Of a stretch of 64,000 nucleotides of DNA, positions 1 to 64,000 are shown in pieces. The stretch lies in NCBI GenBank assembly GCA_951813565.1, contig OX638351.1, positions 2,368,001-2,432,000 of the forward strand, written 5' to 3'. Positions within the stretch are counted from its first letter, which is position 1. Every line of letters begins with the position of its first letter. The stretch is from an uncultured Poribacteria bacterium (GTDB lineage Bacteria; Poribacteria; WGA-4E; WGA-3G). Position numbers and translations under genes: made by a program. The notes under the pieces are model-generated. The model ran no database searches, was not told where the DNA came from, and was given only the letters and a program-made list of their open reading frames with translations.

Positions 1-1
1 T

Positions 2-1885
2 CGGCAAGCGATCTTTCTTGTTGCAAACCCATTCGGCACGGAAGGTGGACTGCTAAGAATTCGCATTAAGCATGAATCTGAAAATAGCAAGCACCACCTC
101 GGCCGATTCAGGCTTGCCGTCACAGATGCCCCGACGATCTACCCGATCGGTTCTAAAGTATCGCTTGGGAACTGGCATTCTGCTGGCCCCTTTACCGCAG
201 AACACGGCAACATCGCCTTTTACAATGTTTATGAACCGGAAACCAAACCTGTCAATACAAAGGATAAATTCGCTGTCGGTTCGCAAGAATTGGCGTGGAA
301 ACAGCAGACGCACTGGCAGGACAGCCAGGTGCATAACGACATCGTTGGTGAAAATAGTGCGACATACCTCTATCGGAACATCGCTTCCGAAACCAAACAG
401 AAAGCGACGCTATACCTCAGCAGCAATGATGCGTTGAAGGTGTGGGCAAATCAGATGGAGGTGCTTGCCAGCAATATCCAGCGCGATGCCGCACCTGATA
501 CCGAGAAAGTCCAGATTCAACTTAACCCCGGCAACAATGCCCTGCTACTAAAGGTCGTGAATTATTCGGGGCCATCAGGATTCTTCTTCCGTATGGAATC
601 TGACACACCGATGGTGACAGCAAACATCGTTGACACGATAGCAGTTGAAAGAGGTAAACGCAACGGAGATCAACAGACGCAAATTCGGGAATACTACCGT
701 CGAAATGTTTCAACTGATGAACCGTTGAAAAAACTCTACGCTGACCTCGCTGATACACAAAACAAGAGGAATTCCCTAAACAACTCGCTCACCACGACGT
801 TAGTGATGCAGGAACGATCCGAACCACGCGGTGCGTATGTTCTGGAACGTGGTGCCTACGAGCATCGTGGCGATCAAGTATACCCGCAAACACCGGCAGC
901 ACTACCGGCGATGGTAAAGGGTTCACCACCAAACCGACTTTCACTGGCGAAATGGTTGGTTTCCCGCAAACATCCGCTCACTTCGCGTGTCACAATTAAC
1001 CGTTTCTGGCAAAACATCTTCGGGACCGGTATTGTGAGAACGTCAGAGGACTTCGGCACGCAAGGCACACCACCTACGCATCCGAAACTTCTTGATTGGC
1101 TCGCAACTGAATTCATCGCTTCTGGCTGGGATATCCAGAAAATGCAGAAGCTGATGCTCACATCAGCGACATACCAACAGAGTGCACAGGTTACACCTGA
1201 AAAATTGGAACGCGATGCTGATAACGTGTTGCTCTCCCGCGCACCAAGGTATCGTTTTGATGCCGAAATCGTGCGCGATAACGCACTTGCACTTAGCGGT
1301 TTATTGTATAAACGTATCGGTGGGCCGAGTGTCAAACCGCCGCAACCGGGTGGCCTCTGGAAAGCGGTTGGGTTTACAGGTTCTAATACTGATACATTTA
1401 GGAAAGATTCAGGTGCTGATAAGGTGTATCGCCGGAGTCTCTATACGTTCTGGAAACGAACAGCACCACCGCCGCAGATGAACATCTTGGATGCGCCATC
1501 ACGCGAGGCATGCACAATTCGCCGTGAACGTACGAACACACCAATGCAGGCGTTAATGTTGATGAACGATCCACAGTTCGTTGAAGCGGCGCGGGCATTG
1601 GCAGAACGCACGATTAAAGAGGGGGGGCAAACATCAGAGGAACGAATCGCTTTCATCTTTGAGATAGCAACTGCCCGTGAACCGAAACCAGCGGAAGCCG
1701 CATTGATACTCGAAACGATGCAGGTACATTTAGAGGAATTGAAAGAGGCTCCCGAAGCAGCCAAAGAGTTGATCGCTGTCGGCGAATCGAAACCTGATGA
1801 AAAATTAGATGCAGTCGAAGTCGCTACATGGACGATGATTGCAAACCTCATCCTCAATCTGGACGAAGTCCTTAATAAGGGATAA
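2..1885 (+). CDS. DUF1553 (PSD1)-domain protein, 5'-truncated by window edge
   Basis: Frame is open from base 2. C-terminal motifs HPLTSRVTINRFWQNIFGTGIV, PTHPKLLDWLA, RRSLYTFWKRT and TNTPMQALMLMN are typical of DUF1553. Confidence 0.9.
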   Translation, partial: RQAIFLVANPFGTEGGLLRIRIKHESENSKHHLGRFRLAVTDAPTIYPIGSKVSLGNWHSAGPFTAEHGNIAFYNVYEPETKPVNTKDKFAVGSQELAWKQQTHWQDSQVHNDIVGENSATYLYRNIASETKQKATLYLSSNDALKVWANQMEVLASNIQRDAAPDTEKVQIQLNPGNNALLLKVVNYSGPSGFFFRMESDTPMVTANIVDTIAVERGKRNGDQQTQIREYYRRNVSTDEPLKKLYADLADTQNKRNSLNNSLTTTLVMQERSEPRGAYVLERGAYEHRGDQVYPQTPAALPAMVKGSPPNRLSLAKWLVSRKHPLTSRVTINRFWQNIFGTGIVRTSEDFGTQGTPPTHPKLLDWLATEFIASGWDIQKMQKLMLTSATYQQSAQVTPEKLERDADNVLLSRAPRYRFDAEIVRDNALALSGLLYKRIGGPSVKPPQPGGLWKAVGFTGSNTDTFRKDSGADKVYRRSLYTFWKRTAPPPQMNILDAPSREACTIRRERTNTPMQALMLMNDPQFVEAARALAERTIKEGGQTSEERIAFIFEIATAREPKPAEAALILETMQVHLEELKEAPEAAKELIAVGESKPDEKLDAVEVATWTMIANLILNLDEVLNKG

Positions 1886-1946
1886 TTAAACTTGATGGGC
1901 ACTACTTTTCTGTGGTGTCCATTTCATAACATTATGAAGGTGATAT

Positions 1947-3299
1947 ATGAAATTTTATCACATAACTTTACTTTTATTTTCTCCGCTACTTTTCATTTTG
2001 TTTGAGTGTGAGCCGCTTGAAGAAAAGACTCCAGCACAGCAGTGGGAGAATTTCATAAGCGGACAAAAGGCATTAGGGTGTGAAGTGCTGAGTGTTGCAG
2101 CGTCACAGGTATGGATAGAAGAACATAGGGACGAGATAAGTATTCCAAATCAGATTGTGTTTGGGAAACCGCATCACGTGCAGGATTTCGGTTTTGTGCC
2201 TTATGGTATTATGATAGCAGTTGACGCGAATGATAAACGCCGCGTTATTGCCAGGAAATGGCCTCCAGAAAAAACGCTTCTGAAGGTCGGTGATACACTA
2301 ATACTATTGTTTCCTTTTAATTCTCTATTCCAAAGAGAATTTTCATTTGATAATAGTAAAGAAATTGAAATTGACCCGAATGAGCACTGGAAAAACGTAA
2401 CTTCCAATTTCGTTTTTGAAGCGAAAGAAACAATCGTTCATCCCAATTTTGAAACATTTGCTGATGACAATTTTATATGCACCACTTACATGTCTCCAAA
2501 TGGTGCCACTATTTCATGTAAACTAGATGATAATGGCATAATTGTCACTAAAATCGAGGGATCCGTCTTCAAAAGGAACCACAACCTTTTGTTTGTGTAT
2601 GAGCCGCCTCAAGAAGAGTCTCCACCACCGCCTGGAGTAAAGACACCCGCACAGCAATGGGAACATTTCATAAGCGGACAAAAGGCATTAGGGCGTGAAG
2701 TTCTGAGTGTTGCAGCGTCACAGGTGTGGATAGAAAAACATAGGGACGAGATAAGTATTCCAAATCAGATTGTGTTTGGGAAATCGCATCACGTGCAGGA
2801 TTTCGGTTTTGCGCCTTATGGTATTTATGGTATTATGATAGCAGTTGACGCGAATGATAAACGCCGCGTTATTGCCAGGAAATGGCCTCCAGAAAAAACG
2901 CTTCTGAAGGTCGGTGATACACTAACAACAGCTGGGTTTCCTATTGGTGATCTTGCTCTTGATCTTGATAATTTTGGTAGTGGTTCGGAAGCCGTAGAGG
3001 CCTTCAAAAAGCACTTCGAAAACCAAACTTCCAATTTCGTTTTTGAAGCGAAAGAAACAATCTTTCGTATGGGACTTCCAGTGCCCAATTATAAGCCTTT
3101 TGTAGAAGCAAAATTTGAACAAGCAAAAGCTGAAGAAGCATTTTATAATTCTGTCGCACCCGGTAAATGGACCATTTACATGTCTCCAAATGGTGCCACC
3201 ATTTCATATAATGGTTTCAGGGTTGTCACTAAAATCGAGGGATCCGTCTTCCAAAGCAGCTACGACCTTACGGCAATTGCAACGTCGCTTCTTGAATAA
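1947..3299 (+). CDS. Hypothetical exported protein made of two tandem homologous units
   Basis: 450-aa ORF with hydrophobic N-terminus. KTPAQQWE...KVGDTL, TSNFVFEAKETI, YMSPNGATIS and VTKIEGSVF each occur twice. Confidence 0.75.
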   Translation: MKFYHITLLLFSPLLFILFECEPLEEKTPAQQWENFISGQKALGCEVLSVAASQVWIEEHRDEISIPNQIVFGKPHHVQDFGFVPYGIMIAVDANDKRRVIARKWPPEKTLLKVGDTLILLFPFNSLFQREFSFDNSKEIEIDPNEHWKNVTSNFVFEAKETIVHPNFETFADDNFICTTYMSPNGATISCKLDDNGIIVTKIEGSVFKRNHNLLFVYEPPQEESPPPPGVKTPAQQWEHFISGQKALGREVLSVAASQVWIEKHRDEISIPNQIVFGKSHHVQDFGFAPYGIYGIMIAVDANDKRRVIARKWPPEKTLLKVGDTLTTAGFPIGDLALDLDNFGSGSEAVEAFKKHFENQTSNFVFEAKETIFRMGLPVPNYKPFVEAKFEQAKAEEAFYNSVAPGKWTIYMSPNGATISYNGFRVVTKIEGSVFQSSYDLTAIATSLLE

Positions 3300-3466
3300 C
3301 TTCGGTTTCTGGTTGTATCGCATGATATGCAGGATTAGATTGGATATTGAAGCACCCCTCACAGGTAACTAAAGTATTTTCTGCATGTCGACGTGACAAA
3401 AAATGCAAGAAGTATAGCCAAAAACAAGATAGCACGTATTCATTCATTTGAAAGGAGTATTGCTTT

Positions 3467-4243
3467 ATGAAAAATTTGACTGTAACAATACCAGATGCCA
3501 ACTTAGCTGCTGCAGTGCGAGCTGCACTCGGTTTAGGTTCAAACGATTCTATTCCACAAAAGAAGTTAGCGGAATTGGATAAACTACATGCTGAAGAAAA
3601 AGACATAAAAGACCTAACTGGATTGGAAAAGGCGATAGGTTTAAAAGTTTTAGAACTTGAAAAGAATCAAATCACTGACATCACGCCTATAAGTGGGTTG
3701 ACGCAACTAACTTATGTAGAGTTCTGGGACAATCAAATCAGTGATATTACGCATCTTTCAGGATTAACACAACTCACGAAATTAGGACTTGGCAAAAATC
3801 AGATTAGTGAAATTAAACCTCTGAAGGAATTGACAAAACTCACAGAATTAGGGCTTTGGGACAACCAACTTAGCGATATTTCAGCGTTGGCTAACTTGAA
3901 ACAAATACAGTTGTTAAACATTAGACGGAATCATCTTAGTGACATCAGTCCACTGGCAAGCCTGAAACAGATAACGCATTTATGGCTAAGTGGAAATCAG
4001 ATTAGTGATATATCACCGATTGCTGGCTTAATGCAATTGACACACTTAGCTTTGGATAAAAATCAAATTAGTGTCGTCGGTCCTATAGCGAACTTTACGA
4101 GGTTAACACATTTAAATATCAAAGAAAATCCAATTCAGGATATGGAACCGCTTCGAAAATTACTTGAACAACTACCGGATTTAGAACTGGATATCCCAGC
4201 ACCAGTGGAACTGAATATTCAACCACCACCTGCAAATAAGTAA
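3467..4243 (+). CDS. Leucine-rich repeat (internalin-like) protein
   Basis: N-cap [17 protein letters not shown], 22-aa repeats LxxLxLxxNQISDIxPL, AAGGAG RBS upstream. Confidence 0.92.
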
Positions 4244-4293
4244 AGCATAGCAATGTCCAAACAAGCAGCAAACATTGCAAAAGGAGACAAATA

Positions 4294-5772
4294 ATGGACC
4301 CGATTAAAGAATATTTACAACTTGAAACACGCCGCCAATTCTTTGGGAAGTGTGCGACAGGCCTCGGCGGTGCAGCCCTTGCTACACTGCTACCGAGTAG
4401 TATTGTAAATGCTCTCGAACAGCAAGCAGGAACGCGAGTTGGCGGTTTACCACAACTGCCACACTTTGCACCGAAGGCGAAACGGGCTATCTACCTATTT
4501 ATGTCTGGCGCACCTTCGCAAATGGACCTGTTTGACTATAAACCGACGATGGGGGAATGGTTTGATAAAGACTTGCCGGAGACGGTTCGGATGGGGCAAC
4601 GTCTCACCACGATGACTTCCGGACAGAAACGTTTCCCAATCGCACCTTCTATCTTTGAGTTTAAGAAGCATGACAACGGAAGTGATGGCGCATGGCTTAG
4701 CGAGTTGTTGCCCCATACTGCATCTATGGTCCGAGACATCGCTATCATCAAAAGTGTTCATACCGATGCCATTAACCACGACCCGGCTATCACCTTTGTT
4801 TGTACCGGCGATGAAACACCTGGCAAACCGAGCCTTGGCGCATGGCTCAGTTACGGGCTTGGCAGTGAAAATCAAAACCTGCCTGCTTTTATTGTGATGA
4901 ACGCAACATGGAGTGGCCCAAAGGGTGCACAGGCACTTTACAACCGTCTCTGGGGTTCAGGTTTCCTCCCATCAGAACACCAAGGTGTGCTGCTCCGCAG
5001 TCAAGGCGATCCTGTGCTATTCCTCTCAAATCCGAAAGGCATGAGTGAAAAGGGACGCAAACGGATGCTCGACACACTTGTTAAACTCAACGAGGAAATC
5101 TATGAGGAAGTCGGTGATCCAGAAACGCATGCCCGTATCTCGCAATACGAGATGGCATATCGGATGCAGACCTCTGTCCCCGAACTCACGGATCTGAAAC
5201 AAGAATCTGACAAAGTTAAGGAGATGTATGGTCCAGAGGTTGACACACCCGGTACATTTGCCAACTGCTGTATTCTCGCACGTCGGATGATGGAGCGGGA
5301 TGTCCGCCTTGTCCAAATCTTTCATCGTGGTTGGGACCAGCACGGAGACCTGCCCAAAAACATTCGTAATCAGGCTCGCGATATTGACCAACCCGCAACA
5401 GCACTCGTTCAAGACCTGAAACAACGCGGCATGCTTGACGAAACCCTCGTTGTTTGGGGCGGTGAATTCGGACGGACTGTTTATTGCCAAGGCGCGCTCA
5501 AGAAAGATAACTACGGACGAGACCATCATCCGAAGTGTTTCACGCTCTGGATGGCTGGCGGTGGCATAAAAGGTGGCATCGTTCACGGCGAAACCGATGA
5601 CTTTAGCTACAACGTCATCAAAGACCCTGTCTCTGTTCGCGACCTAAACGCTACCATTCTCAATCAACTCGGTATTGACCACGAAAGGTTGACCTTTAAG
5701 TTCCAAGGACTTGACCATCGGTTGACTGGGGTTGAGGAGAAAGCACGAGTTGTCAATGAAATCTTGGCATAA
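4294..5772 (+). CDS. DUF1501 family protein (sulfatase-like fold, Tat-type signal)
   Basis: [56 protein letters not shown]. Confidence 0.93.
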
Positions 5773-5859
5773 TCATACATATTTACCAATAGGCGTTTGT
5801 AAACACGTCTGTCAACAATGTTAAGAATACACCGCGACACCTGAATTAAGGAGTAAATA

Positions 5860-7338
5860 ATGGACCCGATTAGAGAATATCTTCAACTTGAAACACGCCG
5901 CCAATTTTTTGGTAAATGTGCGATGGGACTTGGCGGTGCAGCTCTCGCCTCAATGCTACCGAGTAGTATCGTCCGTGCCCTTGAACAGCAAGCAGTGCCA
6001 CAGACAGGCGGGTTGCCCGAACTACCACACTTTGCGCCGAAGGCAAAACGAGCGATCTACTTATTTATGTCCGGCGCACCTTCGCAGATGGACATGTACG
6101 ACTATAAACCGAAGATGGGAGAATGGTTTGATAAAGAGCTACCAGAAACAGTGCGGATGGGACAACGTCTCACCACAATGACCTCTGGACAAAAACGGTT
6201 CCCAATCGCACCTTCTATCTTTGAGTTTAAAAAGCATGACAATGGTAGTGATGGCGCATGGCTTAGCGAGCTACTTCCCCATACCGCATCTATGGTAAAA
6301 GATATTGCCATCATCAAAAGTGTTCATACAGATGCGATTAACCACGACCCGGCTATCACTTTTGTCTGTACTGGTGACGAAACTCCGGGAAAACCGAGCC
6401 TCGGTGCATGGCTTAGCTACGGGTTAGGCACTGAAAACAATAATCTGCCCGCTTTCATTGTGATGAATGCTACATGGACCGGAAGAAAGTCCGCACAAGC
6501 ACTCTATAACCGACTCTGGGGTTCAGGATTCCTACCGTCCGAACATCAAGGCGTACTCCTGCGCAGCCAAGGTGATCCGGTGCTGTTCCTCTCAAACCCG
6601 AAAGGTATGAGCGAAAAAGGACGCAAACGCATGCTTGACACACTTGTCAAACTCAATGAGGAAATCTATGAGGAAATTGGCGATCCAGAAACGCATGCGC
6701 GGATTTCACAGTATGAGATGGCATTCAGGATGCAGTCCTCTGTCCCCGAACTCACGGATTTGAATCAGGAGTCGGACAAAGTCAAAGAGATGTACGGTCC
6801 CGACGTCAATAAACCCGGCACATTTGCCAACTGCTGCATTCTTGCCCGTCGGATGATGGAGCGCGATGTTCGCCTTGTTCAAATTTTTCATCGCGGTTGG
6901 GACCAACACGGCAACCTACCGAACGACATCCGAAACCAATGCCGTGACATTGACCAACCCGCAACTGCACTCGTTCAAGACCTGAAACAACGCGGTATGC
7001 TTGACGAGACCCTTGTTGTTTGGGGTGGTGAATTCGGACGGACTGTTTACTGCCAAGGCGCACTCAAGAAAGACAACTATGGACGAGACCATCATCCGAA
7101 GTGCTTTACGATGTGGATGGCAGGTGGCGGCATCAAAGGCGGAATCGTGCATGGCGAAACTGACGACTTCAGTTACAACGTCATTAAAGACCCTGTTTCT
7201 GTGCGAGACCTAAACGCTACCATTCTCAACCAACTTGGTATTAACCACGAAAGGTTAACCTTTAAGTTCCAAGGACTTGATCATCGGTTAACTGGAGTTG
7301 AGGAAAAAGCGCGTGTTGTTAAAGAGATATTGGCATGA
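5860..7338 (+). CDS. DUF1501 family protein, tandem paralog
   Basis: Same motifs and same length (492 aa) as the upstream gene; AAGGAG RBS. Confidence 0.93.
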
Positions 7339-7343
7339 TCTGA

Positions 7344-7491
7344 TACCAAATTAACGGAATTCGTCTTGTTTTTCCAGTGTTTTTTCTACTCTTCCGCTCC
7401 AGCGGAGCGGTATGTTTATAGCACGTGGAGTTTTCTGTCTTCCGCTCCAGCGGAGCGGTATGTAAAGACGATGAATCAAATGAATTTGGTA
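7344..7491. mobile_element. MITE-like element carrying two REP-like hairpins
   Basis: Terminal inverted repeats TACCAAATT/AATTTGGTA flanked by TGA on both sides; contains CTTCCGCTCCAGCGGAGCGGTATGT twice. Confidence 0.65.
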
Positions 7492-7545
7492 TGAAACACC
7501 TACTGTTCGGTGAGCTTTTCAAGCGCGCCTACTTTCAAGAAGATA

Positions 7546-8703
7546 ATGAAAAAATTAAAAGCAGTTGTCGTTGGGGCAGGCTGGTCCGCTGAAGGACACA
7601 CAAAAGCGTTTCAACATTACGGTGTTGAAGTGCTTGCTATTTGCGCGCGCAAACCAGATATCGTTCAAAAAGTTGCTTCAGGTTTAGATGTGTCTGATGC
7701 CTCAATTGATTGGCGAAAAAGTTTGTTGGAACATAAGCCAGATATTGTTGCACTTACGACTCCAGCGATTCTACGGACAGAGGTTATTGAATTAGCCGTA
7801 GAACTCGGCTGCCACATCATCTGTGAAAAACCCATGGCGCTTACCGCTGAAGCAGCAGGTCATATCTATAGTCTCATCAAAGACACAGGATTAAAACACG
7901 CCTTCGCCGCAACACATCTATACGATCCGAGTGTTGCTTATGTGCGTCAACTGTTGACGCAGCAAAAAGTCATCGGAGATTTAACAGCCGTTGATATCGG
8001 ATACACCCGCCGAATTCCAGGCGGTCCACCTTCAGATATGATTAAGCCGTGGAATTGGATGAGTTCATTGGCACACGGGGGAGGTGCGTTGAACAATGGA
8101 CTTACACACCGACTCGGCATGCTCGAACGAATGACGGGTATGGAAGTTGTGTCTGCAGTCGGAGAGGCAAAAATCTATCCGAGGAAAGCCCCAGTCGTGC
8201 CAGAGATTCGCGACTTTCGGGTATGGCGAAGTAAGATGATAACCCCCGAAGAAGCATCAAAACTTGAGTGGCGAGCGTGTGATGCAGAATGGGATTATTC
8301 CGCGTTTTTCAAGTTAGGACATCCGAATCCAGATACCGGCAATTCTATCCTTGTGACAATGCGTACACATCCGGGTGTACCTTCACATAAACCCACTGGC
8401 GGTTGGTTTTTCTACGGCACACACGGAACATTGGTTGGAAGGGGTGGACACATTCTATCACCTATCACGAAACATGTCGGTGAGGAAGTTGAAGAGCTAT
8501 CTGTTCCACAGAATTTAACGGACGACCTGCCACAAATCTCGGACGAAATCCAAAACAAGTGGACTGCACTTGTCCGCGATTTCCTTGCGGATATTAAGGG
8601 AGACCCGCACGAACCGTATTTGACGTTCCATGATGGGTGGCGATACCAAATTGCTATTGATGCAATACGGGGAAGCAAAGGATGGGCTCAGATGCTTGAT
8701 TAA
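7546..8703 (+). CDS. Gfo/Idh/MocA family oxidoreductase
   Basis: Rossmann motif VVVGAGWSA and HIICEKPMA; ATG 7546 preferred over GTG 7510. Confidence 0.88.
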   Translation: MKKLKAVVVGAGWSAEGHTKAFQHYGVEVLAICARKPDIVQKVASGLDVSDASIDWRKSLLEHKPDIVALTTPAILRTEVIELAVELGCHIICEKPMALTAEAAGHIYSLIKDTGLKHAFAATHLYDPSVAYVRQLLTQQKVIGDLTAVDIGYTRRIPGGPPSDMIKPWNWMSSLAHGGGALNNGLTHRLGMLERMTGMEVVSAVGEAKIYPRKAPVVPEIRDFRVWRSKMITPEEASKLEWRACDAEWDYSAFFKLGHPNPDTGNSILVTMRTHPGVPSHKPTGGWFFYGTHGTLVGRGGHILSPITKHVGEEVEELSVPQNLTDDLPQISDEIQNKWTALVRDFLADIKGDPHEPYLTFHDGWRYQIAIDAIRGSKGWAQMLD

Positions 8704-8744
8704 GCACGAGAGACGCGCGTTTCATATCATAAGGGAAAATATCA

Positions 8745-9902
8745 ATGTATGAAAAACACGGAGAAACGATTGAAGCGCGCGAATTTCTTGAGGCGTTGGC
8801 AGGCGATGCCTCACACATCTCCCTAAATAATTGTACGATTGAAGGTGTTGTTGACCTCTTTTCTGCTGAACTTGAGCGCGACGAAAATGACCGAATCTGT
8901 ATTGATAAAACACTTTCTTGTATTGGATGCACTTTCAAAAATGTAGTTAATTTTCGAACAACAGTTTTCCAACAAGAAATTTCCTTTCGCCGTTCTGTCT
9001 TTGAGGCAGACCTTGACTTTGACGAAGCTACGATGCAACACCATTGTGAATTTCGAGAGGTTTCGTTCCACAACCGTGCCAACTTTCATAGTGTCACCTT
9101 CCATAAAAGCGTAAGTTTTTGGCGTGCGAAATTTCACAACGTCGCCGATTTCCATCAAGCACAATTCCACGATAACGCTGTTTTCCATGAGGCACAATTC
9201 CAAAAGGAAGCGAATTTTAGCCGTGTCCGTTTCCAACAAACACTCGACTGTACAGGCACGGACTTCGCAGGGGTAGCAGTCTTTAATCGAGCAATATTCC
9301 TCGGTGCCACCCGTTTTACAGCTGCAAAATTTGCTGCTGTCGCCTCCTTTCGCAATGTTCAGTACACCCCCAACACAATCCGTCAATCTATTATCAATAG
9401 GTTTACCAAGAATCGCAAAAATCCGACTGAATTCTATTTAGACAGCCAACATGTGGACGAGGTGGCAAACCCGTTCTTCAAACGGTATGTCGCAGACCAG
9501 CAGTTTATCCGTGCGTTCAACAAAGCGAATCCCATGTTGGCACACTTATGGCGATGGAGTTCCGATTATGGACGGAATTTAGGGCTTTGGGCATTCTGGT
9601 CACTTTTCTTTGCTCTGCTGTTTGCGATAGCATACCTGCCGTACCCATCGTGGTTGCCAGAGTGGATGCAGAATTGGTCACCCCAATTTCATCAAGCAAC
9701 TGGTAAATATAGCGGTGAACCCCTAACATTTTGGAATTCCTTCTATTTTAGCGTTGTCACCTTTACGACACTCGGTTTTGGAGATGTCGTTGCGGACAAT
9801 GCCACAGCACGTCTGCTCGTAACACTGGAAGTTATTTTTGGGTATCTGATGTTAGGTGGGTTAATCAGTATTTTTGCGAATAAATTGGCAAGTCGGAGTT
9901 AG
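8745..9902 (+). CDS. Pentapeptide-repeat protein fused to a 2TM potassium-channel domain
   Basis: A(D/N)FxxAxF repeats; C-terminal FYFSVVTFTTLGFGD selectivity filter with flanking TM helices. Confidence 0.88.
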   Translation: MYEKHGETIEAREFLEALAGDASHISLNNCTIEGVVDLFSAELERDENDRICIDKTLSCIGCTFKNVVNFRTTVFQQEISFRRSVFEADLDFDEATMQHHCEFREVSFHNRANFHSVTFHKSVSFWRAKFHNVADFHQAQFHDNAVFHEAQFQKEANFSRVRFQQTLDCTGTDFAGVAVFNRAIFLGATRFTAAKFAAVASFRNVQYTPNTIRQSIINRFTKNRKNPTEFYLDSQHVDEVANPFFKRYVADQQFIRAFNKANPMLAHLWRWSSDYGRNLGLWAFWSLFFALLFAIAYLPYPSWLPEWMQNWSPQFHQATGKYSGEPLTFWNSFYFSVVTFTTLGFGDVVADNATARLLVTLEVIFGYLMLGGLISIFANKLASRS

Positions 9903-10115
9903 TTTATTTTCGCTATACCCTTAAACCTCTACATACCATCCTTAAATACCGATAACAAGGTGCAGTCTGAATCGGCAGCTTGCACTACAAGATCTCCTGA
10001 ATCATATCCATTTTATCTCAGGTTATCAAGTTTTTGTTAGATTATTTTTCATGTTTGGCACTTAATTGTAAATCGTGTTTTAACATATTTGATTATATGT
10101 ATCAATTCATTTCCA

Positions 10116-10144
10116 TTGACATTCCCTCTCTGTTAGTGTATCAT
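10116..10144 (+). promoter_or_regulatory. Putative sigma70 promoter
   Basis: TTGACA-N17-TATCAT upstream of the ATG at 10212. Confidence 0.6.
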
Positions 10145-10211
10145 AAGAATAAAATACTTTCCAAAGCCAAAATAATTTCACAAAAAATATACAAAACAAT
10201 AGAGAATAAAA

Positions 10212-11573
10212 ATGCCAACAATTTTGGAGCGGTATCAAAAAACATTCTCAAAAGATAGAGAATTGGCACAAGCAGCAAACCAGCTTTTCCCGGACGGTGT
10301 AACGCACGATAGCCGTTATATGTTGCCATTCCCGATCTATATTACGCGTGCTGATGGCGCAAAAAAATGGGGACTTGAAGATAGGGCGTTTATTGACTAT
10401 TGGGCAGGACACGGCGCATTACTGCTGGGGCATAATCCACCTGAAGTTGTAGAAGCAGTAACAGCACAAATGCATCGTGGTACGCATTATGGTGCTTGCC
10501 ATCCGCTTGAATTGGAATGGGGTAATCTCGTAACCCAACTGATACCTTCAGCAGAACGCGTTAGGTTTGTGAGTTCTGGCACAGAGGCAACGCTTATGGC
10601 GATTCGTCTGGCACGCACCTACACATGCAAGAATAAGGTGCTGAAGTTTTCTGGACATTTTCACGGTTGGCACGACAGCCTTGTCTTTGGTGCATATCCA
10701 CCCTTTGATATGTCCGTCCCGGGCATACCTCAAGAGGTGCGTGATACCACCCTTCTCTGTCCACCGAACGATATTGATGCTGTTGAAAAACACTTAAAAA
10801 CAGACAAAGATATAGCATGTGTTATACTTGAACCGACAGGCGCCTCCTTTGGAATTGTCCCTACCGATGGCGTATTCTTACAGCAACTTCGTGAACTTAC
10901 ACAGAAGCACGGTGTCCTCCTCATTTTCGACGAGGTGATTACGGGATTTAGAGTTGCACCCGGTGGCGCACAAGCGCACTACAAGGTTACGCCAGATCTG
11001 ACGACACTCGCGAAGATTTTGGCTGGCGGACTTCCCGGCGGAGCACTTGCAGGCAAAAAAGAGATTCTTGAGTTAATTTCAATACAGGCAGAGGAAGAAG
11101 GATTGAAAATGCCACATCCCGGCACATTTAATGCTAATCCGCTCTCTGCATCTGCAGGCATAGCGATGCTCAACATTGTCAAGACCGGTAAACCGCACAA
11201 ACAGGCAAATCGCATCGCACAACAACTCCGTGATGAACTCAATAACGTTATTGATTCGTACGGATTAGACTGGGTAATTTACGGAGAATTTTCTGGTATC
11301 AGACTTCTTATTGGACACGGTGAGAAGGATATGCGCGCCGCCGATTTTGACCCTTACGCTTGGGATTATCGGAAACTCAAAGGTGGCAACGATGAAGAAT
11401 TGCTTACACATCTCCGATGCGGTTTGTTGCTTAATGATGTTGATCTCGCTACCAACGGTGGTATGACAACCGCTGCACATACAGAAGCAGACATCACACA
11501 AACGGTGCATGCCTTTGAACAGACAATTGAATGGATGAAGGCAGATGGATTAATCTTGAAGTCAAATAGGTAA
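10212..11573 (+). CDS. Class III PLP aminotransferase (glutamate-1-semialdehyde aminomutase-like)
   Basis: SSGTEAT, FHGWHD, LLIFDEVITGFR, TLAKILAGGLP, GTFNANP. Confidence 0.9.
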   Translation: MPTILERYQKTFSKDRELAQAANQLFPDGVTHDSRYMLPFPIYITRADGAKKWGLEDRAFIDYWAGHGALLLGHNPPEVVEAVTAQMHRGTHYGACHPLELEWGNLVTQLIPSAERVRFVSSGTEATLMAIRLARTYTCKNKVLKFSGHFHGWHDSLVFGAYPPFDMSVPGIPQEVRDTTLLCPPNDIDAVEKHLKTDKDIACVILEPTGASFGIVPTDGVFLQQLRELTQKHGVLLIFDEVITGFRVAPGGAQAHYKVTPDLTTLAKILAGGLPGGALAGKKEILELISIQAEEEGLKMPHPGTFNANPLSASAGIAMLNIVKTGKPHKQANRIAQQLRDELNNVIDSYGLDWVIYGEFSGIRLLIGHGEKDMRAADFDPYAWDYRKLKGGNDEELLTHLRCGLLLNDVDLATNGGMTTAAHTEADITQTVHAFEQTIEWMKADGLILKSNR

Positions 11574-11583
11574 CCGAAGGTGT

Positions 11584-12819
11584 ATGGATTATTACATCAG
11601 TCCATTCGGAGACGATTCAAACGCGGGCATTTCCACAAAGCAACCTTGGCAGAGCATTGAAAGGGTGAATGTGACCCGATTACAGTGGGGTGATTCGGTA
11701 TGGTTTCATGCTAATCAGACCTTCAAAGGAAATCTCACACTTTCCGAGTCGGATGTGCATACGTTAGATAAACCGATAACATTCGGTTCGTACGGGGACG
11801 GTAAAGCAACGATTAATGCTGGCACCGGTGCCGGTTTGTTTGCAAAAAACCGTGGTGGCGTTGAAATAATAAACCTCAACTTTGTAGGAGCAGCGCAGAA
11901 TACGAGTTCTGGAATCTGGTTTGCTAATACGCTACCGGAACACAAAAAGTTGAAACATATCCGTATTGAAAGGGTTGATGTCAGCGGTTTTAAGCATGCG
12001 GGGATTCGCATCGCCGCGCAGCCGATTGATGGTGGTTGGTGCGGGTTCAGTGATGTAAAAATAACGCACACTAACGTCCATGACAATGGAGATGCGGGGA
12101 TAAGTTCCATAGGCGCATGGAATCCGGAAGAAACGGAATATTCTCACACAAACATCTATGTCGGGAAGTGCCGTGCCTATAGAAACTTGGGCATTCCCGG
12201 CAAAGGGAGTCATTCAGGGAACGGTATTGTCCTTGCACAAGTAGATGGTGCCACGATTGAACATTGTGAAGCTTATGAAAACGGCAAGCTAAACGATTGT
12301 GAAGTTGGCGGTCCTGTCGGTATCTGGACGTGGGATTCAAATCGTGTTCTCATTCAGTTCAATAAATCGCATCACAACCGAACTGGAAGCAGTAAAGATG
12401 GTGGAGGGTTTGATCTGGACGGAGGTGTGCGGAATTCAATTGTGCAGTATAACTATTCACACGATAACGATGGTGCGGGGTATCTGTTAGCACAGTTTGA
12501 AGGTGCAAAAGTGTTTCACAACAATGTTATCCGCTACAATATGAGCAAAAATGATGGACGAAAAAATAGTTACGGCGGTATTCATTTCTGGTCTACCGGT
12601 GCAAACGGCGGTATCAGAAACACGACTATCTATCGGAATACAATCATAATGTCCAAATCTGATGTCGGGAATCCCGCTGCAGTTGACTGCATGAGCGAGG
12701 AAATTCATAGCATCCACTTCTACAACAACACCTTCAAAACCGATGGTGAAGCGGTTCTGATTCGTGGAGAAGATAACCCAAAGGTAATTTTTGAAGGCAA
12801 TACCTGCTTGACTGCTTAA
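11584..12819 (+). CDS. Right-handed parallel beta-helix protein (pectate-lyase-like fold)
   Basis: YYISPFGDDSNAG...PWQSI start; Asn/Gly-rich repeats; DGGGFDLDGG. Confidence 0.82.
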   Translation: MDYYISPFGDDSNAGISTKQPWQSIERVNVTRLQWGDSVWFHANQTFKGNLTLSESDVHTLDKPITFGSYGDGKATINAGTGAGLFAKNRGGVEIINLNFVGAAQNTSSGIWFANTLPEHKKLKHIRIERVDVSGFKHAGIRIAAQPIDGGWCGFSDVKITHTNVHDNGDAGISSIGAWNPEETEYSHTNIYVGKCRAYRNLGIPGKGSHSGNGIVLAQVDGATIEHCEAYENGKLNDCEVGGPVGIWTWDSNRVLIQFNKSHHNRTGSSKDGGGFDLDGGVRNSIVQYNYSHDNDGAGYLLAQFEGAKVFHNNVIRYNMSKNDGRKNSYGGIHFWSTGANGGIRNTTIYRNTIIMSKSDVGNPAAVDCMSEEIHSIHFYNNTFKTDGEAVLIRGEDNPKVIFEGNTCLTA

Positions 12820-12852
12820 TTGATGACGAAGGATTTGACAAGAGGGAGAAAA

Positions 12853-14445
12853 ATGAGGCGTTTTGGAACTCAAGGACGTGTATATCCTGATCGACACTAT
12901 GTTGTCCCACGCACAGAAGAAATTGCTGACTTCATTACTCGTGTGAAAGATGGACGGTATGTCGTTCTCTTTGCGCCGCGCCAAACAGGAAAGACCACCT
13001 TTTTCCGAATGGCACTTGAAGCACTTACCACAGAAGATCCAACCTATTTCCCTATTCAGTTAGATTTCCAAGTGATGCGCAATGGTTCACCTCCTATTTT
13101 TTATGACAGACTCTCTCAAATGCTTCGTAGGCATATTGAGTTTGTTTTACAAAAAAATAAAATGAAACAGAGCGAGGACTTAACGCAATTTTTGGAGGAT
13201 GCACAGTTAAGCGATCATTTTTCGATGTTAACGTACTTTGAAGAATTAGAAATACTGCTTGATAATAAGAAGGTTGTGCTTCTGATTGATGAGTTTGATG
13301 GCATACCGCAAGATGTTGTGAGTGATTTTTTGTATGCCCTTCGAACCATCTATCTCTCTGATGAACTTCAATGCCCACACAGCGTTGGCATAGTAGGTGT
13401 TAAAAGTATCAGTCAACTTAATTATGACCGATCTGTTTCACCGTTTAATATCCAAGACGAATTTCGCTTGCCAAACTTTACGCTTCAACAAGTTCAAGAA
13501 CTACTTTCGCAGTATACGGACGAAGTAGGTCAAGAATTTGCACCCGAAGTGATTGCGTCTATTCATAAGCAGACCGCGGGGCAACCTGTGCTTGTGAACC
13601 GTTTCGCACAAATTCTCACTGAAGAGATGGATATTCCCAAAACCGAAACCATTACCTTTATACACTTCTCAGAGGCACACATGCAGCTTCTTCGTGGACG
13701 AAACACGAATATACAGCATCTAACAACGAATATCCGTAGAGATCGTCGATTTGAAAGTATGCTGATGAAAATCATGGCGCGTGAGGAAGGCGTGGACTTC
13801 AACCTTGATGATGACATCATCAGTGAACTCGCTACCTATGGTGTTATCCAAGAAGGTTCCGACGGTATGTGTGAAATAGCTAATCCGATTTATCTCTACC
13901 GTATCATGAGGACTTTTAAGCCGACAATCAATGGGTTAGAGGATGCGTATTTCTCTGAAGAGAAAGATGAATGTTTTTTGGATTACCTTACGCCTACAGG
14001 ACAGATTGATATGGTAACCCTACTTGATAACTTCCGAGACTTTATCGCTCGTGTCGGTTTCCGAATTTTGCAAGTACCGGATAAACCGCAGGAATATGTT
14101 GGACAACATCTGCTTTATGCCTACCTTGAACAGTTTATCCGCAGCGTAGGTGGAAATATGTACCTTGAAGTACAAACAGGGCGTGGCAGGATGGACCTTC
14201 TCCTCATCCACAACCAGCAAAAATACATTGTTGAAACTAAGATTTGGGAAGGAAATAACCGCTATGCTGCAGGCAAAAAGCAACTTGCAGCATATATGGA
14301 ATTGGAAGGAACTATGGAAGGTTATTATGTTGTATTTGATCATCGCGAGAATCCAGTCCCGTTGGTAGAGACAGAAACAGTAGATGGTGTGGCAATTCGG
14401 AGTTACGTCATTCCTGTAATGCAGGCACGCCCTTCATCAATTTAG
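12853..14445 (+). CDS. AAA-like P-loop ATPase with C-terminal PD-(D/E)xK nuclease-like domain
   Basis: Walker A APRQTGKT, Walker B LLIDEFD, C-terminal EVQTGRGRMDLL...IVETK; GGAG RBS before ATG 12853. Confidence 0.85.
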   Translation: MRRFGTQGRVYPDRHYVVPRTEEIADFITRVKDGRYVVLFAPRQTGKTTFFRMALEALTTEDPTYFPIQLDFQVMRNGSPPIFYDRLSQMLRRHIEFVLQKNKMKQSEDLTQFLEDAQLSDHFSMLTYFEELEILLDNKKVVLLIDEFDGIPQDVVSDFLYALRTIYLSDELQCPHSVGIVGVKSISQLNYDRSVSPFNIQDEFRLPNFTLQQVQELLSQYTDEVGQEFAPEVIASIHKQTAGQPVLVNRFAQILTEEMDIPKTETITFIHFSEAHMQLLRGRNTNIQHLTTNIRRDRRFESMLMKIMAREEGVDFNLDDDIISELATYGVIQEGSDGMCEIANPIYLYRIMRTFKPTINGLEDAYFSEEKDECFLDYLTPTGQIDMVTLLDNFRDFIARVGFRILQVPDKPQEYVGQHLLYAYLEQFIRSVGGNMYLEVQTGRGRMDLLLIHNQQKYIVETKIWEGNNRYAAGKKQLAAYMELEGTMEGYYVVFDHRENPVPLVETETVDGVAIRSYVIPVMQARPSSI

Positions 14446-14519
14446 ACAGAATATTGAAGTAACAAAAAGCATTGCAGCCTTAAGAAAGTCGAAACGAAAT
14501 ATGAAAGGAACAGACGAAA

Positions 14520-15503
14520 ATGAAAACAATTACCTATCGTGATGCTCTAAAAGAAGCACTGATAGAGGAGATGGAACGCGACGAGGCAGTCTTTCTGATG
14601 GGGGAAGATATTGCTGAGTATGGAGGCGCATACAAGGTCACCGATGGTCTTTTTAAACAATTTGGAAAGGATCGTATCCGAAACACCCCGATTTCTGAAG
14701 CCGCTATCATCGGCACAGCACTGGGCGCTGCTGTTACAGGCATGCGTCCTGTCGCGGAACTCATGTATATTGACTTTACAGCGGTCGGTATGGATCAAAT
14801 CGTCAACCAAGTTGCTAAGATTCGCTACATGGTGGGTGGACAGTTAGATGTGCCGCTCGTTATCCGCACGCAAGGTGGTGCGGGACGTTCCTCTGCTGCA
14901 CAGCATGCCCAAAGCCTTGAGGCATGGTTTGTGCATATCCCAGGACTCCTTGTTGTGATGCCCGCTACCCCTTATGATGCAAAAGGATTGCTAAAAACCG
15001 CTATCCGAAATGACAATCCGATTATGTTTATTGAACACAAACTTCTCTATACTGAAGAGGGCGAGATTCCCGATGAGGAGTATACGATTCCTTTGGGGGA
15101 AGCGGATGTTAAACGTGAAGGTGAAGATATAACAATTTTAGCGACATCGCGTATGGTCCTGAAAGCACTTGATGCTGCAGACGAACTGGCTGAAGATAAC
15201 ATTTCAGCGGAGGTTGTTGATCCAAGAACATTGATGCCGCTTGACAAAGAAACCATTTTTGAGTCTGTAAAGAAAACCAATCGTCTCTTAATTGCACACG
15301 AGGCAGTCGGCAGAGCTGGGTTCGGTGCTGAGATCGCTGCGCTCGTTGTTCGCGAAGCGTTTGACTATCTCGATGCGCCAATTGAACGTGTTGCTGCTGC
15401 ACCAGTGCCTGTCCCTTTCGCACCTGTGATGGAAAACTTTGTTATTCCGGATACAGAACAGATTGTTGAAGCTGCTCAAAAGTTGGTCAGATACGAAATT
15501 TGA
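14520..15503 (+). CDS. 2-oxoacid/acetoin dehydrogenase E1 beta subunit
   Basis: MGEDI, TPISE, AAQHAQSLEAW, YLDAPIERV. Confidence 0.93.
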   Translation: MKTITYRDALKEALIEEMERDEAVFLMGEDIAEYGGAYKVTDGLFKQFGKDRIRNTPISEAAIIGTALGAAVTGMRPVAELMYIDFTAVGMDQIVNQVAKIRYMVGGQLDVPLVIRTQGGAGRSSAAQHAQSLEAWFVHIPGLLVVMPATPYDAKGLLKTAIRNDNPIMFIEHKLLYTEEGEIPDEEYTIPLGEADVKREGEDITILATSRMVLKALDAADELAEDNISAEVVDPRTLMPLDKETIFESVKKTNRLLIAHEAVGRAGFGAEIAALVVREAFDYLDAPIERVAAAPVPVPFAPVMENFVIPDTEQIVEAAQKLVRYEI

Positions 15504-15542
15504 AAATTTATAGTCTAATCTAAATATGGGCACACACCTTGG

Positions 15543-15566
15543 TAGGCGCGCTTTGTAAGCGCACCA
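15543..15566 (+). repeat. REP-like hairpin
   Basis: GTAG followed by GCGCTT-TGT-AAGCGC, intergenic. Confidence 0.5.
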
Positions 15567-15645
15567 ATCACGATGTCCCATTAATTGAACCTACCATAAT
15601 TGAACTATTTTCTAAAAAACGTTAGAAATCAGAAGGAGAAATAAT

Positions 15646-16593
15646 ATGGAACTTTCCCAATACTTGCATCTTATCACCGCAAAGCGAATTTTGTTTGTGG
15701 TTATCGGCGTAGCAGTTTTGGTGAGTTTAACAACAAGCTTTTATACTGTTGAAGCAGACGAAATCGCTGTCGTTCTAATGTTCGGGAAAGTTGTCCGACA
15801 AGCAGAACCCGGACTGCATTTCAAGTTACCATTCGGTATTGAGGAAGCCGTTGGTGTTCCGGTCCGAAAGGTCTTCAAAGAAGAATTCGGATTTCGGACT
15901 CTCAAAGCAGGCGTTCGCACCCAGTATGACACGCGAGATTACGCAGAAGAATCCTTACTGCTGACAGGTGATTTAAGCATCGCTGATGTTGAATGGGTAG
16001 TCCAGTATAAAATTAAGGACCCCCAAAAATTTTTATTTTTTGTGAGGAACCCTCAACGTGCTTTGCGTGACCTATCAGAATCAGTCATGAGCCAGGTAAT
16101 TGGTGACCACACTGTTACCGAAGTTTTGACCATCGGACGTATAGAAATTGCAGGAAAGGTTGAACAACATCTGCAGACACTGCTGGATTTATATGAAACG
16201 GGTTTGGATGTAACGACTGTGACCTTGCAGGATGTAAATCCACCAGAAAAGGTAAAATCCGCCTTTAACGCTGTTAACGAGGCGAAGCAGGAAAAAGAAC
16301 GTCTCATTAACGAAGCGTGGCGGGATTATAACCAATCTGTCCCGAAATCCAAGGGGTTGGCACAGCAACAAATTTCAGAAGCACAAGGCTACGCACTGAA
16401 ACGAGTCAACCAAGCACAAGGCGACGCAGATAAATTCAACGCAATACGGACAGAATATGAAAAAGCAAAAGAGGTAACACGCCAACGGCTCTATCTGGAA
16501 GCGATGCAGGAAGTTTTGCCAAAAGTTAAAGAGATTTATATCATTGACGATAAAGCAAACACACCAATCCCAATTCTGCAGCTGAAAGAGTAA
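15646..16593 (+). CDS. hflK: FtsH protease modulator HflK (SPFH family)
   Basis: N-terminal TM, PGLHFKLPFGIE, LLTGD, QDVNPP, VTRQRLYLEAM; adjacent to hflC. Confidence 0.92.
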   Translation: MELSQYLHLITAKRILFVVIGVAVLVSLTTSFYTVEADEIAVVLMFGKVVRQAEPGLHFKLPFGIEEAVGVPVRKVFKEEFGFRTLKAGVRTQYDTRDYAEESLLLTGDLSIADVEWVVQYKIKDPQKFLFFVRNPQRALRDLSESVMSQVIGDHTVTEVLTIGRIEIAGKVEQHLQTLLDLYETGLDVTTVTLQDVNPPEKVKSAFNAVNEAKQEKERLINEAWRDYNQSVPKSKGLAQQQISEAQGYALKRVNQAQGDADKFNAIRTEYEKAKEVTRQRLYLEAMQEVLPKVKEIYIIDDKANTPIPILQLKE

Positions 16594-16634
16594 TTTGCAA
16601 CAGATTACCATATCAACACAAAAGGAGATTACTA

Positions 16635-17594
16635 ATGAAATTCAAGATACTGATACCTTTGATTATCGTTGGCATTATAGTGATTATATTTGCCTCAGGT
16701 GCGTTCTATATTGTAAAAGAAGGTGAACAGGTTGTTATCACTGAATTTGGTCGCCCGGTGGGTGAACCCATTGTCGATGCGGGTTTAAAGATAAAGACAC
16801 CATTCATTCAACAGGTACATCGCTTTGAGAAACGCATCATGGAGTGGGACGGATCCCCAAACCAAATACCAACGAAAGATAAGAGATTCATCTGGCTTGA
16901 TACCACAGCACGCTGGCGGATAAAAGACGCTCTCATCTTCTATCAAGCACTCGGAACAGAAGTACTTGCACAATCACGACTTGATGATATTATCGATTCC
17001 GCCGCGCGGGATTTGGTAACAGCACATATGTTAATTGAAGTTGTGCGAAATTCAAACAGAGTGTTAGAACTTGATGCGGAAATGCTTGGAGAAGAGGAAG
17101 GTCAAACCAAGGAACAGTTAGAAGAGATACAGATTGGCAGAGAGGAAATTACACAAAAAATCCTTGAAAAAGCAAGCGAGGCAGTACCACGATTCGGCAT
17201 AGAACTTGTTGATGTACGCATAAAACGGATCAACTATGTAGATGAAGTCCGACAGAAAGTCTTTGACCAAATGATTTCTGAACGTCAACGTATCTCTGAG
17301 AAATACAAATCGGAGGGTGAAGGCGAAGCGGCGAATATCATGGGGCAGAAACAGAAGGAGTTGGAGCGTATACAATCAGAGGCATACAAGGAAGCGGAAC
17401 AGCTTAAAGGAGCTGCTGATGCGCAAGCCATCCAGATTTATGCGGAAGCGCACGGCAAAGACCCAGAATTTTTCGCCTTTCTTCAAACTTTAGAAACCTA
17501 TCGCAAATCTACTAACGCAAGTACGAAACTCATCTTGACAACAGATAGTGAGCTTTATAAATATCTCAAGGATAGCCAAGCACAAAAGCGTTAA
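16635..17594 (+). CDS. hflC: FtsH protease modulator HflC
   Basis: GLKIKTPFIQ, PTKDKRFI, ELVDVRIKRI, MISERQRI, DPEFFAF. Confidence 0.92.
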   Translation: MKFKILIPLIIVGIIVIIFASGAFYIVKEGEQVVITEFGRPVGEPIVDAGLKIKTPFIQQVHRFEKRIMEWDGSPNQIPTKDKRFIWLDTTARWRIKDALIFYQALGTEVLAQSRLDDIIDSAARDLVTAHMLIEVVRNSNRVLELDAEMLGEEEGQTKEQLEEIQIGREEITQKILEKASEAVPRFGIELVDVRIKRINYVDEVRQKVFDQMISERQRISEKYKSEGEGEAANIMGQKQKELERIQSEAYKEAEQLKGAADAQAIQIYAEAHGKDPEFFAFLQTLETYRKSTNASTKLILTTDSELYKYLKDSQAQKR

Positions 17595-17626
17595 CTGGTG
17601 CTGAACAGGATTTCTAATAGGAGTTC

Positions 17627-17685
17627 GTAGGTTGGGCAGAGCGTAAGCGAAACCTAATGCTATGAATGCCTTTATGGCATTTCGC
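17627..17685 (+). repeat. GTAG REP hairpin followed by a degenerate 36-bp AATCAAC-family hairpin element
   Basis: GTAGGTTGGGCAGAGCGTAAGCGAAACCTAA then TGCTATGAATGC-CTTTATG-GCATTTCGC. Confidence 0.6.
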
Positions 17686-17859
17686 GGATTTTTGGAACTT
17701 GGTGTTGATTCGCGGAGTAAATATTTACACACTTTTGCGAACATATTAACTTGAGGTTTAGTCTTTTTTGTGGTATAGTATACGTGAGTGAAAAATATGA
17801 GATCCACCACGGTTGCAACCGTTATAAAGTGAACACTTAAGCAAATGGCTAAAGAAGAG

Positions 17860-17944
17860 AGGGTGTGTAAATATTTGGTTACATAGGTTCAATTTGCAAT
17901 GATTACGCGGCGTTTTCCACTGTAGGGCGGGGTCCCTGTGCCCC
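17860..17944 (+). mobile_element. Truncated copy of MITE-A (one end only)
   Basis: Near-identical to the reverse complement of about 62342-62426; begins with TIR AGGGTGTGTAAA. Confidence 0.8.
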
Positions 17945-18176
17945 ATAGCCGTCAATTTAAGGATATACCCTCTTGTGGGAGTGAATCAACGCAGCATGCG
18001 CGTCCGGCATGCTGCCAAATCAACGCCAAATGCGACGAGTGCCATACGCGCGCTCGGCGTTGATTCTGCTTTTGGCATTTGTCGGGTTTTCAACCTCGAT
18101 AAGTACATATAAATCGGGCTTATAAAGCCCTCCCACAAGAGGCAATCTGGTAATTTTTTCTTAAATTGACATCCAC
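17945..18176. mobile_element. MITE-B inserted in a REP hairpin
   Basis: Ends ATAGCCGTCAATTTAAG / CTTAAATTGACATCCAC, related to the TIRs at 62154 and 62336; contains an inverted REP pair. Confidence 0.65.
17982..18083. mobile_element. Three 34-bp AATCAAC-hairpin elements (two tandem, one nested in reverse)
   Basis: 17982-18015 (+); 18016-18033 plus 18068-18083 (+); 18034-18067 (-). Removing all 102 bp restores a 26-nt REP. Confidence 0.8.
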
Positions 18177-18236
18177 TGAATGCCAAAAGGCATTCATAGC
18201 GTTGATTTGGGTTTCGCTTTGCTCTATCCGACCTAC
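18177..18236 (-). repeat. GTAG REP carrying a truncated 36-bp-type AATCAAC element
   Basis: Minus strand: GTAGGTCGGATAGAGCAAAGCGAAACC followed by CAAATCAAC-GCTATGAATGCC-TTTT-GGCATTC. Confidence 0.65.
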
Positions 18237-18253
18237 GCGAATGCTTGCGTAGA

Positions 18254-18871
18254 TCAAAACTCCCACTGCAACAACGTTACACGATTATGCCATACAAGCA
18301 CTCCCATCGCGGTGCCTATGGCTGCTCCAGTCAACACATCCGACGTATAATGTCGCCCAAGATAGATACGCGAAAAACCTACCAATCCCGCGCCGATATA
18401 TAACGGTATTCGCCACTTCGGATACCGATACCCAAGAATCGTTGCTGCGCTAAAAGCAATTGTCGCATGTCCTGATGGCAGAGATGGATTCCCAAGGGTT
18501 TCATCAAGAGGGCGTTTTCTGCGAGTCAACCGTTTTAGCCCGTACGTCATCACCCCTGCCCCGATATATGCGGAGGATAACAGCCTTCCTGTATTCCGAT
18601 GGTCCTCATCTCCGTAAGCCATGAGCAAAATAGATAATCCCATGATTGAACGGTAATGCCCGAACTCTGAGATGCCTTCCATAACTGTCCACATCGGTTC
18701 GTTATGTGGAGGTGCGTCGTAGACACGATCAAAAAGCTGCTGATCCCATCGCGCTAAGATATTGTCGGCATTCGCATCTAAACCTGTTGCCAACCAGCAG
18801 AAAAAGAATACGTAGATTAGCAGTGTTTGTTTTTTCGGATAAAAAGATCTTGATTTTATAGAAAGAACCAT
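18254..18871 (-). CDS. PAP2-family membrane phosphatase
   Basis: Motifs KRLTRRKRP, SLPSGH, SRIYLGRHYTSDV. Confidence 0.92.
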   Translation of the reverse strand: MVLSIKSRSFYPKKQTLLIYVFFFCWLATGLDANADNILARWDQQLFDRVYDAPPHNEPMWTVMEGISEFGHYRSIMGLSILLMAYGDEDHRNTGRLLSSAYIGAGVMTYGLKRLTRRKRPLDETLGNPSLPSGHATIAFSAATILGYRYPKWRIPLYIGAGLVGFSRIYLGRHYTSDVLTGAAIGTAMGVLVWHNRVTLLQWEF

Positions 18872-18957
18872 AATTATTTATGCTCACCCCTCAAGTAAAT
18901 CGGGCTTACAAGGTTTCCCTCCCACAAGAGCACTTTTTGATAATTGAATGTCTCCGA

Positions 18958-20406
18958 CTACCACGGTGCTTGACGTTCAGGTAGCGGGTCCACCGTCCAT
19001 GCCATTCGGTGGATTAGACGCTCTTGCATTTCCAGTTTAACACCCGTGTAATCCGCATGATTCCAGAGGTTGTGTGTTTCTTGTGGGTCTGCCTCCAGAT
19101 CATAGAGTTCACCGCCATCTGTGCCGTGCGCCACAACTAACTTATACCTTTCGCTCCGCACCATTGTAGCGTTCGCAGCGGGTTCCCGATGCCATCCCAT
19201 CGCGTTGTAATACTCGCAATAGATGTCGTCGCGATGCGAATCCAAACTTTTTTCGCCTGTTAGCATTGGCAGAAGACTTTGCCCCTGCATCCCTGGGTAA
19301 CGCTCCAAATTGCTTGCTTCCAAGAGTGTTGGTGCTAAATCCACCAATTCCACGAGCGCATCCGAACGCGCTCCGTTATTCGACATCCCCGGTCCGGAGA
19401 TAATCAGCGGCACGCGGATGGCAGGTTCATAAAAATAGGGTCCTTTCAGATAGATGCCGTGGTCGCCGAGCATTTCTCCGTGGTCAGAGGTAAAAATTAC
19501 AATCGTGTTTTCTCGCTGCCCCGTTTCCTCTAAAAAGTCAAGCAGCCTCCCAATTTGCGTGTCAATGACGTCAATCATTGCCCAATATGCAGCGGTTACC
19601 CAACGGTGGTCTGATTCGTTCATTTCTTGGTACGGATAACCCGACTTTCCACCATAAGCACCACCGTTGTCAATCTGTTGCCAAATCGGTTTATTTTCAA
19701 GTTCACCTTCAACATAGTTCGGTAACGGAATATCGTCTAATATTTCGCGGTATCGTTCTAATGCTGCTAACGGAGGATCAAATGCATGGTGCGGGTCAAA
19801 CATATTTACAGAGAAAAGCCACGGTTGCTTAAACCGTTCTGCGCTGCTGATGAACGACATTGCACGTTCAATACTCCAAGTTGTCTGGCTGTGTTCCTCA
19901 GATGGAATCACGCGGACGTATTTTGAATCGGCAAACGGTGTGCTATCTCGGCGCAGCCCCTTATCTGTTAACCACTGAATATAATCGTGTGTAAACCATG
20001 CATCACTCGGATCGTGCGACCAAAAGAATTGGTCGTAGCCATCGTCAATCCGCTGTTCTGTGCCTTTGCAGAAGCGTGGATTGCACGGCGCAAGGTGAAG
20101 TTTACCTGCCAACCCATTTATGTAGCCAGCATCTTGGAGCAGTTTCGTCACAAGTACTTCATCTGGTGGAATTGCCTGTCCATTTTGCCTGCATCGTGTT
20201 GTACGCGGGTATCGTCCTGTGAGGAAACTTGCCCTGCTCGGTGTGCAGACAGGACTCTGTGAGTAAGCGTATTCAAATAGTACACCTTCTTGGGCAAGAT
20301 TGTCTAAATTCGGTGTTTGGACATAAGGGTTTCCGTAGCAACCTAAGGTGTCAAATCGTTGTTGGTCGCTACATATCCAGAGTATGTTAGGTAGGTTTTT
20401 ATGCAT
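18958..20406 (-). CDS. Sulfatase (Cys-type formylglycine)
   Basis: PNILWICSDQQR, CTPSRASFLTG, GKLH, FTSDHGEMLGDHG. Confidence 0.95.
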   Translation of the reverse strand: MHKNLPNILWICSDQQRFDTLGCYGNPYVQTPNLDNLAQEGVLFEYAYSQSPVCTPSRASFLTGRYPRTTRCRQNGQAIPPDEVLVTKLLQDAGYINGLAGKLHLAPCNPRFCKGTEQRIDDGYDQFFWSHDPSDAWFTHDYIQWLTDKGLRRDSTPFADSKYVRVIPSEEHSQTTWSIERAMSFISSAERFKQPWLFSVNMFDPHHAFDPPLAALERYREILDDIPLPNYVEGELENKPIWQQIDNGGAYGGKSGYPYQEMNESDHRWVTAAYWAMIDVIDTQIGRLLDFLEETGQRENTIVIFTSDHGEMLGDHGIYLKGPYFYEPAIRVPLIISGPGMSNNGARSDALVELVDLAPTLLEASNLERYPGMQGQSLLPMLTGEKSLDSHRDDIYCEYYNAMGWHREPAANATMVRSERYKLVVAHGTDGGELYDLEADPQETHNLWNHADYTGVKLEMQERLIHRMAWTVDPLPERQAPW

Positions 20407-22024
20407 CTACTTCTGTCTCTGTTTGTTTAGATTTTCGGTATCGGTAGAATGTCCATATACCAGAGGCAATTATGAGAACCAACAGACAGACTATGCCGAT
20501 ATTAATAATATTGCGCCAAGGATTTAGCTGCCACAAACGCTGTCCAGCTAATTTAGCAGCGGTACTCCCTTTTTCGGCTTTTAATTTTACCTGTTTCCAA
20601 TACTTTTTGACAAGGTCCGGCTGTTGATACGCTTCAGCTAATTTCGCTGTGACAACAAAATACTTAATATCTTGAACTTTGGAACGATCAACAGCATCGG
20701 CAAAAGTCGTAAACAACAAGACCGTTAAATCTTCCGACATCGGTGGGAAATCTGTCGTCAACTCAATACCATTTTGGAAGGCTGTTACTGCTTTTTGATG
20801 GTCATTCCGACTAAATTCAAGTTCTGCAATCTCAAACCATGTTTTTTTCACTAACTGTATCGATTGTTCTATCGCAGTGTAACCATCAAACGTGAAAGTT
20901 GCTGAACCGTGATAAAAATCCGCTTGTTTTGCATAGAGTGTATAATTCGTTCCTGGCGTTAGCATATTTGAGGCTTGCCAGTCTTGAAATGAATAAGTTC
21001 CATCTTCTCCTACAACTGCGACATATTCAGTTCCATCAATTGAAATTTGTGTATCAACAACGGACACATCGGAGGGACCGGTAACAGTGCCAAAAACTGA
21101 AATCGGTTTGAGTGCCCAAGCAAAATTTACGCTTTCACCTTGTGTTAACTTCAATTCAGCAGTTTTAGCCTCTGGACTATTATAGCCCACCTTTCTAACA
21201 GAGACAGTATAGGTTCCCTGCTGTAAGCCGTCTGTGAAAAGCTTAGGTGTCAATCCACTTTCTTTTTCATTTAGTAGAATTTGCGCTCCGTCTGGAAATG
21301 TAGTGACTTTAATGGCAGGGCTGAGTCTCATTACCGTTTCCTCAACATTCCCTGTGGGCGCGAAAATTGCGCGTTCAAAAGCGGTGTTTGTCTGTAGCTG
21401 TTGATATATTTCTATAATACTGATGTGTCTGTTATCATCTGCATCAATTTTTTGTTGAGACAAGGCATCAATCAGGGACTCAAGAAAGGCATTCTTACCT
21501 GCTGTAGAAGGTTGGATAACGTTTAGCGCCGCAGTACCAAGAGTTTCTCTATTCGCATAGTAAATGCCCAGATTCTCTTCGTTTGCATAACCATCAACGA
21601 TTACAAGCGTGCGATCCACACCTGTCCCTTGTAGCCATTGATTCAAAACAGAATCTTGGATAGTTTCTCCCGATTGTGTTGAAAGGTACATAGCGTTTCC
21701 TCCACGCAGTTTAGACACTTCACCATAATAAAGAAAGATAAAGGCATCTATTTTCCCGCTCCTGTTGCCGATATCAGCCAAGAATATCTGTATTTCATCT
21801 TTGGTCGCTTGGTCACCTGTAAGGTTGTGTATGTGAGCCCGAGAGACCTTTCCTTTCTCTATTAACAGTTTGTTTAAAGTGTTAAACAACGCTTGCGCAT
21901 CAGCATCAGGCGTCGTATCAACCATAAGCCAAAACGTCCCTGAATCGCTGGGTTCAGTAGAAACTGTTTCGATAATAAAAAAAGAGGTTAAAAGTATGAG
22001 GACAATAATTTTTTGTTTGGGCAT
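20399..22024 (-). CDS. Membrane-anchored PEGA-domain protein with a degenerate caspase-like N-terminal domain
   Basis: Signal peptide; ATKDEI...FIFLYYGEV...LVIVDGY...DADDNRHISIIEIY; PEGA motif VTTFPDGAQILLN..GLTP; C-terminal TM followed by basic residues. Confidence 0.7.
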   Translation of the reverse strand: MPKQKIIVLILLTSFFIIETVSTEPSDSGTFWLMVDTTPDADAQALFNTLNKLLIEKGKVSRAHIHNLTGDQATKDEIQIFLADIGNRSGKIDAFIFLYYGEVSKLRGGNAMYLSTQSGETIQDSVLNQWLQGTGVDRTLVIVDGYANEENLGIYYANRETLGTAALNVIQPSTAGKNAFLESLIDALSQQKIDADDNRHISIIEIYQQLQTNTAFERAIFAPTGNVEETVMRLSPAIKVTTFPDGAQILLNEKESGLTPKLFTDGLQQGTYTVSVRKVGYNSPEAKTAELKLTQGESVNFAWALKPISVFGTVTGPSDVSVVDTQISIDGTEYVAVVGEDGTYSFQDWQASNMLTPGTNYTLYAKQADFYHGSATFTFDGYTAIEQSIQLVKKTWFEIAELEFSRNDHQKAVTAFQNGIELTTDFPPMSEDLTVLLFTTFADAVDRSKVQDIKYFVVTAKLAEAYQQPDLVKKYWKQVKLKAEKGSTAAKLAGQRLWQLNPWRNIINIGIVCLLVLIIASGIWTFYRYRKSKQTETEVDA

Positions 22025-22114
22025 TTACTTGGACCTAACGTGAGTTTGATAAAAATAGTATTGTGTGACAGCAGGAATCCCTCTTGATAGAGTGAGCTAA
22101 GCAAAACCATTATA

Positions 22115-22143
22115 AGTATATTATAAACAGATGTTGATGTCAA
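22115..22143 (-). promoter_or_regulatory. Putative sigma70 promoter for the PEGA/sulfatase operon
   Basis: Minus strand TTGACA-N17-TATACT. Confidence 0.6.
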
Positions 22144-22257
22144 GGAACATATTATTGGTCTTTGATCCGCACCTCTTGCTAAAAACTACAACTTTTGCTA
22201 AAATACCCTATCAATAACAAAAGCGATATATCCGAATGCCTAATATCTGATAAAACA

Positions 22258-22938
22258 ATGCACAACATAGTCACCGGCACCCTTTACCTCGTCAGCACAC
22301 CGATCGGAAATTTAGAGGACATCACTCTACGCGCACTACGTATCCTCAAAGAGGTTGACCTTATTGCTGCTGAAGACACCCGACAAACACGCAGATTGTT
22401 AACACACTATGAAATCAAAACCCCACTCACAAGTTATTTTGAAGGCAACCAACAGACGAAATCCGAAAAATTGATCGCACGACTGAAAGCAGGAGAATCC
22501 GTTGCCCTTGTATCAGATGCTGGCACGCCAATAATTTCTGACCCAGGTTACCCGCTTCTACAAGAATGCATCGCTGAAGCCTTACCAATCGTGCCGATAC
22601 CAGGTCCATCGGCTATTCTTGCGGCGGCGGCTGTGTCGGGTCTACCGCTGCATAACTTTACCTTTGAAGGTTTTCTCTCACCAAAATCGGGAAAACGGAA
22701 ACGTCAATTAACACAACTTGCAGACGAAAAACGAACGTTAATTCTCTTTGAATCACCACATCGGCTCCGTCGTTTTCTCGAGGATGCTCTTGATGTGATG
22801 GGGGAACGCAACATTGTCATTGCCCGTGAATTGACCAAACGGTTTGAAGAGATTTTTCGCGGAAATATCAGCCAAGCACTGGAAAAATTCCAGTCTACTG
22901 AACCGCGCGGGGAATTTACTATTGTTATTGGAGCATAA
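22258..22938 (+). CDS. rsmI: 16S rRNA (C1402-2'-O)-methyltransferase
   Basis: LYLVSTPIGNLEDITLRA, AEDTR, SDAGTP.ISDPG, FESPHR, ARELTK, RGEF; start uncertain. Confidence 0.95.
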   Translation: MHNIVTGTLYLVSTPIGNLEDITLRALRILKEVDLIAAEDTRQTRRLLTHYEIKTPLTSYFEGNQQTKSEKLIARLKAGESVALVSDAGTPIISDPGYPLLQECIAEALPIVPIPGPSAILAAAAVSGLPLHNFTFEGFLSPKSGKRKRQLTQLADEKRTLILFESPHRLRRFLEDALDVMGERNIVIARELTKRFEEIFRGNISQALEKFQSTEPRGEFTIVIGA

Positions 22939-22940
22939 AA

Positions 22941-23882
22941 TTGTCTAACAAAAAGATCAAAAACATTGCCGTAATCGGTGCAGGATTGATGGGACACGGC
23001 ATCGCACAAGAATTCGCATGTGCGGAATACAATGTTAAACTTCATGACATTACCAAAGAAAAATTAAATAATGCCCGCGTACAGATTGGCAAAAACCTAA
23101 CACTACTCGCCGAAAACGGTGTTATTGAAAAGACAAGCATCCCTGAAACGATGCGGCGTATTCAGACCACAGCCGAACTCGCTACATCCGTGGAAACTGC
23201 TGATTTTGTCGTTGAGGCTGTATCCGAGAATCTACCCCTAAAACAGCAGATTTTTGCGGAATTAGATACTTTGTGTCAACCGCATACAATCTTGGCGAGC
23301 AACACAACAGCACTAATGCCCAGCCAGATAGGTGCAAACACGAAACGCACCGATAAGATACTTAATACGCACTATTTTAATCCACCTTACCTGATTCCGC
23401 TTGTTGAACTAATTCGCAGCCCTGATACATCCGATGAAACCGTGTTTGTGACGTTTGATCTCCTTACCTCCATTGGCAAAACACCGGCGATTATTGAAAA
23501 AGAGGCACTCGGTTTTGTAGGGCCGAGGCTACAAGCCGCACTCATTCGAGAAGCGTTTGCAATTGTAGAGCAGGGCATCGCCAGTGCTGAAACGGTTGAC
23601 CTTGTTGTACGCAACAGCTTTGGTAGGAGACTCAGTGTCGCAGGTCCATTTGAAGTCTTTGAACTTGCAGGATGGGATTTGGTGCTTGATGCCTTTGAAG
23701 AACTCTACAAAGACTTGAACAGTTCTCCGGAAATCAATCCGCTCCTCAGAAAAATGGTTGAATCCGATAAGCTCGGAGTGAAGTCAGGTGAAGGTTTTTA
23801 TCAATGGTCTGAGGAACGACAACAAGTACTTCGCGACCGAATGAGTCAGGCATTGATTCGTGCTATTCAGCAAGATGAATAA
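22941..23882 (+). CDS. 3-hydroxyacyl-CoA dehydrogenase family protein
   Basis: VIGAGLMGHGIA, VVEAVSE, ASNT, HYFNPP, LGVKSGEGFY. Confidence 0.92.
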   Translation: MSNKKIKNIAVIGAGLMGHGIAQEFACAEYNVKLHDITKEKLNNARVQIGKNLTLLAENGVIEKTSIPETMRRIQTTAELATSVETADFVVEAVSENLPLKQQIFAELDTLCQPHTILASNTTALMPSQIGANTKRTDKILNTHYFNPPYLIPLVELIRSPDTSDETVFVTFDLLTSIGKTPAIIEKEALGFVGPRLQAALIREAFAIVEQGIASAETVDLVVRNSFGRRLSVAGPFEVFELAGWDLVLDAFEELYKDLNSSPEINPLLRKMVESDKLGVKSGEGFYQWSEERQQVLRDRMSQALIRAIQQDE

Positions 23883-23968
23883 TTGGTAGAGAACTTATGG
23901 GTTAAGTAGTTGCCTCCTGTGAACAAGTTTTGCAACTCTAATCTACGACATTTCTGGACTATCAATAA

Positions 23969-24643
23969 ATGTCCAAAAAAAATCTCCGTAAAACATTCAC
24001 ATTCGTCATAGTTGGAATCGCAATTCTCTGCCTGATACTATTCTTTAGGCAGATTCAAGGATTTCTTCTTGAACTGATCGCAGCATTCCGGAACATTGAA
24101 ACAGTCCGTGAATATATCGCAGGTTACGGGCTGTTTGCTCCGCTCATTTCAGCGACTCTCATGATCTTTCAGAGTGTCATCGCGCCGTTGCCTGCATTCC
24201 TCATCACAATAGCGAACGGTGCGCTCTTCGGATTCTGGTGGGGTATGCTCCTATCTTGGAGCAGTGCTATGCTTGGTGCTGCTCTCTGCTTCTACATTGC
24301 CCGCTTTCTCGGTGCTAAACATGTTGCTCGAATCGTCAGTCAACCCGTTGTCAACAAAACCGATCAGTTCATTCAAACATACGGTAACTATGCAATCCTG
24401 ATTGCCCGCCTTATCCCGTATATCCCATTCGATGTTGTCAGCTATGCCGCAGGATTGACACGGATACAGTTCATCGGTTTCTGGCTTGCCACTGGCATCG
24501 GTCAACTTCCCGCAACCGTTGTTTATACCTACCTTGGCAACAGAATCTCTACTCACACAAATTTAATGCTATTTGGTTTCGGTATTGCGATATCCGTTTC
24601 GATTGTGTTATGGTTAGTAAAGAAGCGAAAACCTCTTGATTAA
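23969..24643 (+). CDS. TVP38/TMEM64 (DedA/VTT) membrane protein
   Basis: QSVIAPLPAF, FYIARFLG, ARLIPYIPFDVVSYAAGL. Confidence 0.9.
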   Translation: MSKKNLRKTFTFVIVGIAILCLILFFRQIQGFLLELIAAFRNIETVREYIAGYGLFAPLISATLMIFQSVIAPLPAFLITIANGALFGFWWGMLLSWSSAMLGAALCFYIARFLGAKHVARIVSQPVVNKTDQFIQTYGNYAILIARLIPYIPFDVVSYAAGLTRIQFIGFWLATGIGQLPATVVYTYLGNRISTHTNLMLFGFGIAISVSIVLWLVKKRKPLD

Positions 24644-24723
24644 CCTTAGGATAGGAATCTATCCTGCCATTTGTTTAGGCACACCAGATATAGCAAGCAC
24701 TAACACCAGTAGCCATAAACCAA

Positions 24724-24752
24724 TTGACATCAATCCCACTTTAAGGTAAATT
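24724..24752 (+). promoter_or_regulatory. Putative sigma70 promoter
   Basis: TTGACA-N17-TAAATT upstream of ATG 24798. Confidence 0.45.
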
Positions 24753-24797
24753 CTCTGCATAACAACGTATTACCCTTTTTAAAAAAGGAATATAATT

Positions 24798-25766
24798 ATG
24801 ATTCGAATAGGTGTTATTGGAGTAGGTGGCATGGGCAATGGCCATTGCAACTCACTTCCCAACGTAGAAAATTGTGAATTTGTAGGTGTAGCAGACTTAC
24901 GGATCGACGCTGCAAAAGCTGTCGCCGAAAGGCACAACATCCGTGCATTCCAAGACTATCAAGAACTCTTACCACTTGTTGACGGTGTCGTTGTGGCGAC
25001 GCCGCCTGTAGTACATACCGAAGTTGTCGTTGACGCTGCAGAAGCAGGCGTACACGCCTTTTGTGAAAAACCGCTCTCTTTAACACTTGATGAGGCGGAC
25101 AAAATGATCGAAGCATCGGACAAAGCTGGCACACATCTCATGGTCGGTCAAGTTCTCCGCTTCTATCCTGTGCACGAACTCGGTAGGAAGATGGTGGATA
25201 ACGGTGACATCGGAGATGTCGTATATATAGAAACTGATTATACTGGTCCCTATAATGCGCCACGCGGTAGACCGGATAGTTGGTACGGCACCGTTGGTGG
25301 ATTGTTAGAAAATGGCATTCATAAATCCGACCTAATCAATTGGTTCGGAGGCACCGCACTCACCGTCGCAGCGGAAGTCGGTAGCTTCTCTGGACATGAT
25401 GATTGGGAGGATTATACTGTTTCACTGATCCGTTACGATACCGGTACCGTCGGTATTCTCCGTTGGGGTGGTTTCCTCGGTGCCCGCGGCACAAATGAAA
25501 CAATCATTGACGGCACCGAAGGGTCACTACGTCTTGACATGGCAGCGGATCTTGCATATCTCAAAAAACGTGGTGGCGACTGGCAGGAAGTCGTTCCTGA
25601 CCGCTCCGGTCCGAGCCATGTCGTCGGCGAACTCACACATTTTGTCGAATGCATCCGGGACAACAAAACCCCAATGATTGATGGCAGAGGCGGCAAACAT
25701 GCCGTAGCAATTGTCTTAGCCACGTATGAATCGGCGAAAGAGAAAACGAAGGTTTCTATCGGTTAG
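24798..25766 (+). CDS. Gfo/Idh/MocA family oxidoreductase
   Basis: IGVIGVGGMG, HAFCEKPL, GGLLENGIH. Confidence 0.92.
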   Translation: MIRIGVIGVGGMGNGHCNSLPNVENCEFVGVADLRIDAAKAVAERHNIRAFQDYQELLPLVDGVVVATPPVVHTEVVVDAAEAGVHAFCEKPLSLTLDEADKMIEASDKAGTHLMVGQVLRFYPVHELGRKMVDNGDIGDVVYIETDYTGPYNAPRGRPDSWYGTVGGLLENGIHKSDLINWFGGTALTVAAEVGSFSGHDDWEDYTVSLIRYDTGTVGILRWGGFLGARGTNETIIDGTEGSLRLDMAADLAYLKKRGGDWQEVVPDRSGPSHVVGELTHFVECIRDNKTPMIDGRGGKHAVAIVLATYESAKEKTKVSIG

Positions 25767-25777
25767 TCAGCTCCTGA

Positions 25778-25810
25778 AAACTGTAGGGACGGGCATCGTC
25801 CCTACAGTTT
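25778..25810. repeat. Perfect 14-bp-arm inverted repeat (REP-derived, possible terminator)
   Basis: AAACTGTAGGGACG-GGCAT-CGTCCCTACAGTTT just after the stop codon. Confidence 0.7.
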
Positions 25811-25834
25811 GCAAGTGTCAAAAGGAAGTTTCAG

Positions 25835-27097
25835 ATGAAAAAGACACTGTTCTTTACCTTTTTAATCCTTGGTATTATTTCGTTTTATTTGATTCCGCTT
25901 CCTATTTCAGCCAGAGATGTTACGGAAACATTTCGTTGCTATGATTCTCCACAGTGGCATCTACCTGAAGGAGTGAAAGCACGCATCGGCAAAGGAAGCA
26001 TTATTAGGTTACAGTATTCTCCGGATGGTAATGTATTAGCCGTTATGAGTTCTATGGGGATTTGGCTTTACGATGCACACAGCGGTGAAGAACGTGCCCT
26101 TCTCTCAGGACATACTGGATTAATTTTAGGCATGTCATTCAGTCCAGATAGTCGCATAATTGCGAGTGGTGGAACGGACGGCACCACTCGAATGTGGGAT
26201 ATTGCTACTGGTAAACAAAAGCACACGCTCACAGTGCCAAGATTCAGAATTGGTGATGTATCGTTCAATTCAGACGGGAAAACGCTTGCAAGCGTAAGTG
26301 TTTCTGCTATGTCAAAACGTTTTATCGGTTGGGCTGACCCATATATCCAAACAATTGGAATTGCAAGTACAAGATCTGAAATTGAACTGTGGGATGTTGC
26401 CACAGGAAAACATAAGGAAACTATTGAGACCGGGGATTTGCGCTTCAACATCTTATTCAGTCCTGACGGAAAAACACTTGCGAGTGTATATGATAAAAAT
26501 ATTAGCTTATGGGATGTTACCACAGGAAAGTGCAAGCAGATACTTGGTGGTAATACGTCGCGGATTAGAAGCATGTCTTTCAGTTTAGACAGTCACACAT
26601 TTGCGAGTGGGAGCTGGCAAGAAATTCACGTATGGGACGTTGCCATAGATAAACAAAATGAAATCGTCTCTATAAGACATCCCAGGCTGACCCTCAAAGG
26701 GCATACTTCGTATGTCAATAATTTGTCTTTTAGTCCGGATGGGCAGACGCTCGCAAGTGGGAGTGAGGACAAAACTATCCGGATGTGGGATATAGCCACT
26801 GGTGAGCAACGACAAACGTTCGTCCTTCAAGATTTACCAAATCAATTTGATGCTGTTGGGGATGTCGCTTTCAGTTCGGATGGTCGTATTCTTGCTTGTA
26901 GTATGTGGAAGGGACCTATCTATTTGTGGAATGCGTTCACAGGAGAGCGAAAGAAAATACTCATAGGACATACAAAGCAGGTAGTTCACCTGTCATTCAA
27001 CTCAGACAGTCACACTTTGGCAAGTGAGAGCGAAGATGGCACAGTGCTTGTGTGGGACATTGCTTCTGTATTTAAACCTACAGATAAAACCAAATAG
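25835..27097 (+). CDS. Secreted WD40-repeat protein
   Basis: Signal peptide; repeats GHT...SFSPDG..LASGS.D.TIRMWD. Confidence 0.93.
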   Translation: MKKTLFFTFLILGIISFYLIPLPISARDVTETFRCYDSPQWHLPEGVKARIGKGSIIRLQYSPDGNVLAVMSSMGIWLYDAHSGEERALLSGHTGLILGMSFSPDSRIIASGGTDGTTRMWDIATGKQKHTLTVPRFRIGDVSFNSDGKTLASVSVSAMSKRFIGWADPYIQTIGIASTRSEIELWDVATGKHKETIETGDLRFNILFSPDGKTLASVYDKNISLWDVTTGKCKQILGGNTSRIRSMSFSLDSHTFASGSWQEIHVWDVAIDKQNEIVSIRHPRLTLKGHTSYVNNLSFSPDGQTLASGSEDKTIRMWDIATGEQRQTFVLQDLPNQFDAVGDVAFSSDGRILACSMWKGPIYLWNAFTGERKKILIGHTKQVVHLSFNSDSHTLASESEDGTVLVWDIASVFKPTDKTK

Positions 27098-27173
27098 CGA
27101 AGTTGCCCACGGCGTAAATCAACACACCAGCGACAAAGAATTCAAGACTTGGAAAATTGGACAGAGAGTATAT

Positions 27174-28264
27174 CAGGACTTACGCAGTTTTGAAAATTAT
27201 TGAAGGATTAGAGAGTTGATGTCGCATGTAATCATCCAATAAACTATCTTTGAGTCGGTAAATCGTTTGAGAGGCTTTCCGTGCAGCACGCATTAGACAG
27301 ACCCAGACCTGAAAACAACAGGCAATATGGTTTCGTTGGGCACGCAACTTACGACACTGACATTTATCAATACCTGTAACCTGTTTGATTTCACGGTGAA
27401 GTTGCTCAATCTTCCAGCGAACCCGACACTCGTTTTTGGTCGCAGTCGCATCCGATTGAGATAAATCGTTTGTCACAATATATTCCGTGCGTCCGTTTTC
27501 AGATACAATCCGGAACAACTTCACTTGATGCCCTTTCGGAAAGTTTTTGATGTGAACCCGTTTCCCCTGTTGCTTTTCTGTCTGTGTCCAAGATAAATCT
27601 TCTACATGCTGGTGTGGTTCAACACCATCCGTATCATTCACAAGTCGGTTTCGTTTCAGAGGCGCATAGTAAACCTTGGAAAGTTTCTCAATCGCTTTCA
27701 TCACTTGCATACAAACATACCAAGCATCCATCAACACGGTCCGAAACGGGAGTTGTTTTTTCAAGACAGCATTATGCAACATATCCAGTAAATGGTCTAT
27801 TTTGGTCTTACCATCATGCGATTTGTCAAAAATGCGATAATCAATGACCCAATACTCGCCAGTTTTTGGGTTGACATAGAGACACGTGACAATACCGATG
27901 CCACGAATAACTTTTTTGTCGCTACCACTCCATTGATGGTAAACAGCTTCTATCTGTTTTGAAAACTTCTTAGAGAGAACGACATCATCAAAGGCAATGT
28001 ATCCATCTTCATCAAACTCAATGTCCGGTTTTACAGATTTCCAGAGTTCGCTTGAAGGAATGTTTTCGTTCCTCAGGTATCGATTGAGTTGATCGTGGCT
28101 CCACTTCTCAGTATGGTCTGCGAAATAGGTTTGTGTGAAATTAGTGAAACTTGCTATCAGAAATTGACAATAGTTGGAATGTAAGTTTTGCTTCTTTTCA
28201 GGAAGTGTAAATGAAATCATAATCCAATAGTATAACACAATTTTTGATTATTGCGTAAGTCCTG
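27174..28264 (-). mobile_element. IS701-family insertion sequence, apparently intact
   Basis: 13-bp perfect TIRs CAGGACTTACGCA/TGCGTAAGTCCTG, 5-bp TSD TATAT, single transposase ORF. Confidence 0.9.
27180..28238 (-). CDS. DDE transposase (IS701-like)
   Basis: YCQFLI..SHD.LNRYL, AFDDVVL, VLMDAWY, RWKIEQLHREIKQ..G...CQCRK; exact start uncertain. Confidence 0.9.
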   Translation of the reverse strand: MLYYWIMISFTLPEKKQNLHSNYCQFLIASFTNFTQTYFADHTEKWSHDQLNRYLRNENIPSSELWKSVKPDIEFDEDGYIAFDDVVLSKKFSKQIEAVYHQWSGSDKKVIRGIGIVTCLYVNPKTGEYWVIDYRIFDKSHDGKTKIDHLLDMLHNAVLKKQLPFRTVLMDAWYVCMQVMKAIEKLSKVYYAPLKRNRLVNDTDGVEPHQHVEDLSWTQTEKQQGKRVHIKNFPKGHQVKLFRIVSENGRTEYIVTNDLSQSDATATKNECRVRWKIEQLHREIKQVTGIDKCQCRKLRAQRNHIACCFQVWVCLMRAARKASQTIYRLKDSLLDDYMRHQLSNPSIIFKTA

Positions 28265-28397
28265 TATATTTTATGTTATACTGACGTTACAGTTTCAACT
28301 AGGCATATATCCAACAAAAACATCTAATCTCATAATACCGGCACGCGCTAAAAAGCGATTTATGAGATAACTTCCTAAAGACAACAACGGACAAATT

Positions 28398-31280
28398 ATG
28401 ATGAAAAAACTGATTATTATTTTAATGTTAATAGCCTTGCTTTACGTATCGAGCATCGCACAGAAAATTCCTCAATCAGAAAACACAGCACACAAACCTG
28501 ATATAGCAGTTGATACTTACCACCCGGACGACAACGTTGGACATCCCACGTTCATGAGTCCACACGCTTCACCAATTGTAATAAGCGATGGCTATGTTTT
28601 TGTCGTGAATACACCCGCAGATACAGTTGACATCATTGACACCGACACGCATGCCATTGTAAAACGTATCAACGTCGGAATTGATCCCGTCAGTATTGCT
28701 GTCCGTCCCGATGGTAAAGAGGTGTGGGTAGCGAATCATGTTTCGGATTCGGTAAGCGTTATCGATACAAATTCGACGAGTCCGACGTGGCTTCAGATTA
28801 TTGATACGGTACAGGACTTTGACCCCGAAACCCGTGCCACCCGTTTTGACGAACCTGTAGGCATCGCTTTTGCCAGTAATGAGAAAGCCTATGTTGCCCT
28901 CTCCTCCGAAAATCAGATTGCCATTATCAACGTAACCACACGCCAAGTGGACAAAAGACTTGACATCACAGCGCAAGACCCGCGCGCTATCACCGTCCGT
29001 GGGAATCGCCTCTACGTCATTCCTTTTGAGTCTAACAACAAAACGCAGCTTTCAGGTGCTCCCGGTCCGATTGATGGCAAAATGATTACTTTTGATGCAC
29101 AAAAACATGTCATTGACAAAAATAATGTTCTGTCAATAGGGGCAGTGTTAGACATCATCAAACATCCCAAGGTGCCGGACCGTGACTTGTACGTTTTTGA
29201 TACTAAGACAGACGAACTCGTTGAGACTGTTGACACACTCGGCACACTGCTTTATGGCTTGACAGTTGATTCCAAAGGACAAGTATTCATTGCGCAGACA
29301 GACGCTCGTAACGATGCCAACGGTTTGTCAGGAACAAAAAATCATGGTCTGGCAGAGTTGGAGAATAGGGCATTTTTGAACCAGATTACAAGCGTCAGTT
29401 TCAACAGCGATTCTGCTAAAGAGCCAAATTTTATTGATCTTGAACCATTGCCACCAGAGCATCCGAAACAAGGTGAGGCCTTAGCAACACCTTTTGCGAT
29501 TCAAATCAGTGATGACGATACCACGTTGGTTGTATCTGCGGCAGGGTCAGATAAACTCTTTACTGTTGATGCTGCCAGCGGGAAGATTCTTGGGCGCGTT
29601 GATGTTGACGCGGTGCCGCGAGGCATTGCACTTGAGTCTAATGTTGAAGGTAAACCTTCCCGTGCTTGGGTTTTCAATGCGGTGGCAAACACGGTATCCC
29701 TCGTCAATCTGTCAGATCTCATTCGTCCAGAGGCAGTTGAGAGTATTCCATTAGAAGATCCTACACATCCCGCCGTTAAGCGTGGACGAATCGTCTTCAA
29801 CGATGCCGATGCATCTACTACCGGCACTTTTTCTTGTGCAAGTTGCCATCCTGATGGACATACCGATCAACTGCTCTGGGTATTAGAAACACCGATTGTC
29901 ACAGGTGCGAAACAGATTATGCCGCGTTCAACGATGCCTGTCCGTGGCTTGCGCGACACTGAACCTTATCACTGGGATGGTATTCCTGGTGACCCTTACG
30001 GAGGCAATAACAGCGCGAACGTTTATAAAAAAGTTGAACCCAACAGCATCCTTGGCAACCCGGAAAGTAGTGTTCGACATCTTATAGACGGAAGTCTTGC
30101 TACGACGATGAGCATGGTAGGTGTTGCGGTTGAAAATGATGAGGGCAAACGTGGCGCATTGACAAAAGTTGAACGTGACGATTTGGCGATATTCCTACTG
30201 AATGTTCTCTATCCACCCGCACAAAGACGTGCCTACACAAACGTTTTGTCAAACGAAGCACAAAAAGGATTCAAGTTATTCCATATTGACGGTGACCTAC
30301 AAGGAAAACCTGAACCGAATGTCTGCGGTGACTGCCATCGCATGCCGTTTTGGGTGAGTACCAACACACCAGGGACCGGAATGGAAGCCCCCACATGGCG
30401 CGGTGCTTATGACCGTTGGCTTATCCTTCCACAGGGAAGACTAAACTTAATTGATTTTGATTTCTATCAACGGGTTGCAGAACGTGGGATTCCTGAACAA
30501 CGTGTATGGCAATTCTCGTGGGCTGGCAGAAAACGTTTCGACCCCGTCTGGAACATGGTATTGGAAGGCAGTACCGGTTTTTCCGGTGCTTTCGCTCGGC
30601 AAGTTACACTCAATAAGGAATCTGCCCTCACCCGACCTACTCGTGACATATTGAACACATTGGAACTATCTGCAAAGGAAGGCGGCATTATGCTTCTCGG
30701 CGAAGGTGTGCTCATTGATGGCGACAAATCTACACCTGTTACACTTCAGTTCAAAGAGGGTAAATATGTCAAAAAAGATGATGACCACAAAACCTTTACC
30801 CGAGCACAATTGGTTTTGTTCGCTTCTGATGGTAAATTCGTTGGCACTTTTACTGCGCGGCATGGCGCAAAGGTGGGTATTGATAATCCACAGCCAGGGA
30901 TTTGGACTTTAGGGCCAATTGAAGCACAACGCGGACATCAGGATTTTCCTGTTCTGTCACCTGATAATACCACGATGACAGTCAGTGGTCGGCACATCCA
31001 CGAAGGTGCACATCTTTACGTTAATGGAAGGCGAGTAGATGGCACCATTACCTCTCAACAAGGAAAGTTTTTTGACTTAGATTTCACCGTTAAATTAGAA
31101 AAATTGCCAGAAGTTGGTATGCACTTACTCCAGATCCAAAATCCGGACGGGATGTTCAGTAACGACTTCATCTTCCATGTCGCTGAAGAAAAGAAGGGCG
31201 ATGACGCTAAAGTAAACTCTCGGAAATCTAAAAAAAGTGTTGAATTCCTAAAGCAAATTCTTGAAAAACCTAAGAAATAG
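28398..31280 (+). CDS. Secreted YVTN/YncE beta-propeller fused to a di-heme c-type cytochrome domain
   Basis: Signal peptide; VGIDPVSIAVRPDGKEVWVANHVSDSVSVID; heme motifs CASCH and CGDCH. Confidence 0.85.
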   Translation: MMKKLIIILMLIALLYVSSIAQKIPQSENTAHKPDIAVDTYHPDDNVGHPTFMSPHASPIVISDGYVFVVNTPADTVDIIDTDTHAIVKRINVGIDPVSIAVRPDGKEVWVANHVSDSVSVIDTNSTSPTWLQIIDTVQDFDPETRATRFDEPVGIAFASNEKAYVALSSENQIAIINVTTRQVDKRLDITAQDPRAITVRGNRLYVIPFESNNKTQLSGAPGPIDGKMITFDAQKHVIDKNNVLSIGAVLDIIKHPKVPDRDLYVFDTKTDELVETVDTLGTLLYGLTVDSKGQVFIAQTDARNDANGLSGTKNHGLAELENRAFLNQITSVSFNSDSAKEPNFIDLEPLPPEHPKQGEALATPFAIQISDDDTTLVVSAAGSDKLFTVDAASGKILGRVDVDAVPRGIALESNVEGKPSRAWVFNAVANTVSLVNLSDLIRPEAVESIPLEDPTHPAVKRGRIVFNDADASTTGTFSCASCHPDGHTDQLLWVLETPIVTGAKQIMPRSTMPVRGLRDTEPYHWDGIPGDPYGGNNSANVYKKVEPNSILGNPESSVRHLIDGSLATTMSMVGVAVENDEGKRGALTKVERDDLAIFLLNVLYPPAQRRAYTNVLSNEAQKGFKLFHIDGDLQGKPEPNVCGDCHRMPFWVSTNTPGTGMEAPTWRGAYDRWLILPQGRLNLIDFDFYQRVAERGIPEQRVWQFSWAGRKRFDPVWNMVLEGSTGFSGAFARQVTLNKESALTRPTRDILNTLELSAKEGGIMLLGEGVLIDGDKSTPVTLQFKEGKYVKKDDDHKTFTRAQLVLFASDGKFVGTFTARHGAKVGIDNPQPGIWTLGPIEAQRGHQDFPVLSPDNTTMTVSGRHIHEGAHLYVNGRRVDGTITSQQGKFFDLDFTVKLEKLPEVGMHLLQIQNPDGMFSNDFIFHVAEEKKGDDAKVNSRKSKKSVEFLKQILEKPKK

Positions 31281-31319
31281 TAATAAGCAAACGTATATCC
31301 ACAAGGAGGTAACGTTATT

Positions 31320-31436
31320 ATGGAAGGTTACGGTTTAGGTCTCAGCATAGGTTTAGCTGCCGTAATAGCATCTACAAGCGGTAACACTCGAAAGAAAGTT
31401 GAACGACAATTACGCAACGCAATGTTTGATGTATGA
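31320..31436 (+). CDS. Putative small protein (38 aa), not in the ORF track
   Basis: AAGGAGGT RBS; MEGYGLGLSIGLAAVIASTSGNTRKKVERQLRNAMFDV. Confidence 0.5.
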   Translation: MEGYGLGLSIGLAAVIASTSGNTRKKVERQLRNAMFDV

Positions 31437-31461
31437 AAGTAATTCTAAAACCTACTATAAA

Positions 31462-31785
31462 AACCTAAGTTGCTACCTATGTAGCACAAACTTTTAGTGG
31501 AGTGTCTACCGAAATTTTGCGGGTAAAGGTCGCGATTCGGAGATCGCTCCTACAGAACACCCCTCTTTGTAGGAGGGAACTCCGATTCCCGACTACTGAC
31601 ACGAATCGCAATTTTAGTGTAGACAGAACATTAGTTTGTGTCATAAGGGCGCAAACTGAAAGTGCTATCAACGGTATGAATGCCTTAATGGCATTCCCCG
31701 TGCTACAAAATCTATGCTAATAGTGAACTATCCGATTAAAAAGGTGTTTTTTATGTCAATTATCTTGTAGGTAGCAACTTGAGTT
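31462..31785. mobile_element. MITE with nested REPs, an inner MITE and a 36-bp AATCAAC-type element
   Basis: TIRs AACCTAAGTTGCTACCTA / TAGGTAGCAACTTGAGTT with 5-bp TSD ATAAA; inner element 31499-31629; hairpin insert 31664-31699. Confidence 0.8.
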
Positions 31786-31806
31786 ATAAAAGGAGGTTAT
31801 GGACAG

Positions 31807-32571
31807 ATGAAAGTCGTAATGGCGAACCTAATGCTCGCGTGCGTCAGTTTAATTGTTCTGTGTCTAATGTTTGCCAGTTTCAGCAGTGCTGAATTGGATC
31901 CAAAAACTGTTGTTGGGATGTGGCTCTTTGATGAGAATAAGGGTAATACAGCGAAGGATTCCTCTGAAAGTGCCAATGACGGGAAACTTATGAACAGTCC
32001 GAAATGGACAAAGGACGGTAAGTTTGGATCCGCGCTGGAATTTGATGGAAATGAGAGTAAAGGCCATGTAGTCGTCGGCAATTTAGGGTTGTCTGGGAAG
32101 ATTACATTGGTTCTGTGGGCGAAACCGAGTGATGCTGCCGATGATGATCGGTTAATATCGAATCTCAGTGGGCCAACGAATCCTGCCTTCGCAATTCGGT
32201 TCCAAAGTGGCGCAGTTGACATTTGGGGCAGGGCGTGGAAACCCATCATCCCAAAATTTGATGACAATAAATGGGGACACTATGCGTTTGTATTGAATGG
32301 CGAGGGAAACGCGACGGGTTATTACAATGGCAAAGAAGAGGACACAGTTGTCGATACCTATATTTTCACGGATATCGGTATCGGGGCGACTTTTTTGCAT
32401 CAATGGGGACAATATTTTTCAGGTGTTTTTGATGAGGTGGCGTTTTTCAATGTCGCGTTGACTGAAGATGATATTAAAATTGTCATGACAAGAGGACTCA
32501 AATCCGCTTTGGCGGTTTACCCCGCAGGTAAATTAGCCACTACTTGGGGAAATATAAAAGCCAACCGGTAA
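31807..32571 (+). CDS. Secreted LamG-like jellyroll protein
   Basis: Signal peptide; GMWLFDE..G..AKDSS, GKFGSALEFDG, FSGVFDEVAFFNVAL; C-terminal AVYPAGKLATTWGNIK. Confidence 0.9.
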   Translation: MKVVMANLMLACVSLIVLCLMFASFSSAELDPKTVVGMWLFDENKGNTAKDSSESANDGKLMNSPKWTKDGKFGSALEFDGNESKGHVVVGNLGLSGKITLVLWAKPSDAADDDRLISNLSGPTNPAFAIRFQSGAVDIWGRAWKPIIPKFDDNKWGHYAFVLNGEGNATGYYNGKEEDTVVDTYIFTDIGIGATFLHQWGQYFSGVFDEVAFFNVALTEDDIKIVMTRGLKSALAVYPAGKLATTWGNIKANR

Positions 32572-32583
32572 GGGCCAAACTAA

Positions 32584-34029
32584 GTGCAAAGTAACCTTCA
32601 TCAGCGTTTTCTGTTACAGGTAGAGTCTGGTTTACTCCCGACACTTTTCGTCGCCATGATAATGGTAGTGGTAATCGTCTCGATTTCCCACGCGGAAGAT
32701 CAAGTCGCCGGTCACTGGGAGGGACAGATCAACGTTCCGATCCAACCTTTATCGATAAAGGTTGATCTCTCCATCAAAGACAACAATTGGAGCGGCACCA
32801 TTGATATTCCTACCCAAGGTGCTAAAGGTTTACCGTTATCTAACATCTATATTGAAGAAACCGATGATAATATTAGTGTCAAATTTGTAATCCGTGGCGT
32901 GCCGGGCAATCCCACCTTTGCAGGACATCTAAACGATGACATCATTAGTGGCAAATTCACCCAAGGTGGTGCCACATTCGACTTCAAACTTTCCCCCGAC
33001 ATCATTGTTGAACCTGCAAGACCTCAGGAGCCAAAACCACCATTTCCCTACAAAATCGAAGAAATTGCGTTTAAAAACGTAACCATCAACCTTGCCGGCA
33101 CTTTGACGTTACCACTTGGTGATGGCCCTTTTCCCGCAGTACTGCTTATCTCTGGTAGCGGTTTGCAGGACCGGGATCAGACGTTGTTCGGACACAAACC
33201 TTTTTGGGTAATTGCTGATTACTTGACTCGTGCGGGTATTGCCGTGCTACGCGTTGATGACCCAGGTATCGGCAAGTCAACACCACATCCAGAGCCACCA
33301 ACAACAGCAGACTTCGCGACCGACGTGGAAGCGGGTGTTGATTTTCTCAAGGAGGATAACCGAATCAGTTCTGTTGGACTAATTGGTCATAGTGAAGGAG
33401 GTGCCGTTGCCGCCATCGTTGCCAGTCGCAGTGAAGACATAAATTTTATCGTGCTAATGGCTGCCCCTGGAGTCCTTGGTGCTGAACTCTTGCGCAAACA
33501 GAACGAACGCATCTTTGACGCGATGGGACTCGCGAAGGAACATAAACAGGCTTTACTAACGCTTCTTGATCAGTTGTTTACAACATTAGCCTCGGATATG
33601 GCAGATGATGAACTACGACAGCAGATCGGTGTTATTGTTCGCAAGCAGTTTGAGGCAAACGGTGTTCCCATTACCCAACAGGACGAAACACAAGTGCAAG
33701 CAGCAGTCGAACAAGTTCTTAACCCATGGATGCGGTATTTTCTTGCATTCAATCCAGAACCTGTCCTCAAAAAAGTCAAGGTGCCTGTATTAGCACTTAA
33801 CGGAGAACTCGATGTGCAGGTTGATGCAGAACAAAACCTCACTGGTATCGTTACTGCTCTTGAACAAGGCGGAAATCGCAATGTCACGGCACATCGCCTA
33901 CCGAAACACAACCACCTATTCCAACGGGCGACTACAGGTCTGGTTAATGAGTACGCCACTATTGAAGAAACAATCTCACCAAAAGTCCTAAAACTAATTA
34001 GAGACTGGGTATTGTCAGTAACGCAGTAA
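32584..34029 (+). CDS. Secreted alpha/beta hydrolase (serine aminopeptidase/esterase-like)
   Basis: LISGSG.QDRD, nucleophile elbow GHSEGG, NGELDVQV, HNHLFQ; start uncertain. Confidence 0.88.
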   Translation: MQSNLHQRFLLQVESGLLPTLFVAMIMVVVIVSISHAEDQVAGHWEGQINVPIQPLSIKVDLSIKDNNWSGTIDIPTQGAKGLPLSNIYIEETDDNISVKFVIRGVPGNPTFAGHLNDDIISGKFTQGGATFDFKLSPDIIVEPARPQEPKPPFPYKIEEIAFKNVTINLAGTLTLPLGDGPFPAVLLISGSGLQDRDQTLFGHKPFWVIADYLTRAGIAVLRVDDPGIGKSTPHPEPPTTADFATDVEAGVDFLKEDNRISSVGLIGHSEGGAVAAIVASRSEDINFIVLMAAPGVLGAELLRKQNERIFDAMGLAKEHKQALLTLLDQLFTTLASDMADDELRQQIGVIVRKQFEANGVPITQQDETQVQAAVEQVLNPWMRYFLAFNPEPVLKKVKVPVLALNGELDVQVDAEQNLTGIVTALEQGGNRNVTAHRLPKHNHLFQRATTGLVNEYATIEETISPKVLKLIRDWVLSVTQ

Positions 34030-34440
34030 AATTGATTTGGAAGAGGCGTATTCGATTTTTTATCAATCTTTCGATTTAGATGATATCCATATTTTGAATT
34101 CATTTTATGCACTCTTTCCAATCTAATATTGTGTCTTATAATTATGAAAGGTATCACACACCATTGTTTTGGAAAACCATGTCAAGCATCTTGCGTAAGT
34201 CTGTTTCACTTTAGAACCACCTACACTTTTATTTGCGTTTTCCATTTCTATTCTGGTATACTATTTCATAACGAAATTTTGAGGCATGCGCTAACGCTGT
34301 AAAAATATATGTCAATCACGGAATGTCTATTATTCACTCAGTAATTGTTGCGTTGATTCAGACATCTCAGTTCAGACAATAAACTCCACACATTAAAAAA
34401 ATATTTTCAATCGGTCACTCAGATCTTTTTAACGAGGTCA

Positions 34441-35898
34441 TTGATGGTTATAAATCGTTTTGAAAAAATAACATTTCTGCTTTTGGGTGGTATTGTATTA
34501 TCCATTCTCACAAGTTGCTACACCGAGCCTCCTCCACCCCCTCAATCAAAAAGAACCGTAAACCGTCAAAATTTCAGGAACCGTCAAAGTTATGCAAACA
34601 TTCCTTGGCCGCATACATCTAATTTACCCATTGTGGTTATTGATACATTTGGTCGATGGATTCCTGACGAACCCAAGATTCCGGCACAGATGAAAATTAT
34701 TTACGATGAATCTGGCGGCAGAAACAGTTTGGACAATCCTCACATTCATTTTGAAGGCAAAATCGGTATAGAAGTTAGAGGACAAACTTCACAAGGGTTT
34801 CCGAAAAAGCAATACGGTTTTGAATTTCAAGACGATAAGGGCAATGACAAAGATGTGTCCATATTCCAATTGCCAGCCGAATCTGATTGGGTGCTGAATG
34901 GTCCCTATTCGGATAAAACGCTTATGCGGAACTACTTGGCTTTTGAATTTAGCAATCGAATCGGCAGCTACGCAACCAGAACAAAGTTTGTTGAGGTATT
35001 TCTCAATACGAATCGCGATAAGACAATTAAAGCACAACATTATGTCGGGGTCTATCTGCTCATAGAAAAGATCAAACGTGGAAAAGAACGTATTCCTATT
35101 CAATCTTTGAAACCCACCCATAACAAGCCTCCTGAAATCACTGGGGGCTATATCATAAAAATTGATAAAATGGATAGAAATGAAATTTTCTTCTACACTC
35201 GGCGCGGCACACATCTTGCGCATGTATATCCGAAGGGGCGCGAAATGACTCATGCACAAAGAGGGTGGATTCAAAACTATATGAGCGAATTTGAAGCCAC
35301 CTTAACCAGCCCGAAGTTCAAAGACCCAAAGCACGGATATGCCAAGTATATTGATATAGATTCTTTTATTGATCATTTTATCATCAATGAACTTTTTAAA
35401 AACACGGATGGATTTCGCTTCAGCGCATACATGTACAAAGATAGAGGTGGAAAACTAAAAGCGGGACCAGTCTGGGATTTCAATTTATCGATGGGTAATA
35501 CTATTTTCCATAACGGTTGGGAAACCAATAGTTGGCTCATTTATACAAATCCTGTTCCTTTCTGGTGGGATCGGCTGTTATCGGACGAAAACTTTAAAAA
35601 GAAACTTGTTAAGAAGTGGAAGACACTTCGAAAAAATGAACTCGCTACATCAGAAATCCTTGGCGAAATTAATCGAACAGTAAAATACCTTTCAGAAGCA
35701 CAAAAACGAAACTTCCAAAGATGGCGTGTGCTGGGCCATTCACTTTTTGGTAACCCTGGACCAGGACGCCTTACATATCAAGGTGAAGTGGACGAGATGA
35801 AAACTTGGATAAAAACTCGATTGGAATGGATGGACAGAAACATTGAATTGTTGCCTCAAAAACAAAAGTATCAATATTCTCGAAGGCATCGATACTAA
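34441..35898 (+). CDS. CotH kinase family lipoprotein
   Basis: Lipobox LTSC; RGQTS..FPKK.Y, DWVL..PYSDKTLMRNYLA, GPVWDFNLSMGN. Confidence 0.88.
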   Translation: MMVINRFEKITFLLLGGIVLSILTSCYTEPPPPPQSKRTVNRQNFRNRQSYANIPWPHTSNLPIVVIDTFGRWIPDEPKIPAQMKIIYDESGGRNSLDNPHIHFEGKIGIEVRGQTSQGFPKKQYGFEFQDDKGNDKDVSIFQLPAESDWVLNGPYSDKTLMRNYLAFEFSNRIGSYATRTKFVEVFLNTNRDKTIKAQHYVGVYLLIEKIKRGKERIPIQSLKPTHNKPPEITGGYIIKIDKMDRNEIFFYTRRGTHLAHVYPKGREMTHAQRGWIQNYMSEFEATLTSPKFKDPKHGYAKYIDIDSFIDHFIINELFKNTDGFRFSAYMYKDRGGKLKAGPVWDFNLSMGNTIFHNGWETNSWLIYTNPVPFWWDRLLSDENFKKKLVKKWKTLRKNELATSEILGEINRTVKYLSEAQKRNFQRWRVLGHSLFGNPGPGRLTYQGEVDEMKTWIKTRLEWMDRNIELLPQKQKYQYSRRHRY

Positions 35899-36078
35899 AT
35901 TAAGGTGCGTCCTGAAACGACTGCGCAGTTGACCAATTATTCAAATCTATTTAACCAGAAACATGGATACCGTATCATTAGCAAATACCAGCGATGTGTA
36001 TTTTTATGAACTACGAGCAGATTTTATTTACCTTTGCACGAAGTGATTATTTTGAAGTAATAATGTAAGGACTCCTCA

Positions 36079-36125
36079 CTGCCCCATTTCGTGCAATCGG
36101 CATAAAGTCTGCCCCTTTTTGTGCA
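36079..36125 (+). promoter_or_regulatory. Tandem putative enhancer (bEBP) binding sites
   Basis: CTGCCCCATTTCGTGCA and CTGCCCCTTTTTGTGCA, 30 bp apart, upstream of a -24/-12 motif. Confidence 0.5.
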
Positions 36126-36161
36126 GTTCTCCAAAGAATCCAGCAGTCTCGTCTTGTTAAA

Positions 36162-36178
36162 CTGGCATAGAATTTGCT
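36162..36178 (+). promoter_or_regulatory. Putative sigma54 (-24/-12) promoter
   Basis: CTGGCATAGAATTTGCT, GG-N10-GC spacing, intergenic. Confidence 0.65.
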
Positions 36179-36202
36179 TTTATTGTATACGCATCTTAGT
36201 AT

Positions 36203-36460
36203 AACGACTTGTGCCAGTTAACATTTTGTTTTGTTGGTTTTCACATATATTTGCCTTTGTGCTATAAACATATCGTCCCTACCAAATCAACGCCAAATGC
36301 GCGTGTGGCATTTGGCGGGACTAAAGAGTGCTCGTCCAATCATTTTCTATAAACATATCGTCCCTACGGGACTGAAGAACATATAAATATATGATAATGA
36401 CTTACAAACATTTCTTTTGTGAAATAAAGTTCTACAAATGGTTATTTAGCACAACTCGTT
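36203..36460. mobile_element. MITE containing a REP doublet
   Basis: TIRs AACGACTTGTGC / GCACAACTCGTT, 5-bp TSD AGTAT. Confidence 0.8.
36283..36316 (+). mobile_element. 34-bp AATCAAC-hairpin element inserted in a REP
   Basis: CAAATCAAC-GCCAAATGC-GCGTGTG-GCATTTGGC; empty target copy at 36347-36377. Confidence 0.85.
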
Positions 36461-36506
36461 AGTATAGGAACATGGTTAAAATAGTTGTAACTAACCGATA
36501 ACCGAT

Positions 36507-38042
36507 ATGAAACACATCTATCTAACAATCCTATTATTTCCCTTCGTTACGATATTGGTTTTGCCGACTGTGACCTACGCAGAAAAAAATGGAAATAAAA
36601 CGCATTGGAATCAATTTCGTGGCCCAAACGGAAGCGGTGTGATAAAAACTGCCAATGTTCCTATCAACTTTGGTCCCGACATAAACATCCTATGGAAAAA
36701 GAAAATGGAAGGAGGACAGTCCTCTCCTGTTATTTGGGGCAACCGCATTTTTGTCACGACTTTTTCGCCCGAAAACAGAGATCAACTTACAGTCGTTTGT
36801 CTTGATCGGCAGAATGGAAGCATCTTGTGGCGTAAATCGGTTAGTACCCGAAAAAACGCACAGTATTTTCCGTTGCTAAACGGTCCCGCTTCACCCACAC
36901 CAGCAGCTGACCACAAACACGTTTACGCTTACTTCGGCACCTACGGTATCCTCTGCTATACCCATGGTGGAGACAAGGTTTGGGAACGTCAAATTGACCC
37001 ACCTGTGAGTCAATACGGAATGTCTGTCTCACCGATACTGTATAAAGATACGGTTATCCTCGTTTTAGACGACAACAGGGGAAATTCTCGACTTCTCGCT
37101 ATGAATCGAGACACAGGTAACACCGTCTGGGAACAACCGCGTCTCTTCTTTCAAGCGGGCTGGTCCACCCCGATGCTCTGGCAGCATGAATTTCGTGATG
37201 AACTTGTTGTGCTGGGATATAAGAAGTTGGCTTCCTACAACCCTGTGAACGGTGAAGAATTATGGTGGGCTGGCGGATTTTCTGTTGAAACCATTGGTAT
37301 CCCTGTCGTAGGGGAAGGGCTTCTTTTTGTAAGTGACGCTGCTGCAGGTGGGCGCGGTGAAACCGAATGGGATGCTGAGGCATCATGGAAAATTACACTT
37401 GAAGATTTTGATAAGAACAAAGACAACAAGATACAACGCGAAGAAATGGCAAAAGGCTTTAGAATCCCTTTGCGAAGCGAATTGGAGAAACATGAACTCG
37501 GTTCTGCATATCCGATTGGGCCTCGACAGGTTGGTGGTTGGTTCAGGCATTTGGATAAAGACAAAGACGGCGAACTGAGCAAAACAGACTGGCTGGAACT
37601 TATGTCCGAATTTGCTATGGAGAGCCAGCCAACGCTCATTGCAATAAAACCGGGTGCGGAAGGAAACGCTCGACCGCTGAACGTGGCGTGGGAAATCAAT
37701 AGTGGCATACCTGAAATACCTTCGCCACTTTATTGTCAGGGGAAAGTTTATCTGCTGCGAAAAGGAGGCATTCTGACATGTATTCAGGCAGCAGACGGCA
37801 AACAGCTTTTTCGTGAACGCATTGGGGCAAGGGGACAGTATATTGCCTCACCTATCGCCGCAGGGAATAAACTGATCGCGGCATCACAACGAGGCATGGT
37901 CACGGTGATTCAAATCGGAGATACACTTGAGGTCCTTGCAAGGAACAACTTCGGAGAAGAGATTGTCGCGACACCAGCAATCGCGGAAAATACAATATAC
38001 CTGCGAACAGCCAATCACCTATACGCCATTGGTAAATATTAA
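36507..38042 (+). CDS. Secreted PQQ-like beta-propeller protein with EF-hand insert
   Basis: WNQFRGPNGSG, SSPVIWGNRIFVT, DKNKDNKIQREE, DKDKDGELSKTD, ATPAIAENTIYLRT. Confidence 0.9.
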   Translation: MKHIYLTILLFPFVTILVLPTVTYAEKNGNKTHWNQFRGPNGSGVIKTANVPINFGPDINILWKKKMEGGQSSPVIWGNRIFVTTFSPENRDQLTVVCLDRQNGSILWRKSVSTRKNAQYFPLLNGPASPTPAADHKHVYAYFGTYGILCYTHGGDKVWERQIDPPVSQYGMSVSPILYKDTVILVLDDNRGNSRLLAMNRDTGNTVWEQPRLFFQAGWSTPMLWQHEFRDELVVLGYKKLASYNPVNGEELWWAGGFSVETIGIPVVGEGLLFVSDAAAGGRGETEWDAEASWKITLEDFDKNKDNKIQREEMAKGFRIPLRSELEKHELGSAYPIGPRQVGGWFRHLDKDKDGELSKTDWLELMSEFAMESQPTLIAIKPGAEGNARPLNVAWEINSGIPEIPSPLYCQGKVYLLRKGGILTCIQAADGKQLFRERIGARGQYIASPIAAGNKLIAASQRGMVTVIQIGDTLEVLARNNFGEEIVATPAIAENTIYLRTANHLYAIGKY

Positions 38043-38114
38043 TCCTAATTGTTCGATGGCATTTTTCAGAATTATGCAACCATTTCTCTCCCTACAGGCG
38101 TCACTATATTATGA

Positions 38115-38179
38115 TATGTCTTACGCAAATAATTAGAATCGGAGTGCCTTTAATTTACACCAATATTGCGTAAGTCAAT
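38115..38179. mobile_element. Degenerate 65-bp MITE related to the IS701 ends
   Basis: CTTACGCAA...TTGCGTAAG inverted repeats matching the IS701 TIR core; flanks TATGA/TATAA. Confidence 0.55.
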
Positions 38180-38257
38180 TATAATCATAAGAGTCAAAGA
38201 TGTTAACTGCTACATTGAAGAAACTAAGAACCAATAACTAATTAAAAGGGAATAAAT

Positions 38258-39277
38258 ATGCAAACACCACGACACATTGACCAAATGGATGCCGATGACG
38301 TTGCTGCAATTGACGAACTACGCGACGTCTACGACCAACTAAAGAAAGCACTTGCCAAGATCATCATTGGTCAGGAGCAAGTCATTGAAAATTTATCGAT
38401 TTGTCTGTTTTCACAAGGGCACGCGCTATTGATGGGCGTCCCTGGCTTGGCAAAAACGCTTTTGGTGAGCCGGTTCGCTGAAACCATGGCGTTGTCGTTT
38501 AGCCGAATCCAATTCACACCCGATCTTATGCCGATGGACATCACCGGAACAGATATTCTTCAAGAAATACCGGGGGGTAGACGTGAGTTTGAGTTTGTAA
38601 AAGGCCCGCTGTTTGCCAACCTCATCCTCGCGGACGAGATTAACCGTGCCCCTTCAAAAACACAAGCAGCAATGCTTGAGGCAATGCAGGAATACAAGAT
38701 CACGGTAATCGGCAGGACCTACCAGTTAGCACCACCGTTCTTTGTATTAGCAACGCAAAACCCGATTGAGCAGGAAGGGACATATCCCTTACCAGAAGCA
38801 CAATTAGACCGATTCATGTTCAGAATTGAGGTAGACTATCCTGAGCGATCTGAAGAAATCGAAATCGCCCGAACGACAACTGGCATGTCCCTTCCAACGT
38901 TAGAACACGTTTTGACGGGTGATCGTGTCATAGCATTCCAAAACCTTGTTCGGCGCGTTCCAGTATCTGAACACATCTATGAATTCGCTGTTGACTTAGC
39001 ACGCAGCACACGACCGAAAGGCGACGCAGCACCTGATTGGCTTAAACCCCTTGTCGCTTGGGGTGCTGGCCCACGGGCTGTCCAATACTTAATTCTCGGT
39101 GCTAAGGCACGCGCTGCACTCAGCGGTAGTTATATGGCTCGACTTGAAGATGTGGTCGCTGTAGCAAACCCTGTCCTTGCGCACCGTGTCATCACATCGT
39201 TTGCTGCTGAGTCTGAAAACATTACCAGTCAAGATATCGTTGAACGTCTCGTAGGAGAACTCTCCGAACAAGGGTAA
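38258..39277 (+). CDS. moxR: MoxR-family AAA+ ATPase
   Basis: GVPGLAKT, RIQFTPDLMP.DITG, LADEINRA, ATQNPIEQEGTYPLPEAQLDRF. Confidence 0.96.
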   Translation: MQTPRHIDQMDADDVAAIDELRDVYDQLKKALAKIIIGQEQVIENLSICLFSQGHALLMGVPGLAKTLLVSRFAETMALSFSRIQFTPDLMPMDITGTDILQEIPGGRREFEFVKGPLFANLILADEINRAPSKTQAAMLEAMQEYKITVIGRTYQLAPPFFVLATQNPIEQEGTYPLPEAQLDRFMFRIEVDYPERSEEIEIARTTTGMSLPTLEHVLTGDRVIAFQNLVRRVPVSEHIYEFAVDLARSTRPKGDAAPDWLKPLVAWGAGPRAVQYLILGAKARAALSGSYMARLEDVVAVANPVLAHRVITSFAAESENITSQDIVERLVGELSEQG

Positions 39278-39280
39278 AAT

Positions 39281-40186
39281 ATGGCACTGCAACTCAGACG
39301 AGATTATCTCAACCAGAAGGTTCTGGAACGGCTTTCAACGCTACAACTACATGCCCGGTTACCAATGATAGGAAGCGTATCCGGCAAACATCGCAGCCCG
39401 ATTCGCGGGTCAAGCCTTGAGTTCGCGGAGTATCGTAAGTATGTGCCGGGTGATGATACACGGCGGCTTGATTGGCGTGCTTATGCCCGAAATGACCGCT
39501 ATTATATCAAAGAATTTGAGGCAGATACGAACTTACGTATGTGCTTAATCGTTGATACCAGTGGCTCAATGGGATTCGCTTACAACGGGATGAGCAAACT
39601 TGACTATGCGCGCCGAATCGGTGGCACTTTAGCCTATATCGCAGCGCTTCAAGGTGATGCTGTCGGGCTCTACTGTGCAGGCACAAGGTTTCACAAAGAG
39701 ATTCCACCGAAGCGGAGCGCAACACACCTTAGTGCTGTCCTTGATGAACTCGGAGCAGTAGAACCATCAGGTGAAACAGGATTGGCAGACGTTCTTCACG
39801 AAACTGCTGAACGTGTCCCGCAGAGAGCACTAATTATTATCATTTCAGATCTGTTTATTGACCCAGAAGTAGCGCGGAACTGTTTTGAACATTTACGATT
39901 CCGTAAACACGATGTCGCTGTGTTCCATCTTATGGAGCAGAATGAATTGGATTTTGAATTTGATCGTCCAATGCGCTTTGTTGATATGGAGGGTGGTGAA
40001 CCCATATTAGCAGACCCAATCATTATTGGTGAGCAGTACCGCCGTGCCTTGGAAGTATATCTTGAAAGCATGAATGAAGTTATACAAGACACCGAAATTG
40101 ACTATCATCGTGTACAAATTCAGGAAGACTATGGCGACGTATTGGCAAAGTTCTTATTAGGGCGCACACCTAAAAAACGTGCGTGA
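39281..40186 (+). CDS. DUF58 (vWA-like) protein
   Basis: G.HRS...GSSLEFAEYRKYVPGDD.RRLDW, DTSGSM, IISD. Confidence 0.94.
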   Translation: MALQLRRDYLNQKVLERLSTLQLHARLPMIGSVSGKHRSPIRGSSLEFAEYRKYVPGDDTRRLDWRAYARNDRYYIKEFEADTNLRMCLIVDTSGSMGFAYNGMSKLDYARRIGGTLAYIAALQGDAVGLYCAGTRFHKEIPPKRSATHLSAVLDELGAVEPSGETGLADVLHETAERVPQRALIIIISDLFIDPEVARNCFEHLRFRKHDVAVFHLMEQNELDFEFDRPMRFVDMEGGEPILADPIIIGEQYRRALEVYLESMNEVIQDTEIDYHRVQIQEDYGDVLAKFLLGRTPKKRA

Positions 40187-40245
40187 GACTTTTGGCTATC
40201 AGCAATTGACAAAATATAATGTGCGTATGGACTAAAAATCCAAAG

Positions 40246-40270
40246 AGGCGCAATGAATTGCGCGACTACA
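40246..40270 (-). repeat. REP hairpin
   Basis: Minus strand TGTAGTCGCGCAATTCATTGCGCC. Confidence 0.6.
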
Positions 40271-40404
40271 AACGCCGTAAATCTAAAGAAAAACGTTCAC
40301 TTATTTATATGCGTCACTATTATGCAACCATTAAAGTAAATGCTAACCGCTTTACTGAAAAAATGAGAACCAATGGCTGATTGCCGACAGCCAAAAAACC
40401 AACT

Positions 40405-42420
40405 ATGAATTTTCTACAACCTTTAGCATTAATAGCACTTCCTTTGATGTTGCTACCAGTCATTATTCACCTGATTAATCAGCAGCGCCACCGCACCGTG
40501 CCCTGGGCAGCGATGATGTTCCTAATGACAGCAAAACGCATGAGCAAAGGTATGGCACGTCTGCGTCATATTCTTATACTGCTAATGCGTACCCTTGCTA
40601 TCGCAGCGCTGATTTTCGCTATCAGTCGACCACTCTCTGGTGGATGGTTAGGAAGCATCGGATTGGCGAAACCTGATGTCACGATGGTTCTGCTTGACCG
40701 GTCTGCAAGCATGGAAACACAAAATCTGCAGGCTGGCGAGTCAAAAAGGTCCACAGCACTAAAAAGACTTGCACAGTTGCTGGAGCAAGGCGATTATGGG
40801 GCTCACCTGATTCTGATTGATAGTGCCACTGGACAATTACAGGAAATAGATTCACCGAAGGCATTATTGAGCCTACCCATGACTGAAGCGAGTGCTACAA
40901 GTGCGAATATTCCGGGCATGTTTGAATCTGCTTTAACCTATCTCAAAGCAAACAATTCGGGACGTGCAGACGTGTGGCTTTGCTCTGATCTCTACGAGAA
41001 CGATTGGGCTGTTGCCAGCGGACGTTGGGATGCAATCCGAGAAGAATTTGCGCAGTTAGAAGGTGTGCACCATTTCTTGCTTGCATATTCAGCGCCACCT
41101 TCAAATAACTTATCGGTGAGGGTGAAAAACGTACAACGGTGGCAACGAGGCAACGAAGCGGAACTCATTCTTGATGTATTGGTTAGAAATGAAGGCAGCG
41201 ATATAGGAACACGAGAAGTCCCGATTGAGTTTGAAGTCAACAACGTTCGCTCTGTGGTTGAAGTTGAACTTGACGCACGCGGCGCATCTTTGCAGGGACA
41301 TCGCATTCCTATTGATGGCACGCTCACTTCAGGATGGGGGTCTGTCGGGTTGCCGGGTGATGCTAATCCGTTGGACAATCGATTTTTCTTTGTGTTTTCA
41401 GAACCACCGGTGCGGAGGTCAGTTATCGTTAGTGATGATGCGAAAATTGGCGAAGCGTTTCGTCGTGCGCTCGCTATCCCGCCAGATGCCAGGCTTCAAC
41501 ATCAGGCGGATGTGATTCCCACGAGTCGCATTGGGGAGATTGATTGGGGAAGGATAGGGTTATTGGTTTGGCAAGCAGCTTTGCCGAATGGGTTGGTCGT
41601 GGAACAGATACAGAATTTTGTTAACAGTGGTCGTGTCGCTATCTTCTTTCCACCGAGTCAGAATGCTGGTGCCCAAATGTTCGACTCACGTTGGGACAAT
41701 TGGCAGACACCTGATGATGAACAAACTGCCCAGATTTCATGGTGGCGTGGTGATGCCGATCTGTTGGCGCATGTAGATAGCGGTAACCCCTTGCCTTTGA
41801 ATAAACTACGCACCTACCGGTATCGTGCTATTGAGAGCATGGGAACGCCGCTGGCAAGATTTGGTAGCGATGCGCCGCTGCTAACCCGTGTGAATACTGA
41901 CCGAGGCGCAGCGTATTTCTGTAGCACACTACCCACGGCACAATTCTCATCTCTTGAACGGGACGGCGTAGTGTTTTATGTGATGTTACAGCGTGCGTTA
42001 GCTGAAGGATGTCGCGCATTGACTGAAGCATCTCAACGCGATGCTGCGCCTGATGCACTTGCAGATCGTGGACAATGGGAGGCGGTTGCGCCTGAAGGAG
42101 ACGCAGTATCGCTTTCACAACGCGGATTACACGCTGGCGTCTATAGAGACGAGGCGTATTGGGTAGCTGTGAATCGCAGCCAAGCTGAAGATTCCGCTAA
42201 AGCAGCCCCTGAAGAAACTGTAGATGCGCTATTTAACGACTTATCTTATAGGCGAATAGACGTAGAAGTGGGAGACACCTCCTCTTTAGCCAATGAACTC
42301 TGGCGTATCTTCCTGATTGCGATGGCGATAGCACTTATTGTGGAAGCGGTGCTAAGTTTACCGAGTAAGAAAGCGGAAAGTAGTCCAGTTGGAGATTTTG
42401 CAACAGCAGAGAGAGACTGA
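40405..42420 (+). CDS. BatA-domain/vWA membrane protein
   Basis: MNFLQPLAL...PVIIHLIN...VPWAAMMFL; MIDAS motif DRSASM; C-terminal TM. Confidence 0.9.
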   Translation: MNFLQPLALIALPLMLLPVIIHLINQQRHRTVPWAAMMFLMTAKRMSKGMARLRHILILLMRTLAIAALIFAISRPLSGGWLGSIGLAKPDVTMVLLDRSASMETQNLQAGESKRSTALKRLAQLLEQGDYGAHLILIDSATGQLQEIDSPKALLSLPMTEASATSANIPGMFESALTYLKANNSGRADVWLCSDLYENDWAVASGRWDAIREEFAQLEGVHHFLLAYSAPPSNNLSVRVKNVQRWQRGNEAELILDVLVRNEGSDIGTREVPIEFEVNNVRSVVEVELDARGASLQGHRIPIDGTLTSGWGSVGLPGDANPLDNRFFFVFSEPPVRRSVIVSDDAKIGEAFRRALAIPPDARLQHQADVIPTSRIGEIDWGRIGLLVWQAALPNGLVVEQIQNFVNSGRVAIFFPPSQNAGAQMFDSRWDNWQTPDDEQTAQISWWRGDADLLAHVDSGNPLPLNKLRTYRYRAIESMGTPLARFGSDAPLLTRVNTDRGAAYFCSTLPTAQFSSLERDGVVFYVMLQRALAEGCRALTEASQRDAAPDALADRGQWEAVAPEGDAVSLSQRGLHAGVYRDEAYWVAVNRSQAEDSAKAAPEETVDALFNDLSYRRIDVEVGDTSSLANELWRIFLIAMAIALIVEAVLSLPSKKAESSPVGDFATAERD

Positions 42421-42441
42421 GGTATAATTTTGAATATGTCT

Positions 42442-42467
42442 TGTAGGAGTGCCCTCCAGGTCGCGAC
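42442..42467 (+). repeat. REP hairpin (GTAGGAG family)
   Basis: TGTAGGAGTGCCCTCCAGGTCGCGAC, similar to copies at 61923, 63917 and 31528. Confidence 0.6.
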
Positions 42468-42517
42468 CCTAATACATCATAATATTCAAACAGTGTTTAT
42501 TTCTTAAGGAGCATCAA

Positions 42518-45500
42518 ATGAATATTGATACAATTTTTACCGTAAAAAATGAACATCTTAGTCAATTTGATCAAAAAACATCAGTTGAGTTCTTTCAGCA
42601 GCTGCTTTGGGCAGAAGCACGAAGACTTGGAGTGGAAATTAGCAAGATTACTGTTTCTAGTTGGGTTAATAATCCTGACGGTGGCGTTGATGCTAATGTT
42701 GATGACGCTCAAATTAAAGGGGGACAAGGTTTAATTAGGCAGGGAAAAACAAGCTATCAGATTAAAGCTGGAGAAACGTTTAAACCGTGGCAAAAGTCAG
42801 TTATCAAGAAGGAACTTTTTGGCACGAAAACACCAAATAGGCAGAATCTTGGAGAGAGTATTCGAAAGTGCCTTGATGGTGATGGAGTCTACATTTTGGT
42901 ATGCACTGGAATTGATCCTACTGAATTCAATCGAGGAAAAATCATCCCGAACATCAAGGATTACCTAAAGCAGTGTGGTTATTCAAATCCCAAAGTAGAG
43001 GTGTTTACTCAGAATACTCTCAGAGGATTCCTTGAGGTGTTCCCATCATTAGCATTGTGGGTCAATGGGAATGATCGAGGATTTTTCCAAACCCATCAGA
43101 GTTGGTCTGAAGATGCGACTATGCGAGTTCCATTTTTCCCCGGCCAATCACAGAATAAATTAATTACTGAAATCCAAAAAGAATTGCGGGAAAAGCATAA
43201 CACAGTTCACGTGCGAGTGTTGGGGGAACCCGGTATTGGTAAAACGAAGCTCGTTTTAGAAGCAACGAAGGTTGATGATTTATCTCCACTTGTTGTTTAC
43301 TGTACTGCCTCTCAATTCTTAGATAGTGTTTTACTGAATGAAATTCTCCGAGACGATAACTCTTTCTCAGTTCTGCTAATAATAGATGAATGTAATCCCG
43401 ACAATAGATCATATTTCTGGAATAAACTGAAACATCGTGGTTCAAGGATTAAATTGATCACTATCTATAATGACTATGAGGAAAAATCTGGAGATATTAA
43501 CTACTATGATGCCCCACCGCTGGATAATGAACAGATTTGTAGCATTGTTCAGAGTTATACTAATATATCCAATGCTGATGCTAATAGATGGGCTGGACTC
43601 TGTAGCGGCTTACCAGAGGTTGCGCACATGATCGGTACGAATTTGAATTCTCATCAAGAAAATCTACTTGCTCCCCTGAGCACAGTCAATTTCTGGGAAC
43701 GATGTATTTTCGGAGGCGAGGACCCAACAATACCAGATGTAGCGGACCGTTGGCCGGTACTTCGTTATTTAGCACTCTTTAAACAATTTGGCTTTAAAGG
43801 TAATGTTTCCGAAGAATTCAGTGCAATTGCAGAAATTGTGGAGAATGCTTTCCCGTCGATTACTCAACAAAGATTCAAAAAAGTTGTTTTAGACCTGAAA
43901 AAACGTGGTACCCTAAAAGGTGACTATACACTCCGCATTACTCCAAAAGTCCTACATATCAAGTTATGGTTAGAGTGGTGGGAAAATTACTATGCTGAAG
44001 ATTCTGATCTTGTGGAGTTAACACGAGGCTTTACACCAAACTTGTTCGATTGGTTCTGTGAGATGTTTAAATATGCCGCTGAGTCGGAAGAAGCATCAAG
44101 GATTGTCAAGCAGCTCCTTGGACCACATGGGCCATTTCAATCAGACACTTCGTTGAGAAATCTTAATAACAAATTCTTTTTAGCACTAACTGAAGCAGAT
44201 CCAGAATCTGCTTTAAAGTGCTTAGTGCGAACAATCGGTACTTGGGATAAAGAAACTCTTTTAGAATTTACTAATGGTCGGAGATCGGTGATATGGGCTC
44301 TTGAAAAAATTGCTATATGGCGAAAATTGTTCCCTAATGCAGCAAGGTTGCTCCTTGCACTCGGTGAAGCAGAAAATGAAAGAACATCGAACAATGCAAG
44401 TGGAGTATTTGCTGAACTTTTCTCATTAGGACCAGGTGCGGTAGCTCCTACAGAAGCATCCCCAGTAGAACGTTTACTTGTCTTAAAGGAAGCATTTGAG
44501 TCTGAATCAAAAGAACGGCGAAGCTTGGCATTAAAAGCATGCGATAAAGGTTTAATATCCGGCCATTTCTCACGGATGTCAGGAGCAGAATATCAAGGAT
44601 TACGCAAGGAACCAAATTTTTGGTTTCCCAAAACACACGCTCAGTGGTCGAAAGCCTACCGTTCCGTATGGCAACTCTTGTTTGAGCAATTGGAACATTT
44701 ACCTGAAGATGAACGTAAACAGGCTGCGGGGATTCTGCTTGGTCATGCAGGATCACTTGCAAGAAAGCACAATTTAGGCAATATGGTTGTAAACACAGTC
44801 GAAACAATTAGTAAAAATGGATATGTAAACGAAAAACAGATTATTGAGACAATTAGCCGAATTTTGTTTCATGATGACTCCTATGTTGAAAACAAAGGAC
44901 TACCAAAGAAAATTAGACAGCGTTTTGAAAAACTTCAAGACGAATTGATTGGTTCCGACTTTTCTTCGTTAATGCAACGCTATGTTGGGATGGATATGGT
45001 TGAAGACCTTCTTATTGAAGACAGAGATAAAGTTGATAAAGTTAAACCCTACCTTGAATCACTAGCGAAGCAATCTGTAGATAATCCTGCACTTTTGAAA
45101 TCGGAATTATCATGGCTTGTGACTACCGAAGCAAAGAATGGAAACAAGTTTGGGTATGAACTTGGACAGAGAGATAAATCGCTTTCACTTCTACCAATGC
45201 TTCTTGATGCCCAACGAAACACAAAGGATAATATCAGCACTTATTTTTTGGGTGGTTATTTCCATACGATCTTTGATACTGATTCAGCACTATGGGAGCA
45301 ACAACTTGACGTACTCTGTGAAGATATCACTCTTAACACAATAGTACCATCGCTTACGCACTATTCGGGTCTGACTGATCAAGCAGGACTTCGAATTCTC
45401 AACATGGCAAAAAACGATATTATTAATATCTACGATTTTGAATTATTCAAATACCAAAATGCAATTACCAGTCTATCCGAAAATATTTTTGAAGCTTGGA

Positions 45501-46336
45501 TAGAATTTTTATTGGATATTACCGACAGGTCAGCTGTACATATTGCATTGAAGTTATTCCACAGTTACTACATTTTTCGAAAACCAGAATCTACTTTACC
45601 AAATGAACTCACATTCCGCCTCCTTTCACATCCAGAATTATTTAAAGAATCCGATAATTATCAGTATGATACAATGACAGATTTTTATTGGACAGAAACA
45701 GCGAAAGGTTTTCTAAACCTCTATCCAAAAAAGGCTTTAGAACTAGTACAATGCATGCTGGTGCCCTTTGGTAGCGACAGAACAATCTTTGATTCTTTCT
45801 CACAAAGTTGCTCGTTTCTCACTGAAACAACTAAAAAATATCCCGCGGAGGTTTGGGAGTACGTTAGTGAATATTTGGACAGTCGTGATAATTTTTCGAG
45901 AACTATATCTTTAGCAAATTGGCTTAGAGAAGCAGATCTTTCGGAAACAGAAAAAGAAAAAGGAGCATTAACCTTAATTCCACGCGAAAAAATATGGGAA
46001 TGGGTTGATCAAGACGTGGAAAATCGCGCGTGGTATCTTGCCAGTGAATTTGTTCCAAAGACCCTTTTAATAGAAGACTGGTGTGGTTCGTTAGCCCGTG
46101 ATCTTCTTGTTAGGTATGGAGATCAAGAAGATGTTAGAAGCACATTGATATCAAATTATTCAACCGAAGGATTCTGGGGACCTGCTAGTTTATACTATGG
46201 AGAGAAACTACAAAAATTAGTTGACATCCAGAACAACGATAATGACGAAAAAGTCAATTATTGGATTAACGAATTTGTACCCTTTCTTGAAGAGCAAATT
46301 GAACATTCAAAGATACGCGAAGAAAGAATGTCTTAA
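42518..46336 (+). CDS. Putative nuclease-STAND NTPase (Avs/NLR-like) protein
   Basis: N-terminal PDGGVDA...YQIK; Walker A GEPGIGKT; Walker B LLIIDEC; GxP motif CSGLP; long helical C-terminus; visibly AT-richer than flanks. Confidence 0.75.
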   Translation: MNIDTIFTVKNEHLSQFDQKTSVEFFQQLLWAEARRLGVEISKITVSSWVNNPDGGVDANVDDAQIKGGQGLIRQGKTSYQIKAGETFKPWQKSVIKKELFGTKTPNRQNLGESIRKCLDGDGVYILVCTGIDPTEFNRGKIIPNIKDYLKQCGYSNPKVEVFTQNTLRGFLEVFPSLALWVNGNDRGFFQTHQSWSEDATMRVPFFPGQSQNKLITEIQKELREKHNTVHVRVLGEPGIGKTKLVLEATKVDDLSPLVVYCTASQFLDSVLLNEILRDDNSFSVLLIIDECNPDNRSYFWNKLKHRGSRIKLITIYNDYEEKSGDINYYDAPPLDNEQICSIVQSYTNISNADANRWAGLCSGLPEVAHMIGTNLNSHQENLLAPLSTVNFWERCIFGGEDPTIPDVADRWPVLRYLALFKQFGFKGNVSEEFSAIAEIVENAFPSITQQRFKKVVLDLKKRGTLKGDYTLRITPKVLHIKLWLEWWENYYAEDSDLVELTRGFTPNLFDWFCEMFKYAAESEEASRIVKQLLGPHGPFQSDTSLRNLNNKFFLALTEADPESALKCLVRTIGTWDKETLLEFTNGRRSVIWALEKIAIWRKLFPNAARLLLALGEAENERTSNNASGVFAELFSLGPGAVAPTEASPVERLLVLKEAFESESKERRSLALKACDKGLISGHFSRMSGAEYQGLRKEPNFWFPKTHAQWSKAYRSVWQLLFEQLEHLPEDERKQAAGILLGHAGSLARKHNLGNMVVNTVETISKNGYVNEKQIIETISRILFHDDSYVENKGLPKKIRQRFEKLQDELIGSDFSSLMQRYVGMDMVEDLLIEDRDKVDKVKPYLESLAKQSVDNPALLKSELSWLVTTEAKNGNKFGYELGQRDKSLSLLPMLLDAQRNTKDNISTYFLGGYFHTIFDTDSALWEQQLDVLCEDITLNTIVPSLTHYSGLTDQAGLRILNMAKNDIINIYDFELFKYQNAITSLSENIFEAWIEFLLDITDRSAVHIALKLFHSYYIFRKPESTLPNELTFRLLSHPELFKESDNYQYDTMTDFYWTETAKGFLNLYPKKALELVQCMLVPFGSDRTIFDSFSQSCSFLTETTKKYPAEVWEYVSEYLDSRDNFSRTISLANWLREADLSETEKEKGALTLIPREKIWEWVDQDVENRAWYLASEFVPKTLLIEDWCGSLARDLLVRYGDQEDVRSTLISNYSTEGFWGPASLYYGEKLQKLVDIQNNDNDEKVNYWINEFVPFLEEQIEHSKIREERMS

Positions 46337-46360
46337 CATACTCGGAGATACATAACAGAA

Positions 46361-48568
46361 ATGCAAGACCAGCAAGGACACCTTGAATTCTTCTCAAACG
46401 GTTCCATCATAATTTTGGGACTGATTATCGTTGCTGTAACCGGCGTCCTATGCTGGTTTGCATGGCACCGCAGCGGTTACCGTACACGTATCGGATGGCT
46501 TGAGTTGCTGCGTTTTGTGCTTGTTTGCCTTGTAATTGTCACGCTAAACCAACCTGAATGGTTAGAATCACAGCCGCCGGAACAACGTTCTACACTTGCT
46601 ATCCTGTGGGACAAATCTAATAGCATGCTAACACGGGATATAATTGACGATCAAGATGCTGCTGCCAAACGTAAAAACCGCGCTGAAACGATACAGCCAC
46701 TAATGTCCGAAGATGTTTGGAAATCTGAAGAAGATACTGAACTCAACGTAGTATTCGAGCCGTTCTCTTCACTGTTAGACCCCGCAGAAGAAGCAACAGA
46801 TATAAACGCAGGGCTATCGCATGTTTTGGACAATCATTCCAATCTTCGCGGCGTAGTGCTACTATCAGATGGTGATTGGAATATTGGGGACTCACCCGTA
46901 AAGGCTGCGACACGGTTCCACATGAAAGGAGTCCCTGTTTTCACCGTGGGAGTCGGCAGTGCAGTCCCATTGCCCGACCTTGAGTTAGTGAGTATAGATG
47001 CCCCAACCTATGGCGTAACAAAAAAGCAGCTGCGTATTCCGTTTGTCGTCCGAAACACCTTGGGGCAGGACAGAGACGTGCATCTAACGTTAAGCATTGA
47101 TGATGTGCCAACGACAACCAAAACTATCACTGTTTCCGCTATGGGGCAAGCACAAGATAATATGGCATGGACGCCACAAGAAACAGGTAATTACGACCTT
47201 ACCCTACGGATTGCGAAGGATATTCGAGAGTTGATTCCCGAAAATAATGAACTCTCTGCCCCCATATCTATACGGAAGGAGCAGTTGAAAGTACTTGTTA
47301 TTGAATCTTATCCGCGTTGGGAATATCGATACCTACGTAATGCCTTGGAACGCGATGCAGGTGTTGATGTAACATGCCTGCTTTTTCACCCTAAGTTGCC
47401 GCAGTCTGGCGGTGGACGCGGCTATATTAAACGTTTCCCCGATGCCAGAGAACTTAGCAAATTTGATGTGGTGTTTCTGGGAGATGTAGGTATAGCACCT
47501 GAACAGTTGACGGTCGAACAAGCACAGGATTTACGACAACTCGTCAGCGCACAAGCCGCTGGGATTGTCTTTCTACCGGGACGTTCCGGCGCACAAGATT
47601 CTTTGACCACTGGTCCGCTTGCTGACCTTTATCCTGTTGTCTTGGACCCCGCAACACCGAACGGTGTCGGTTCAAGTGTCCAAGGCTATTTCTCGCTCAC
47701 CGAACCCGGACAACGCAGCTTGCTAACCCGTCTCGGAGATACCGACCTTGACAACAGCGACGTGTGGCGCGCATTACCAGGTTTTTTCTGGTACGCTGGT
47801 GTCAAACGAGCCAAGGCAGGCACAGAAATCTTAGCAGTGCACGATCAGGTTGCTACAGTTTCTGGACGGGTGCCGCTCATCGTCACAAAAACGTATGGCA
47901 CTGGTAAAGTGCTGTTTATGGGAACAGACAGCGCATGGCGTTGGCGTCATGGTGTGGAAGACAGATACCATTACCGCTTCTGGAGTCAAGTTGCACGTTG
48001 GATGGCGTATCGACGCCAGATGGCGCAAGGCGAATCCATACGATTGTTCTACTCACCAGATAGACCACACGTTGATGATGTCCTAACGTTAAATGTTAAT
48101 GTGATGGACAACGTAGGCGGTCCGTTGGATAGAGGCACTGTTACTGTGCAAGCGATTGCGCCCTCAGGTAAAACGGAGACAATCCGACTTCAACCGGGCA
48201 TAGAAGATGCATTGGGGTTGTTCGTCGGGACGTTTGTGCCGAAAGAGTCAGGCAACTATCGCCTCGTTGCGACCAGTAGCGAAACGGGCGCATCAGTTCA
48301 AACAGATCTGTCAGTGCAAGGCTTGAATCGGGAGCAACAAGGGCGTCTCGCGCGTTTTGATGTCCTTGAGGAAATCGCGAAAATTACCAACGGAAAATTG
48401 GTGCCGATTGCTGAAGTGAGCACGTTGTTAGACCATCTGGCAGCCCTACCAGAGCCAGAACCGATTGTCAAACGAACGCGAATCTGGGCGCATCCGCTTT
48501 GGGGCGGATTGATTATCTTACTGCTTGGGTTATTCTGGGTTGCACGCAAAATGGCAGGTACGATATGA
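46361..48568 (+). CDS. Membrane protein with vWA and glutamine-amidotransferase-like domains (MoxR cluster)
   Basis: N-terminal TMs, DKSNSM, LLSDG, PRWEYRYLRNALERD, G.GKVLFMGTDSAWRWR. Confidence 0.85.
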   Translation: MQDQQGHLEFFSNGSIIILGLIIVAVTGVLCWFAWHRSGYRTRIGWLELLRFVLVCLVIVTLNQPEWLESQPPEQRSTLAILWDKSNSMLTRDIIDDQDAAAKRKNRAETIQPLMSEDVWKSEEDTELNVVFEPFSSLLDPAEEATDINAGLSHVLDNHSNLRGVVLLSDGDWNIGDSPVKAATRFHMKGVPVFTVGVGSAVPLPDLELVSIDAPTYGVTKKQLRIPFVVRNTLGQDRDVHLTLSIDDVPTTTKTITVSAMGQAQDNMAWTPQETGNYDLTLRIAKDIRELIPENNELSAPISIRKEQLKVLVIESYPRWEYRYLRNALERDAGVDVTCLLFHPKLPQSGGGRGYIKRFPDARELSKFDVVFLGDVGIAPEQLTVEQAQDLRQLVSAQAAGIVFLPGRSGAQDSLTTGPLADLYPVVLDPATPNGVGSSVQGYFSLTEPGQRSLLTRLGDTDLDNSDVWRALPGFFWYAGVKRAKAGTEILAVHDQVATVSGRVPLIVTKTYGTGKVLFMGTDSAWRWRHGVEDRYHYRFWSQVARWMAYRRQMAQGESIRLFYSPDRPHVDDVLTLNVNVMDNVGGPLDRGTVTVQAIAPSGKTETIRLQPGIEDALGLFVGTFVPKESGNYRLVATSSETGASVQTDLSVQGLNREQQGRLARFDVLEEIAKITNGKLVPIAEVSTLLDHLAALPEPEPIVKRTRIWAHPLWGGLIILLLGLFWVARKMAGTI

Positions 48569-48910
48569 TTTAGTATTCAAAAACATATATAACCAATTTA
48601 CAACTGCTTTCGGTAGTACGCTGTTAGAACGTTTTCTGTTTGTTCCTAATACCATACTAAAGTTTGGACAATTTTTCTAATTTTCGTAGTAAAGCAAAAT
48701 ACTTGAGGTGCCAAAATAGCCTATTTACAGAATTTGCTTGTCAATTAGAGGTCGCTATGCAGAAATTAGACATAAGAGAACTCTACTAAATTACGCACAT
48801 AGACAATCTTCCTTCTATTCCTGCGCGAGGGGCTTTCTCCACGAAAAAATTGAAGCAGAACAAATATATTTTCAGAAAAGATAATCTTTCAACCAACAGA
48901 GGTATTCATT

Positions 48911-50203
48911 ATGAAACGTTTTGATTTTACCGCTATAGACATTTTTGTTGTGAGTGTTATGCTTTTGCTGATGACATCTCTCCCAAGCATTGCTGCAACT
49001 TTTTCTGGCAAAGTCGTTGATAATGAGGGGAAACCTGTTCCGGGCATTGTTGTGACACTTCAGTCATTCAAAGGCACTTCATTTCCAGACCAATGGAGGT
49101 CCGATCCTGAACCAGCGTTCCCTCCTCCAGTACCAAGTGAGACAGATAACACCGGCGCTTTCTCTATTACGAATATCACGTCACCCTCCGTAAATAAATT
49201 AGTCTTGTTTCCTGAAGGACACGAACCCGATTATGAAGTTATCGGTCTTGAAATTGAGGGCATCCCGTTCTATGTTGACCTGCATATCTTTGATTTTGAT
49301 TTCGGTAGTTTTGCATTTCTGATTGCGCCGGATGCGGATATTACGGACGTAAAAGTTACTGTTCGTCTTCGTATGCGGATCCGTGGACAGGTGCTTTCCC
49401 CAGACGGCACCCCACTTCGGAACGTTCGAGTGAGTTACAAGGTAAAATCACGTTATGTAGGCGGCGGCACCGGTAGTGAAAGCGGATCAATGAAGCTTGA
49501 TGCGGAGGGGCACTTTGTGAGATATGTAGATGAAGCGGGCCATTATACCGTCTCTGTAACATATCAGGGGCAGTCCGCAACGTCTAAGGAGATTTTGCTT
49601 GAAGATAGGCAACGTCTTGATGGATTGGTCTTGACGCTAAAGGGTGAACAGGAAACGCCTACAGAAGTCCTAACGCCACTGAAACCGCCTGTCCCTAAAC
49701 AACAAGCAGCACCAAGGCGGTTCGATCCTGAACGTCAAAGAGCTGCGGTACAGCGGCGTCGCGCTGGCGTATGGATAGTGAATCCTGAAACCCGTCACGC
49801 CTACAAACGAATTTATTGCGAAACCCATGAGGAAGCACAAGAACAAGCGACCGCCGAAGACGCGCATCTCGTTGCCATCAATAGCAAAGCCGAACAGGAC
49901 TGGCTCCGTGCCGTTTTTAGAAAACAAAATTTTTGGATCGGATTGACAGATGGCGAAAAAGAAGGTGAACGGCACTGGGATAACGGTGAACCTGTTACCT
50001 ACACCAATTGGAATTCGCCAGTGCAAACTTCGGTAGGTCAAGACAACGATGCGAACAAGAATTATACTATGCTCATCGGTTTTACAGGAAAGTGGCAGGC
50101 AGTACGCGAAGGCAGTCCCATCGCACGCATGGCAAAAATAGCGATTCTGGAAAAAGAAATGCTCATCGTTGATAACCCGAAGCCTAAAGATGAAAAACGT
50201 TGA
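48911..50203 (+). CDS. Secreted protein: carboxypeptidase-regulatory-like Ig domains plus C-type lectin domain
   Basis: SGKVVDNEGKPVPG; AHLVAINSKAEQDWL, FWIGLTD..KEG...WDNGEPVTYTNW. Confidence 0.85.
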   Translation: MKRFDFTAIDIFVVSVMLLLMTSLPSIAATFSGKVVDNEGKPVPGIVVTLQSFKGTSFPDQWRSDPEPAFPPPVPSETDNTGAFSITNITSPSVNKLVLFPEGHEPDYEVIGLEIEGIPFYVDLHIFDFDFGSFAFLIAPDADITDVKVTVRLRMRIRGQVLSPDGTPLRNVRVSYKVKSRYVGGGTGSESGSMKLDAEGHFVRYVDEAGHYTVSVTYQGQSATSKEILLEDRQRLDGLVLTLKGEQETPTEVLTPLKPPVPKQQAAPRRFDPERQRAAVQRRRAGVWIVNPETRHAYKRIYCETHEEAQEQATAEDAHLVAINSKAEQDWLRAVFRKQNFWIGLTDGEKEGERHWDNGEPVTYTNWNSPVQTSVGQDNDANKNYTMLIGFTGKWQAVREGSPIARMAKIAILEKEMLIVDNPKPKDEKR

Positions 50204-50231
50204 ACGCATTAACGTACAAGGAGGTATTAAC

Positions 50232-52070
50232 ATGACGCGTATTATCACAACACACAAACTCGTAGTGTTAGGGGTTTTCCTTTTGTTTGCTGCAACGACT
50301 TTCGCAGCGGAAGAAGTGCCTATAAAACAAGCGTTGAGCAGCTTGTCGGGCAAAGTTGTTGACACAGCGGGGAAACCTGTTCCTGAATTCACGTTCGTTC
50401 TTCAACCGATGCTTGAATTTGATGAACATCTCGTGCCAGCAGATGAGTTTCAAGATTTACCTGAGGGGATGGAAGGTCCAGGGAAACCTCCCGCCATATC
50501 TAAGGTGCAGACTGATTCCGAAGGCACTTTCAAGGTTACCGAACTTCAGCCAGGGTTTTTCCAAATCAACGTTCATTACGATCCGATGCTGGATGCATTT
50601 GACCTATTTGACCCTGAAAATCCGCCGGAAGACGGTGAAATGCCCCCCGAAATGATTCAGAAATTGATGCAGCTTGAGAACCTTGAACCAGCAAAAAAAC
50701 TTATCTCCATTCAATTCGGAAATGTCACCTTTTTACAAAATACAGAGGAACACGACTTCTCTGAAAGGATCACGTTCGCGCTGAAACCGGGTGTGACCGT
50801 TGAAAACGTCAAAATCACAGTCAAGTCGCGCTTGCGGATTAGCGGCCGCATTGTTTACGCCGATGGCACCCCGCTCAAGAACGCGGAAGTAGACCTTGAC
50901 ATACAACATTCAGATGAACGAGGTAGTGACACCTATGGAACCGGCGTTTTTACCGATGCAGATGGGGACTTTACAACATATCAGGATGAACCGGGATATT
51001 ACACGCTTGGTGCTAAATATAAACATTTGACAGCAGGAATAGGCCCTTTTTTAATTAACAATAAGGTGACACCTGATAAACTGGTCTTAAAACTGGATGG
51101 TACCAAAGTTGATATGGTTAAACCACGCCATCCTGATAATCCGCTGGCAAATGATGCTGAAGTTCGCCTTGCTCGCGCGCGATTAGAGGCGCAAAGTGTC
51201 TGGATCGCTAATCCGACGAATGGGCACGCTTACAAAATAATTTCGTGTAGAGATTGGCACGATGCACACCAGCAGGCTATTAGAGAAGAAGCGCATCTCG
51301 TTGCTATCAACGATGAAGCTGAACAGCATTGGCTTGAAGGTGTTTTTGATGACCGATCTTTTTGGTGGATTGGACTAACGGATATGGAAAAAGAGGGGGA
51401 ATGGCAATGGGACGGTAGTGAACCTGTCACGTACACAAACTGGACAACTTTTGAAATCTTTCCCGACAGACTGCCGGACACCCAAAAGGATTACGTTGTA
51501 GTCACACCTCGAGATGGTAGTTGGCAAACTGCTGGTCCTGGGAGTCCACTTTGGCGCATAGCACGACACGCAGTTATTGAAAAAGATGGGTTGCTTTCTA
51601 CAATACCTGCTGAGGCAAAAGATATGGATTTAGACATTGATCCTACTGTCGAATCACCCTTCGGTTTCGGTCCGTATCCACCGATTCCCGACACGTGGCC
51701 AGCTGATGTTGAATATTGGCCCTGTCAATCCGCAGAATTAGAACTAATGCAACGCGTGCGGATAAAACTTGAATCAGAGGGGAAAAATATATCAGGAATG
51801 TCAATGCAAAAGGGATTGGTATATCCAAATTTTCCCGACACTGTTTATGTTGAATGGGCTGAATCTGGCGAATATCTGTCCAGATTCAGTGGAGACCCAA
51901 AGACAAGCCAACGGCTACGAGCCATCATCAAAGCAAAAATGGAACAAGGTAAACCTTTTACGAAAGAGGATGTGCCGGATGACATCAAACTGGTACCTTA
52001 TGATGAGGGAGGAATTGATCCATACCAATTCTTAGGTTTACAAAGAAATGATGAGTCTGAGGAAAAGTAG
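50232..52070 (+). CDS. Paralogous secreted Ig-like plus C-type lectin protein with extra C-terminal domain
   Basis: GGAGG RBS before ATG 50232; SGKVVDTAGKPVP; AHLVAINDEAEQHWL, WWIGLTD..KEGEWQW. Confidence 0.85.
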   Translation: MTRIITTHKLVVLGVFLLFAATTFAAEEVPIKQALSSLSGKVVDTAGKPVPEFTFVLQPMLEFDEHLVPADEFQDLPEGMEGPGKPPAISKVQTDSEGTFKVTELQPGFFQINVHYDPMLDAFDLFDPENPPEDGEMPPEMIQKLMQLENLEPAKKLISIQFGNVTFLQNTEEHDFSERITFALKPGVTVENVKITVKSRLRISGRIVYADGTPLKNAEVDLDIQHSDERGSDTYGTGVFTDADGDFTTYQDEPGYYTLGAKYKHLTAGIGPFLINNKVTPDKLVLKLDGTKVDMVKPRHPDNPLANDAEVRLARARLEAQSVWIANPTNGHAYKIISCRDWHDAHQQAIREEAHLVAINDEAEQHWLEGVFDDRSFWWIGLTDMEKEGEWQWDGSEPVTYTNWTTFEIFPDRLPDTQKDYVVVTPRDGSWQTAGPGSPLWRIARHAVIEKDGLLSTIPAEAKDMDLDIDPTVESPFGFGPYPPIPDTWPADVEYWPCQSAELELMQRVRIKLESEGKNISGMSMQKGLVYPNFPDTVYVEWAESGEYLSRFSGDPKTSQRLRAIIKAKMEQGKPFTKEDVPDDIKLVPYDEGGIDPYQFLGLQRNDESEEK

Positions 52071-52156
52071 TGTTGTTCTGATAGCTATAGGCATCTACCT
52101 AACGCTTTTTATAGCTGAAAACCAACAGTCAACAGTCACAACAAAGGAGAACTTCA

Positions 52157-55100
52157 ATGAACCAAACACAATCAAAAGAAAACGCGGTGAACCTACCGCC
52201 GCGCATGAAAAAAGCATTAGAACAATACCGAAAACGTGTATGGATAATCAAAATTGCCGAAGGCACTTTAGCAGCAATCTTTGGTCTCATCATTTCGTAT
52301 CTCATCGTGTTTAGTTTAGACCGATTGTTTGATACGGCTACGTTCTTACGTGCGCTCATTTTGTTAGTCGGGATGGTGGGCATGGTGATTTTCCTGCCGT
52401 TAAAGTATTACAATTGGGTATGGCGAAATAGAACGTTAGATGGGATAGCTCGGTTGTTGCAGCATAAGTTTCCACGTTTTGGTGATCACGTGCTTGGCAT
52501 CGTGGAACTTGCGTCGGAGAGGTCAGATCAGTCATCAAGCCCTGCGTTGGTTGCAGCAGCGATGCGTCAAGTTGATGAAGAAGTAGCAAAACACAATCTT
52601 GCAGATGCTGTGCCTAATCCTCGCCATCGTCGTTGGGCGTTGGCAGTAGGTTTGCCTTTGGTGTTGGTCATTATCGGGGTACTTGTGATTCCCGCTACGA
52701 CTCGGAATACCCTCGCTCGATGGTTAACCCCGTGGCGAGACGTGGAGCGATATACCTTTGCGCAGTTGGAAGGTAAAACGGATCGACGCGTGGTCGCTTA
52801 TGCGGAACCCTTTGATGTTGAAGCACGTCTAAAAGACGAATCCCCATGGAAACCCGAGTCGGGCGAGGCACGCTACGCAGACCAGACACCTATAGTTGCA
52901 GAACGAGAAGGAGAAACCTACAAGTTTGAATTGCCACCACAAACTGAGGAAGGAAAAGTCAATCTTAAAGTAGGAGATGCGCGGCGTTCCATTCCAGTTG
53001 AACCTAAATTACGTCCAGCGTTGAAAGAACTTATTGCCAAAGTTCAGCTGCCCGATTATCTACAACATCAAGAGCCACGTATAGATGATGTGCGCGGCGG
53101 AATAGTGAACTTGGTGAAAGGAAGCACCGCCACCTTGGAAGCCACTACGACACGTGAACTATCAGAAGCAACATTAAACAATCGTCCTCAAAAGGTGGAA
53201 GGTGCGCGCGTTATTACCGAACCAATATCAGTAGAGACAACGACAGAGATGCAGTTAACATGGCGGGATCGTTTTGGACTCGCTGTAAGTGAACCACAAG
53301 TGCTGCAGTTTGAGGCACAAGACGACACTGTGCCAACGGTCGCTATAACTAAACTAAAAAATAATCAAGTTGTGCTTTCTACGGAAGTGCTCACATTTGA
53401 AATTCAGGCAGGGGATGACTTCGGTGTAAAGCGAATCGGTTTGGAATGGGAAGGTATCAAAAATCCTATCCAAAACCCTAATCCTGCTATTGGTGAGAAA
53501 ACTGTGTCGTCAGGTTCTCCGACTTCAGAGGCACTCACTGTCCCTGCCACATTTTCTGTTGAACGTGAGAATATAAAACCACAGAGTCTACGTTTGCGTG
53601 CTTTTGCAGAGGATTATTTTCCTAACCGCGAGCGTGTTCAGTCTCCCCAGATTGTGTTACATGTATTGACGCCTGCCGAACACTTTAAGTGGTTAATTGG
53701 ACAGATGCAGCTATGGGCAGGCGCGGCAAAGGATGTCCACGACAAAGAATTGCAGTTACATCAAACCAACCTTGAACTTCAAGACCTGTCTCCTATGGAA
53801 CTTGACGATCCAGCACAACGTAAAAAACTACAGAATCAAGCCTCTGCAGAACGCGCTAACGCAGCAAAACTTGATAGCCTGATTCAAAGCGGTACGGAAT
53901 TACTGCAGGAAGCAGCGAAAAACAGTGAATTTGATGGAGGTCAACTTGAATCGTGGGCTGAAATGCTCAAACAGTTGGAGGAGATAGCAGGGAAGAAAAT
54001 GCCTTCTGTTGCGAATTTACTTGCACAAGCGTCCGAAGCACCCGGTCAGAGTAGTAATCAGCAGCCGACAGCCGGCAGTCAACAAGATGCTCCACCTTCA
54101 ACAACCGATAGTCAGCGATCAACACCTAACAATCAGTCAAATAGCAAACCCGGTAAATCGGAAAGCGATGTTGAGAGATATGGTCCCGATAGTAAGAACA
54201 TTCCTAATACAGCAGACGAAGAAACGCCGGATGATCCAAACAAGTCCGGTGATTCTGTCGGCGCGGATCGGAGCAAACCAGCAGAAGGTAAGCCAAGTTT
54301 TACACCTGCGAATCCCACACCGAGCGTTTCCGATGTTGAATCAGGATTTAACAAGGCTGATAAACCTCCAGAGGGACAACCTTCACAAATTGTTGGTGGA
54401 CTCGGAATTCCTACCACTATCCTGAAGGGAAGTGGTAGAAACGATCAAGCCCAGGATCAAGACACCGAAACGCCTCAAGCGTCAGAACTTGTCTTAGAGG
54501 CAGTCGAAGAGCAAAAGGAATTGTTGGATGCGTTTGCCAAATTATCAGATGAAATGAAAAAGCTGCTTGTCGGTTTTGAAAACAGCACATTCGTTAAACG
54601 TTTGAAAGCAGCATCTCGAAAGCAGATTGACATTGCGATAGACCTTAATGATCTGGACAGTTTTGGTTTACCAAACAGAGAAGCGTTCAATCAGAGGGAA
54701 CTAAAACGGTTAGCAACGTTTGAAGAAACAGAGGCGAAAAACGTAACGACTATCATACAAGATATGGCAGCATATACTGACCGGCGTCCTAATGCAAACT
54801 ATTTACGTGTCCTTGCAGAAATGGAGGACGCTTCTGTGTCCAGCCAAATGCGAGATATTGTCAGATCAATTAGCAGGAATTTTGTTGGTCAATCATCCAT
54901 TGATGCGGAATTTTGGGCGGATACACTGGATCGGTGGGCAGAACAATTGGTAGATCCTCTACCTGAAATGCCTCCCGGACAAGGGGGTATGATGGAATTG
55001 CCCAACCTACCACCAGAAATAATTGTGAAAGTTTTACGCATCATCAATCGCGAAATTCAATTGCGGGAAGAAACGCGTGAGGTTGAGCAGGCAAAGAACG

Positions 55101-55597
55101 CTCTCACTGCCGACAAATACTATGAGCGAAGCGAAGCATTAAGCGATACACAATACGAAATCGCAGAAGATACCCACGAAGTAGCGCGGGAAATAAGTTT
55201 GTTGCCCAATGCTAACACAGCACTGATCCGGCAGCAACTCATGAAAGTTTCAAAGGCAGCTGAAGTTATGGATGAGGCAGAATCAATTCTTGCAACACCC
55301 GACACCGGTCCCAAAGCAATTGCAGCCATTTCGGAAGTGATCGAAATTTTGCTTGAAACGCAACGCATGCCAAATGTTCCCGGTGGCGGAGGCGGAGGAA
55401 ATGCACCGGGCGGTGGAGGACAAGCATTAGCGGCAATTGTTTCCGCACTAAGGCTTATGGGAATTGGCGATGACAGTGGAGAAGCCTTTATTGAAAAACG
55501 GTCACCTAAACAGGCAACAGGGAAAGCAGGACGCGTATTACCCGAAGAATTTCGTCAAGGGTTAGACGCTTATTTTAATGCAATAGAAGGACAGTAG
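52157..55597 (+). CDS. Large membrane-anchored coiled-coil protein (DUF4175-like, MoxR cluster)
   Basis: Three N-terminal TMs, DDFGV motif, low-complexity linker, C-terminal LPEEFRQGLDAYF. Confidence 0.75.
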   Translation: MNQTQSKENAVNLPPRMKKALEQYRKRVWIIKIAEGTLAAIFGLIISYLIVFSLDRLFDTATFLRALILLVGMVGMVIFLPLKYYNWVWRNRTLDGIARLLQHKFPRFGDHVLGIVELASERSDQSSSPALVAAAMRQVDEEVAKHNLADAVPNPRHRRWALAVGLPLVLVIIGVLVIPATTRNTLARWLTPWRDVERYTFAQLEGKTDRRVVAYAEPFDVEARLKDESPWKPESGEARYADQTPIVAEREGETYKFELPPQTEEGKVNLKVGDARRSIPVEPKLRPALKELIAKVQLPDYLQHQEPRIDDVRGGIVNLVKGSTATLEATTTRELSEATLNNRPQKVEGARVITEPISVETTTEMQLTWRDRFGLAVSEPQVLQFEAQDDTVPTVAITKLKNNQVVLSTEVLTFEIQAGDDFGVKRIGLEWEGIKNPIQNPNPAIGEKTVSSGSPTSEALTVPATFSVERENIKPQSLRLRAFAEDYFPNRERVQSPQIVLHVLTPAEHFKWLIGQMQLWAGAAKDVHDKELQLHQTNLELQDLSPMELDDPAQRKKLQNQASAERANAAKLDSLIQSGTELLQEAAKNSEFDGGQLESWAEMLKQLEEIAGKKMPSVANLLAQASEAPGQSSNQQPTAGSQQDAPPSTTDSQRSTPNNQSNSKPGKSESDVERYGPDSKNIPNTADEETPDDPNKSGDSVGADRSKPAEGKPSFTPANPTPSVSDVESGFNKADKPPEGQPSQIVGGLGIPTTILKGSGRNDQAQDQDTETPQASELVLEAVEEQKELLDAFAKLSDEMKKLLVGFENSTFVKRLKAASRKQIDIAIDLNDLDSFGLPNREAFNQRELKRLATFEETEAKNVTTIIQDMAAYTDRRPNANYLRVLAEMEDASVSSQMRDIVRSISRNFVGQSSIDAEFWADTLDRWAEQLVDPLPEMPPGQGGMMELPNLPPEIIVKVLRIINREIQLREETREVEQAKNALTADKYYERSEALSDTQYEIAEDTHEVAREISLLPNANTALIRQQLMKVSKAAEVMDEAESILATPDTGPKAIAAISEVIEILLETQRMPNVPGGGGGGNAPGGGGQALAAIVSALRLMGIGDDSGEAFIEKRSPKQATGKAGRVLPEEFRQGLDAYFNAIEGQ

Positions 55598-55634
55598 TAG
55601 ATACACGCCGTGCCGTAAAACAGAGGAGAAACCG

Positions 55635-56579
55635 ATGGCAGATACACAAAAAGGTGCTATTCCGTTTGAGTTATTCGCCAGTTTCAAGAGGATAGAAACT
55701 GGTAATCCGATCATTTCTCTCCCGCCACCTTTCTGGGCGGCAGCAACTCATGCGATTATCGTTGATGGGACAGTCCACTACATCTGGTGTAAACGCGATT
55801 TTGGCGTCCGCTGGTTGATAATGCACGCGACAGCACCTATTAGTGACCTAACCAATATCACGCAGGATGCACGTAATCCTATTCTTGAACCTTCAGCAGA
55901 CGGTTTCGATAACGCAGCGGTTGAGTATCCGTTCCCGTTCCTAAATCCTGCCGATGGTAAGTACTACATGTATTATCGGGGTAAGGGGAAAACGACACCT
56001 GAACAGACCGGTTTGCTTGTGAGCGATGGAGACTTGGGTAAGTGGCAGCGCGTTCAACAAACTCCTGTCATTCCTGCTGATACCGAACACGAAAGGCATG
56101 GCTCAACTCACCCTTCTGTTGCAGTAGATGGTGAGACGATTCATATTGTTTATACTGGTAAGGCGACGCAGTCGTTTGGGGAGGGATTGACGATGTGTCA
56201 CGCGACTGCACTAACAAGCGATCCAGCGTTCATTACAAAAAATCCTGCTAATCCCGTTTTTACAGGAAGTGGGCAAACGTGGGATAGTAAAGCCGTTCGT
56301 GAAACCGAATTGTTCAAAGGACCGCAATACTTCCATATTCTCTATGGTGGATTTGATGGGGAAGTTTGGCGGATTGGACATGTACGGACTCGCGATTTTC
56401 GCAACTTTGAACCGAACCCGCACAACCCCGTATTCACACCATCTGACGCCCCTGAAGCGTTTGATTGTGACGGTGTGTTGACAGGTCAAATTCTTGAAGT
56501 CAATAATACCTATGTTATGCTTTATGCAGGTAAGAAAGGCAAAGAATGGCAGACGGGTTTGGCTACAATTCCAGATTAA
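55635..56579 (+). CDS. Five-bladed beta-propeller glycoside-hydrolase-like protein
   Basis: Repeated NPxL/F and WD/FD motifs, YYMYY.G, IGH..T.D, as in GH32/43/130-type folds. Confidence 0.7.
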   Translation: MADTQKGAIPFELFASFKRIETGNPIISLPPPFWAAATHAIIVDGTVHYIWCKRDFGVRWLIMHATAPISDLTNITQDARNPILEPSADGFDNAAVEYPFPFLNPADGKYYMYYRGKGKTTPEQTGLLVSDGDLGKWQRVQQTPVIPADTEHERHGSTHPSVAVDGETIHIVYTGKATQSFGEGLTMCHATALTSDPAFITKNPANPVFTGSGQTWDSKAVRETELFKGPQYFHILYGGFDGEVWRIGHVRTRDFRNFEPNPHNPVFTPSDAPEAFDCDGVLTGQILEVNNTYVMLYAGKKGKEWQTGLATIPD

Positions 56580-56638
56580 AGTTACAAACAAATATGGATT
56601 TGGCATGAGAAAGAAAAATCACAAGAAGGATTGGAAAA

Positions 56639-57568
56639 ATGCGTTGTTATAGTTCTATGCTAATAATAGTTGTGTGTGTTGGTATGTCCGCATGCCTCGC
56701 TCTTGCAGAAGAAAATGCTGTGAAGGGCGGAACCATCCGAGGCAAAATTACTGACCAAACCCCAAAACAGAACCCAATTGAAGGTGTTAAAATCAATATT
56801 ATTGCATCAAACAAAAAAGGATTCACAGTAAAGACTGATGCCAATGGTGAACATAAACGTACTGGTCTTCCTGCAGGTCGTTATTTTATCAACATATCTA
56901 AAAAAGGGTACTATCCTCGGAATAGAAAACCTGTAACGGTTATTAATGGTAACGATCACTTCTACGAGATTAAATTGCGACAAAAGGACGATAGAGAAAA
57001 ACGTTTTACAGAAGATTTACTACAGCATGTTGCTGAAGATATCGGCAAACGTTACAAGTTGGACGCGTCTATTGTCAAAGAACTTCGCCAATCAATTCTT
57101 CAAGCACTCAACACTGTGATGGAGGAAAAAAACCAAGAACTGAAGGACTTCGCAAAGATAGAAGAATATAACAGCATAGCGTTGATCATAGCGATGTTGT
57201 CACACCCTGATTGCAAATCTGCTTTCGCCAAATACATGACAGAAACGCAAATTCAGGATTATACCAATTTCACCAAAGCACGGCAACAGCAAGTTAGACA
57301 AGCAGTTGTTAATATTATGACAGCATTCCTGGACCAAGCACTTAGTTTGACAGTTAAACAACGCGAAGACCTTGGAAAATTGCTGCTTGACATAATAAGT
57401 GAGAATCAAGGTTTGCCCTTGATGGGCGGTATAATGAATGGACCATTGCCGAAGGAAGTAGGTGATCTGTTACATAATAAATTGCACATATCTCTGGATA
57501 GCGTATTGAACCAAACACAGTCCAAAATTTGGGAAGTGATGATTGATTTTTATGATGAAAAGGGGTAG
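56639..57568 (+). CDS. Secreted protein with carboxypeptidase-regulatory-like domain (possible 5' part of a split gene)
   Basis: Signal peptide; GTIRGKITD...PIEGV, TDANGE..GLPAGRY...KKGY. Confidence 0.75.
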   Translation: MRCYSSMLIIVVCVGMSACLALAEENAVKGGTIRGKITDQTPKQNPIEGVKINIIASNKKGFTVKTDANGEHKRTGLPAGRYFINISKKGYYPRNRKPVTVINGNDHFYEIKLRQKDDREKRFTEDLLQHVAEDIGKRYKLDASIVKELRQSILQALNTVMEEKNQELKDFAKIEEYNSIALIIAMLSHPDCKSAFAKYMTETQIQDYTNFTKARQQQVRQAVVNIMTAFLDQALSLTVKQREDLGKLLLDIISENQGLPLMGGIMNGPLPKEVGDLLHNKLHISLDSVLNQTQSKIWEVMIDFYDEKG

Positions 57569-57588
57569 TTGGTATTGAGGTTTTTGAA

Positions 57589-58269
57589 GTGCCATCGGAA
57601 AATGCTGCTGAGAAGGATGAAATCGATAAGGTCCCTCCAAAATCTCAAAAGTGGATATTGGCTGAAGCAATACTGATGGCACATACTGAACAGTTAGGCA
57701 TGCTCAACGAAAGTGCATCAAAACGTTTGGAACTCGCTACCTATGGTGTGGTCCAACAATATATTGAAGCGCAAAATCGAGACATTGATGATAATTTTAA
57801 ATTTACAGCTAAAATAGGTGCTCTCATGCAGGCGTTCATGTGGCAATCTATATCTCGCGATGAGGCTATTGAGAGGCTTGGAGCCATGAAGAATGAGTTA
57901 TGGGACGAGAGAGGGACGAATAAACAATGGGATAGAATTGAACTGTACAAGATTACTAACCACCCCCTGTACCAACAGACAATCAAAGATGTCCTCTCTG
58001 AAGATGCCTATTTGCAATATACAACACGCCAAGTGGAACGAGAGAATTTCCGCATACAAGCATCGCAGGATCTTGCTCTGGCTTTCATAGATATGATTGT
58101 GCTGCTTAACGAGGCACAGCGGCAAAAAATTAAAATGACAACAACACAGTTAACTATATCCTCATTGAATTATAAGGGACTGCAAATGATGTTTGCTGAA
58201 TTATTCATTAGGATGGACAACGAGATATTGAGTCCTTGGCAGCAAAGTGTATTTAAAGGAGGAAGATAA
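57589..58269 (+). CDS. Hypothetical helical protein (possible 3' part of a split gene)
   Basis: Repeats the HP...Y....R...A....D..L.L...QR motif of the upstream ORF; reachable by a -1 shift. Confidence 0.6.
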   Translation: MPSENAAEKDEIDKVPPKSQKWILAEAILMAHTEQLGMLNESASKRLELATYGVVQQYIEAQNRDIDDNFKFTAKIGALMQAFMWQSISRDEAIERLGAMKNELWDERGTNKQWDRIELYKITNHPLYQQTIKDVLSEDAYLQYTTRQVERENFRIQASQDLALAFIDMIVLLNEAQRQKIKMTTTQLTISSLNYKGLQMMFAELFIRMDNEILSPWQQSVFKGGR

Positions 58270-58271
58270 TC

Positions 58272-59375
58272 ATGGCAAAATATAATAAAGTTACAAGTTC
58301 TGTGATGAACAACCGTATACGAATTGTCGGTTTCATGGGATTTCTGATATTCCTGAGCACGTTTTCCATAAAACCAACCTACGCACAGGATCCAACTCTC
58401 CGCTACGGCACGGGTGTTCCACCAGCGGTTAGAAGCATTAACGACCGTAGTTTGCGATACCTCGCAAATACCCAGCTGAAAGATGGAAGTTGGCCGGGAT
58501 CACCAAATGCCCCAGGAATAACAGGTATATGTGTTATGGCGTTAATGGCAAGTGGTGAAGACCCTGATTATGGTCCTTATGCCACACATATCCGTAAAGC
58601 CTTGCAAAACATGATCGCTAAACAAAACGCCAGAACAGGATACATGGGGACGAGTGGGCACGCGTCAATGTACCAGCACGGTTTTGCTACGTTAGCACTG
58701 TCCGAAGCGTACGGCGCAATAAACGAAGCCCTACTTTGGAAAGATAGTGAGATGTTTGAAGGCCGCAGACGAACCCTCGGTGAAGCTTTAGAGCTTGCTG
58801 TGCGATGCGCGTTGACTGCCCAAGAAAAAAATCCTTGGGGCGCATGGCGATACTCACCACAAGCGCGAGATGCAGACACAACCGTCGCTGGAACCGTATT
58901 AATGGGAATACTCGGTGCAAGAAACGCTGGCATTGAAGTGCCTAACGAAGCTATTGATAAGGCATTGAACTTTTTTCAAACCTGCACAATGCGCGGTGGA
59001 AGTGTCTCTTATACGCCTTCAGGCAGCCACGGCGATGGACTTACTCGCTCTGCTATTGCAACCCTTGTGTATGCAATTGGCAAAAGGAAGGACACACCTG
59101 AATACAAGGCTACTGCCGAATTTATCAAGCGCAGAACAGATCATAATGTAGGTAATCGTTACATGTTTTATACGCAATACTATATGGCTCAGGCACTGTT
59201 TCAGAGCAACTTTGAAGCATGGCAAGCTTGGAATCAACGTACTATTGCGCAACTTCAAAGGATGCAACAAGAAGATGGGAGTTTCAACAGTTCCCACGGT
59301 AAAGCCTATGGAACAGGAATGGCGGTGCTTACCTTAGCTTTGAACTATCGTCTTTTGCCTATTTACGAAAGGTAG
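58272..59375 (+). CDS. Prenyltransferase/squalene-oxidase-repeat protein
   Basis: QLKDGSW, SMYQHGFATLALSE, GAWRYSP...DADT, ARNAGIEVP, QQEDGSF. Confidence 0.9.
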   Translation: MAKYNKVTSSVMNNRIRIVGFMGFLIFLSTFSIKPTYAQDPTLRYGTGVPPAVRSINDRSLRYLANTQLKDGSWPGSPNAPGITGICVMALMASGEDPDYGPYATHIRKALQNMIAKQNARTGYMGTSGHASMYQHGFATLALSEAYGAINEALLWKDSEMFEGRRRTLGEALELAVRCALTAQEKNPWGAWRYSPQARDADTTVAGTVLMGILGARNAGIEVPNEAIDKALNFFQTCTMRGGSVSYTPSGSHGDGLTRSAIATLVYAIGKRKDTPEYKATAEFIKRRTDHNVGNRYMFYTQYYMAQALFQSNFEAWQAWNQRTIAQLQRMQQEDGSFNSSHGKAYGTGMAVLTLALNYRLLPIYER

Positions 59376-59471
59376 TTGACTATCGGCAGCCAGAAAGAGG
59401 AATTTTTGAGATAACATTCCTTTCTGAAAGTCGGCAACCTAATGTTGGCTGCTATAAGAAGGAGAAATATA

Positions 59472-61871
59472 ATGCGAAAGTGTCTAAAACAGATATTGAT
59501 TATTGCTATCGTGATCACTATGATGTGGATTCCCACTACAACACTGGCTCAGGAAACATTTTTACGCTGGAAAAATGGCGATTCTCTTCCCGGTAAACTA
59601 TTAGACAGTAAGTCAGGGAAGATTAGATGGATATCACCGTACTTTTCTGATGATCTACTTGTTGATATTAACGTTTTGGATTCAATTCTTTTCGCTAAAC
59701 AGCCTGAATCAGTGACAGAAACTTTTCGCGTCGGCACAATATCGGGTGATGTCTGGATAGCGGACATTATTGGTTCAGATGAAAATACTTTTCTCTTTTC
59801 CAGCAAACGCTATGGTAAGTTCCGAGTAAATAGAGAGTTGATTTACTCGCTTGAAAGTCGTGAGCATTCCAATCTCATTTTTGATGGTTCACAACTAACA
59901 GCTTGGAAATCATCTAAGGAAGATGTAGCGAAAGCAGTTGAAAATCAACACACCAATTGGTATCCCGATCATATTGGACTTCCACACACAGATAGAAAAA
60001 AGGCAAACATTTTCTATGCAATGGAATGGCCAAAACGTTTTGAAATTGACCTTGAATTGGCATCCACTACAGGGAACCTTGGTTTTGTCTTTGCTCTCGG
60101 AAAAAACCTGTACGAAACACTACGGGTGGAGACATGGTGGAGGCGTGAAGACCATAAACTCGTTGTTGTTCAAGGAACGTTGTTTGAAACAATAATGACA
60201 ATTGAACCGGAGCGTCGTAACTTGCGTTTGCGACTTGCTTATGATCAGGACCTTGGCACGCTGAAAGTGTTTGACTTGAATGGTAATTTGCTTTTACAAG
60301 TAGATGATGTTCAACCGACTCTTGTATCACCCGGACCCTATATTTATAATCGCGGACAAAATTTGACAATACAGCGGTTAAAGGTCTACCGGCAGCCTGC
60401 CGAATTCAAAAACCAACAAGTTGATTTCTCTAAACCTCGGATTTATCTGATGAATGGAGAAGTTTTTTACGGCAAGTTGTTTGTAAAGAAAAACGAGAGT
60501 TATGTCCTCAACAAGGACGGAACACGACAGGATATCAACCTACAGCAGATTGATCGTGTTGTCCAACCAGGAAGAGAATTGACGACACTCGACGAATACA
60601 TGGCATTAACATATATTGACGGATCTGTTATACGTGGACAGGTAATGCAACTGAACCCAGATAGTGTTTTATTGCAGACTTCATTCACAGATGAACCGAT
60701 AACCTGCTCACTTGCGGGGGCTTCACTATTTCGGTTTGAGTCTAAAGTTCAAACGAAAGAACCAGTAGATGACTATGATAAAATGTTTTTTCCTTCGGGT
60801 AGTCTCCGTGGACACGTTATTTTTAACAGTAGGGACAAATCAAGTATCCAATGGCAGGCTATAGGCACGTCTGAACCTGCGCGCCTTGCAAATCACCGAT
60901 CTGTCCGTATAGAACGTAATAATAAGCATGTCTCAAGACTACGACCTTTTGATGTGGAGACGTTTCCACATCTGTTACATCTGAAAAACGGAGAAGTCAT
61001 CCCATGTCAAGTGCTGTCTTACGATGAAACTTCAATCAGTTTCCGATCCCCTTTTATCAAATCGACACACATAGACTCAGCGTATATGAAAGGTATTGAG
61101 TTCACACGCGGTAAAACGCAAACGCGAAAGGAAAACCGTAACCCAATTATCATTACAGGTGGGGATAAACATCGCATCATTTTAGAGGATGGACAAATTT
61201 TGGAAGCTGTGATGCGGAGGTCCAAAAATGGCCAGCAGCAAATAATAGTGAATAATGAAAAACTTAAAGGCAATGCCAAAATTGTTATTGTTGAGAGAAA
61301 CATTGGCGCGAATGATGTTGATGCCCTAAAAAATGAGATTGAAATCCTGTTTGATCCGCTCGAAACACAAACTGACGAATTAGGTATAAAATTAGAACGC
61401 GCTTTAACCGTGCCACGTTTCAGCCGTGACAATCCACCAAGTCATATTCTTGTGGCAAACAATGGTGATTTAAAGCGAGGCAAATTACTCAGTATGAACG
61501 AACAGACAATTCAGTTTGAATCAAAATTAAAGAAAGTTCCCATCCCGATCAAACGGGTGGCGCGAATCGTTGATATAAGCGTTGAGGGTGCTGAGGAATT
61601 TGCAAAAGAGGCTGTCGGAAATCAACAACCAACAGCAATTCAGTCTGTGGTCCGCTTTGCTTTGATCCATAATCCGATCCTGATTTTTGAACCGCTTGAA
61701 GTCAGCGGTGAAACACTGCACGGGCGTTCACCGATCTATGGAGAGGTATCAGTTCCGGTGAAGAGTCTCCAGTATCTCCATTTTGGAGATAAAGCAAAAT
61801 CTTTCAAGTCCATTTTCGAAGCATGGAAAATCCGCTCGGCAAAAGAACCGGACTACGGTGATGATCGGTAG
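59472..61871 (+). CDS. Hypothetical secreted protein with repeated L.NGD..G beta modules
   Basis: AAGGAG RBS, signal peptide, repeated WKNGDSLPG / LMNGEVFYG / LKNGEVIPC / NNGDLKRG. Confidence 0.75.
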   Translation: MRKCLKQILIIAIVITMMWIPTTTLAQETFLRWKNGDSLPGKLLDSKSGKIRWISPYFSDDLLVDINVLDSILFAKQPESVTETFRVGTISGDVWIADIIGSDENTFLFSSKRYGKFRVNRELIYSLESREHSNLIFDGSQLTAWKSSKEDVAKAVENQHTNWYPDHIGLPHTDRKKANIFYAMEWPKRFEIDLELASTTGNLGFVFALGKNLYETLRVETWWRREDHKLVVVQGTLFETIMTIEPERRNLRLRLAYDQDLGTLKVFDLNGNLLLQVDDVQPTLVSPGPYIYNRGQNLTIQRLKVYRQPAEFKNQQVDFSKPRIYLMNGEVFYGKLFVKKNESYVLNKDGTRQDINLQQIDRVVQPGRELTTLDEYMALTYIDGSVIRGQVMQLNPDSVLLQTSFTDEPITCSLAGASLFRFESKVQTKEPVDDYDKMFFPSGSLRGHVIFNSRDKSSIQWQAIGTSEPARLANHRSVRIERNNKHVSRLRPFDVETFPHLLHLKNGEVIPCQVLSYDETSISFRSPFIKSTHIDSAYMKGIEFTRGKTQTRKENRNPIIITGGDKHRIILEDGQILEAVMRRSKNGQQQIIVNNEKLKGNAKIVIVERNIGANDVDALKNEIEILFDPLETQTDELGIKLERALTVPRFSRDNPPSHILVANNGDLKRGKLLSMNEQTIQFESKLKKVPIPIKRVARIVDISVEGAEEFAKEAVGNQQPTAIQSVVRFALIHNPILIFEPLEVSGETLHGRSPIYGEVSVPVKSLQYLHFGDKAKSFKSIFEAWKIRSAKEPDYGDDR

Positions 61872-61922
61872 AGTAGTCCTCAGCAATCCAGCGTCCAGTG
61901 AATCAACATCTCCGATTTCTTT

Positions 61923-61948
61923 TGTAGGAGCGACCTCCCGGTCGCGAC
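61923..61948 (+). repeat. REP hairpin
   Basis: TGTAGGAGCGACCTCCCGGTCGCGAC. Confidence 0.7.
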
Positions 61949-62087
61949 CTGATAATGTCATAAGCGCATTCAGCAATTGAACTGACAACGAATTGGGCTA
62001 CGACAAACGTTCTGAATATTAATAGCCAACCACCAATCTCATCTTTATAGAATTTAAGACCGTAAAACCAAAATTACACTTTTTGAA

Positions 62088-62426
62088 AGGGTGTGTAAAG
62101 TTTTTGTAGAAATCCGCACAACCCCTATTGTAGGGGCGGGGCACAGGGACCCCATAGGCGTCAATTTAAGGATTTGTTTCAGGTTGGACGCTATTAAATA
62201 CAACCTACAAACCTCACGCTTATTGTAGGGGCGGGTCTCTGTGCCCGCCCGTTGTTTGAATACATCAGCAATGGCGGGGCACAGAGACCCCGCCCTACGA
62301 TGTGTGACGGGATTTATCCCCTAAATTGACGCCTATAGGGCGGGGCACAGAGACCCCGCCCTATAGTGGAAAACGCCGCGTAATCATTGTAAATTGAACC
62401 TATGTAACCAAATATTTACACACCCT
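62088..62426. mobile_element. MITE-A containing MITE-B (62154-62336) and REPs
   Basis: Outer TIR AGGGTGTGTAAA/TTTACACACCCT; inner TIR ATAGGCGTCAATTTA/TAAATTGACGCCTAT. Confidence 0.82.
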
Positions 62427-62449
62427 TTAAAAAAATAAGTTGCATTTTA

Positions 62450-63354
62450 TAGTGGAAACCATAATTACTTGGACATTTTTATGATTTCGTCAATTGACGC
62501 TTCGGCATTGTATTCCCATTTGCGCTTTATGTTCGCAAAATCTCTTTCAATAGGATTAAGTTGAGGCGAATACGGAGGTAAAAAAAGTAAACTCGCACCG
62601 GAAGCAGTAATCAATGCCTCTGTTTGCTGGCTTTTATGGAAAGACGCATTATCCAATATGACAACATGCGATGTGTCAAGTAGTGGACACAGCACATTCT
62701 CAAGCCACGCATTGAAGGCAAGCGTATCACAAGCACCTTCAAAAAGCACAGGTGCTGTAAAACGCCCCTGGATTTGCGCAGCAATGAGCGTCGTGCTTCT
62801 ATACCGATTACTTGAGATTTTATCCGTAACGCAAACTCCTTTCGGCGCATAAGCATACTGCCGAACACTTTCTGTAGTAAAACCGCTTTCATCAACAAAA
62901 ACAGGTATTTTTCCGTTTTGAAGTGCCATCTGAAGCTGAGCGCGATAGGTATCCTGTTTTACAGCGCATTGTTCCTTGTAGGTGAATGTCTTTTTTTACG
63001 TGTGTATCCGATCTTTTTCAGACGATAACAGATACAACGCTGCGACACGCCAAAATGTGCAGCGCGTTCTTTCTGCGTGCTGTCTGGGAACTCTTTGACA
63101 TGTTCAGCGAGTGCTTCTGGGTCAAGCCGATAAGGTTTACGAGGCCCCGGTTTTTCGTAAGTAAAAGGGTCGGCTGCGTCTAACCAGTTATAGATACAAC
63201 GGCGTGAAACTTGAAATCTGCGAGAAGGTTTCTGCTTTACTATTACCATCTGCTATGAAATCAAGAACGCGTTTTCGTCCGTCTTGTGAATATCTCATAA
63301 TATAACTATTATCACAAAAACGGAAAAATGTAAATATATTTATGATTTTAACTA
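62450..63354 (-). mobile_element. IS630-family insertion sequence
   Basis: Imperfect TIRs TAGTGGAAACCATAA / TTATGATTTTAACTA flanked by TA; HTH and DDE ORFs. Confidence 0.85.
62465..63298 (-). pseudogene. IS630 transposase with programmed -1 frameshift site plus an extra inactivating frameshift
   Basis: FVDESG, ILDNASFHK, LPPYSPQLNPIE; A-AAA-AAG slippery site near 62990-62997; additional frame break near 63228. Confidence 0.8.
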
Positions 63355-63388
63355 TAAATAAAAGATATTTTCCCAAAAAGATAGAGAA

Positions 63389-63862
63389 GTGGAGATGGCT
63401 AAAATTATTACAGGGCATCGTGTTGGGCAAAATGGTAAAATTCGTGTTGGGTGTTCAGCTGTAATTTTTGATCAGCAGCACAAGAAGATTCTATTAACGA
63501 GACGCCAAGATAATAATCAATGGTGTTTACCAAGTGGAGGTATGGAGCCGGGCGAAAGCGCAAGTGAAGCATGTATTCGAGAAGTCGAAGAAGAAACTGG
63601 TTTACAAGTCAAAATCAAACGCTTAATCGGTGTTTACACAACTCCACACGAGTTGATTGTGTATCAAGACGGAAACAAAATCCAGTTGGTAGCATTATGT
63701 TTTGAAGCAGAAATTGTGGGTGGTGAACTGCAGCTTAGCTGTGAAACAACCGAGTATGGATACTTTTCCTACCAAGAGATACAAGAATTGGACTTACTTC
63801 TGAACCACGCGCAGCGTATTAAAGATGCTTATAACGAAAAAATGACAACGTTTATCAGGTGA
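63389..63862 (+). CDS. NUDIX hydrolase
   Basis: Nudix box GGMEPGESASEACIREVEEETG. Confidence 0.93.
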   Translation: MEMAKIITGHRVGQNGKIRVGCSAVIFDQQHKKILLTRRQDNNQWCLPSGGMEPGESASEACIREVEEETGLQVKIKRLIGVYTTPHELIVYQDGNKIQLVALCFEAEIVGGELQLSCETTEYGYFSYQEIQELDLLLNHAQRIKDAYNEKMTTFIR

Positions 63863-63916
63863 TGTATAGAACTATTCAATTCCCTATAATTCTGCCTTTT
63901 CTCTAAAATCTCTTAC

Positions 63917-63995
63917 TGTAGGAGCGACCTCCTGGTCGAGACCAGGAGGTCGCTCCTACAAAAGAAATCGGGGTTACAAACCCCTCCTACAAGAG
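63917..63995. repeat. REP cluster with a perfect 44-bp palindrome
   Basis: 21-bp perfect arms with a 2-nt loop (63917-63960), followed by ATCGGGGTTACAAACCCCTCCTACAAGAG. Confidence 0.8.
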
Positions 63996-64000
63996 CACTT

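What the first reader, a model, noticed from the sequence alone, without database searches (positions are those of the whole stretch)
17982..18083. Candidate ultra-small (34-bp) mobile element family: tandem and self-nested precise insertions
Seen: three units of exactly 34 bp with architecture 9-nt head (NRAATCAAC), 9-bp arm, 7-nt loop (GCnTnnG), 9-bp arm. E1 is TGAATCAAC-GCAGCATGC-GCGTCCG-GCATGCTGC. E2 is CAAATCAAC-GCCAAATGC-GCTTTTG-GCATTTGTC, split by E3. E3 is on the minus strand, AGAATCAAC-GCCGAGCGC-GCGTATG-GCACTCGTC. The stems differ in sequence but largely keep pairing (covariation). Removing E3 restores a 34-bp E2. Removing all 102 bp restores TTGTGGGAGGGGTTTTCAACCTCGAT, which matches the intact 26-nt REP arms at about 18112-18137 and 63967-63992. 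There is no target-site duplication and there are no terminal inverted repeats, so these are not MITEs, and they lack the GTAG head of REPs. The closest precedent I know is the very small mobile repeats (SDRs) of Nostoc, whose mechanism is unresolved. Inference: a non-autonomous element mobilised in trans as ssDNA or RNA, by an HUH/Y1 transposase, recombinase or reverse transcriptase, that targets hairpin DNA.
Basis: partly seen in the sequence, partly recalled or inferred. Interest (0 to 1): 0.88.

Follow-up and report, generated by a model that had tools for sequence, protein, structure and literature searches.

The report
Tiny self-nesting mobile hairpin of Poribacteria
A 33-36-base piece of DNA, a short fixed leader plus a small hairpin, has inserted itself hundreds of times into other repeats, into itself and occasionally in frame into genes of sponge-symbiont bacteria, which makes it one of the smallest mobile DNAs seen, moved by an enzyme that is not yet identified.

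Summary
The three units are exactly where described. They belong to a family with about 775 units in 485 clusters in this genome. It occurs in 93 of 99 other genomes of one Poribacteria family and in 3 of 51 genomes outside it. Mobility is supported: the host repeat carries 0-5 units at this site, and three genes are filled in frame in some relatives and empty in others. The stem-foot junction is fixed and brings a stem-closing G, while the leader-side junction loses 0-4 target bases. The 102-bp nest was probably partly copied with its host repeat. Best mechanism (inferred, about 0.4): a single-stranded hairpin moved in trans by a REP-type Y1 HUH enzyme. Three unit-rich genomes now lack any Y1 match. 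Reverse transcriptase and IS110 are disfavoured. The scan reported this family three times before, on other DNA of this genome. No paper was found in the searches named. Closest: Nostoc SDRs and tagged REPs.

The parts
17982..18015 (+). Unit E1: 2 variable leader bases, AATCAAC, 9-bp stem, 7-nt loop; the first unit inserted at the host site
   Evidence: z -2.8; a host copy with an E1-type unit alone is
18016..18033 (+). Unit E2, 5' part (leader CA + AATCAAC + left arm), added head-to-tail at the 3' foot of E1
18034..18067 (-). Unit E3, nested in E2 at the C^G between left arm and loop; the identical E3 occurs 12 times in the genome
18068..18083 (+). Unit E2, 3' part (loop and right arm)
18084..18084 (+). 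G after the stem; in intact units it pairs with the last leader C; at other sites it is absent from the empty target, so it is probably the unit's own last base
   Evidence: (732 of 775)
17973..17981 (+). Left part of the interrupted GTGG-type REP-like arm (target)
18084..18100 (+). Right part of the interrupted REP-like arm
18113..18138 (-). Inverted partner arm of the REP doublet, uninterrupted
17861..18170 (.). Larger dispersed host repeat (REP composite); 19 near-full copies carry 0-5 units at this site
18175..18209 (-).
   Evidence: z -3.5
31664..31699 (+). Further unit (bulged 36-nt subtype, leader variant) in another REP family
36283..36316 (+). Further 34-nt unit at a clean C^G site next to a GTAG on the opposite strand
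   Evidence: z -4.0
16635..17594 (+). Left flanking gene, SPFH/Band 7 family (HflC-like); context only
18254..18871 (-). Right flanking gene, PAP2 family; context only

Best explanation
SHOWN: the unit is a self-contained mobile sequence of 33-36 nt. It has 0-2 variable bases ending mostly in a purine, then AATCAAC, then an imperfect hairpin closed by the leader's last C and a terminal G. It inserts singly into unrelated sites, grows tandem arrays at its own 3' foot, nests in its own loop, arm and leader, and is then also copied passively inside REP composites. The stem-foot junction is constant; the leader-side junction is ragged. INFERRED: it is a non-autonomous single-stranded substrate for a Y1 HUH nuclease-ligase of the REP-associated (RAYT/TnpA-REP) or IS200/IS605 type, acting in trans. 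The enzyme binds the bulged hairpin and the 5' leader, cuts with only 1-2 base specificity at the hairpin foot and in the target, and makes one exact strand transfer there. The other end is finished by a second loose cut or by host trimming and ligation, which explains the 0-4 base target losses and the variable leader bases. Insertion at C^G recreates a C^G at the unit's foot, which drives tandem growth. The unit would be a hitch-hiker on the host's REP machinery with no gene of its own.
For: Mobility: host alleles with 0-5 units; in-frame filled/empty genes in relatives; 137 context groups. Anatomy like Y1 substrates: 5' tag, irregular stem, conserved loop T (148 of 161 distinct cores) and bulged position 17. 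PMC8266576 (passages) describes bulge, loop and guide recognition and cuts at C|T and C|A. No target duplication. One precise and one ragged junction; PMC3333891 (passages) proposes variable cut sites and 3'-OH degradation for BIME diversity. The A of the REP GTAG tag is replaced by G-unit-G in at least five REP families, i.e. at C^T on the other strand. Y1 genes are in 20 of 24 congeners. The 20 of 40 genomes with a close relative of one G000 RAYT have more units (median 164 vs 77, Mann-Whitney p 0.002; post hoc, kin not independent).
Against: G001, G010 and G023 (the last a single contig) have no Y1 match with either model yet hold 78, 128 and 177 units. RAYT genes are flanked by their own GTAG-type REPs; a unit or remnant lay near only 4 of 30 loci. 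Y1 genes are also present in unit-free families. Known Y1 transposition is precise (recalled), and no single guide-pairing rule fits both junction classes. The lagging-strand bias expected for ssDNA transposition was not seen, but the genome's GC skew is too scrambled to test it. The RAYT correlation could reflect target abundance only.
Confidence: 0.42

Rival explanations
1. Nick-primed copy-in by host enzymes. An unidentified, family-wide, sequence-specific protein exposes or nicks the unit. A target 3'-OH primes DNA synthesis on a unit copy using 1-3 bases of microhomology (GG at the stem foot, C or G at the leader), and the strand returns to the target after the leader. No transposase is involved.
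For: Leader bases track the left flank (C|CA in 54, G|TG in 19 of 137 groups). The right flank resembles donor flanks. Target deletions on one side. Units are abundant in genomes lacking Y1, RT or IS110. The family is in 37 of 37 other genomes of the genus drawn, as expected of a core-genome helper.
Against: No candidate gene found. No conserved master locus in 16 low-copy genomes. 1-3 bases of homology cannot by themselves fix both boundaries.
Confidence: 0.28
2. RNA-templated (retro) insertion: a small hairpin RNA is reverse-transcribed at a nick, giving a precise primed end and a ragged far end.
For: The junction asymmetry resembles target-primed reverse transcription (recalled). Stems covary. 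G000 has two RT genes.
Against: RVT_1 matches in only 10 of 24 congeners, and none in G006, G012, G014 or G017, which have 263-476 half-unit matches. No sense bias to flanking genes (198 sense, 245 antisense). No Rfam family. No master locus.
Confidence: 0.1
3. Site-specific recombinase or integrase (IS110 bridge type, IS607 serine type, integron integrase, Cas1).
For: No target duplication. Many targets are REPs, which IS110 members use (PMC12288879, search listing only). The leader matches the integron core consensus at 6 of 7 positions (consensus recalled). Unit length resembles CRISPR spacers; Cas1 is in 4 of 5 genomes.
Against: IS110 transposase domain found in 0 of 5 genomes with a working control. 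Targets share only 1-2 bases. Recombinases conserve target bases and Cas1 duplicates them (recalled), whereas here bases are lost. G006 lacks Cas1.
Confidence: 0.07
4. No independent mobility today: a few ancient insertions spread only as passengers of REP composites and by slippage and gene conversion.
For: Large context groups (142, 81, 70, 61 copies) are clearly composite amplifications. E3 is identical in 12 copies and the 102-mer occurs twice. Chimeric flanks and 14 two-headed forms point to recombination between copies.
Against: Does not explain single units in unique coding sequence that are empty in relatives, 95 singleton contexts, or lineage-specific targets in other genomes. It describes part of the copy number, not the origin of the sites.
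Confidence: 0.13

Closest known systems
Small dispersed repeats (SDR1-8) of Nostocaceae (Elhai et al. 2008, Genome Res 18:1484). Paper not held; seen only through citing passages in PMC4390886, PMC5861425, PMC2884548 and PMC3116915; other details recalled.
   Same: Very short (about 20 bp), dispersed and tandem, probably mobile, precise insertion without a known enzyme, confined to one family of bacteria.
   Different: Different sequence and phylum; 33-36 nt; fixed 7-nt tag plus bulged hairpin; one ragged junction with target loss; weak N^G target rather than a HIP1 octamer; heavy self-nesting. PMC5861425 notes SDR-like repeats were not found in HIP1-rich cyanobacteria outside Nostocaceae.
GTAG- and CGTC-tagged REPs, BIMEs and REPINs with RAYT/TnpA-REP (PMC3733652, PMC8266576, PMC3333891, PMC3116915; passages read)
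   Same: Short stem-loop with a 5' tag, hundreds of mostly intergenic copies, occasional in-frame gene insertions. CGTC REPs likewise lack a flanking transposase.
   Different: Tag is AATCAAC. It moves as a monomer, not an inverted doublet; forms head-to-tail arrays; inserts into REPs and into itself; no gene is flanked by it as its cognate repeat.
IS200/IS605 ends and their non-autonomous derivatives (Y1 TnpA)
   Same: Leader plus irregular hairpin, no terminal inverted repeats, no target duplication. The hairpin apex of the IS605 left ends in G000 resembles the bulged subtype's apex (by eye).
   Different: One hairpin only, a 9-nt leader, no 4-5-base target consensus, and imprecise leader-side junctions.
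MITEs
   Same: Non-autonomous, dispersed, mostly intergenic.
   Different: No terminal inverted repeats, no target duplication, and half or less of the 70-300 bp size given in PMC3733652.

Membership tests
MITE | Terminal inverted repeats | tested here: not met
   Leader is single-ended; only 14 of 775 units are two-headed
MITE | Target-site duplication | tested here: not met
   Net gain equals the core plus 2 or less; none at this locus. A 1-base shared C at C^G sites cannot be excluded.
GTAG/CGTC-tagged REP | GTAG or CGTC tag at the stem foot | tested here: not met
   Tag is AATCAAC
GTAG/CGTC-tagged REP | 20-40-bp stem-loop, high copy, mostly extragenic | tested here: met
   444 of 485 clusters outside called ORFs; most of the other 41 look like spurious ORFs or gene ends
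REPIN/REPtron | Cognate RAYT gene flanked by the repeat; mobile unit is an inverted doublet | tested here: not met
   30 RAYT-like loci are flanked by other REPs; units insert as monomers
REPIN/REPtron | Cleavage by TnpA-REP | not testable with these tools
   Needs an in vitro assay
IS200/IS605 non-autonomous element | Two subterminal hairpins and a guide-specified 4-5-base target | tested here: not met
   One hairpin; only position -1 (C 71, G 31 of 137) and +1 (G 114 of 137) are biased
IS200/IS605 non-autonomous element | Orientation bias to replication | tested here: inconclusive
   408 of 775, p 0.15, with scrambled GC skew; local-skew test also null
Nostoc SDR | Sequence relationship to SDR1-8 | not tested
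   SDR sequences not available (paper not held); the pattern scan listed no cyanobacterial record among 80 shown
Nostoc SDR | Very small repeat with filled/empty alleles and no duplication | tested here: met
   it works like an SDR, but membership is not claimed
IS110-mobilised element | IS110 recombinase in the host and a specific target of about 14 bases | tested here: not met
   PF02371 in 0 of 5 genomes; diverse targets
Retroelement | Reverse transcriptase co-occurring with the element | tested here: not met
   RVT_1 in 10 of 24 congeners; absent from four high-copy genomes
Curated RNA family | Rfam match at gathering score | tested here: not met
   Best 18.9 bits against a cut-off of 36 (window 17600-18300)

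The most novel reading that the evidence does not exclude
A distinct class of minimal mobile DNA (33-36 nt, one tag plus one hairpin) moved not by any known transposase, reverse transcriptase or recombinase family but by an unrecognised enzyme inherited across one Poribacteria family. It writes a short defined sequence into targets with only 1-2 bases of specificity, exactly at one end.
Probability: 0.25. Interest if true: 0.92.

Novelty: new variant of a known kind. Interest (0 to 1): 0.72.

Why it matters
How very small bacterial repeats (REPs, SDRs, RPEs) spread is a long-open question; even for REPs the in vivo route is unproven (PMC8266576 abstract). This family offers hundreds of filled/empty pairs, a monomeric 34-nt substrate that can be ordered as one oligonucleotide, and a specific junction signature (exact stem foot, ragged leader side) that any candidate enzyme must reproduce. 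That makes the question directly testable. It also shows a third tier of parasitism (unit in unit in REP) and a source of 11-12-residue insertions in proteins.

Tried and rejected
Orthologous empty site for this exact locus: relatives are 76-92% identical in the flanking genes and mostly not aligned across the spacer, so it was not obtained. Strain-level polymorphism from public runs: 4 runs laid on window 17000-36900, all contigs; contigs break at the repeats and no joint cleanly skipped a unit; uninformative, and no expression evidence. Replication-strand bias: null but untestable because of scrambled skew. Gene flanked by units: 34 ORFs have units within 400 bp on both sides; by eye they are mostly housekeeping genes, with one cas1-like gene and no transposase (not scanned against Pfam). 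Master locus: 27 loci from 16 low-copy genomes share no common locus beyond sister-genome pairs. Phage carrier: two scans of viral contigs gave one hit each, both inside coding sequence and chance-like. IS91/Y2 transposase: 0 of 40, but the control also found nothing, so it is no evidence. Guide-pairing rules of IS608 type (recalled) fit the IS605 left ends by eye but not both unit junction classes. Automated net-length table: noisy for sites with one or two weak empty matches, and part of its output was cut; I relied only on rows with a clear paralogous empty form. Elhai 2008 could not be read, and its supplements were not seen. Delihas 2011 (PMC3184786) does not mention SDRs. Two further look-ups in earlier findings returned nothing.

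Full report
1. Observation. The stretch 17982-18083 lies between an SPFH/Band 7 gene and a PAP2 gene. One search confirms E1 (17982-18015, +), E3 (18034-18067, -) and an E2 of 34 nt once E3 is removed (18016-18033 plus 18068-18083). Removing all 102 bp restores a 26-nt REP-like arm without duplication. The partner arm is at 18113-18138. It and the arm at 63967-63992 differ from the restored arm at 5 and 4 of 26 positions, but the exact empty junction core occurs 49 times in the genome. E1 folds better than shuffles (z -2.8); E3 does not (z +1.25).

2. Family size and range. The window's genome (G000, one contig, 5.43 Mb) has 2358 AATCAAC sites, 211 of them followed by a perfect 9-7-9 hairpin. 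Those 211 are a quarter of all 808 such hairpins. A flexible score finds 708 intact units and none in the reversed genome. Their cores are 32 nt (364), 33 nt with an 8-nt loop (132), or a bulged subtype of 33-34 nt (204), so full units are 33-36 nt. Peeling nested copies gives 775 units in 485 clusters, 79 of them interrupted by another unit. The window holds three more units (18175-18209, 31664-31699, 36283-36316). A leader-plus-arm pattern matches all 40 genomes of the genus, 18-755 times each, with controls of 0-4 (19 in one genome). A full-unit pattern matches 93 of 99 other genomes of the family and 3 of 51 genomes of eight other families; of those three, one holds an exact copy and two look like chance.

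3. Structure. Of 113 distinct cores chosen without any pairing criterion at the variable positions, pairs 10:30, 11:29 and 12:28 pair in 85, 86 and 91%, against 60, 68 and 75% in shuffles; 0 of 1000 shuffles reached these values. The sequences are related, and arm-to-arm correction of near-palindromes could produce the same pattern, so this shows a maintained hairpin, not necessarily selection. Position 20 is T in 148 of 161 distinct cores, 18:23 is usually C:G, and position 17 is unpaired. The base after the stem is G in 732 of 775 units and pairs with the leader's last C.

4. Evidence of mobility. (a) The arm is part of a larger dispersed repeat of about 300 bp. Of 19 near-full copies, 5 are empty, 1 has one unit, 3 have two, 5 have three, 2 have four, 2 have five and 1 is rearranged. 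E3 is identical in 12 places and the exact 102-mer occurs twice, so this nest was probably assembled once and copied with its host. E2 has five T's (35 nt) in most paralogues. (b) I tested three unique in-gene sites, out of 41 clusters inside called ORFs, against five relatives. A lipoate-ligase-family gene has +36 nt in G000 and G052 and is empty in G017, G014 and G008. An 8-oxoguanine glycosylase gene has +33 nt in five genomes and is empty in G043. A DDE transposase gene has +36 nt in G000 and G014 and is empty in G052 and G043; it is a mobile gene, so these are not strict orthologues. All three keep the frame and none is a hairpin target. (c) The 775 units fall into 137 context groups, 95 of them singletons, though some are chimeras. 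In 86 of 137 groups a flank is repeated, against 32-38% of random intergenic positions. In G001 the main target is a non-palindromic direct-repeat family.

5. Junctions. Class I has leader CA at a C^G target and a clean gain of core+2, for example in three REP families with 92, 31 and 39 filled against 162, 21 and 133 empty motifs. It recreates C^G at the unit's foot, which explains head-to-tail growth such as E1-E2. Class II loses target bases on the leader side and brings its own terminal G. The A of the GTAG tag is replaced by G-unit-G in at least five REP families. Two bases are lost just after GTAG in another family, and one to four bases are lost in several hairpin loops. In G023 a terminal G appears where the empty target has T. 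The host site here is intermediate: a clean +34 with leader TG or CG. The base before AATCAAC follows the unit subtype in G000 (bulged subtype 41 A, 0 G; others 54 A, 47 G), so it belongs to the unit; the bulged subtype does carry G there in a sister genus. The empty alleles are inferred from paralogues, so a single site could mislead; the recurrence across families is the evidence.

6. Enzyme. Reverse transcriptase matches 10 of 24 congeners and none of four high-copy genomes. IS110 is found in 0 of 5 genomes and Cas1 in 4 of 5; the Y2 search was uninformative. Y1 transposases match 20 of 24 congeners. G000 has IS605 TnpA copies and several RAYT-like genes. RAYT loci are flanked by their own REPs, with a unit or remnant near 4 of 30. 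Genomes with a close relative of one RAYT have more units (median 164 vs 77, p 0.002; post hoc, kin not independent). But G001, G010 and G023 have no Y1 match and 78-177 units. They also retain REPs, so loss of the enzyme after spread is possible. No master locus, no viral carrier, no Rfam family and no strand bias were found.

7. Mechanism. Shown: a self-contained unit, independent insertion, asymmetric junctions, and passive amplification in composites. Inferred (0.42): single-stranded mobilisation in trans by a Y1 HUH enzyme of the REP type. TnpA-REP recognises a 5' tag and a bulged hairpin, cuts at C|T or C|A, can act far from its binding site, and was proposed to diversify BIMEs through alternative cuts and 3' trimming (PMC8266576, PMC3333891; passages). 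The stem-foot junction corresponds to a cut after C on the antisense strand at most sites, including C^T inside the REP tag. Rivals are nick-primed copying by an unknown host-encoded system (0.28), passive spread only (0.13), retro-insertion (0.10) and a recombinase (0.07).

8. Comparison and novelty. It works like the Nostoc SDRs (paper not held; known from citing passages in PMC4390886, PMC5861425, PMC2884548, PMC3116915 and recall) and looks like a REP with a new tag (PMC3733652, passages). It fails the membership tests for MITE, REP/REPIN, IS200/IS605 derivative, IS110 passenger and retroelement. Eight literature searches, including Poribacteria with repeat terms and the tag sequence itself, listed no description of this family; most subscription papers are not covered. 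The scan had noted the family three times on other DNA of this genome; I re-derived the claims independently.

9. Verdict. Real and mobile; a new variant of the ultra-small mobile repeats; enzyme unknown. Interest 0.72.

Noticed in passing
window 17659-17686 (+): Decayed, leaderless copy of the bulged subtype inside a GTAG REP just downstream of the SPFH gene.
   Followed up: no
G000 genome-wide: A second module, a leaderless unit-type hairpin followed by ATG, sits inside the 3' arm of units. There are 99 matches in several stem variants, plus a few symmetric forms with an AATCAT head on both sides; possibly a sister element.
   Followed up: partly
G000, 14 sites; L143, L149: Two-headed units (leader on both sides of one hairpin); most join flanks of different hosts, and a few are fold-back palindromes, suggesting recombination or self-priming at the hairpin.
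   Followed up: partly
G000:C1 about 2679122-2679291; G023:C1 1044374-1044612: Perfect tandem arrays of 5 and 7 identical units, compatible with slippage or rolling-circle copying.
   Followed up: no
L061-L089: The genus carries several RAYT subfamilies, each flanked by different GTAG-like REP families (GTAG, GTGG, TTGG, CTGG variants); a rich REPtron system.
   Followed up: partly
G000: IS605-type elements with 29 related TnpB-like ORFs; left ends follow TTAG or TTAA with matching guide bases; many other multi-copy IS-like genes; GC skew is scrambled.
   Followed up: no
G000:C1 3988991-3992061: cas1 next to a reverse transcriptase gene, with unit-bearing repeats on both sides; a second, unrelated RT of 515 codons at 811737-813284.
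   Followed up: no
G000:C1 3913161-3913196: In-frame unit inside a DDE transposase gene, splitting what looks like a conserved motif; effect on activity unknown.
   Followed up: partly
L265 (G151:C13): One exact bulged-subtype unit in a genome of another family; transfer or mis-binning.
   Followed up: no

Follow-up and report, generated by a model that had tools for sequence, protein, structure and literature searches.

A Divergent Avs8A Homolog with Mosaic Alleles in a Variable Operon Slot of Poribacteria

The Locus

The window, i.e., the whole stretch of 64,000 nucleotides of Poribacteria DNA that was analysed, harbors an operon (all features below are on the + strand) composed of genes for a MoxR AAA+ ATPase (first gene, 38258-39277), a DUF58/vWA protein (39281-40186), a BatA-domain protein (40405-42420) and a vWA/CARDB protein (46361-48568), the last of which is found in all 24 same-genus genomes searched. 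The BatA-domain and vWA genes define the left and right flanks of a variable slot, which here contains an Avs8-like gene (42518-46336), identified as an open reading frame and by profile and family searches, that starts with ATG, is free of internal stops and encodes 1272 amino acids. A second variable slot of the operon (48911-52070) holds two related genes, the first of which scored as C-type lectin/carboxypeptidase-regulatory; in relatives, this slot contains DarT-macrodomain fusions, GmrSD and HSDR_N genes.

The Avs8-like gene has its own Shine-Dalgarno sequence, AAGGAG (42506-42511), 6 nt before the ATG, and is located beside a GTAG-family REP (42443-42467) with two mismatches from the genome consensus; both elements had been recognized in the original prediction. 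The consensus matches the genome exactly at 114 sites and closely (≤3 mismatches) at 336, whereas 2 Mb of shuffled DNA contained no copy. A role of the REP as a mobilising element was rejected, because it is present at only 3 of the 22 homologous junctions examined; its position beside the gene is incidental. Neither a sense-strand sigma-70 promoter nor a terminator was found in 42200-42600, nor were terminal repeats marking a mobile element found at the gene. The gene's GC content (38.7%) is below that of the genome (43.1%) and of the operon genes (47-50%). Because 19 of 755 long ORFs have a GC content as low or lower, the AT-richness noted earlier is real but modest.

Anatomy of the Protein

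The protein is composed of an Mrr-type PD-(D/Q)xK nuclease (residues ~1-185, 42518-43072; E 1.2e-18 to E. coli Avs8A), a STAND module (residues ~200-491, 43115-43990) and an alpha-solenoid sensor (residues ~492-1272, 43991-46333), the latter assigned from Avs8A homology and a structure model. The nuclease motif reads D54-G-G-V-D58...Q81-I-K83. In the STAND module, identified from its motifs and predicted fold, a nucleotide-binding domain (NBD) with Walker A (GEPGIGKT, G236-T243) and Walker B (LLIID290E) is followed by helical domain 1 (HD1), with G364-x-P366, and a winged helix (WHD), as in Avs/NLR-like STAND NTPases. Residues D54, G56, D58, Q81, K83, G239, G241, K242 and D290 are invariant in all 112 aligned family members. 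The tripartite layout and the motifs that had been read from the sequence are thereby confirmed.

Residues 491-1272 are predicted to form an all-helical solenoid (pLDDT 90.6), i.e., a C-terminal helical sensor of at least 400 residues combined with an N-terminal effector, which is also characteristic of Avs/NLR-like proteins. The nuclease region gave an ESM Atlas feature match to Mrr_cat (0.90). The STAND fold matched WRR4A (Z 18.1, rmsd 4.2, 264 aligned) and PAB2304 (Z 17.6, rmsd 3.4, 257 aligned), and a Foldseek search with the model of residues 1-500 identified Avs4 (PDB 8dgf, E 2e-8) and Avs3 (PDB 8dgc, E 8e-8). The data support a nuclease-STAND-helical sensor anatomy. For the sensor model, all matches listed were to generic HEAT/ARM solenoids (the best with Z 11.5, rmsd 4.4 and 209 aligned residues), which speak neither for nor against a particular family.

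Relationship to Avs8A

Among 5,027 PADLOC models (E ≤ 1), only PD-Lambda-4_A matched the protein (E 2e-31, 106.5 bits), and the same model was the best for all 13 further family members scanned; other PADLOC families (Avs1-5, bNACHT and further STAND systems of PADLOC 2.0) gave no match at E ≤ 1. The PADLOC check proposed originally thus returned a defence family, but with a score far below the 1,777-2,532 bits of true members, and judging from its sequence the protein is outside the narrow, enterobacterial sense of PD-lambda-4A. Searches of Pfam, NCBIfam and PHROGs yielded weak P-loop matches or nothing (in NCBIfam, EruA over the P-loop only, E 0.034), and sequence searches of the PDB identified no solved relative and no match to the solved Avs7 sequence.

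Identity to Avs8A is 18-23%; BLASTP against the E. coli protein (WP_000963924.1) gave 23% over 714 columns (E 1e-22). An hhalign comparison extended over 1,172 columns (residues 14-1244 against 2-1246; P=100, E 1e-46). Residues Q81/K83 align with Q78/K80 of E. coli Avs8A, where the Q78A-K80A replacement abolishes killing (PMC13581612 source data). Avs families are defined by structurally distinct sensors (PMC13581612). The sensor alone (profile of residues 490-1272) matched E. coli Avs8A with E 7e-40 and its slice 700-1000 with E 4e-13, while the distal part (1000-1272) alone gave no significant match (best E 0.13). Slice profiles of the nuclease, the NTPase and residues 490-700 and 700-1000 each matched 13 of 13 Avs8A proteins, which outscored every control (unrelated genome ORFs and reversed sequences). 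These alignments identify the protein as a distant relative of the characterised Avs8A (PD-lambda-4A), with homology over the full length. The Avs-type pattern-recognition role suggested originally is supported by this homology and the STAND fold matches, but the protein does not represent a new system, and its subtype, previously left blank, is that of an Avs8A relative.

The second gene of the PD-lambda-4 operon, Avs8B, is not adjacent to the Avs8-like gene, and no significant match to it was found in the G000 genome or four relatives (best E 0.135); it is present at 1 of 71 loci, i.e., the E. coli locus that supplied the query. The solitary state noted earlier is expected because Avs8 degrades DNA without Avs8B, which is dispensable for defence (10.1101/2025.07.02.662641).

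The family comprises 1,058 clusters at 50% identity (E ≤ 1e-30), with homologs in Poribacteria, cyanobacteria, haloarchaea and other phyla. At 13 non-Poribacteria loci, a clear defence gene was found within 5 kb in 5 and only housekeeping neighbours in 6; the gene is split in 3. A search of viral contigs gave one weak 40-residue match and no viral copy of the gene, and there was no RNA holder among the matches listed.

Proposed Function

We consider it likely, although not firmly established, that the Avs8-like gene encodes a pattern-recognition receptor against phages that works as a single gene and belongs to the wider Avs8 (PD-lambda-4A) lineage, a capsid-triggered DNase that has long occupied its recombination-prone slot. 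At rest, the protein would be an autoinhibited, nucleotide-bound STAND protein. Upon infection, the helical sensor would bind a monomer of the newly made HK97-fold major capsid protein, and nucleotide exchange in the STAND module would lead to oligomerisation, probably to a tetramer. The Mrr-type nuclease domains would then be brought together to degrade double-stranded DNA, and the infection would be aborted. Only for E. coli Avs8A have capsid binding, DNase activation and defence been published: it binds lambda gpE with a KD of 127 nM, gpE is required for its DNase activity, and the ligand is the HK97-fold major capsid protein rather than terminase or portal (10.1101/2025.07.02.662641). For the Poribacteria protein, we infer the ligand, the oligomeric state and the activity. 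There is little documentation of a matching phage, as an HK97 capsid family was detected in no more than 2 of the 41 related genomes.

The defence genes found in its own and the neighbouring slot, and near 5 of the 13 non-Poribacteria loci, also favour this function. Sensors of the STAND type may switch to another ligand, which counts against an Avs8 assignment, as do the low identity, the low PADLOC score, the unmatched distal 270 residues and the loss of a conserved arginine (R367E); the non-Poribacteria loci with housekeeping neighbours alone and the split copies also weigh against the proposed function. The protein could instead belong to a sister family of Avs-type nuclease receptors (e.g., one of Avs11-24 or a further sensor cluster) that responds to another phage ligand, such as a portal adaptor, terminase, tail or replication protein. 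The divergence in identity and distal sensor, and a family whose many clusters are well apart from enterobacterial Avs8A, are consistent with this alternative, but sensor homology to Avs8A over residues 490-1000, with near-equal length and register, makes it rather unlikely. In MsAvs12, a portal-adaptor sensor, the residues changed in the nuclease mutant are also numbered Q81/K83; however, this agreement with the Poribacteria protein is weak because Q-x-K is found at positions 59-96 in other listed Avs mutants, and no Moraxella name appears among the 120 relatives listed of a proteobacterial family member, most of which are nameless.

Mosaic Alleles

Near-identical alleles of the Avs8-like gene differ through swapped NTPase-switch segments, and a recombination signal is found in this gene and is absent from the flanking genes. 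Comparison of alleles across runs defined a first variable block (residues ~203-246, 43126-43256), which extends from the linker to Walker A. A diverged allele of the same length is substituted here in runs X5 and X7, and run X8 shares both this break and its SNP cluster. The second block (residues ~262-623, 43303-44386), encompassing the C-terminal half of the NBD, HD1, WHD and the first sensor repeats, is substituted in protein P0003 and in a single contig of run X9. The HD1-WHD segments may fall into some five classes that share roughly 50-55% identity. The window carries a minority class (43595-44137; GLP[G/E]VAH, K467, H/R473), found in 12 of 120 close homologs, which lacks the R367/Q467 pair seen in Avs8A and in most of the family. 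Arginine is found at position 367 in 105 of 111 family members, and the equivalent R380 is invariant in 15 of 15 Avs8A proteins, whereas E367 is peculiar to the window's copy in comparisons with 120 close homologs and 112 broad ones. The R367E change could weaken or alter activation.

It is conceivable that this allele (S365L, R367E, Q467K, Y473R) is an attenuated or inactive, decaying recombinant of an Avs8-like receptor. Its singular E367 fits this explanation, and decay is common in the family, as seen in split copies (L111-L113 and L005) and deletion scars (genomes G002 and G012). Yet the frame is intact, all nuclease and Walker residues are present, the L365/K467 class is common to 11 other homologs, the E367 codon is identical in contigs from three studies (2016-2025), and the copy departs from the consensus at 14 of 436 conserved columns, compared to 3-27 in relatives. 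An attenuated or inactive allele is therefore improbable.

We propose that the gene has diversified in Poribacteria because alleles exchange internal segments. A tentative and rather doubtful extension is that sponge Poribacteria keep a selected, recombining allele series, in which the nuclease and distal sensor are fixed while strains belonging to one species trade switch/first-repeat cassettes, in the manner of plant NLR alleles; such swaps could retune the threshold or ligand range, or evade phage inhibitors directed at the STAND core, and the GLP[G/E]-K467 class would represent an altered switch. Among the papers that literature searches listed, outside subscription journals, none describes intragenic mosaicism in Avs/STAND receptors.

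History of the Operon Slot

The BatA/vWA junction is occupied by the Avs8-like gene, co-oriented and tightly spaced, in 7 of 24 same-genus genomes, and holds a restriction-type gene alone in 2. That a conserved operon is interrupted, as predicted, is borne out by the 11 genomes in which the junction is without an ORF of at least 90 residues. Co-orientation and spacing would suit a working member of the MoxR-vWA operon (a chaperone or regulator), but this is very improbable considering the empty junctions, the separate restriction-type gene, paralogs outside the slot, homologs beyond Poribacteria that sit outside this operon and the invariant nuclease site.

Genomes with the gene in the slot are scattered over the vWA tree, and the slot copies form one clade; a fresh single insertion was rejected on these grounds. 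Remnants of the 5' end remain as deletion scars in two further genomes; scars joining 5' and 3' gene ends were dropped as only the 5' remnant aligns. The slot is also used by a methyltransferase gene of Type IIG-like character, for which G000 gave no match at E ≤ 1e-10. A fixed two-gene module was rejected since either gene is found alone. In this genus, the Avs8-like gene has long been present in the variable defence slot, and some lineages have lost it by deletion. Horizontal acquisition, as proposed originally, is in line with the patchy occurrence over phyla and the AT-richness, but has to be qualified in view of this long residence.

Significance

As a system type, the Avs8-like gene is not new; the unexpected part is the block mosaicism. 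With this homology, Avs8-type capsid sensing would reach beyond Enterobacteriaceae into a large clade of Poribacteria, cyanobacteria, haloarchaea and other phyla. The need for ATP hydrolysis in Avs8-type activation was left open in 10.1101/2025.07.02.662641, and natural chimeras that differ in the switch region only offer a set for probing this need; they could also locate ligand or inhibitor specificity. Further defence genes of Poribacteria may be sought in the slots at the operon junctions.

Comparison with Known Systems

The closest system, Avs8A (WP_000963924.1), shares the Mrr nuclease, STAND module and helical sensor, is collinear nearly throughout (1283 residues, compared to 1272), has the equivalent Q/K pair and intact Walker A/B, and acts without a second gene. 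It differs in R380 and Q471, which correspond to E367 and K467 in the less than one-quarter identical Poribacteria protein, in a distal sensor that is not alignable alone, and in residing in an enterobacterial island rather than an operon slot with block-mosaic alleles. Avs4 and Avs3 follow the same nuclease-STAND-helical sensor plan but sense portal and terminase, and the PADLOC Avs1-5 models are unmatched by the Poribacteria protein. Avs7 and Avs10 would share the proposed ligand class, the HK97-fold major capsid protein, but have different sensor architectures (PMC13581612). Core defence hotspots (PMC10250203) are similarly reported to have conserved chromosomal genes on either side of a changing defence cargo, whereas the Poribacteria slots hold single genes at junctions in one operon, and segments are exchanged inside the receptor gene itself.

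The receptor gene and its relation to Avs8A

The receptor gene (42518-46336, forward strand) is an open reading frame of 1272 aa with no internal stops, flanked by the genes of a MoxR, DUF58, BatA-domain and vWA operon and single-copy in its own genome. All features named in the original prediction are present, including the nuclease motif (D54-GGV-D58...Q81-I-K83), Walker A (G236-T243), the end of Walker B (D290-E291), GxP (364-366), AAGGAG 6 nt upstream of the start and a GTAG-type REP at 42443-42467, the consensus of which occurs in 114 exact and 336 near copies in the genome and 0 in shuffled DNA. The GC content is 38.7% vs 43.1% for the genome, a value as low or lower in 19 of 755 long ORFs. 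Among named sequences, the nearest homolog shares 72% identity and the best genome loci with homologs are from Poribacteria; the named sources containing the DNA are sponge metagenomes. The host is thus probably Candidatus Poribacteria.

The predicted model of aa 1-500 (pLDDT 93) matches Apaf-1, plant NLRs, CED-4, Avs4 and Avs3 (against WRR4A: Z 18.1, rmsd 4.2, 264 aligned), and that of aa 491-1272 (pLDDT 90.6) is an all-helical solenoid matching only generic HEAT/ARM structures. For aa 1-190, ESM Atlas features give Mrr_cat (0.90) as a lead; we take the domains of the STAND module to be HD1 and WHD.

Profile scans with Pfam, NCBIfam and PHROGs recognized next to nothing in the receptor, while PADLOC returned a single family, PD-Lambda-4_A (aa 6-999, E 2.2e-31), now named Avs8A in the accessible part of its description (10.1101/2025.07.02.662641). 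With the characterized Avs8A from an E. coli genome (WP_000963924.1) as reference, BLASTP gave 23% identity over 714 columns, the profile of the receptor family (112 members) aligned in register over 1,172 columns at probability 100, and a profile-vs-profile alignment to Avs8A spanned 1,194 columns. Because nuclease and NTPase modules are common to Avs families, slices of the receptor were compared one by one with 13 Avs8A proteins, their reversed sequences and 4,489 genome ORFs. The nuclease slice (E 1e-18 to EcAvs8A), the NTPase slice (E 5e-23), aa 490-700 (E 7e-20) and aa 700-1000 (E 4e-13) each matched 13/13 Avs8A proteins above every control; aa 1000-1272 alone matched none of the 13 (best E 0.13). 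Receptor Q81/K83 align with Q78/K80 of E. coli Avs8A, mutation of which abolishes capsid-triggered killing according to the available portion of PMC13581612.

We conclude that the receptor is a real, intact and divergent Avs8-like protein. It lies outside PD-Lambda-4_A in the narrow PADLOC sense, given a score of 106 bits vs 1,777-2,532 bits for true members, it lacks Avs8B and, as far as the accessible text of PMC13581612 goes, it likely belongs to the broader Avs8 sensor cluster described there; the supplement of that paper may already class this clade or place it with another family.

The receptor family comprises 1,058 clusters at E <= 1e-30, with members in cyanobacteria, haloarchaea, Nitrospirota, Acidobacteriota and Proteobacteria, among others. 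Some members have an additional N-terminal HTH; in one subclade (proteins P0209, P0216, P0221, P0236, P0254, P0423, P0424 and many others) an XRE/HTH or MqsA-antitoxin-like domain precedes the nuclease, which suggests autoregulation. A full-length Haloarcula plasmid homolog (L005:7989-11766, 30%) is annotated as two ORFs and adjoins an SbcC/MukB-like gene trio.

At the non-Poribacteria loci, all 114 neighboring genes were scanned with PADLOC and 70 of them with Pfam, excluding L100, which has no flank. A clear defense gene (PD-T4-10B, Type I RM, Type IIG, an RT-Toprim gene or AbiE/NYN) was found <=5 kb from the homolog at 5/13 non-Poribacteria loci, a count given no P-value because the criterion is looser than that of DefenseFinder. 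The others had a Schlafen-ATPase (1/13), an integrase (1/13) or housekeeping genes only (6/13), and homolog copies were split at 3/13.

An old resident of a variable operon slot

Receptor homologs occur in 12/24 same-genus genomes and the flanking vWA gene in 24/24. The BatA|vWA junction holds the receptor alone in five genomes, a Type IIG-like methyltransferase gene with the receptor in two, the IIG-like gene alone in two and no ORF in 11; in two it is rearranged, with both genes behind vWA, and in two it falls at a contig end. Two empty sites retain the REP and the first ~13 receptor codons (81-83% DNA identity, 129-142 nt), and loss of the receptor by deletion therefore occurs. Occupied slots are dispersed over the vWA tree, the ten copies derived from the slot group in a single supported clade separate from paralogs elsewhere (in a quick tree with long outgroup branches), and the distal-sensor DNA similarity of these copies equals that of the flanking genes. 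The receptor is therefore an old resident of the slot, and the proposed horizontal acquisition does not hold in the sense of a recent arrival.

The Type IIG-like N6-methyltransferase gene (916-983 aa; L069:5130-8081, L070:8273-11023, L073:8069-11020, L077:9299-12250, L079:12469-15357) stands in the slot instead of the receptor or ahead of it, and is split in L080 and L099. At the same junction, L060 and L071 carry a short remnant, MQDF(K/R)KLQVWEKS, which resembles the start of four-helix-bundle (23S rRNA intervening-sequence) proteins and would be a third former occupant. Behind receptor copies displaced from this junction (L077 from genome G015, L080 from G009, and L012) lies a decayed duplicate of the 5' end of vWA, which suggests that they moved via recombination through the vWA start.

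In relatives, the next junction, after vWA, is occupied by DarT-macrodomain fusions, by GmrSD or by HSDR_N genes. The fusions (L064:3388-4557, reverse strand; L073:4498-5763, reverse; L062:15957-17156, forward) join a DarT toxin domain and a DarG-like macrodomain in a single ORF of 389-421 aa; about nine further relatives have ORFs of comparable size there, and the receptor's genome (G000) gave no match. Here the window carries two related tandem genes (48911-52070), seen at this junction in 1/26 relatives; the first of them scores as a carboxypeptidase-regulatory plus C-type lectin gene. DUF58|BatA is a third variable junction, with a trypsin-PDZ (HtrA-like) gene (L074:13891-15255) inserted in one lineage.

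Mosaic alleles

Homolog P0003 is identical to the receptor over aa 128-259 and differs at 1/642 positions over aa 631-1272, but only about half of the positions between aa 259 and 631 match; the longest identical run is 425, vs <=83 in 500 shuffles. P0021, 72% identical overall, has two differences in aa 233-359. Over aa 361-540 the receptor comes closest to 11 homologs that make up a minority class (L365, G367, K467, H473), and aa 345-530 of 120 close homologs fall into five classes (60, 29, 15, 12 and 4) at a clustering threshold of our choice.

Incompatibilities in receptor DNA from nine genomes cluster strongly on a local scale (0.366 vs 0.462 +/- 0.003; 0/300 permutations); those in the flanking genes used for comparison, vWA (54/300) and BatA (seven genomes, 297/300), do not. 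Within the species, contigs were compared from 4 of the 15 sequencing runs that contain the DNA, covering three studies. One X9 contig matches 42632-43302 and 44387-45771 near-exactly around a diverged middle of equal length and half the depth of its flanks; X5 and X7 have the middle as in the window and differ in the block 43126-43256, where X8 shares their break and SNPs. These independent contigs confirm mosaicism within the species, and the patterns of X5 vs X9 make the block differences independent of the assembly quality of the window, whose exact end-to-end block combination is absent from the contigs compared (4/15 runs).

R367 is kept in 105/111 and Q467 in 101/111 family members, and the equivalent R380 and Q471 are invariant in 15 Avs8A proteins. 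Their joint replacement in this copy (E367, the codon being the same in X5, X7 and X8, and K467) is one haplotype and not independent covariation. The swaps may be under selection or may simply reflect recombination among old paralogs; that Poribacteria keep a selected, recombining series of receptor alleles is a tentative reading that we consider less likely than not. Such a series would resemble plant NLR alleles. A literature search found no description of a switch-region allele series, and this is the part of the finding most worth specialist attention.

Proposed mechanism and comparison with known systems

In the accessible part of 10.1101/2025.07.02.662641, E. coli Avs8A binds HK97-fold capsid monomers directly (KD 127 and 14 nM) and degrades dsDNA, requiring ligand, Mg and ATP; nuclease mutants lose defense, Avs8B is dispensable, and the tetramer is a prediction only. 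The available text of PMC13581612 lists capsid proteins of HK97, T5 and lambda as triggers. Because all three modules are homologous to those of Avs8A, the receptor would follow the same chain: binding of a capsid protein, nucleotide exchange, oligomerization, DNA cutting by the nuclease and abortive infection. That it is an Avs-type nuclease receptor is very probable, and, judging from homology, a capsid trigger seems fairly likely for a working allele. A contig of a same-genus genome (G024:C517) encodes a prohead protease-major capsid fusion (L089:1489-3759, reverse strand; phrog_617) and, behind it, another capsid-like ORF that contains an internal insertion; these ORFs are a candidate natural trigger.

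Avs8B is absent from the receptor's genome and present at 1/71 loci, the E. coli source locus. The predicted solo arrangement is borne out but, as two true PD-lambda-4A genes likewise lack an adjoining Avs8B, unremarkable. MsAvs12, in the accessible part of PMC13581612, has the same Q81/K83 numbering, a weak lead. By analogy, the receptor is taken to work as Avs8A does, from which it differs in standing without Avs8B.
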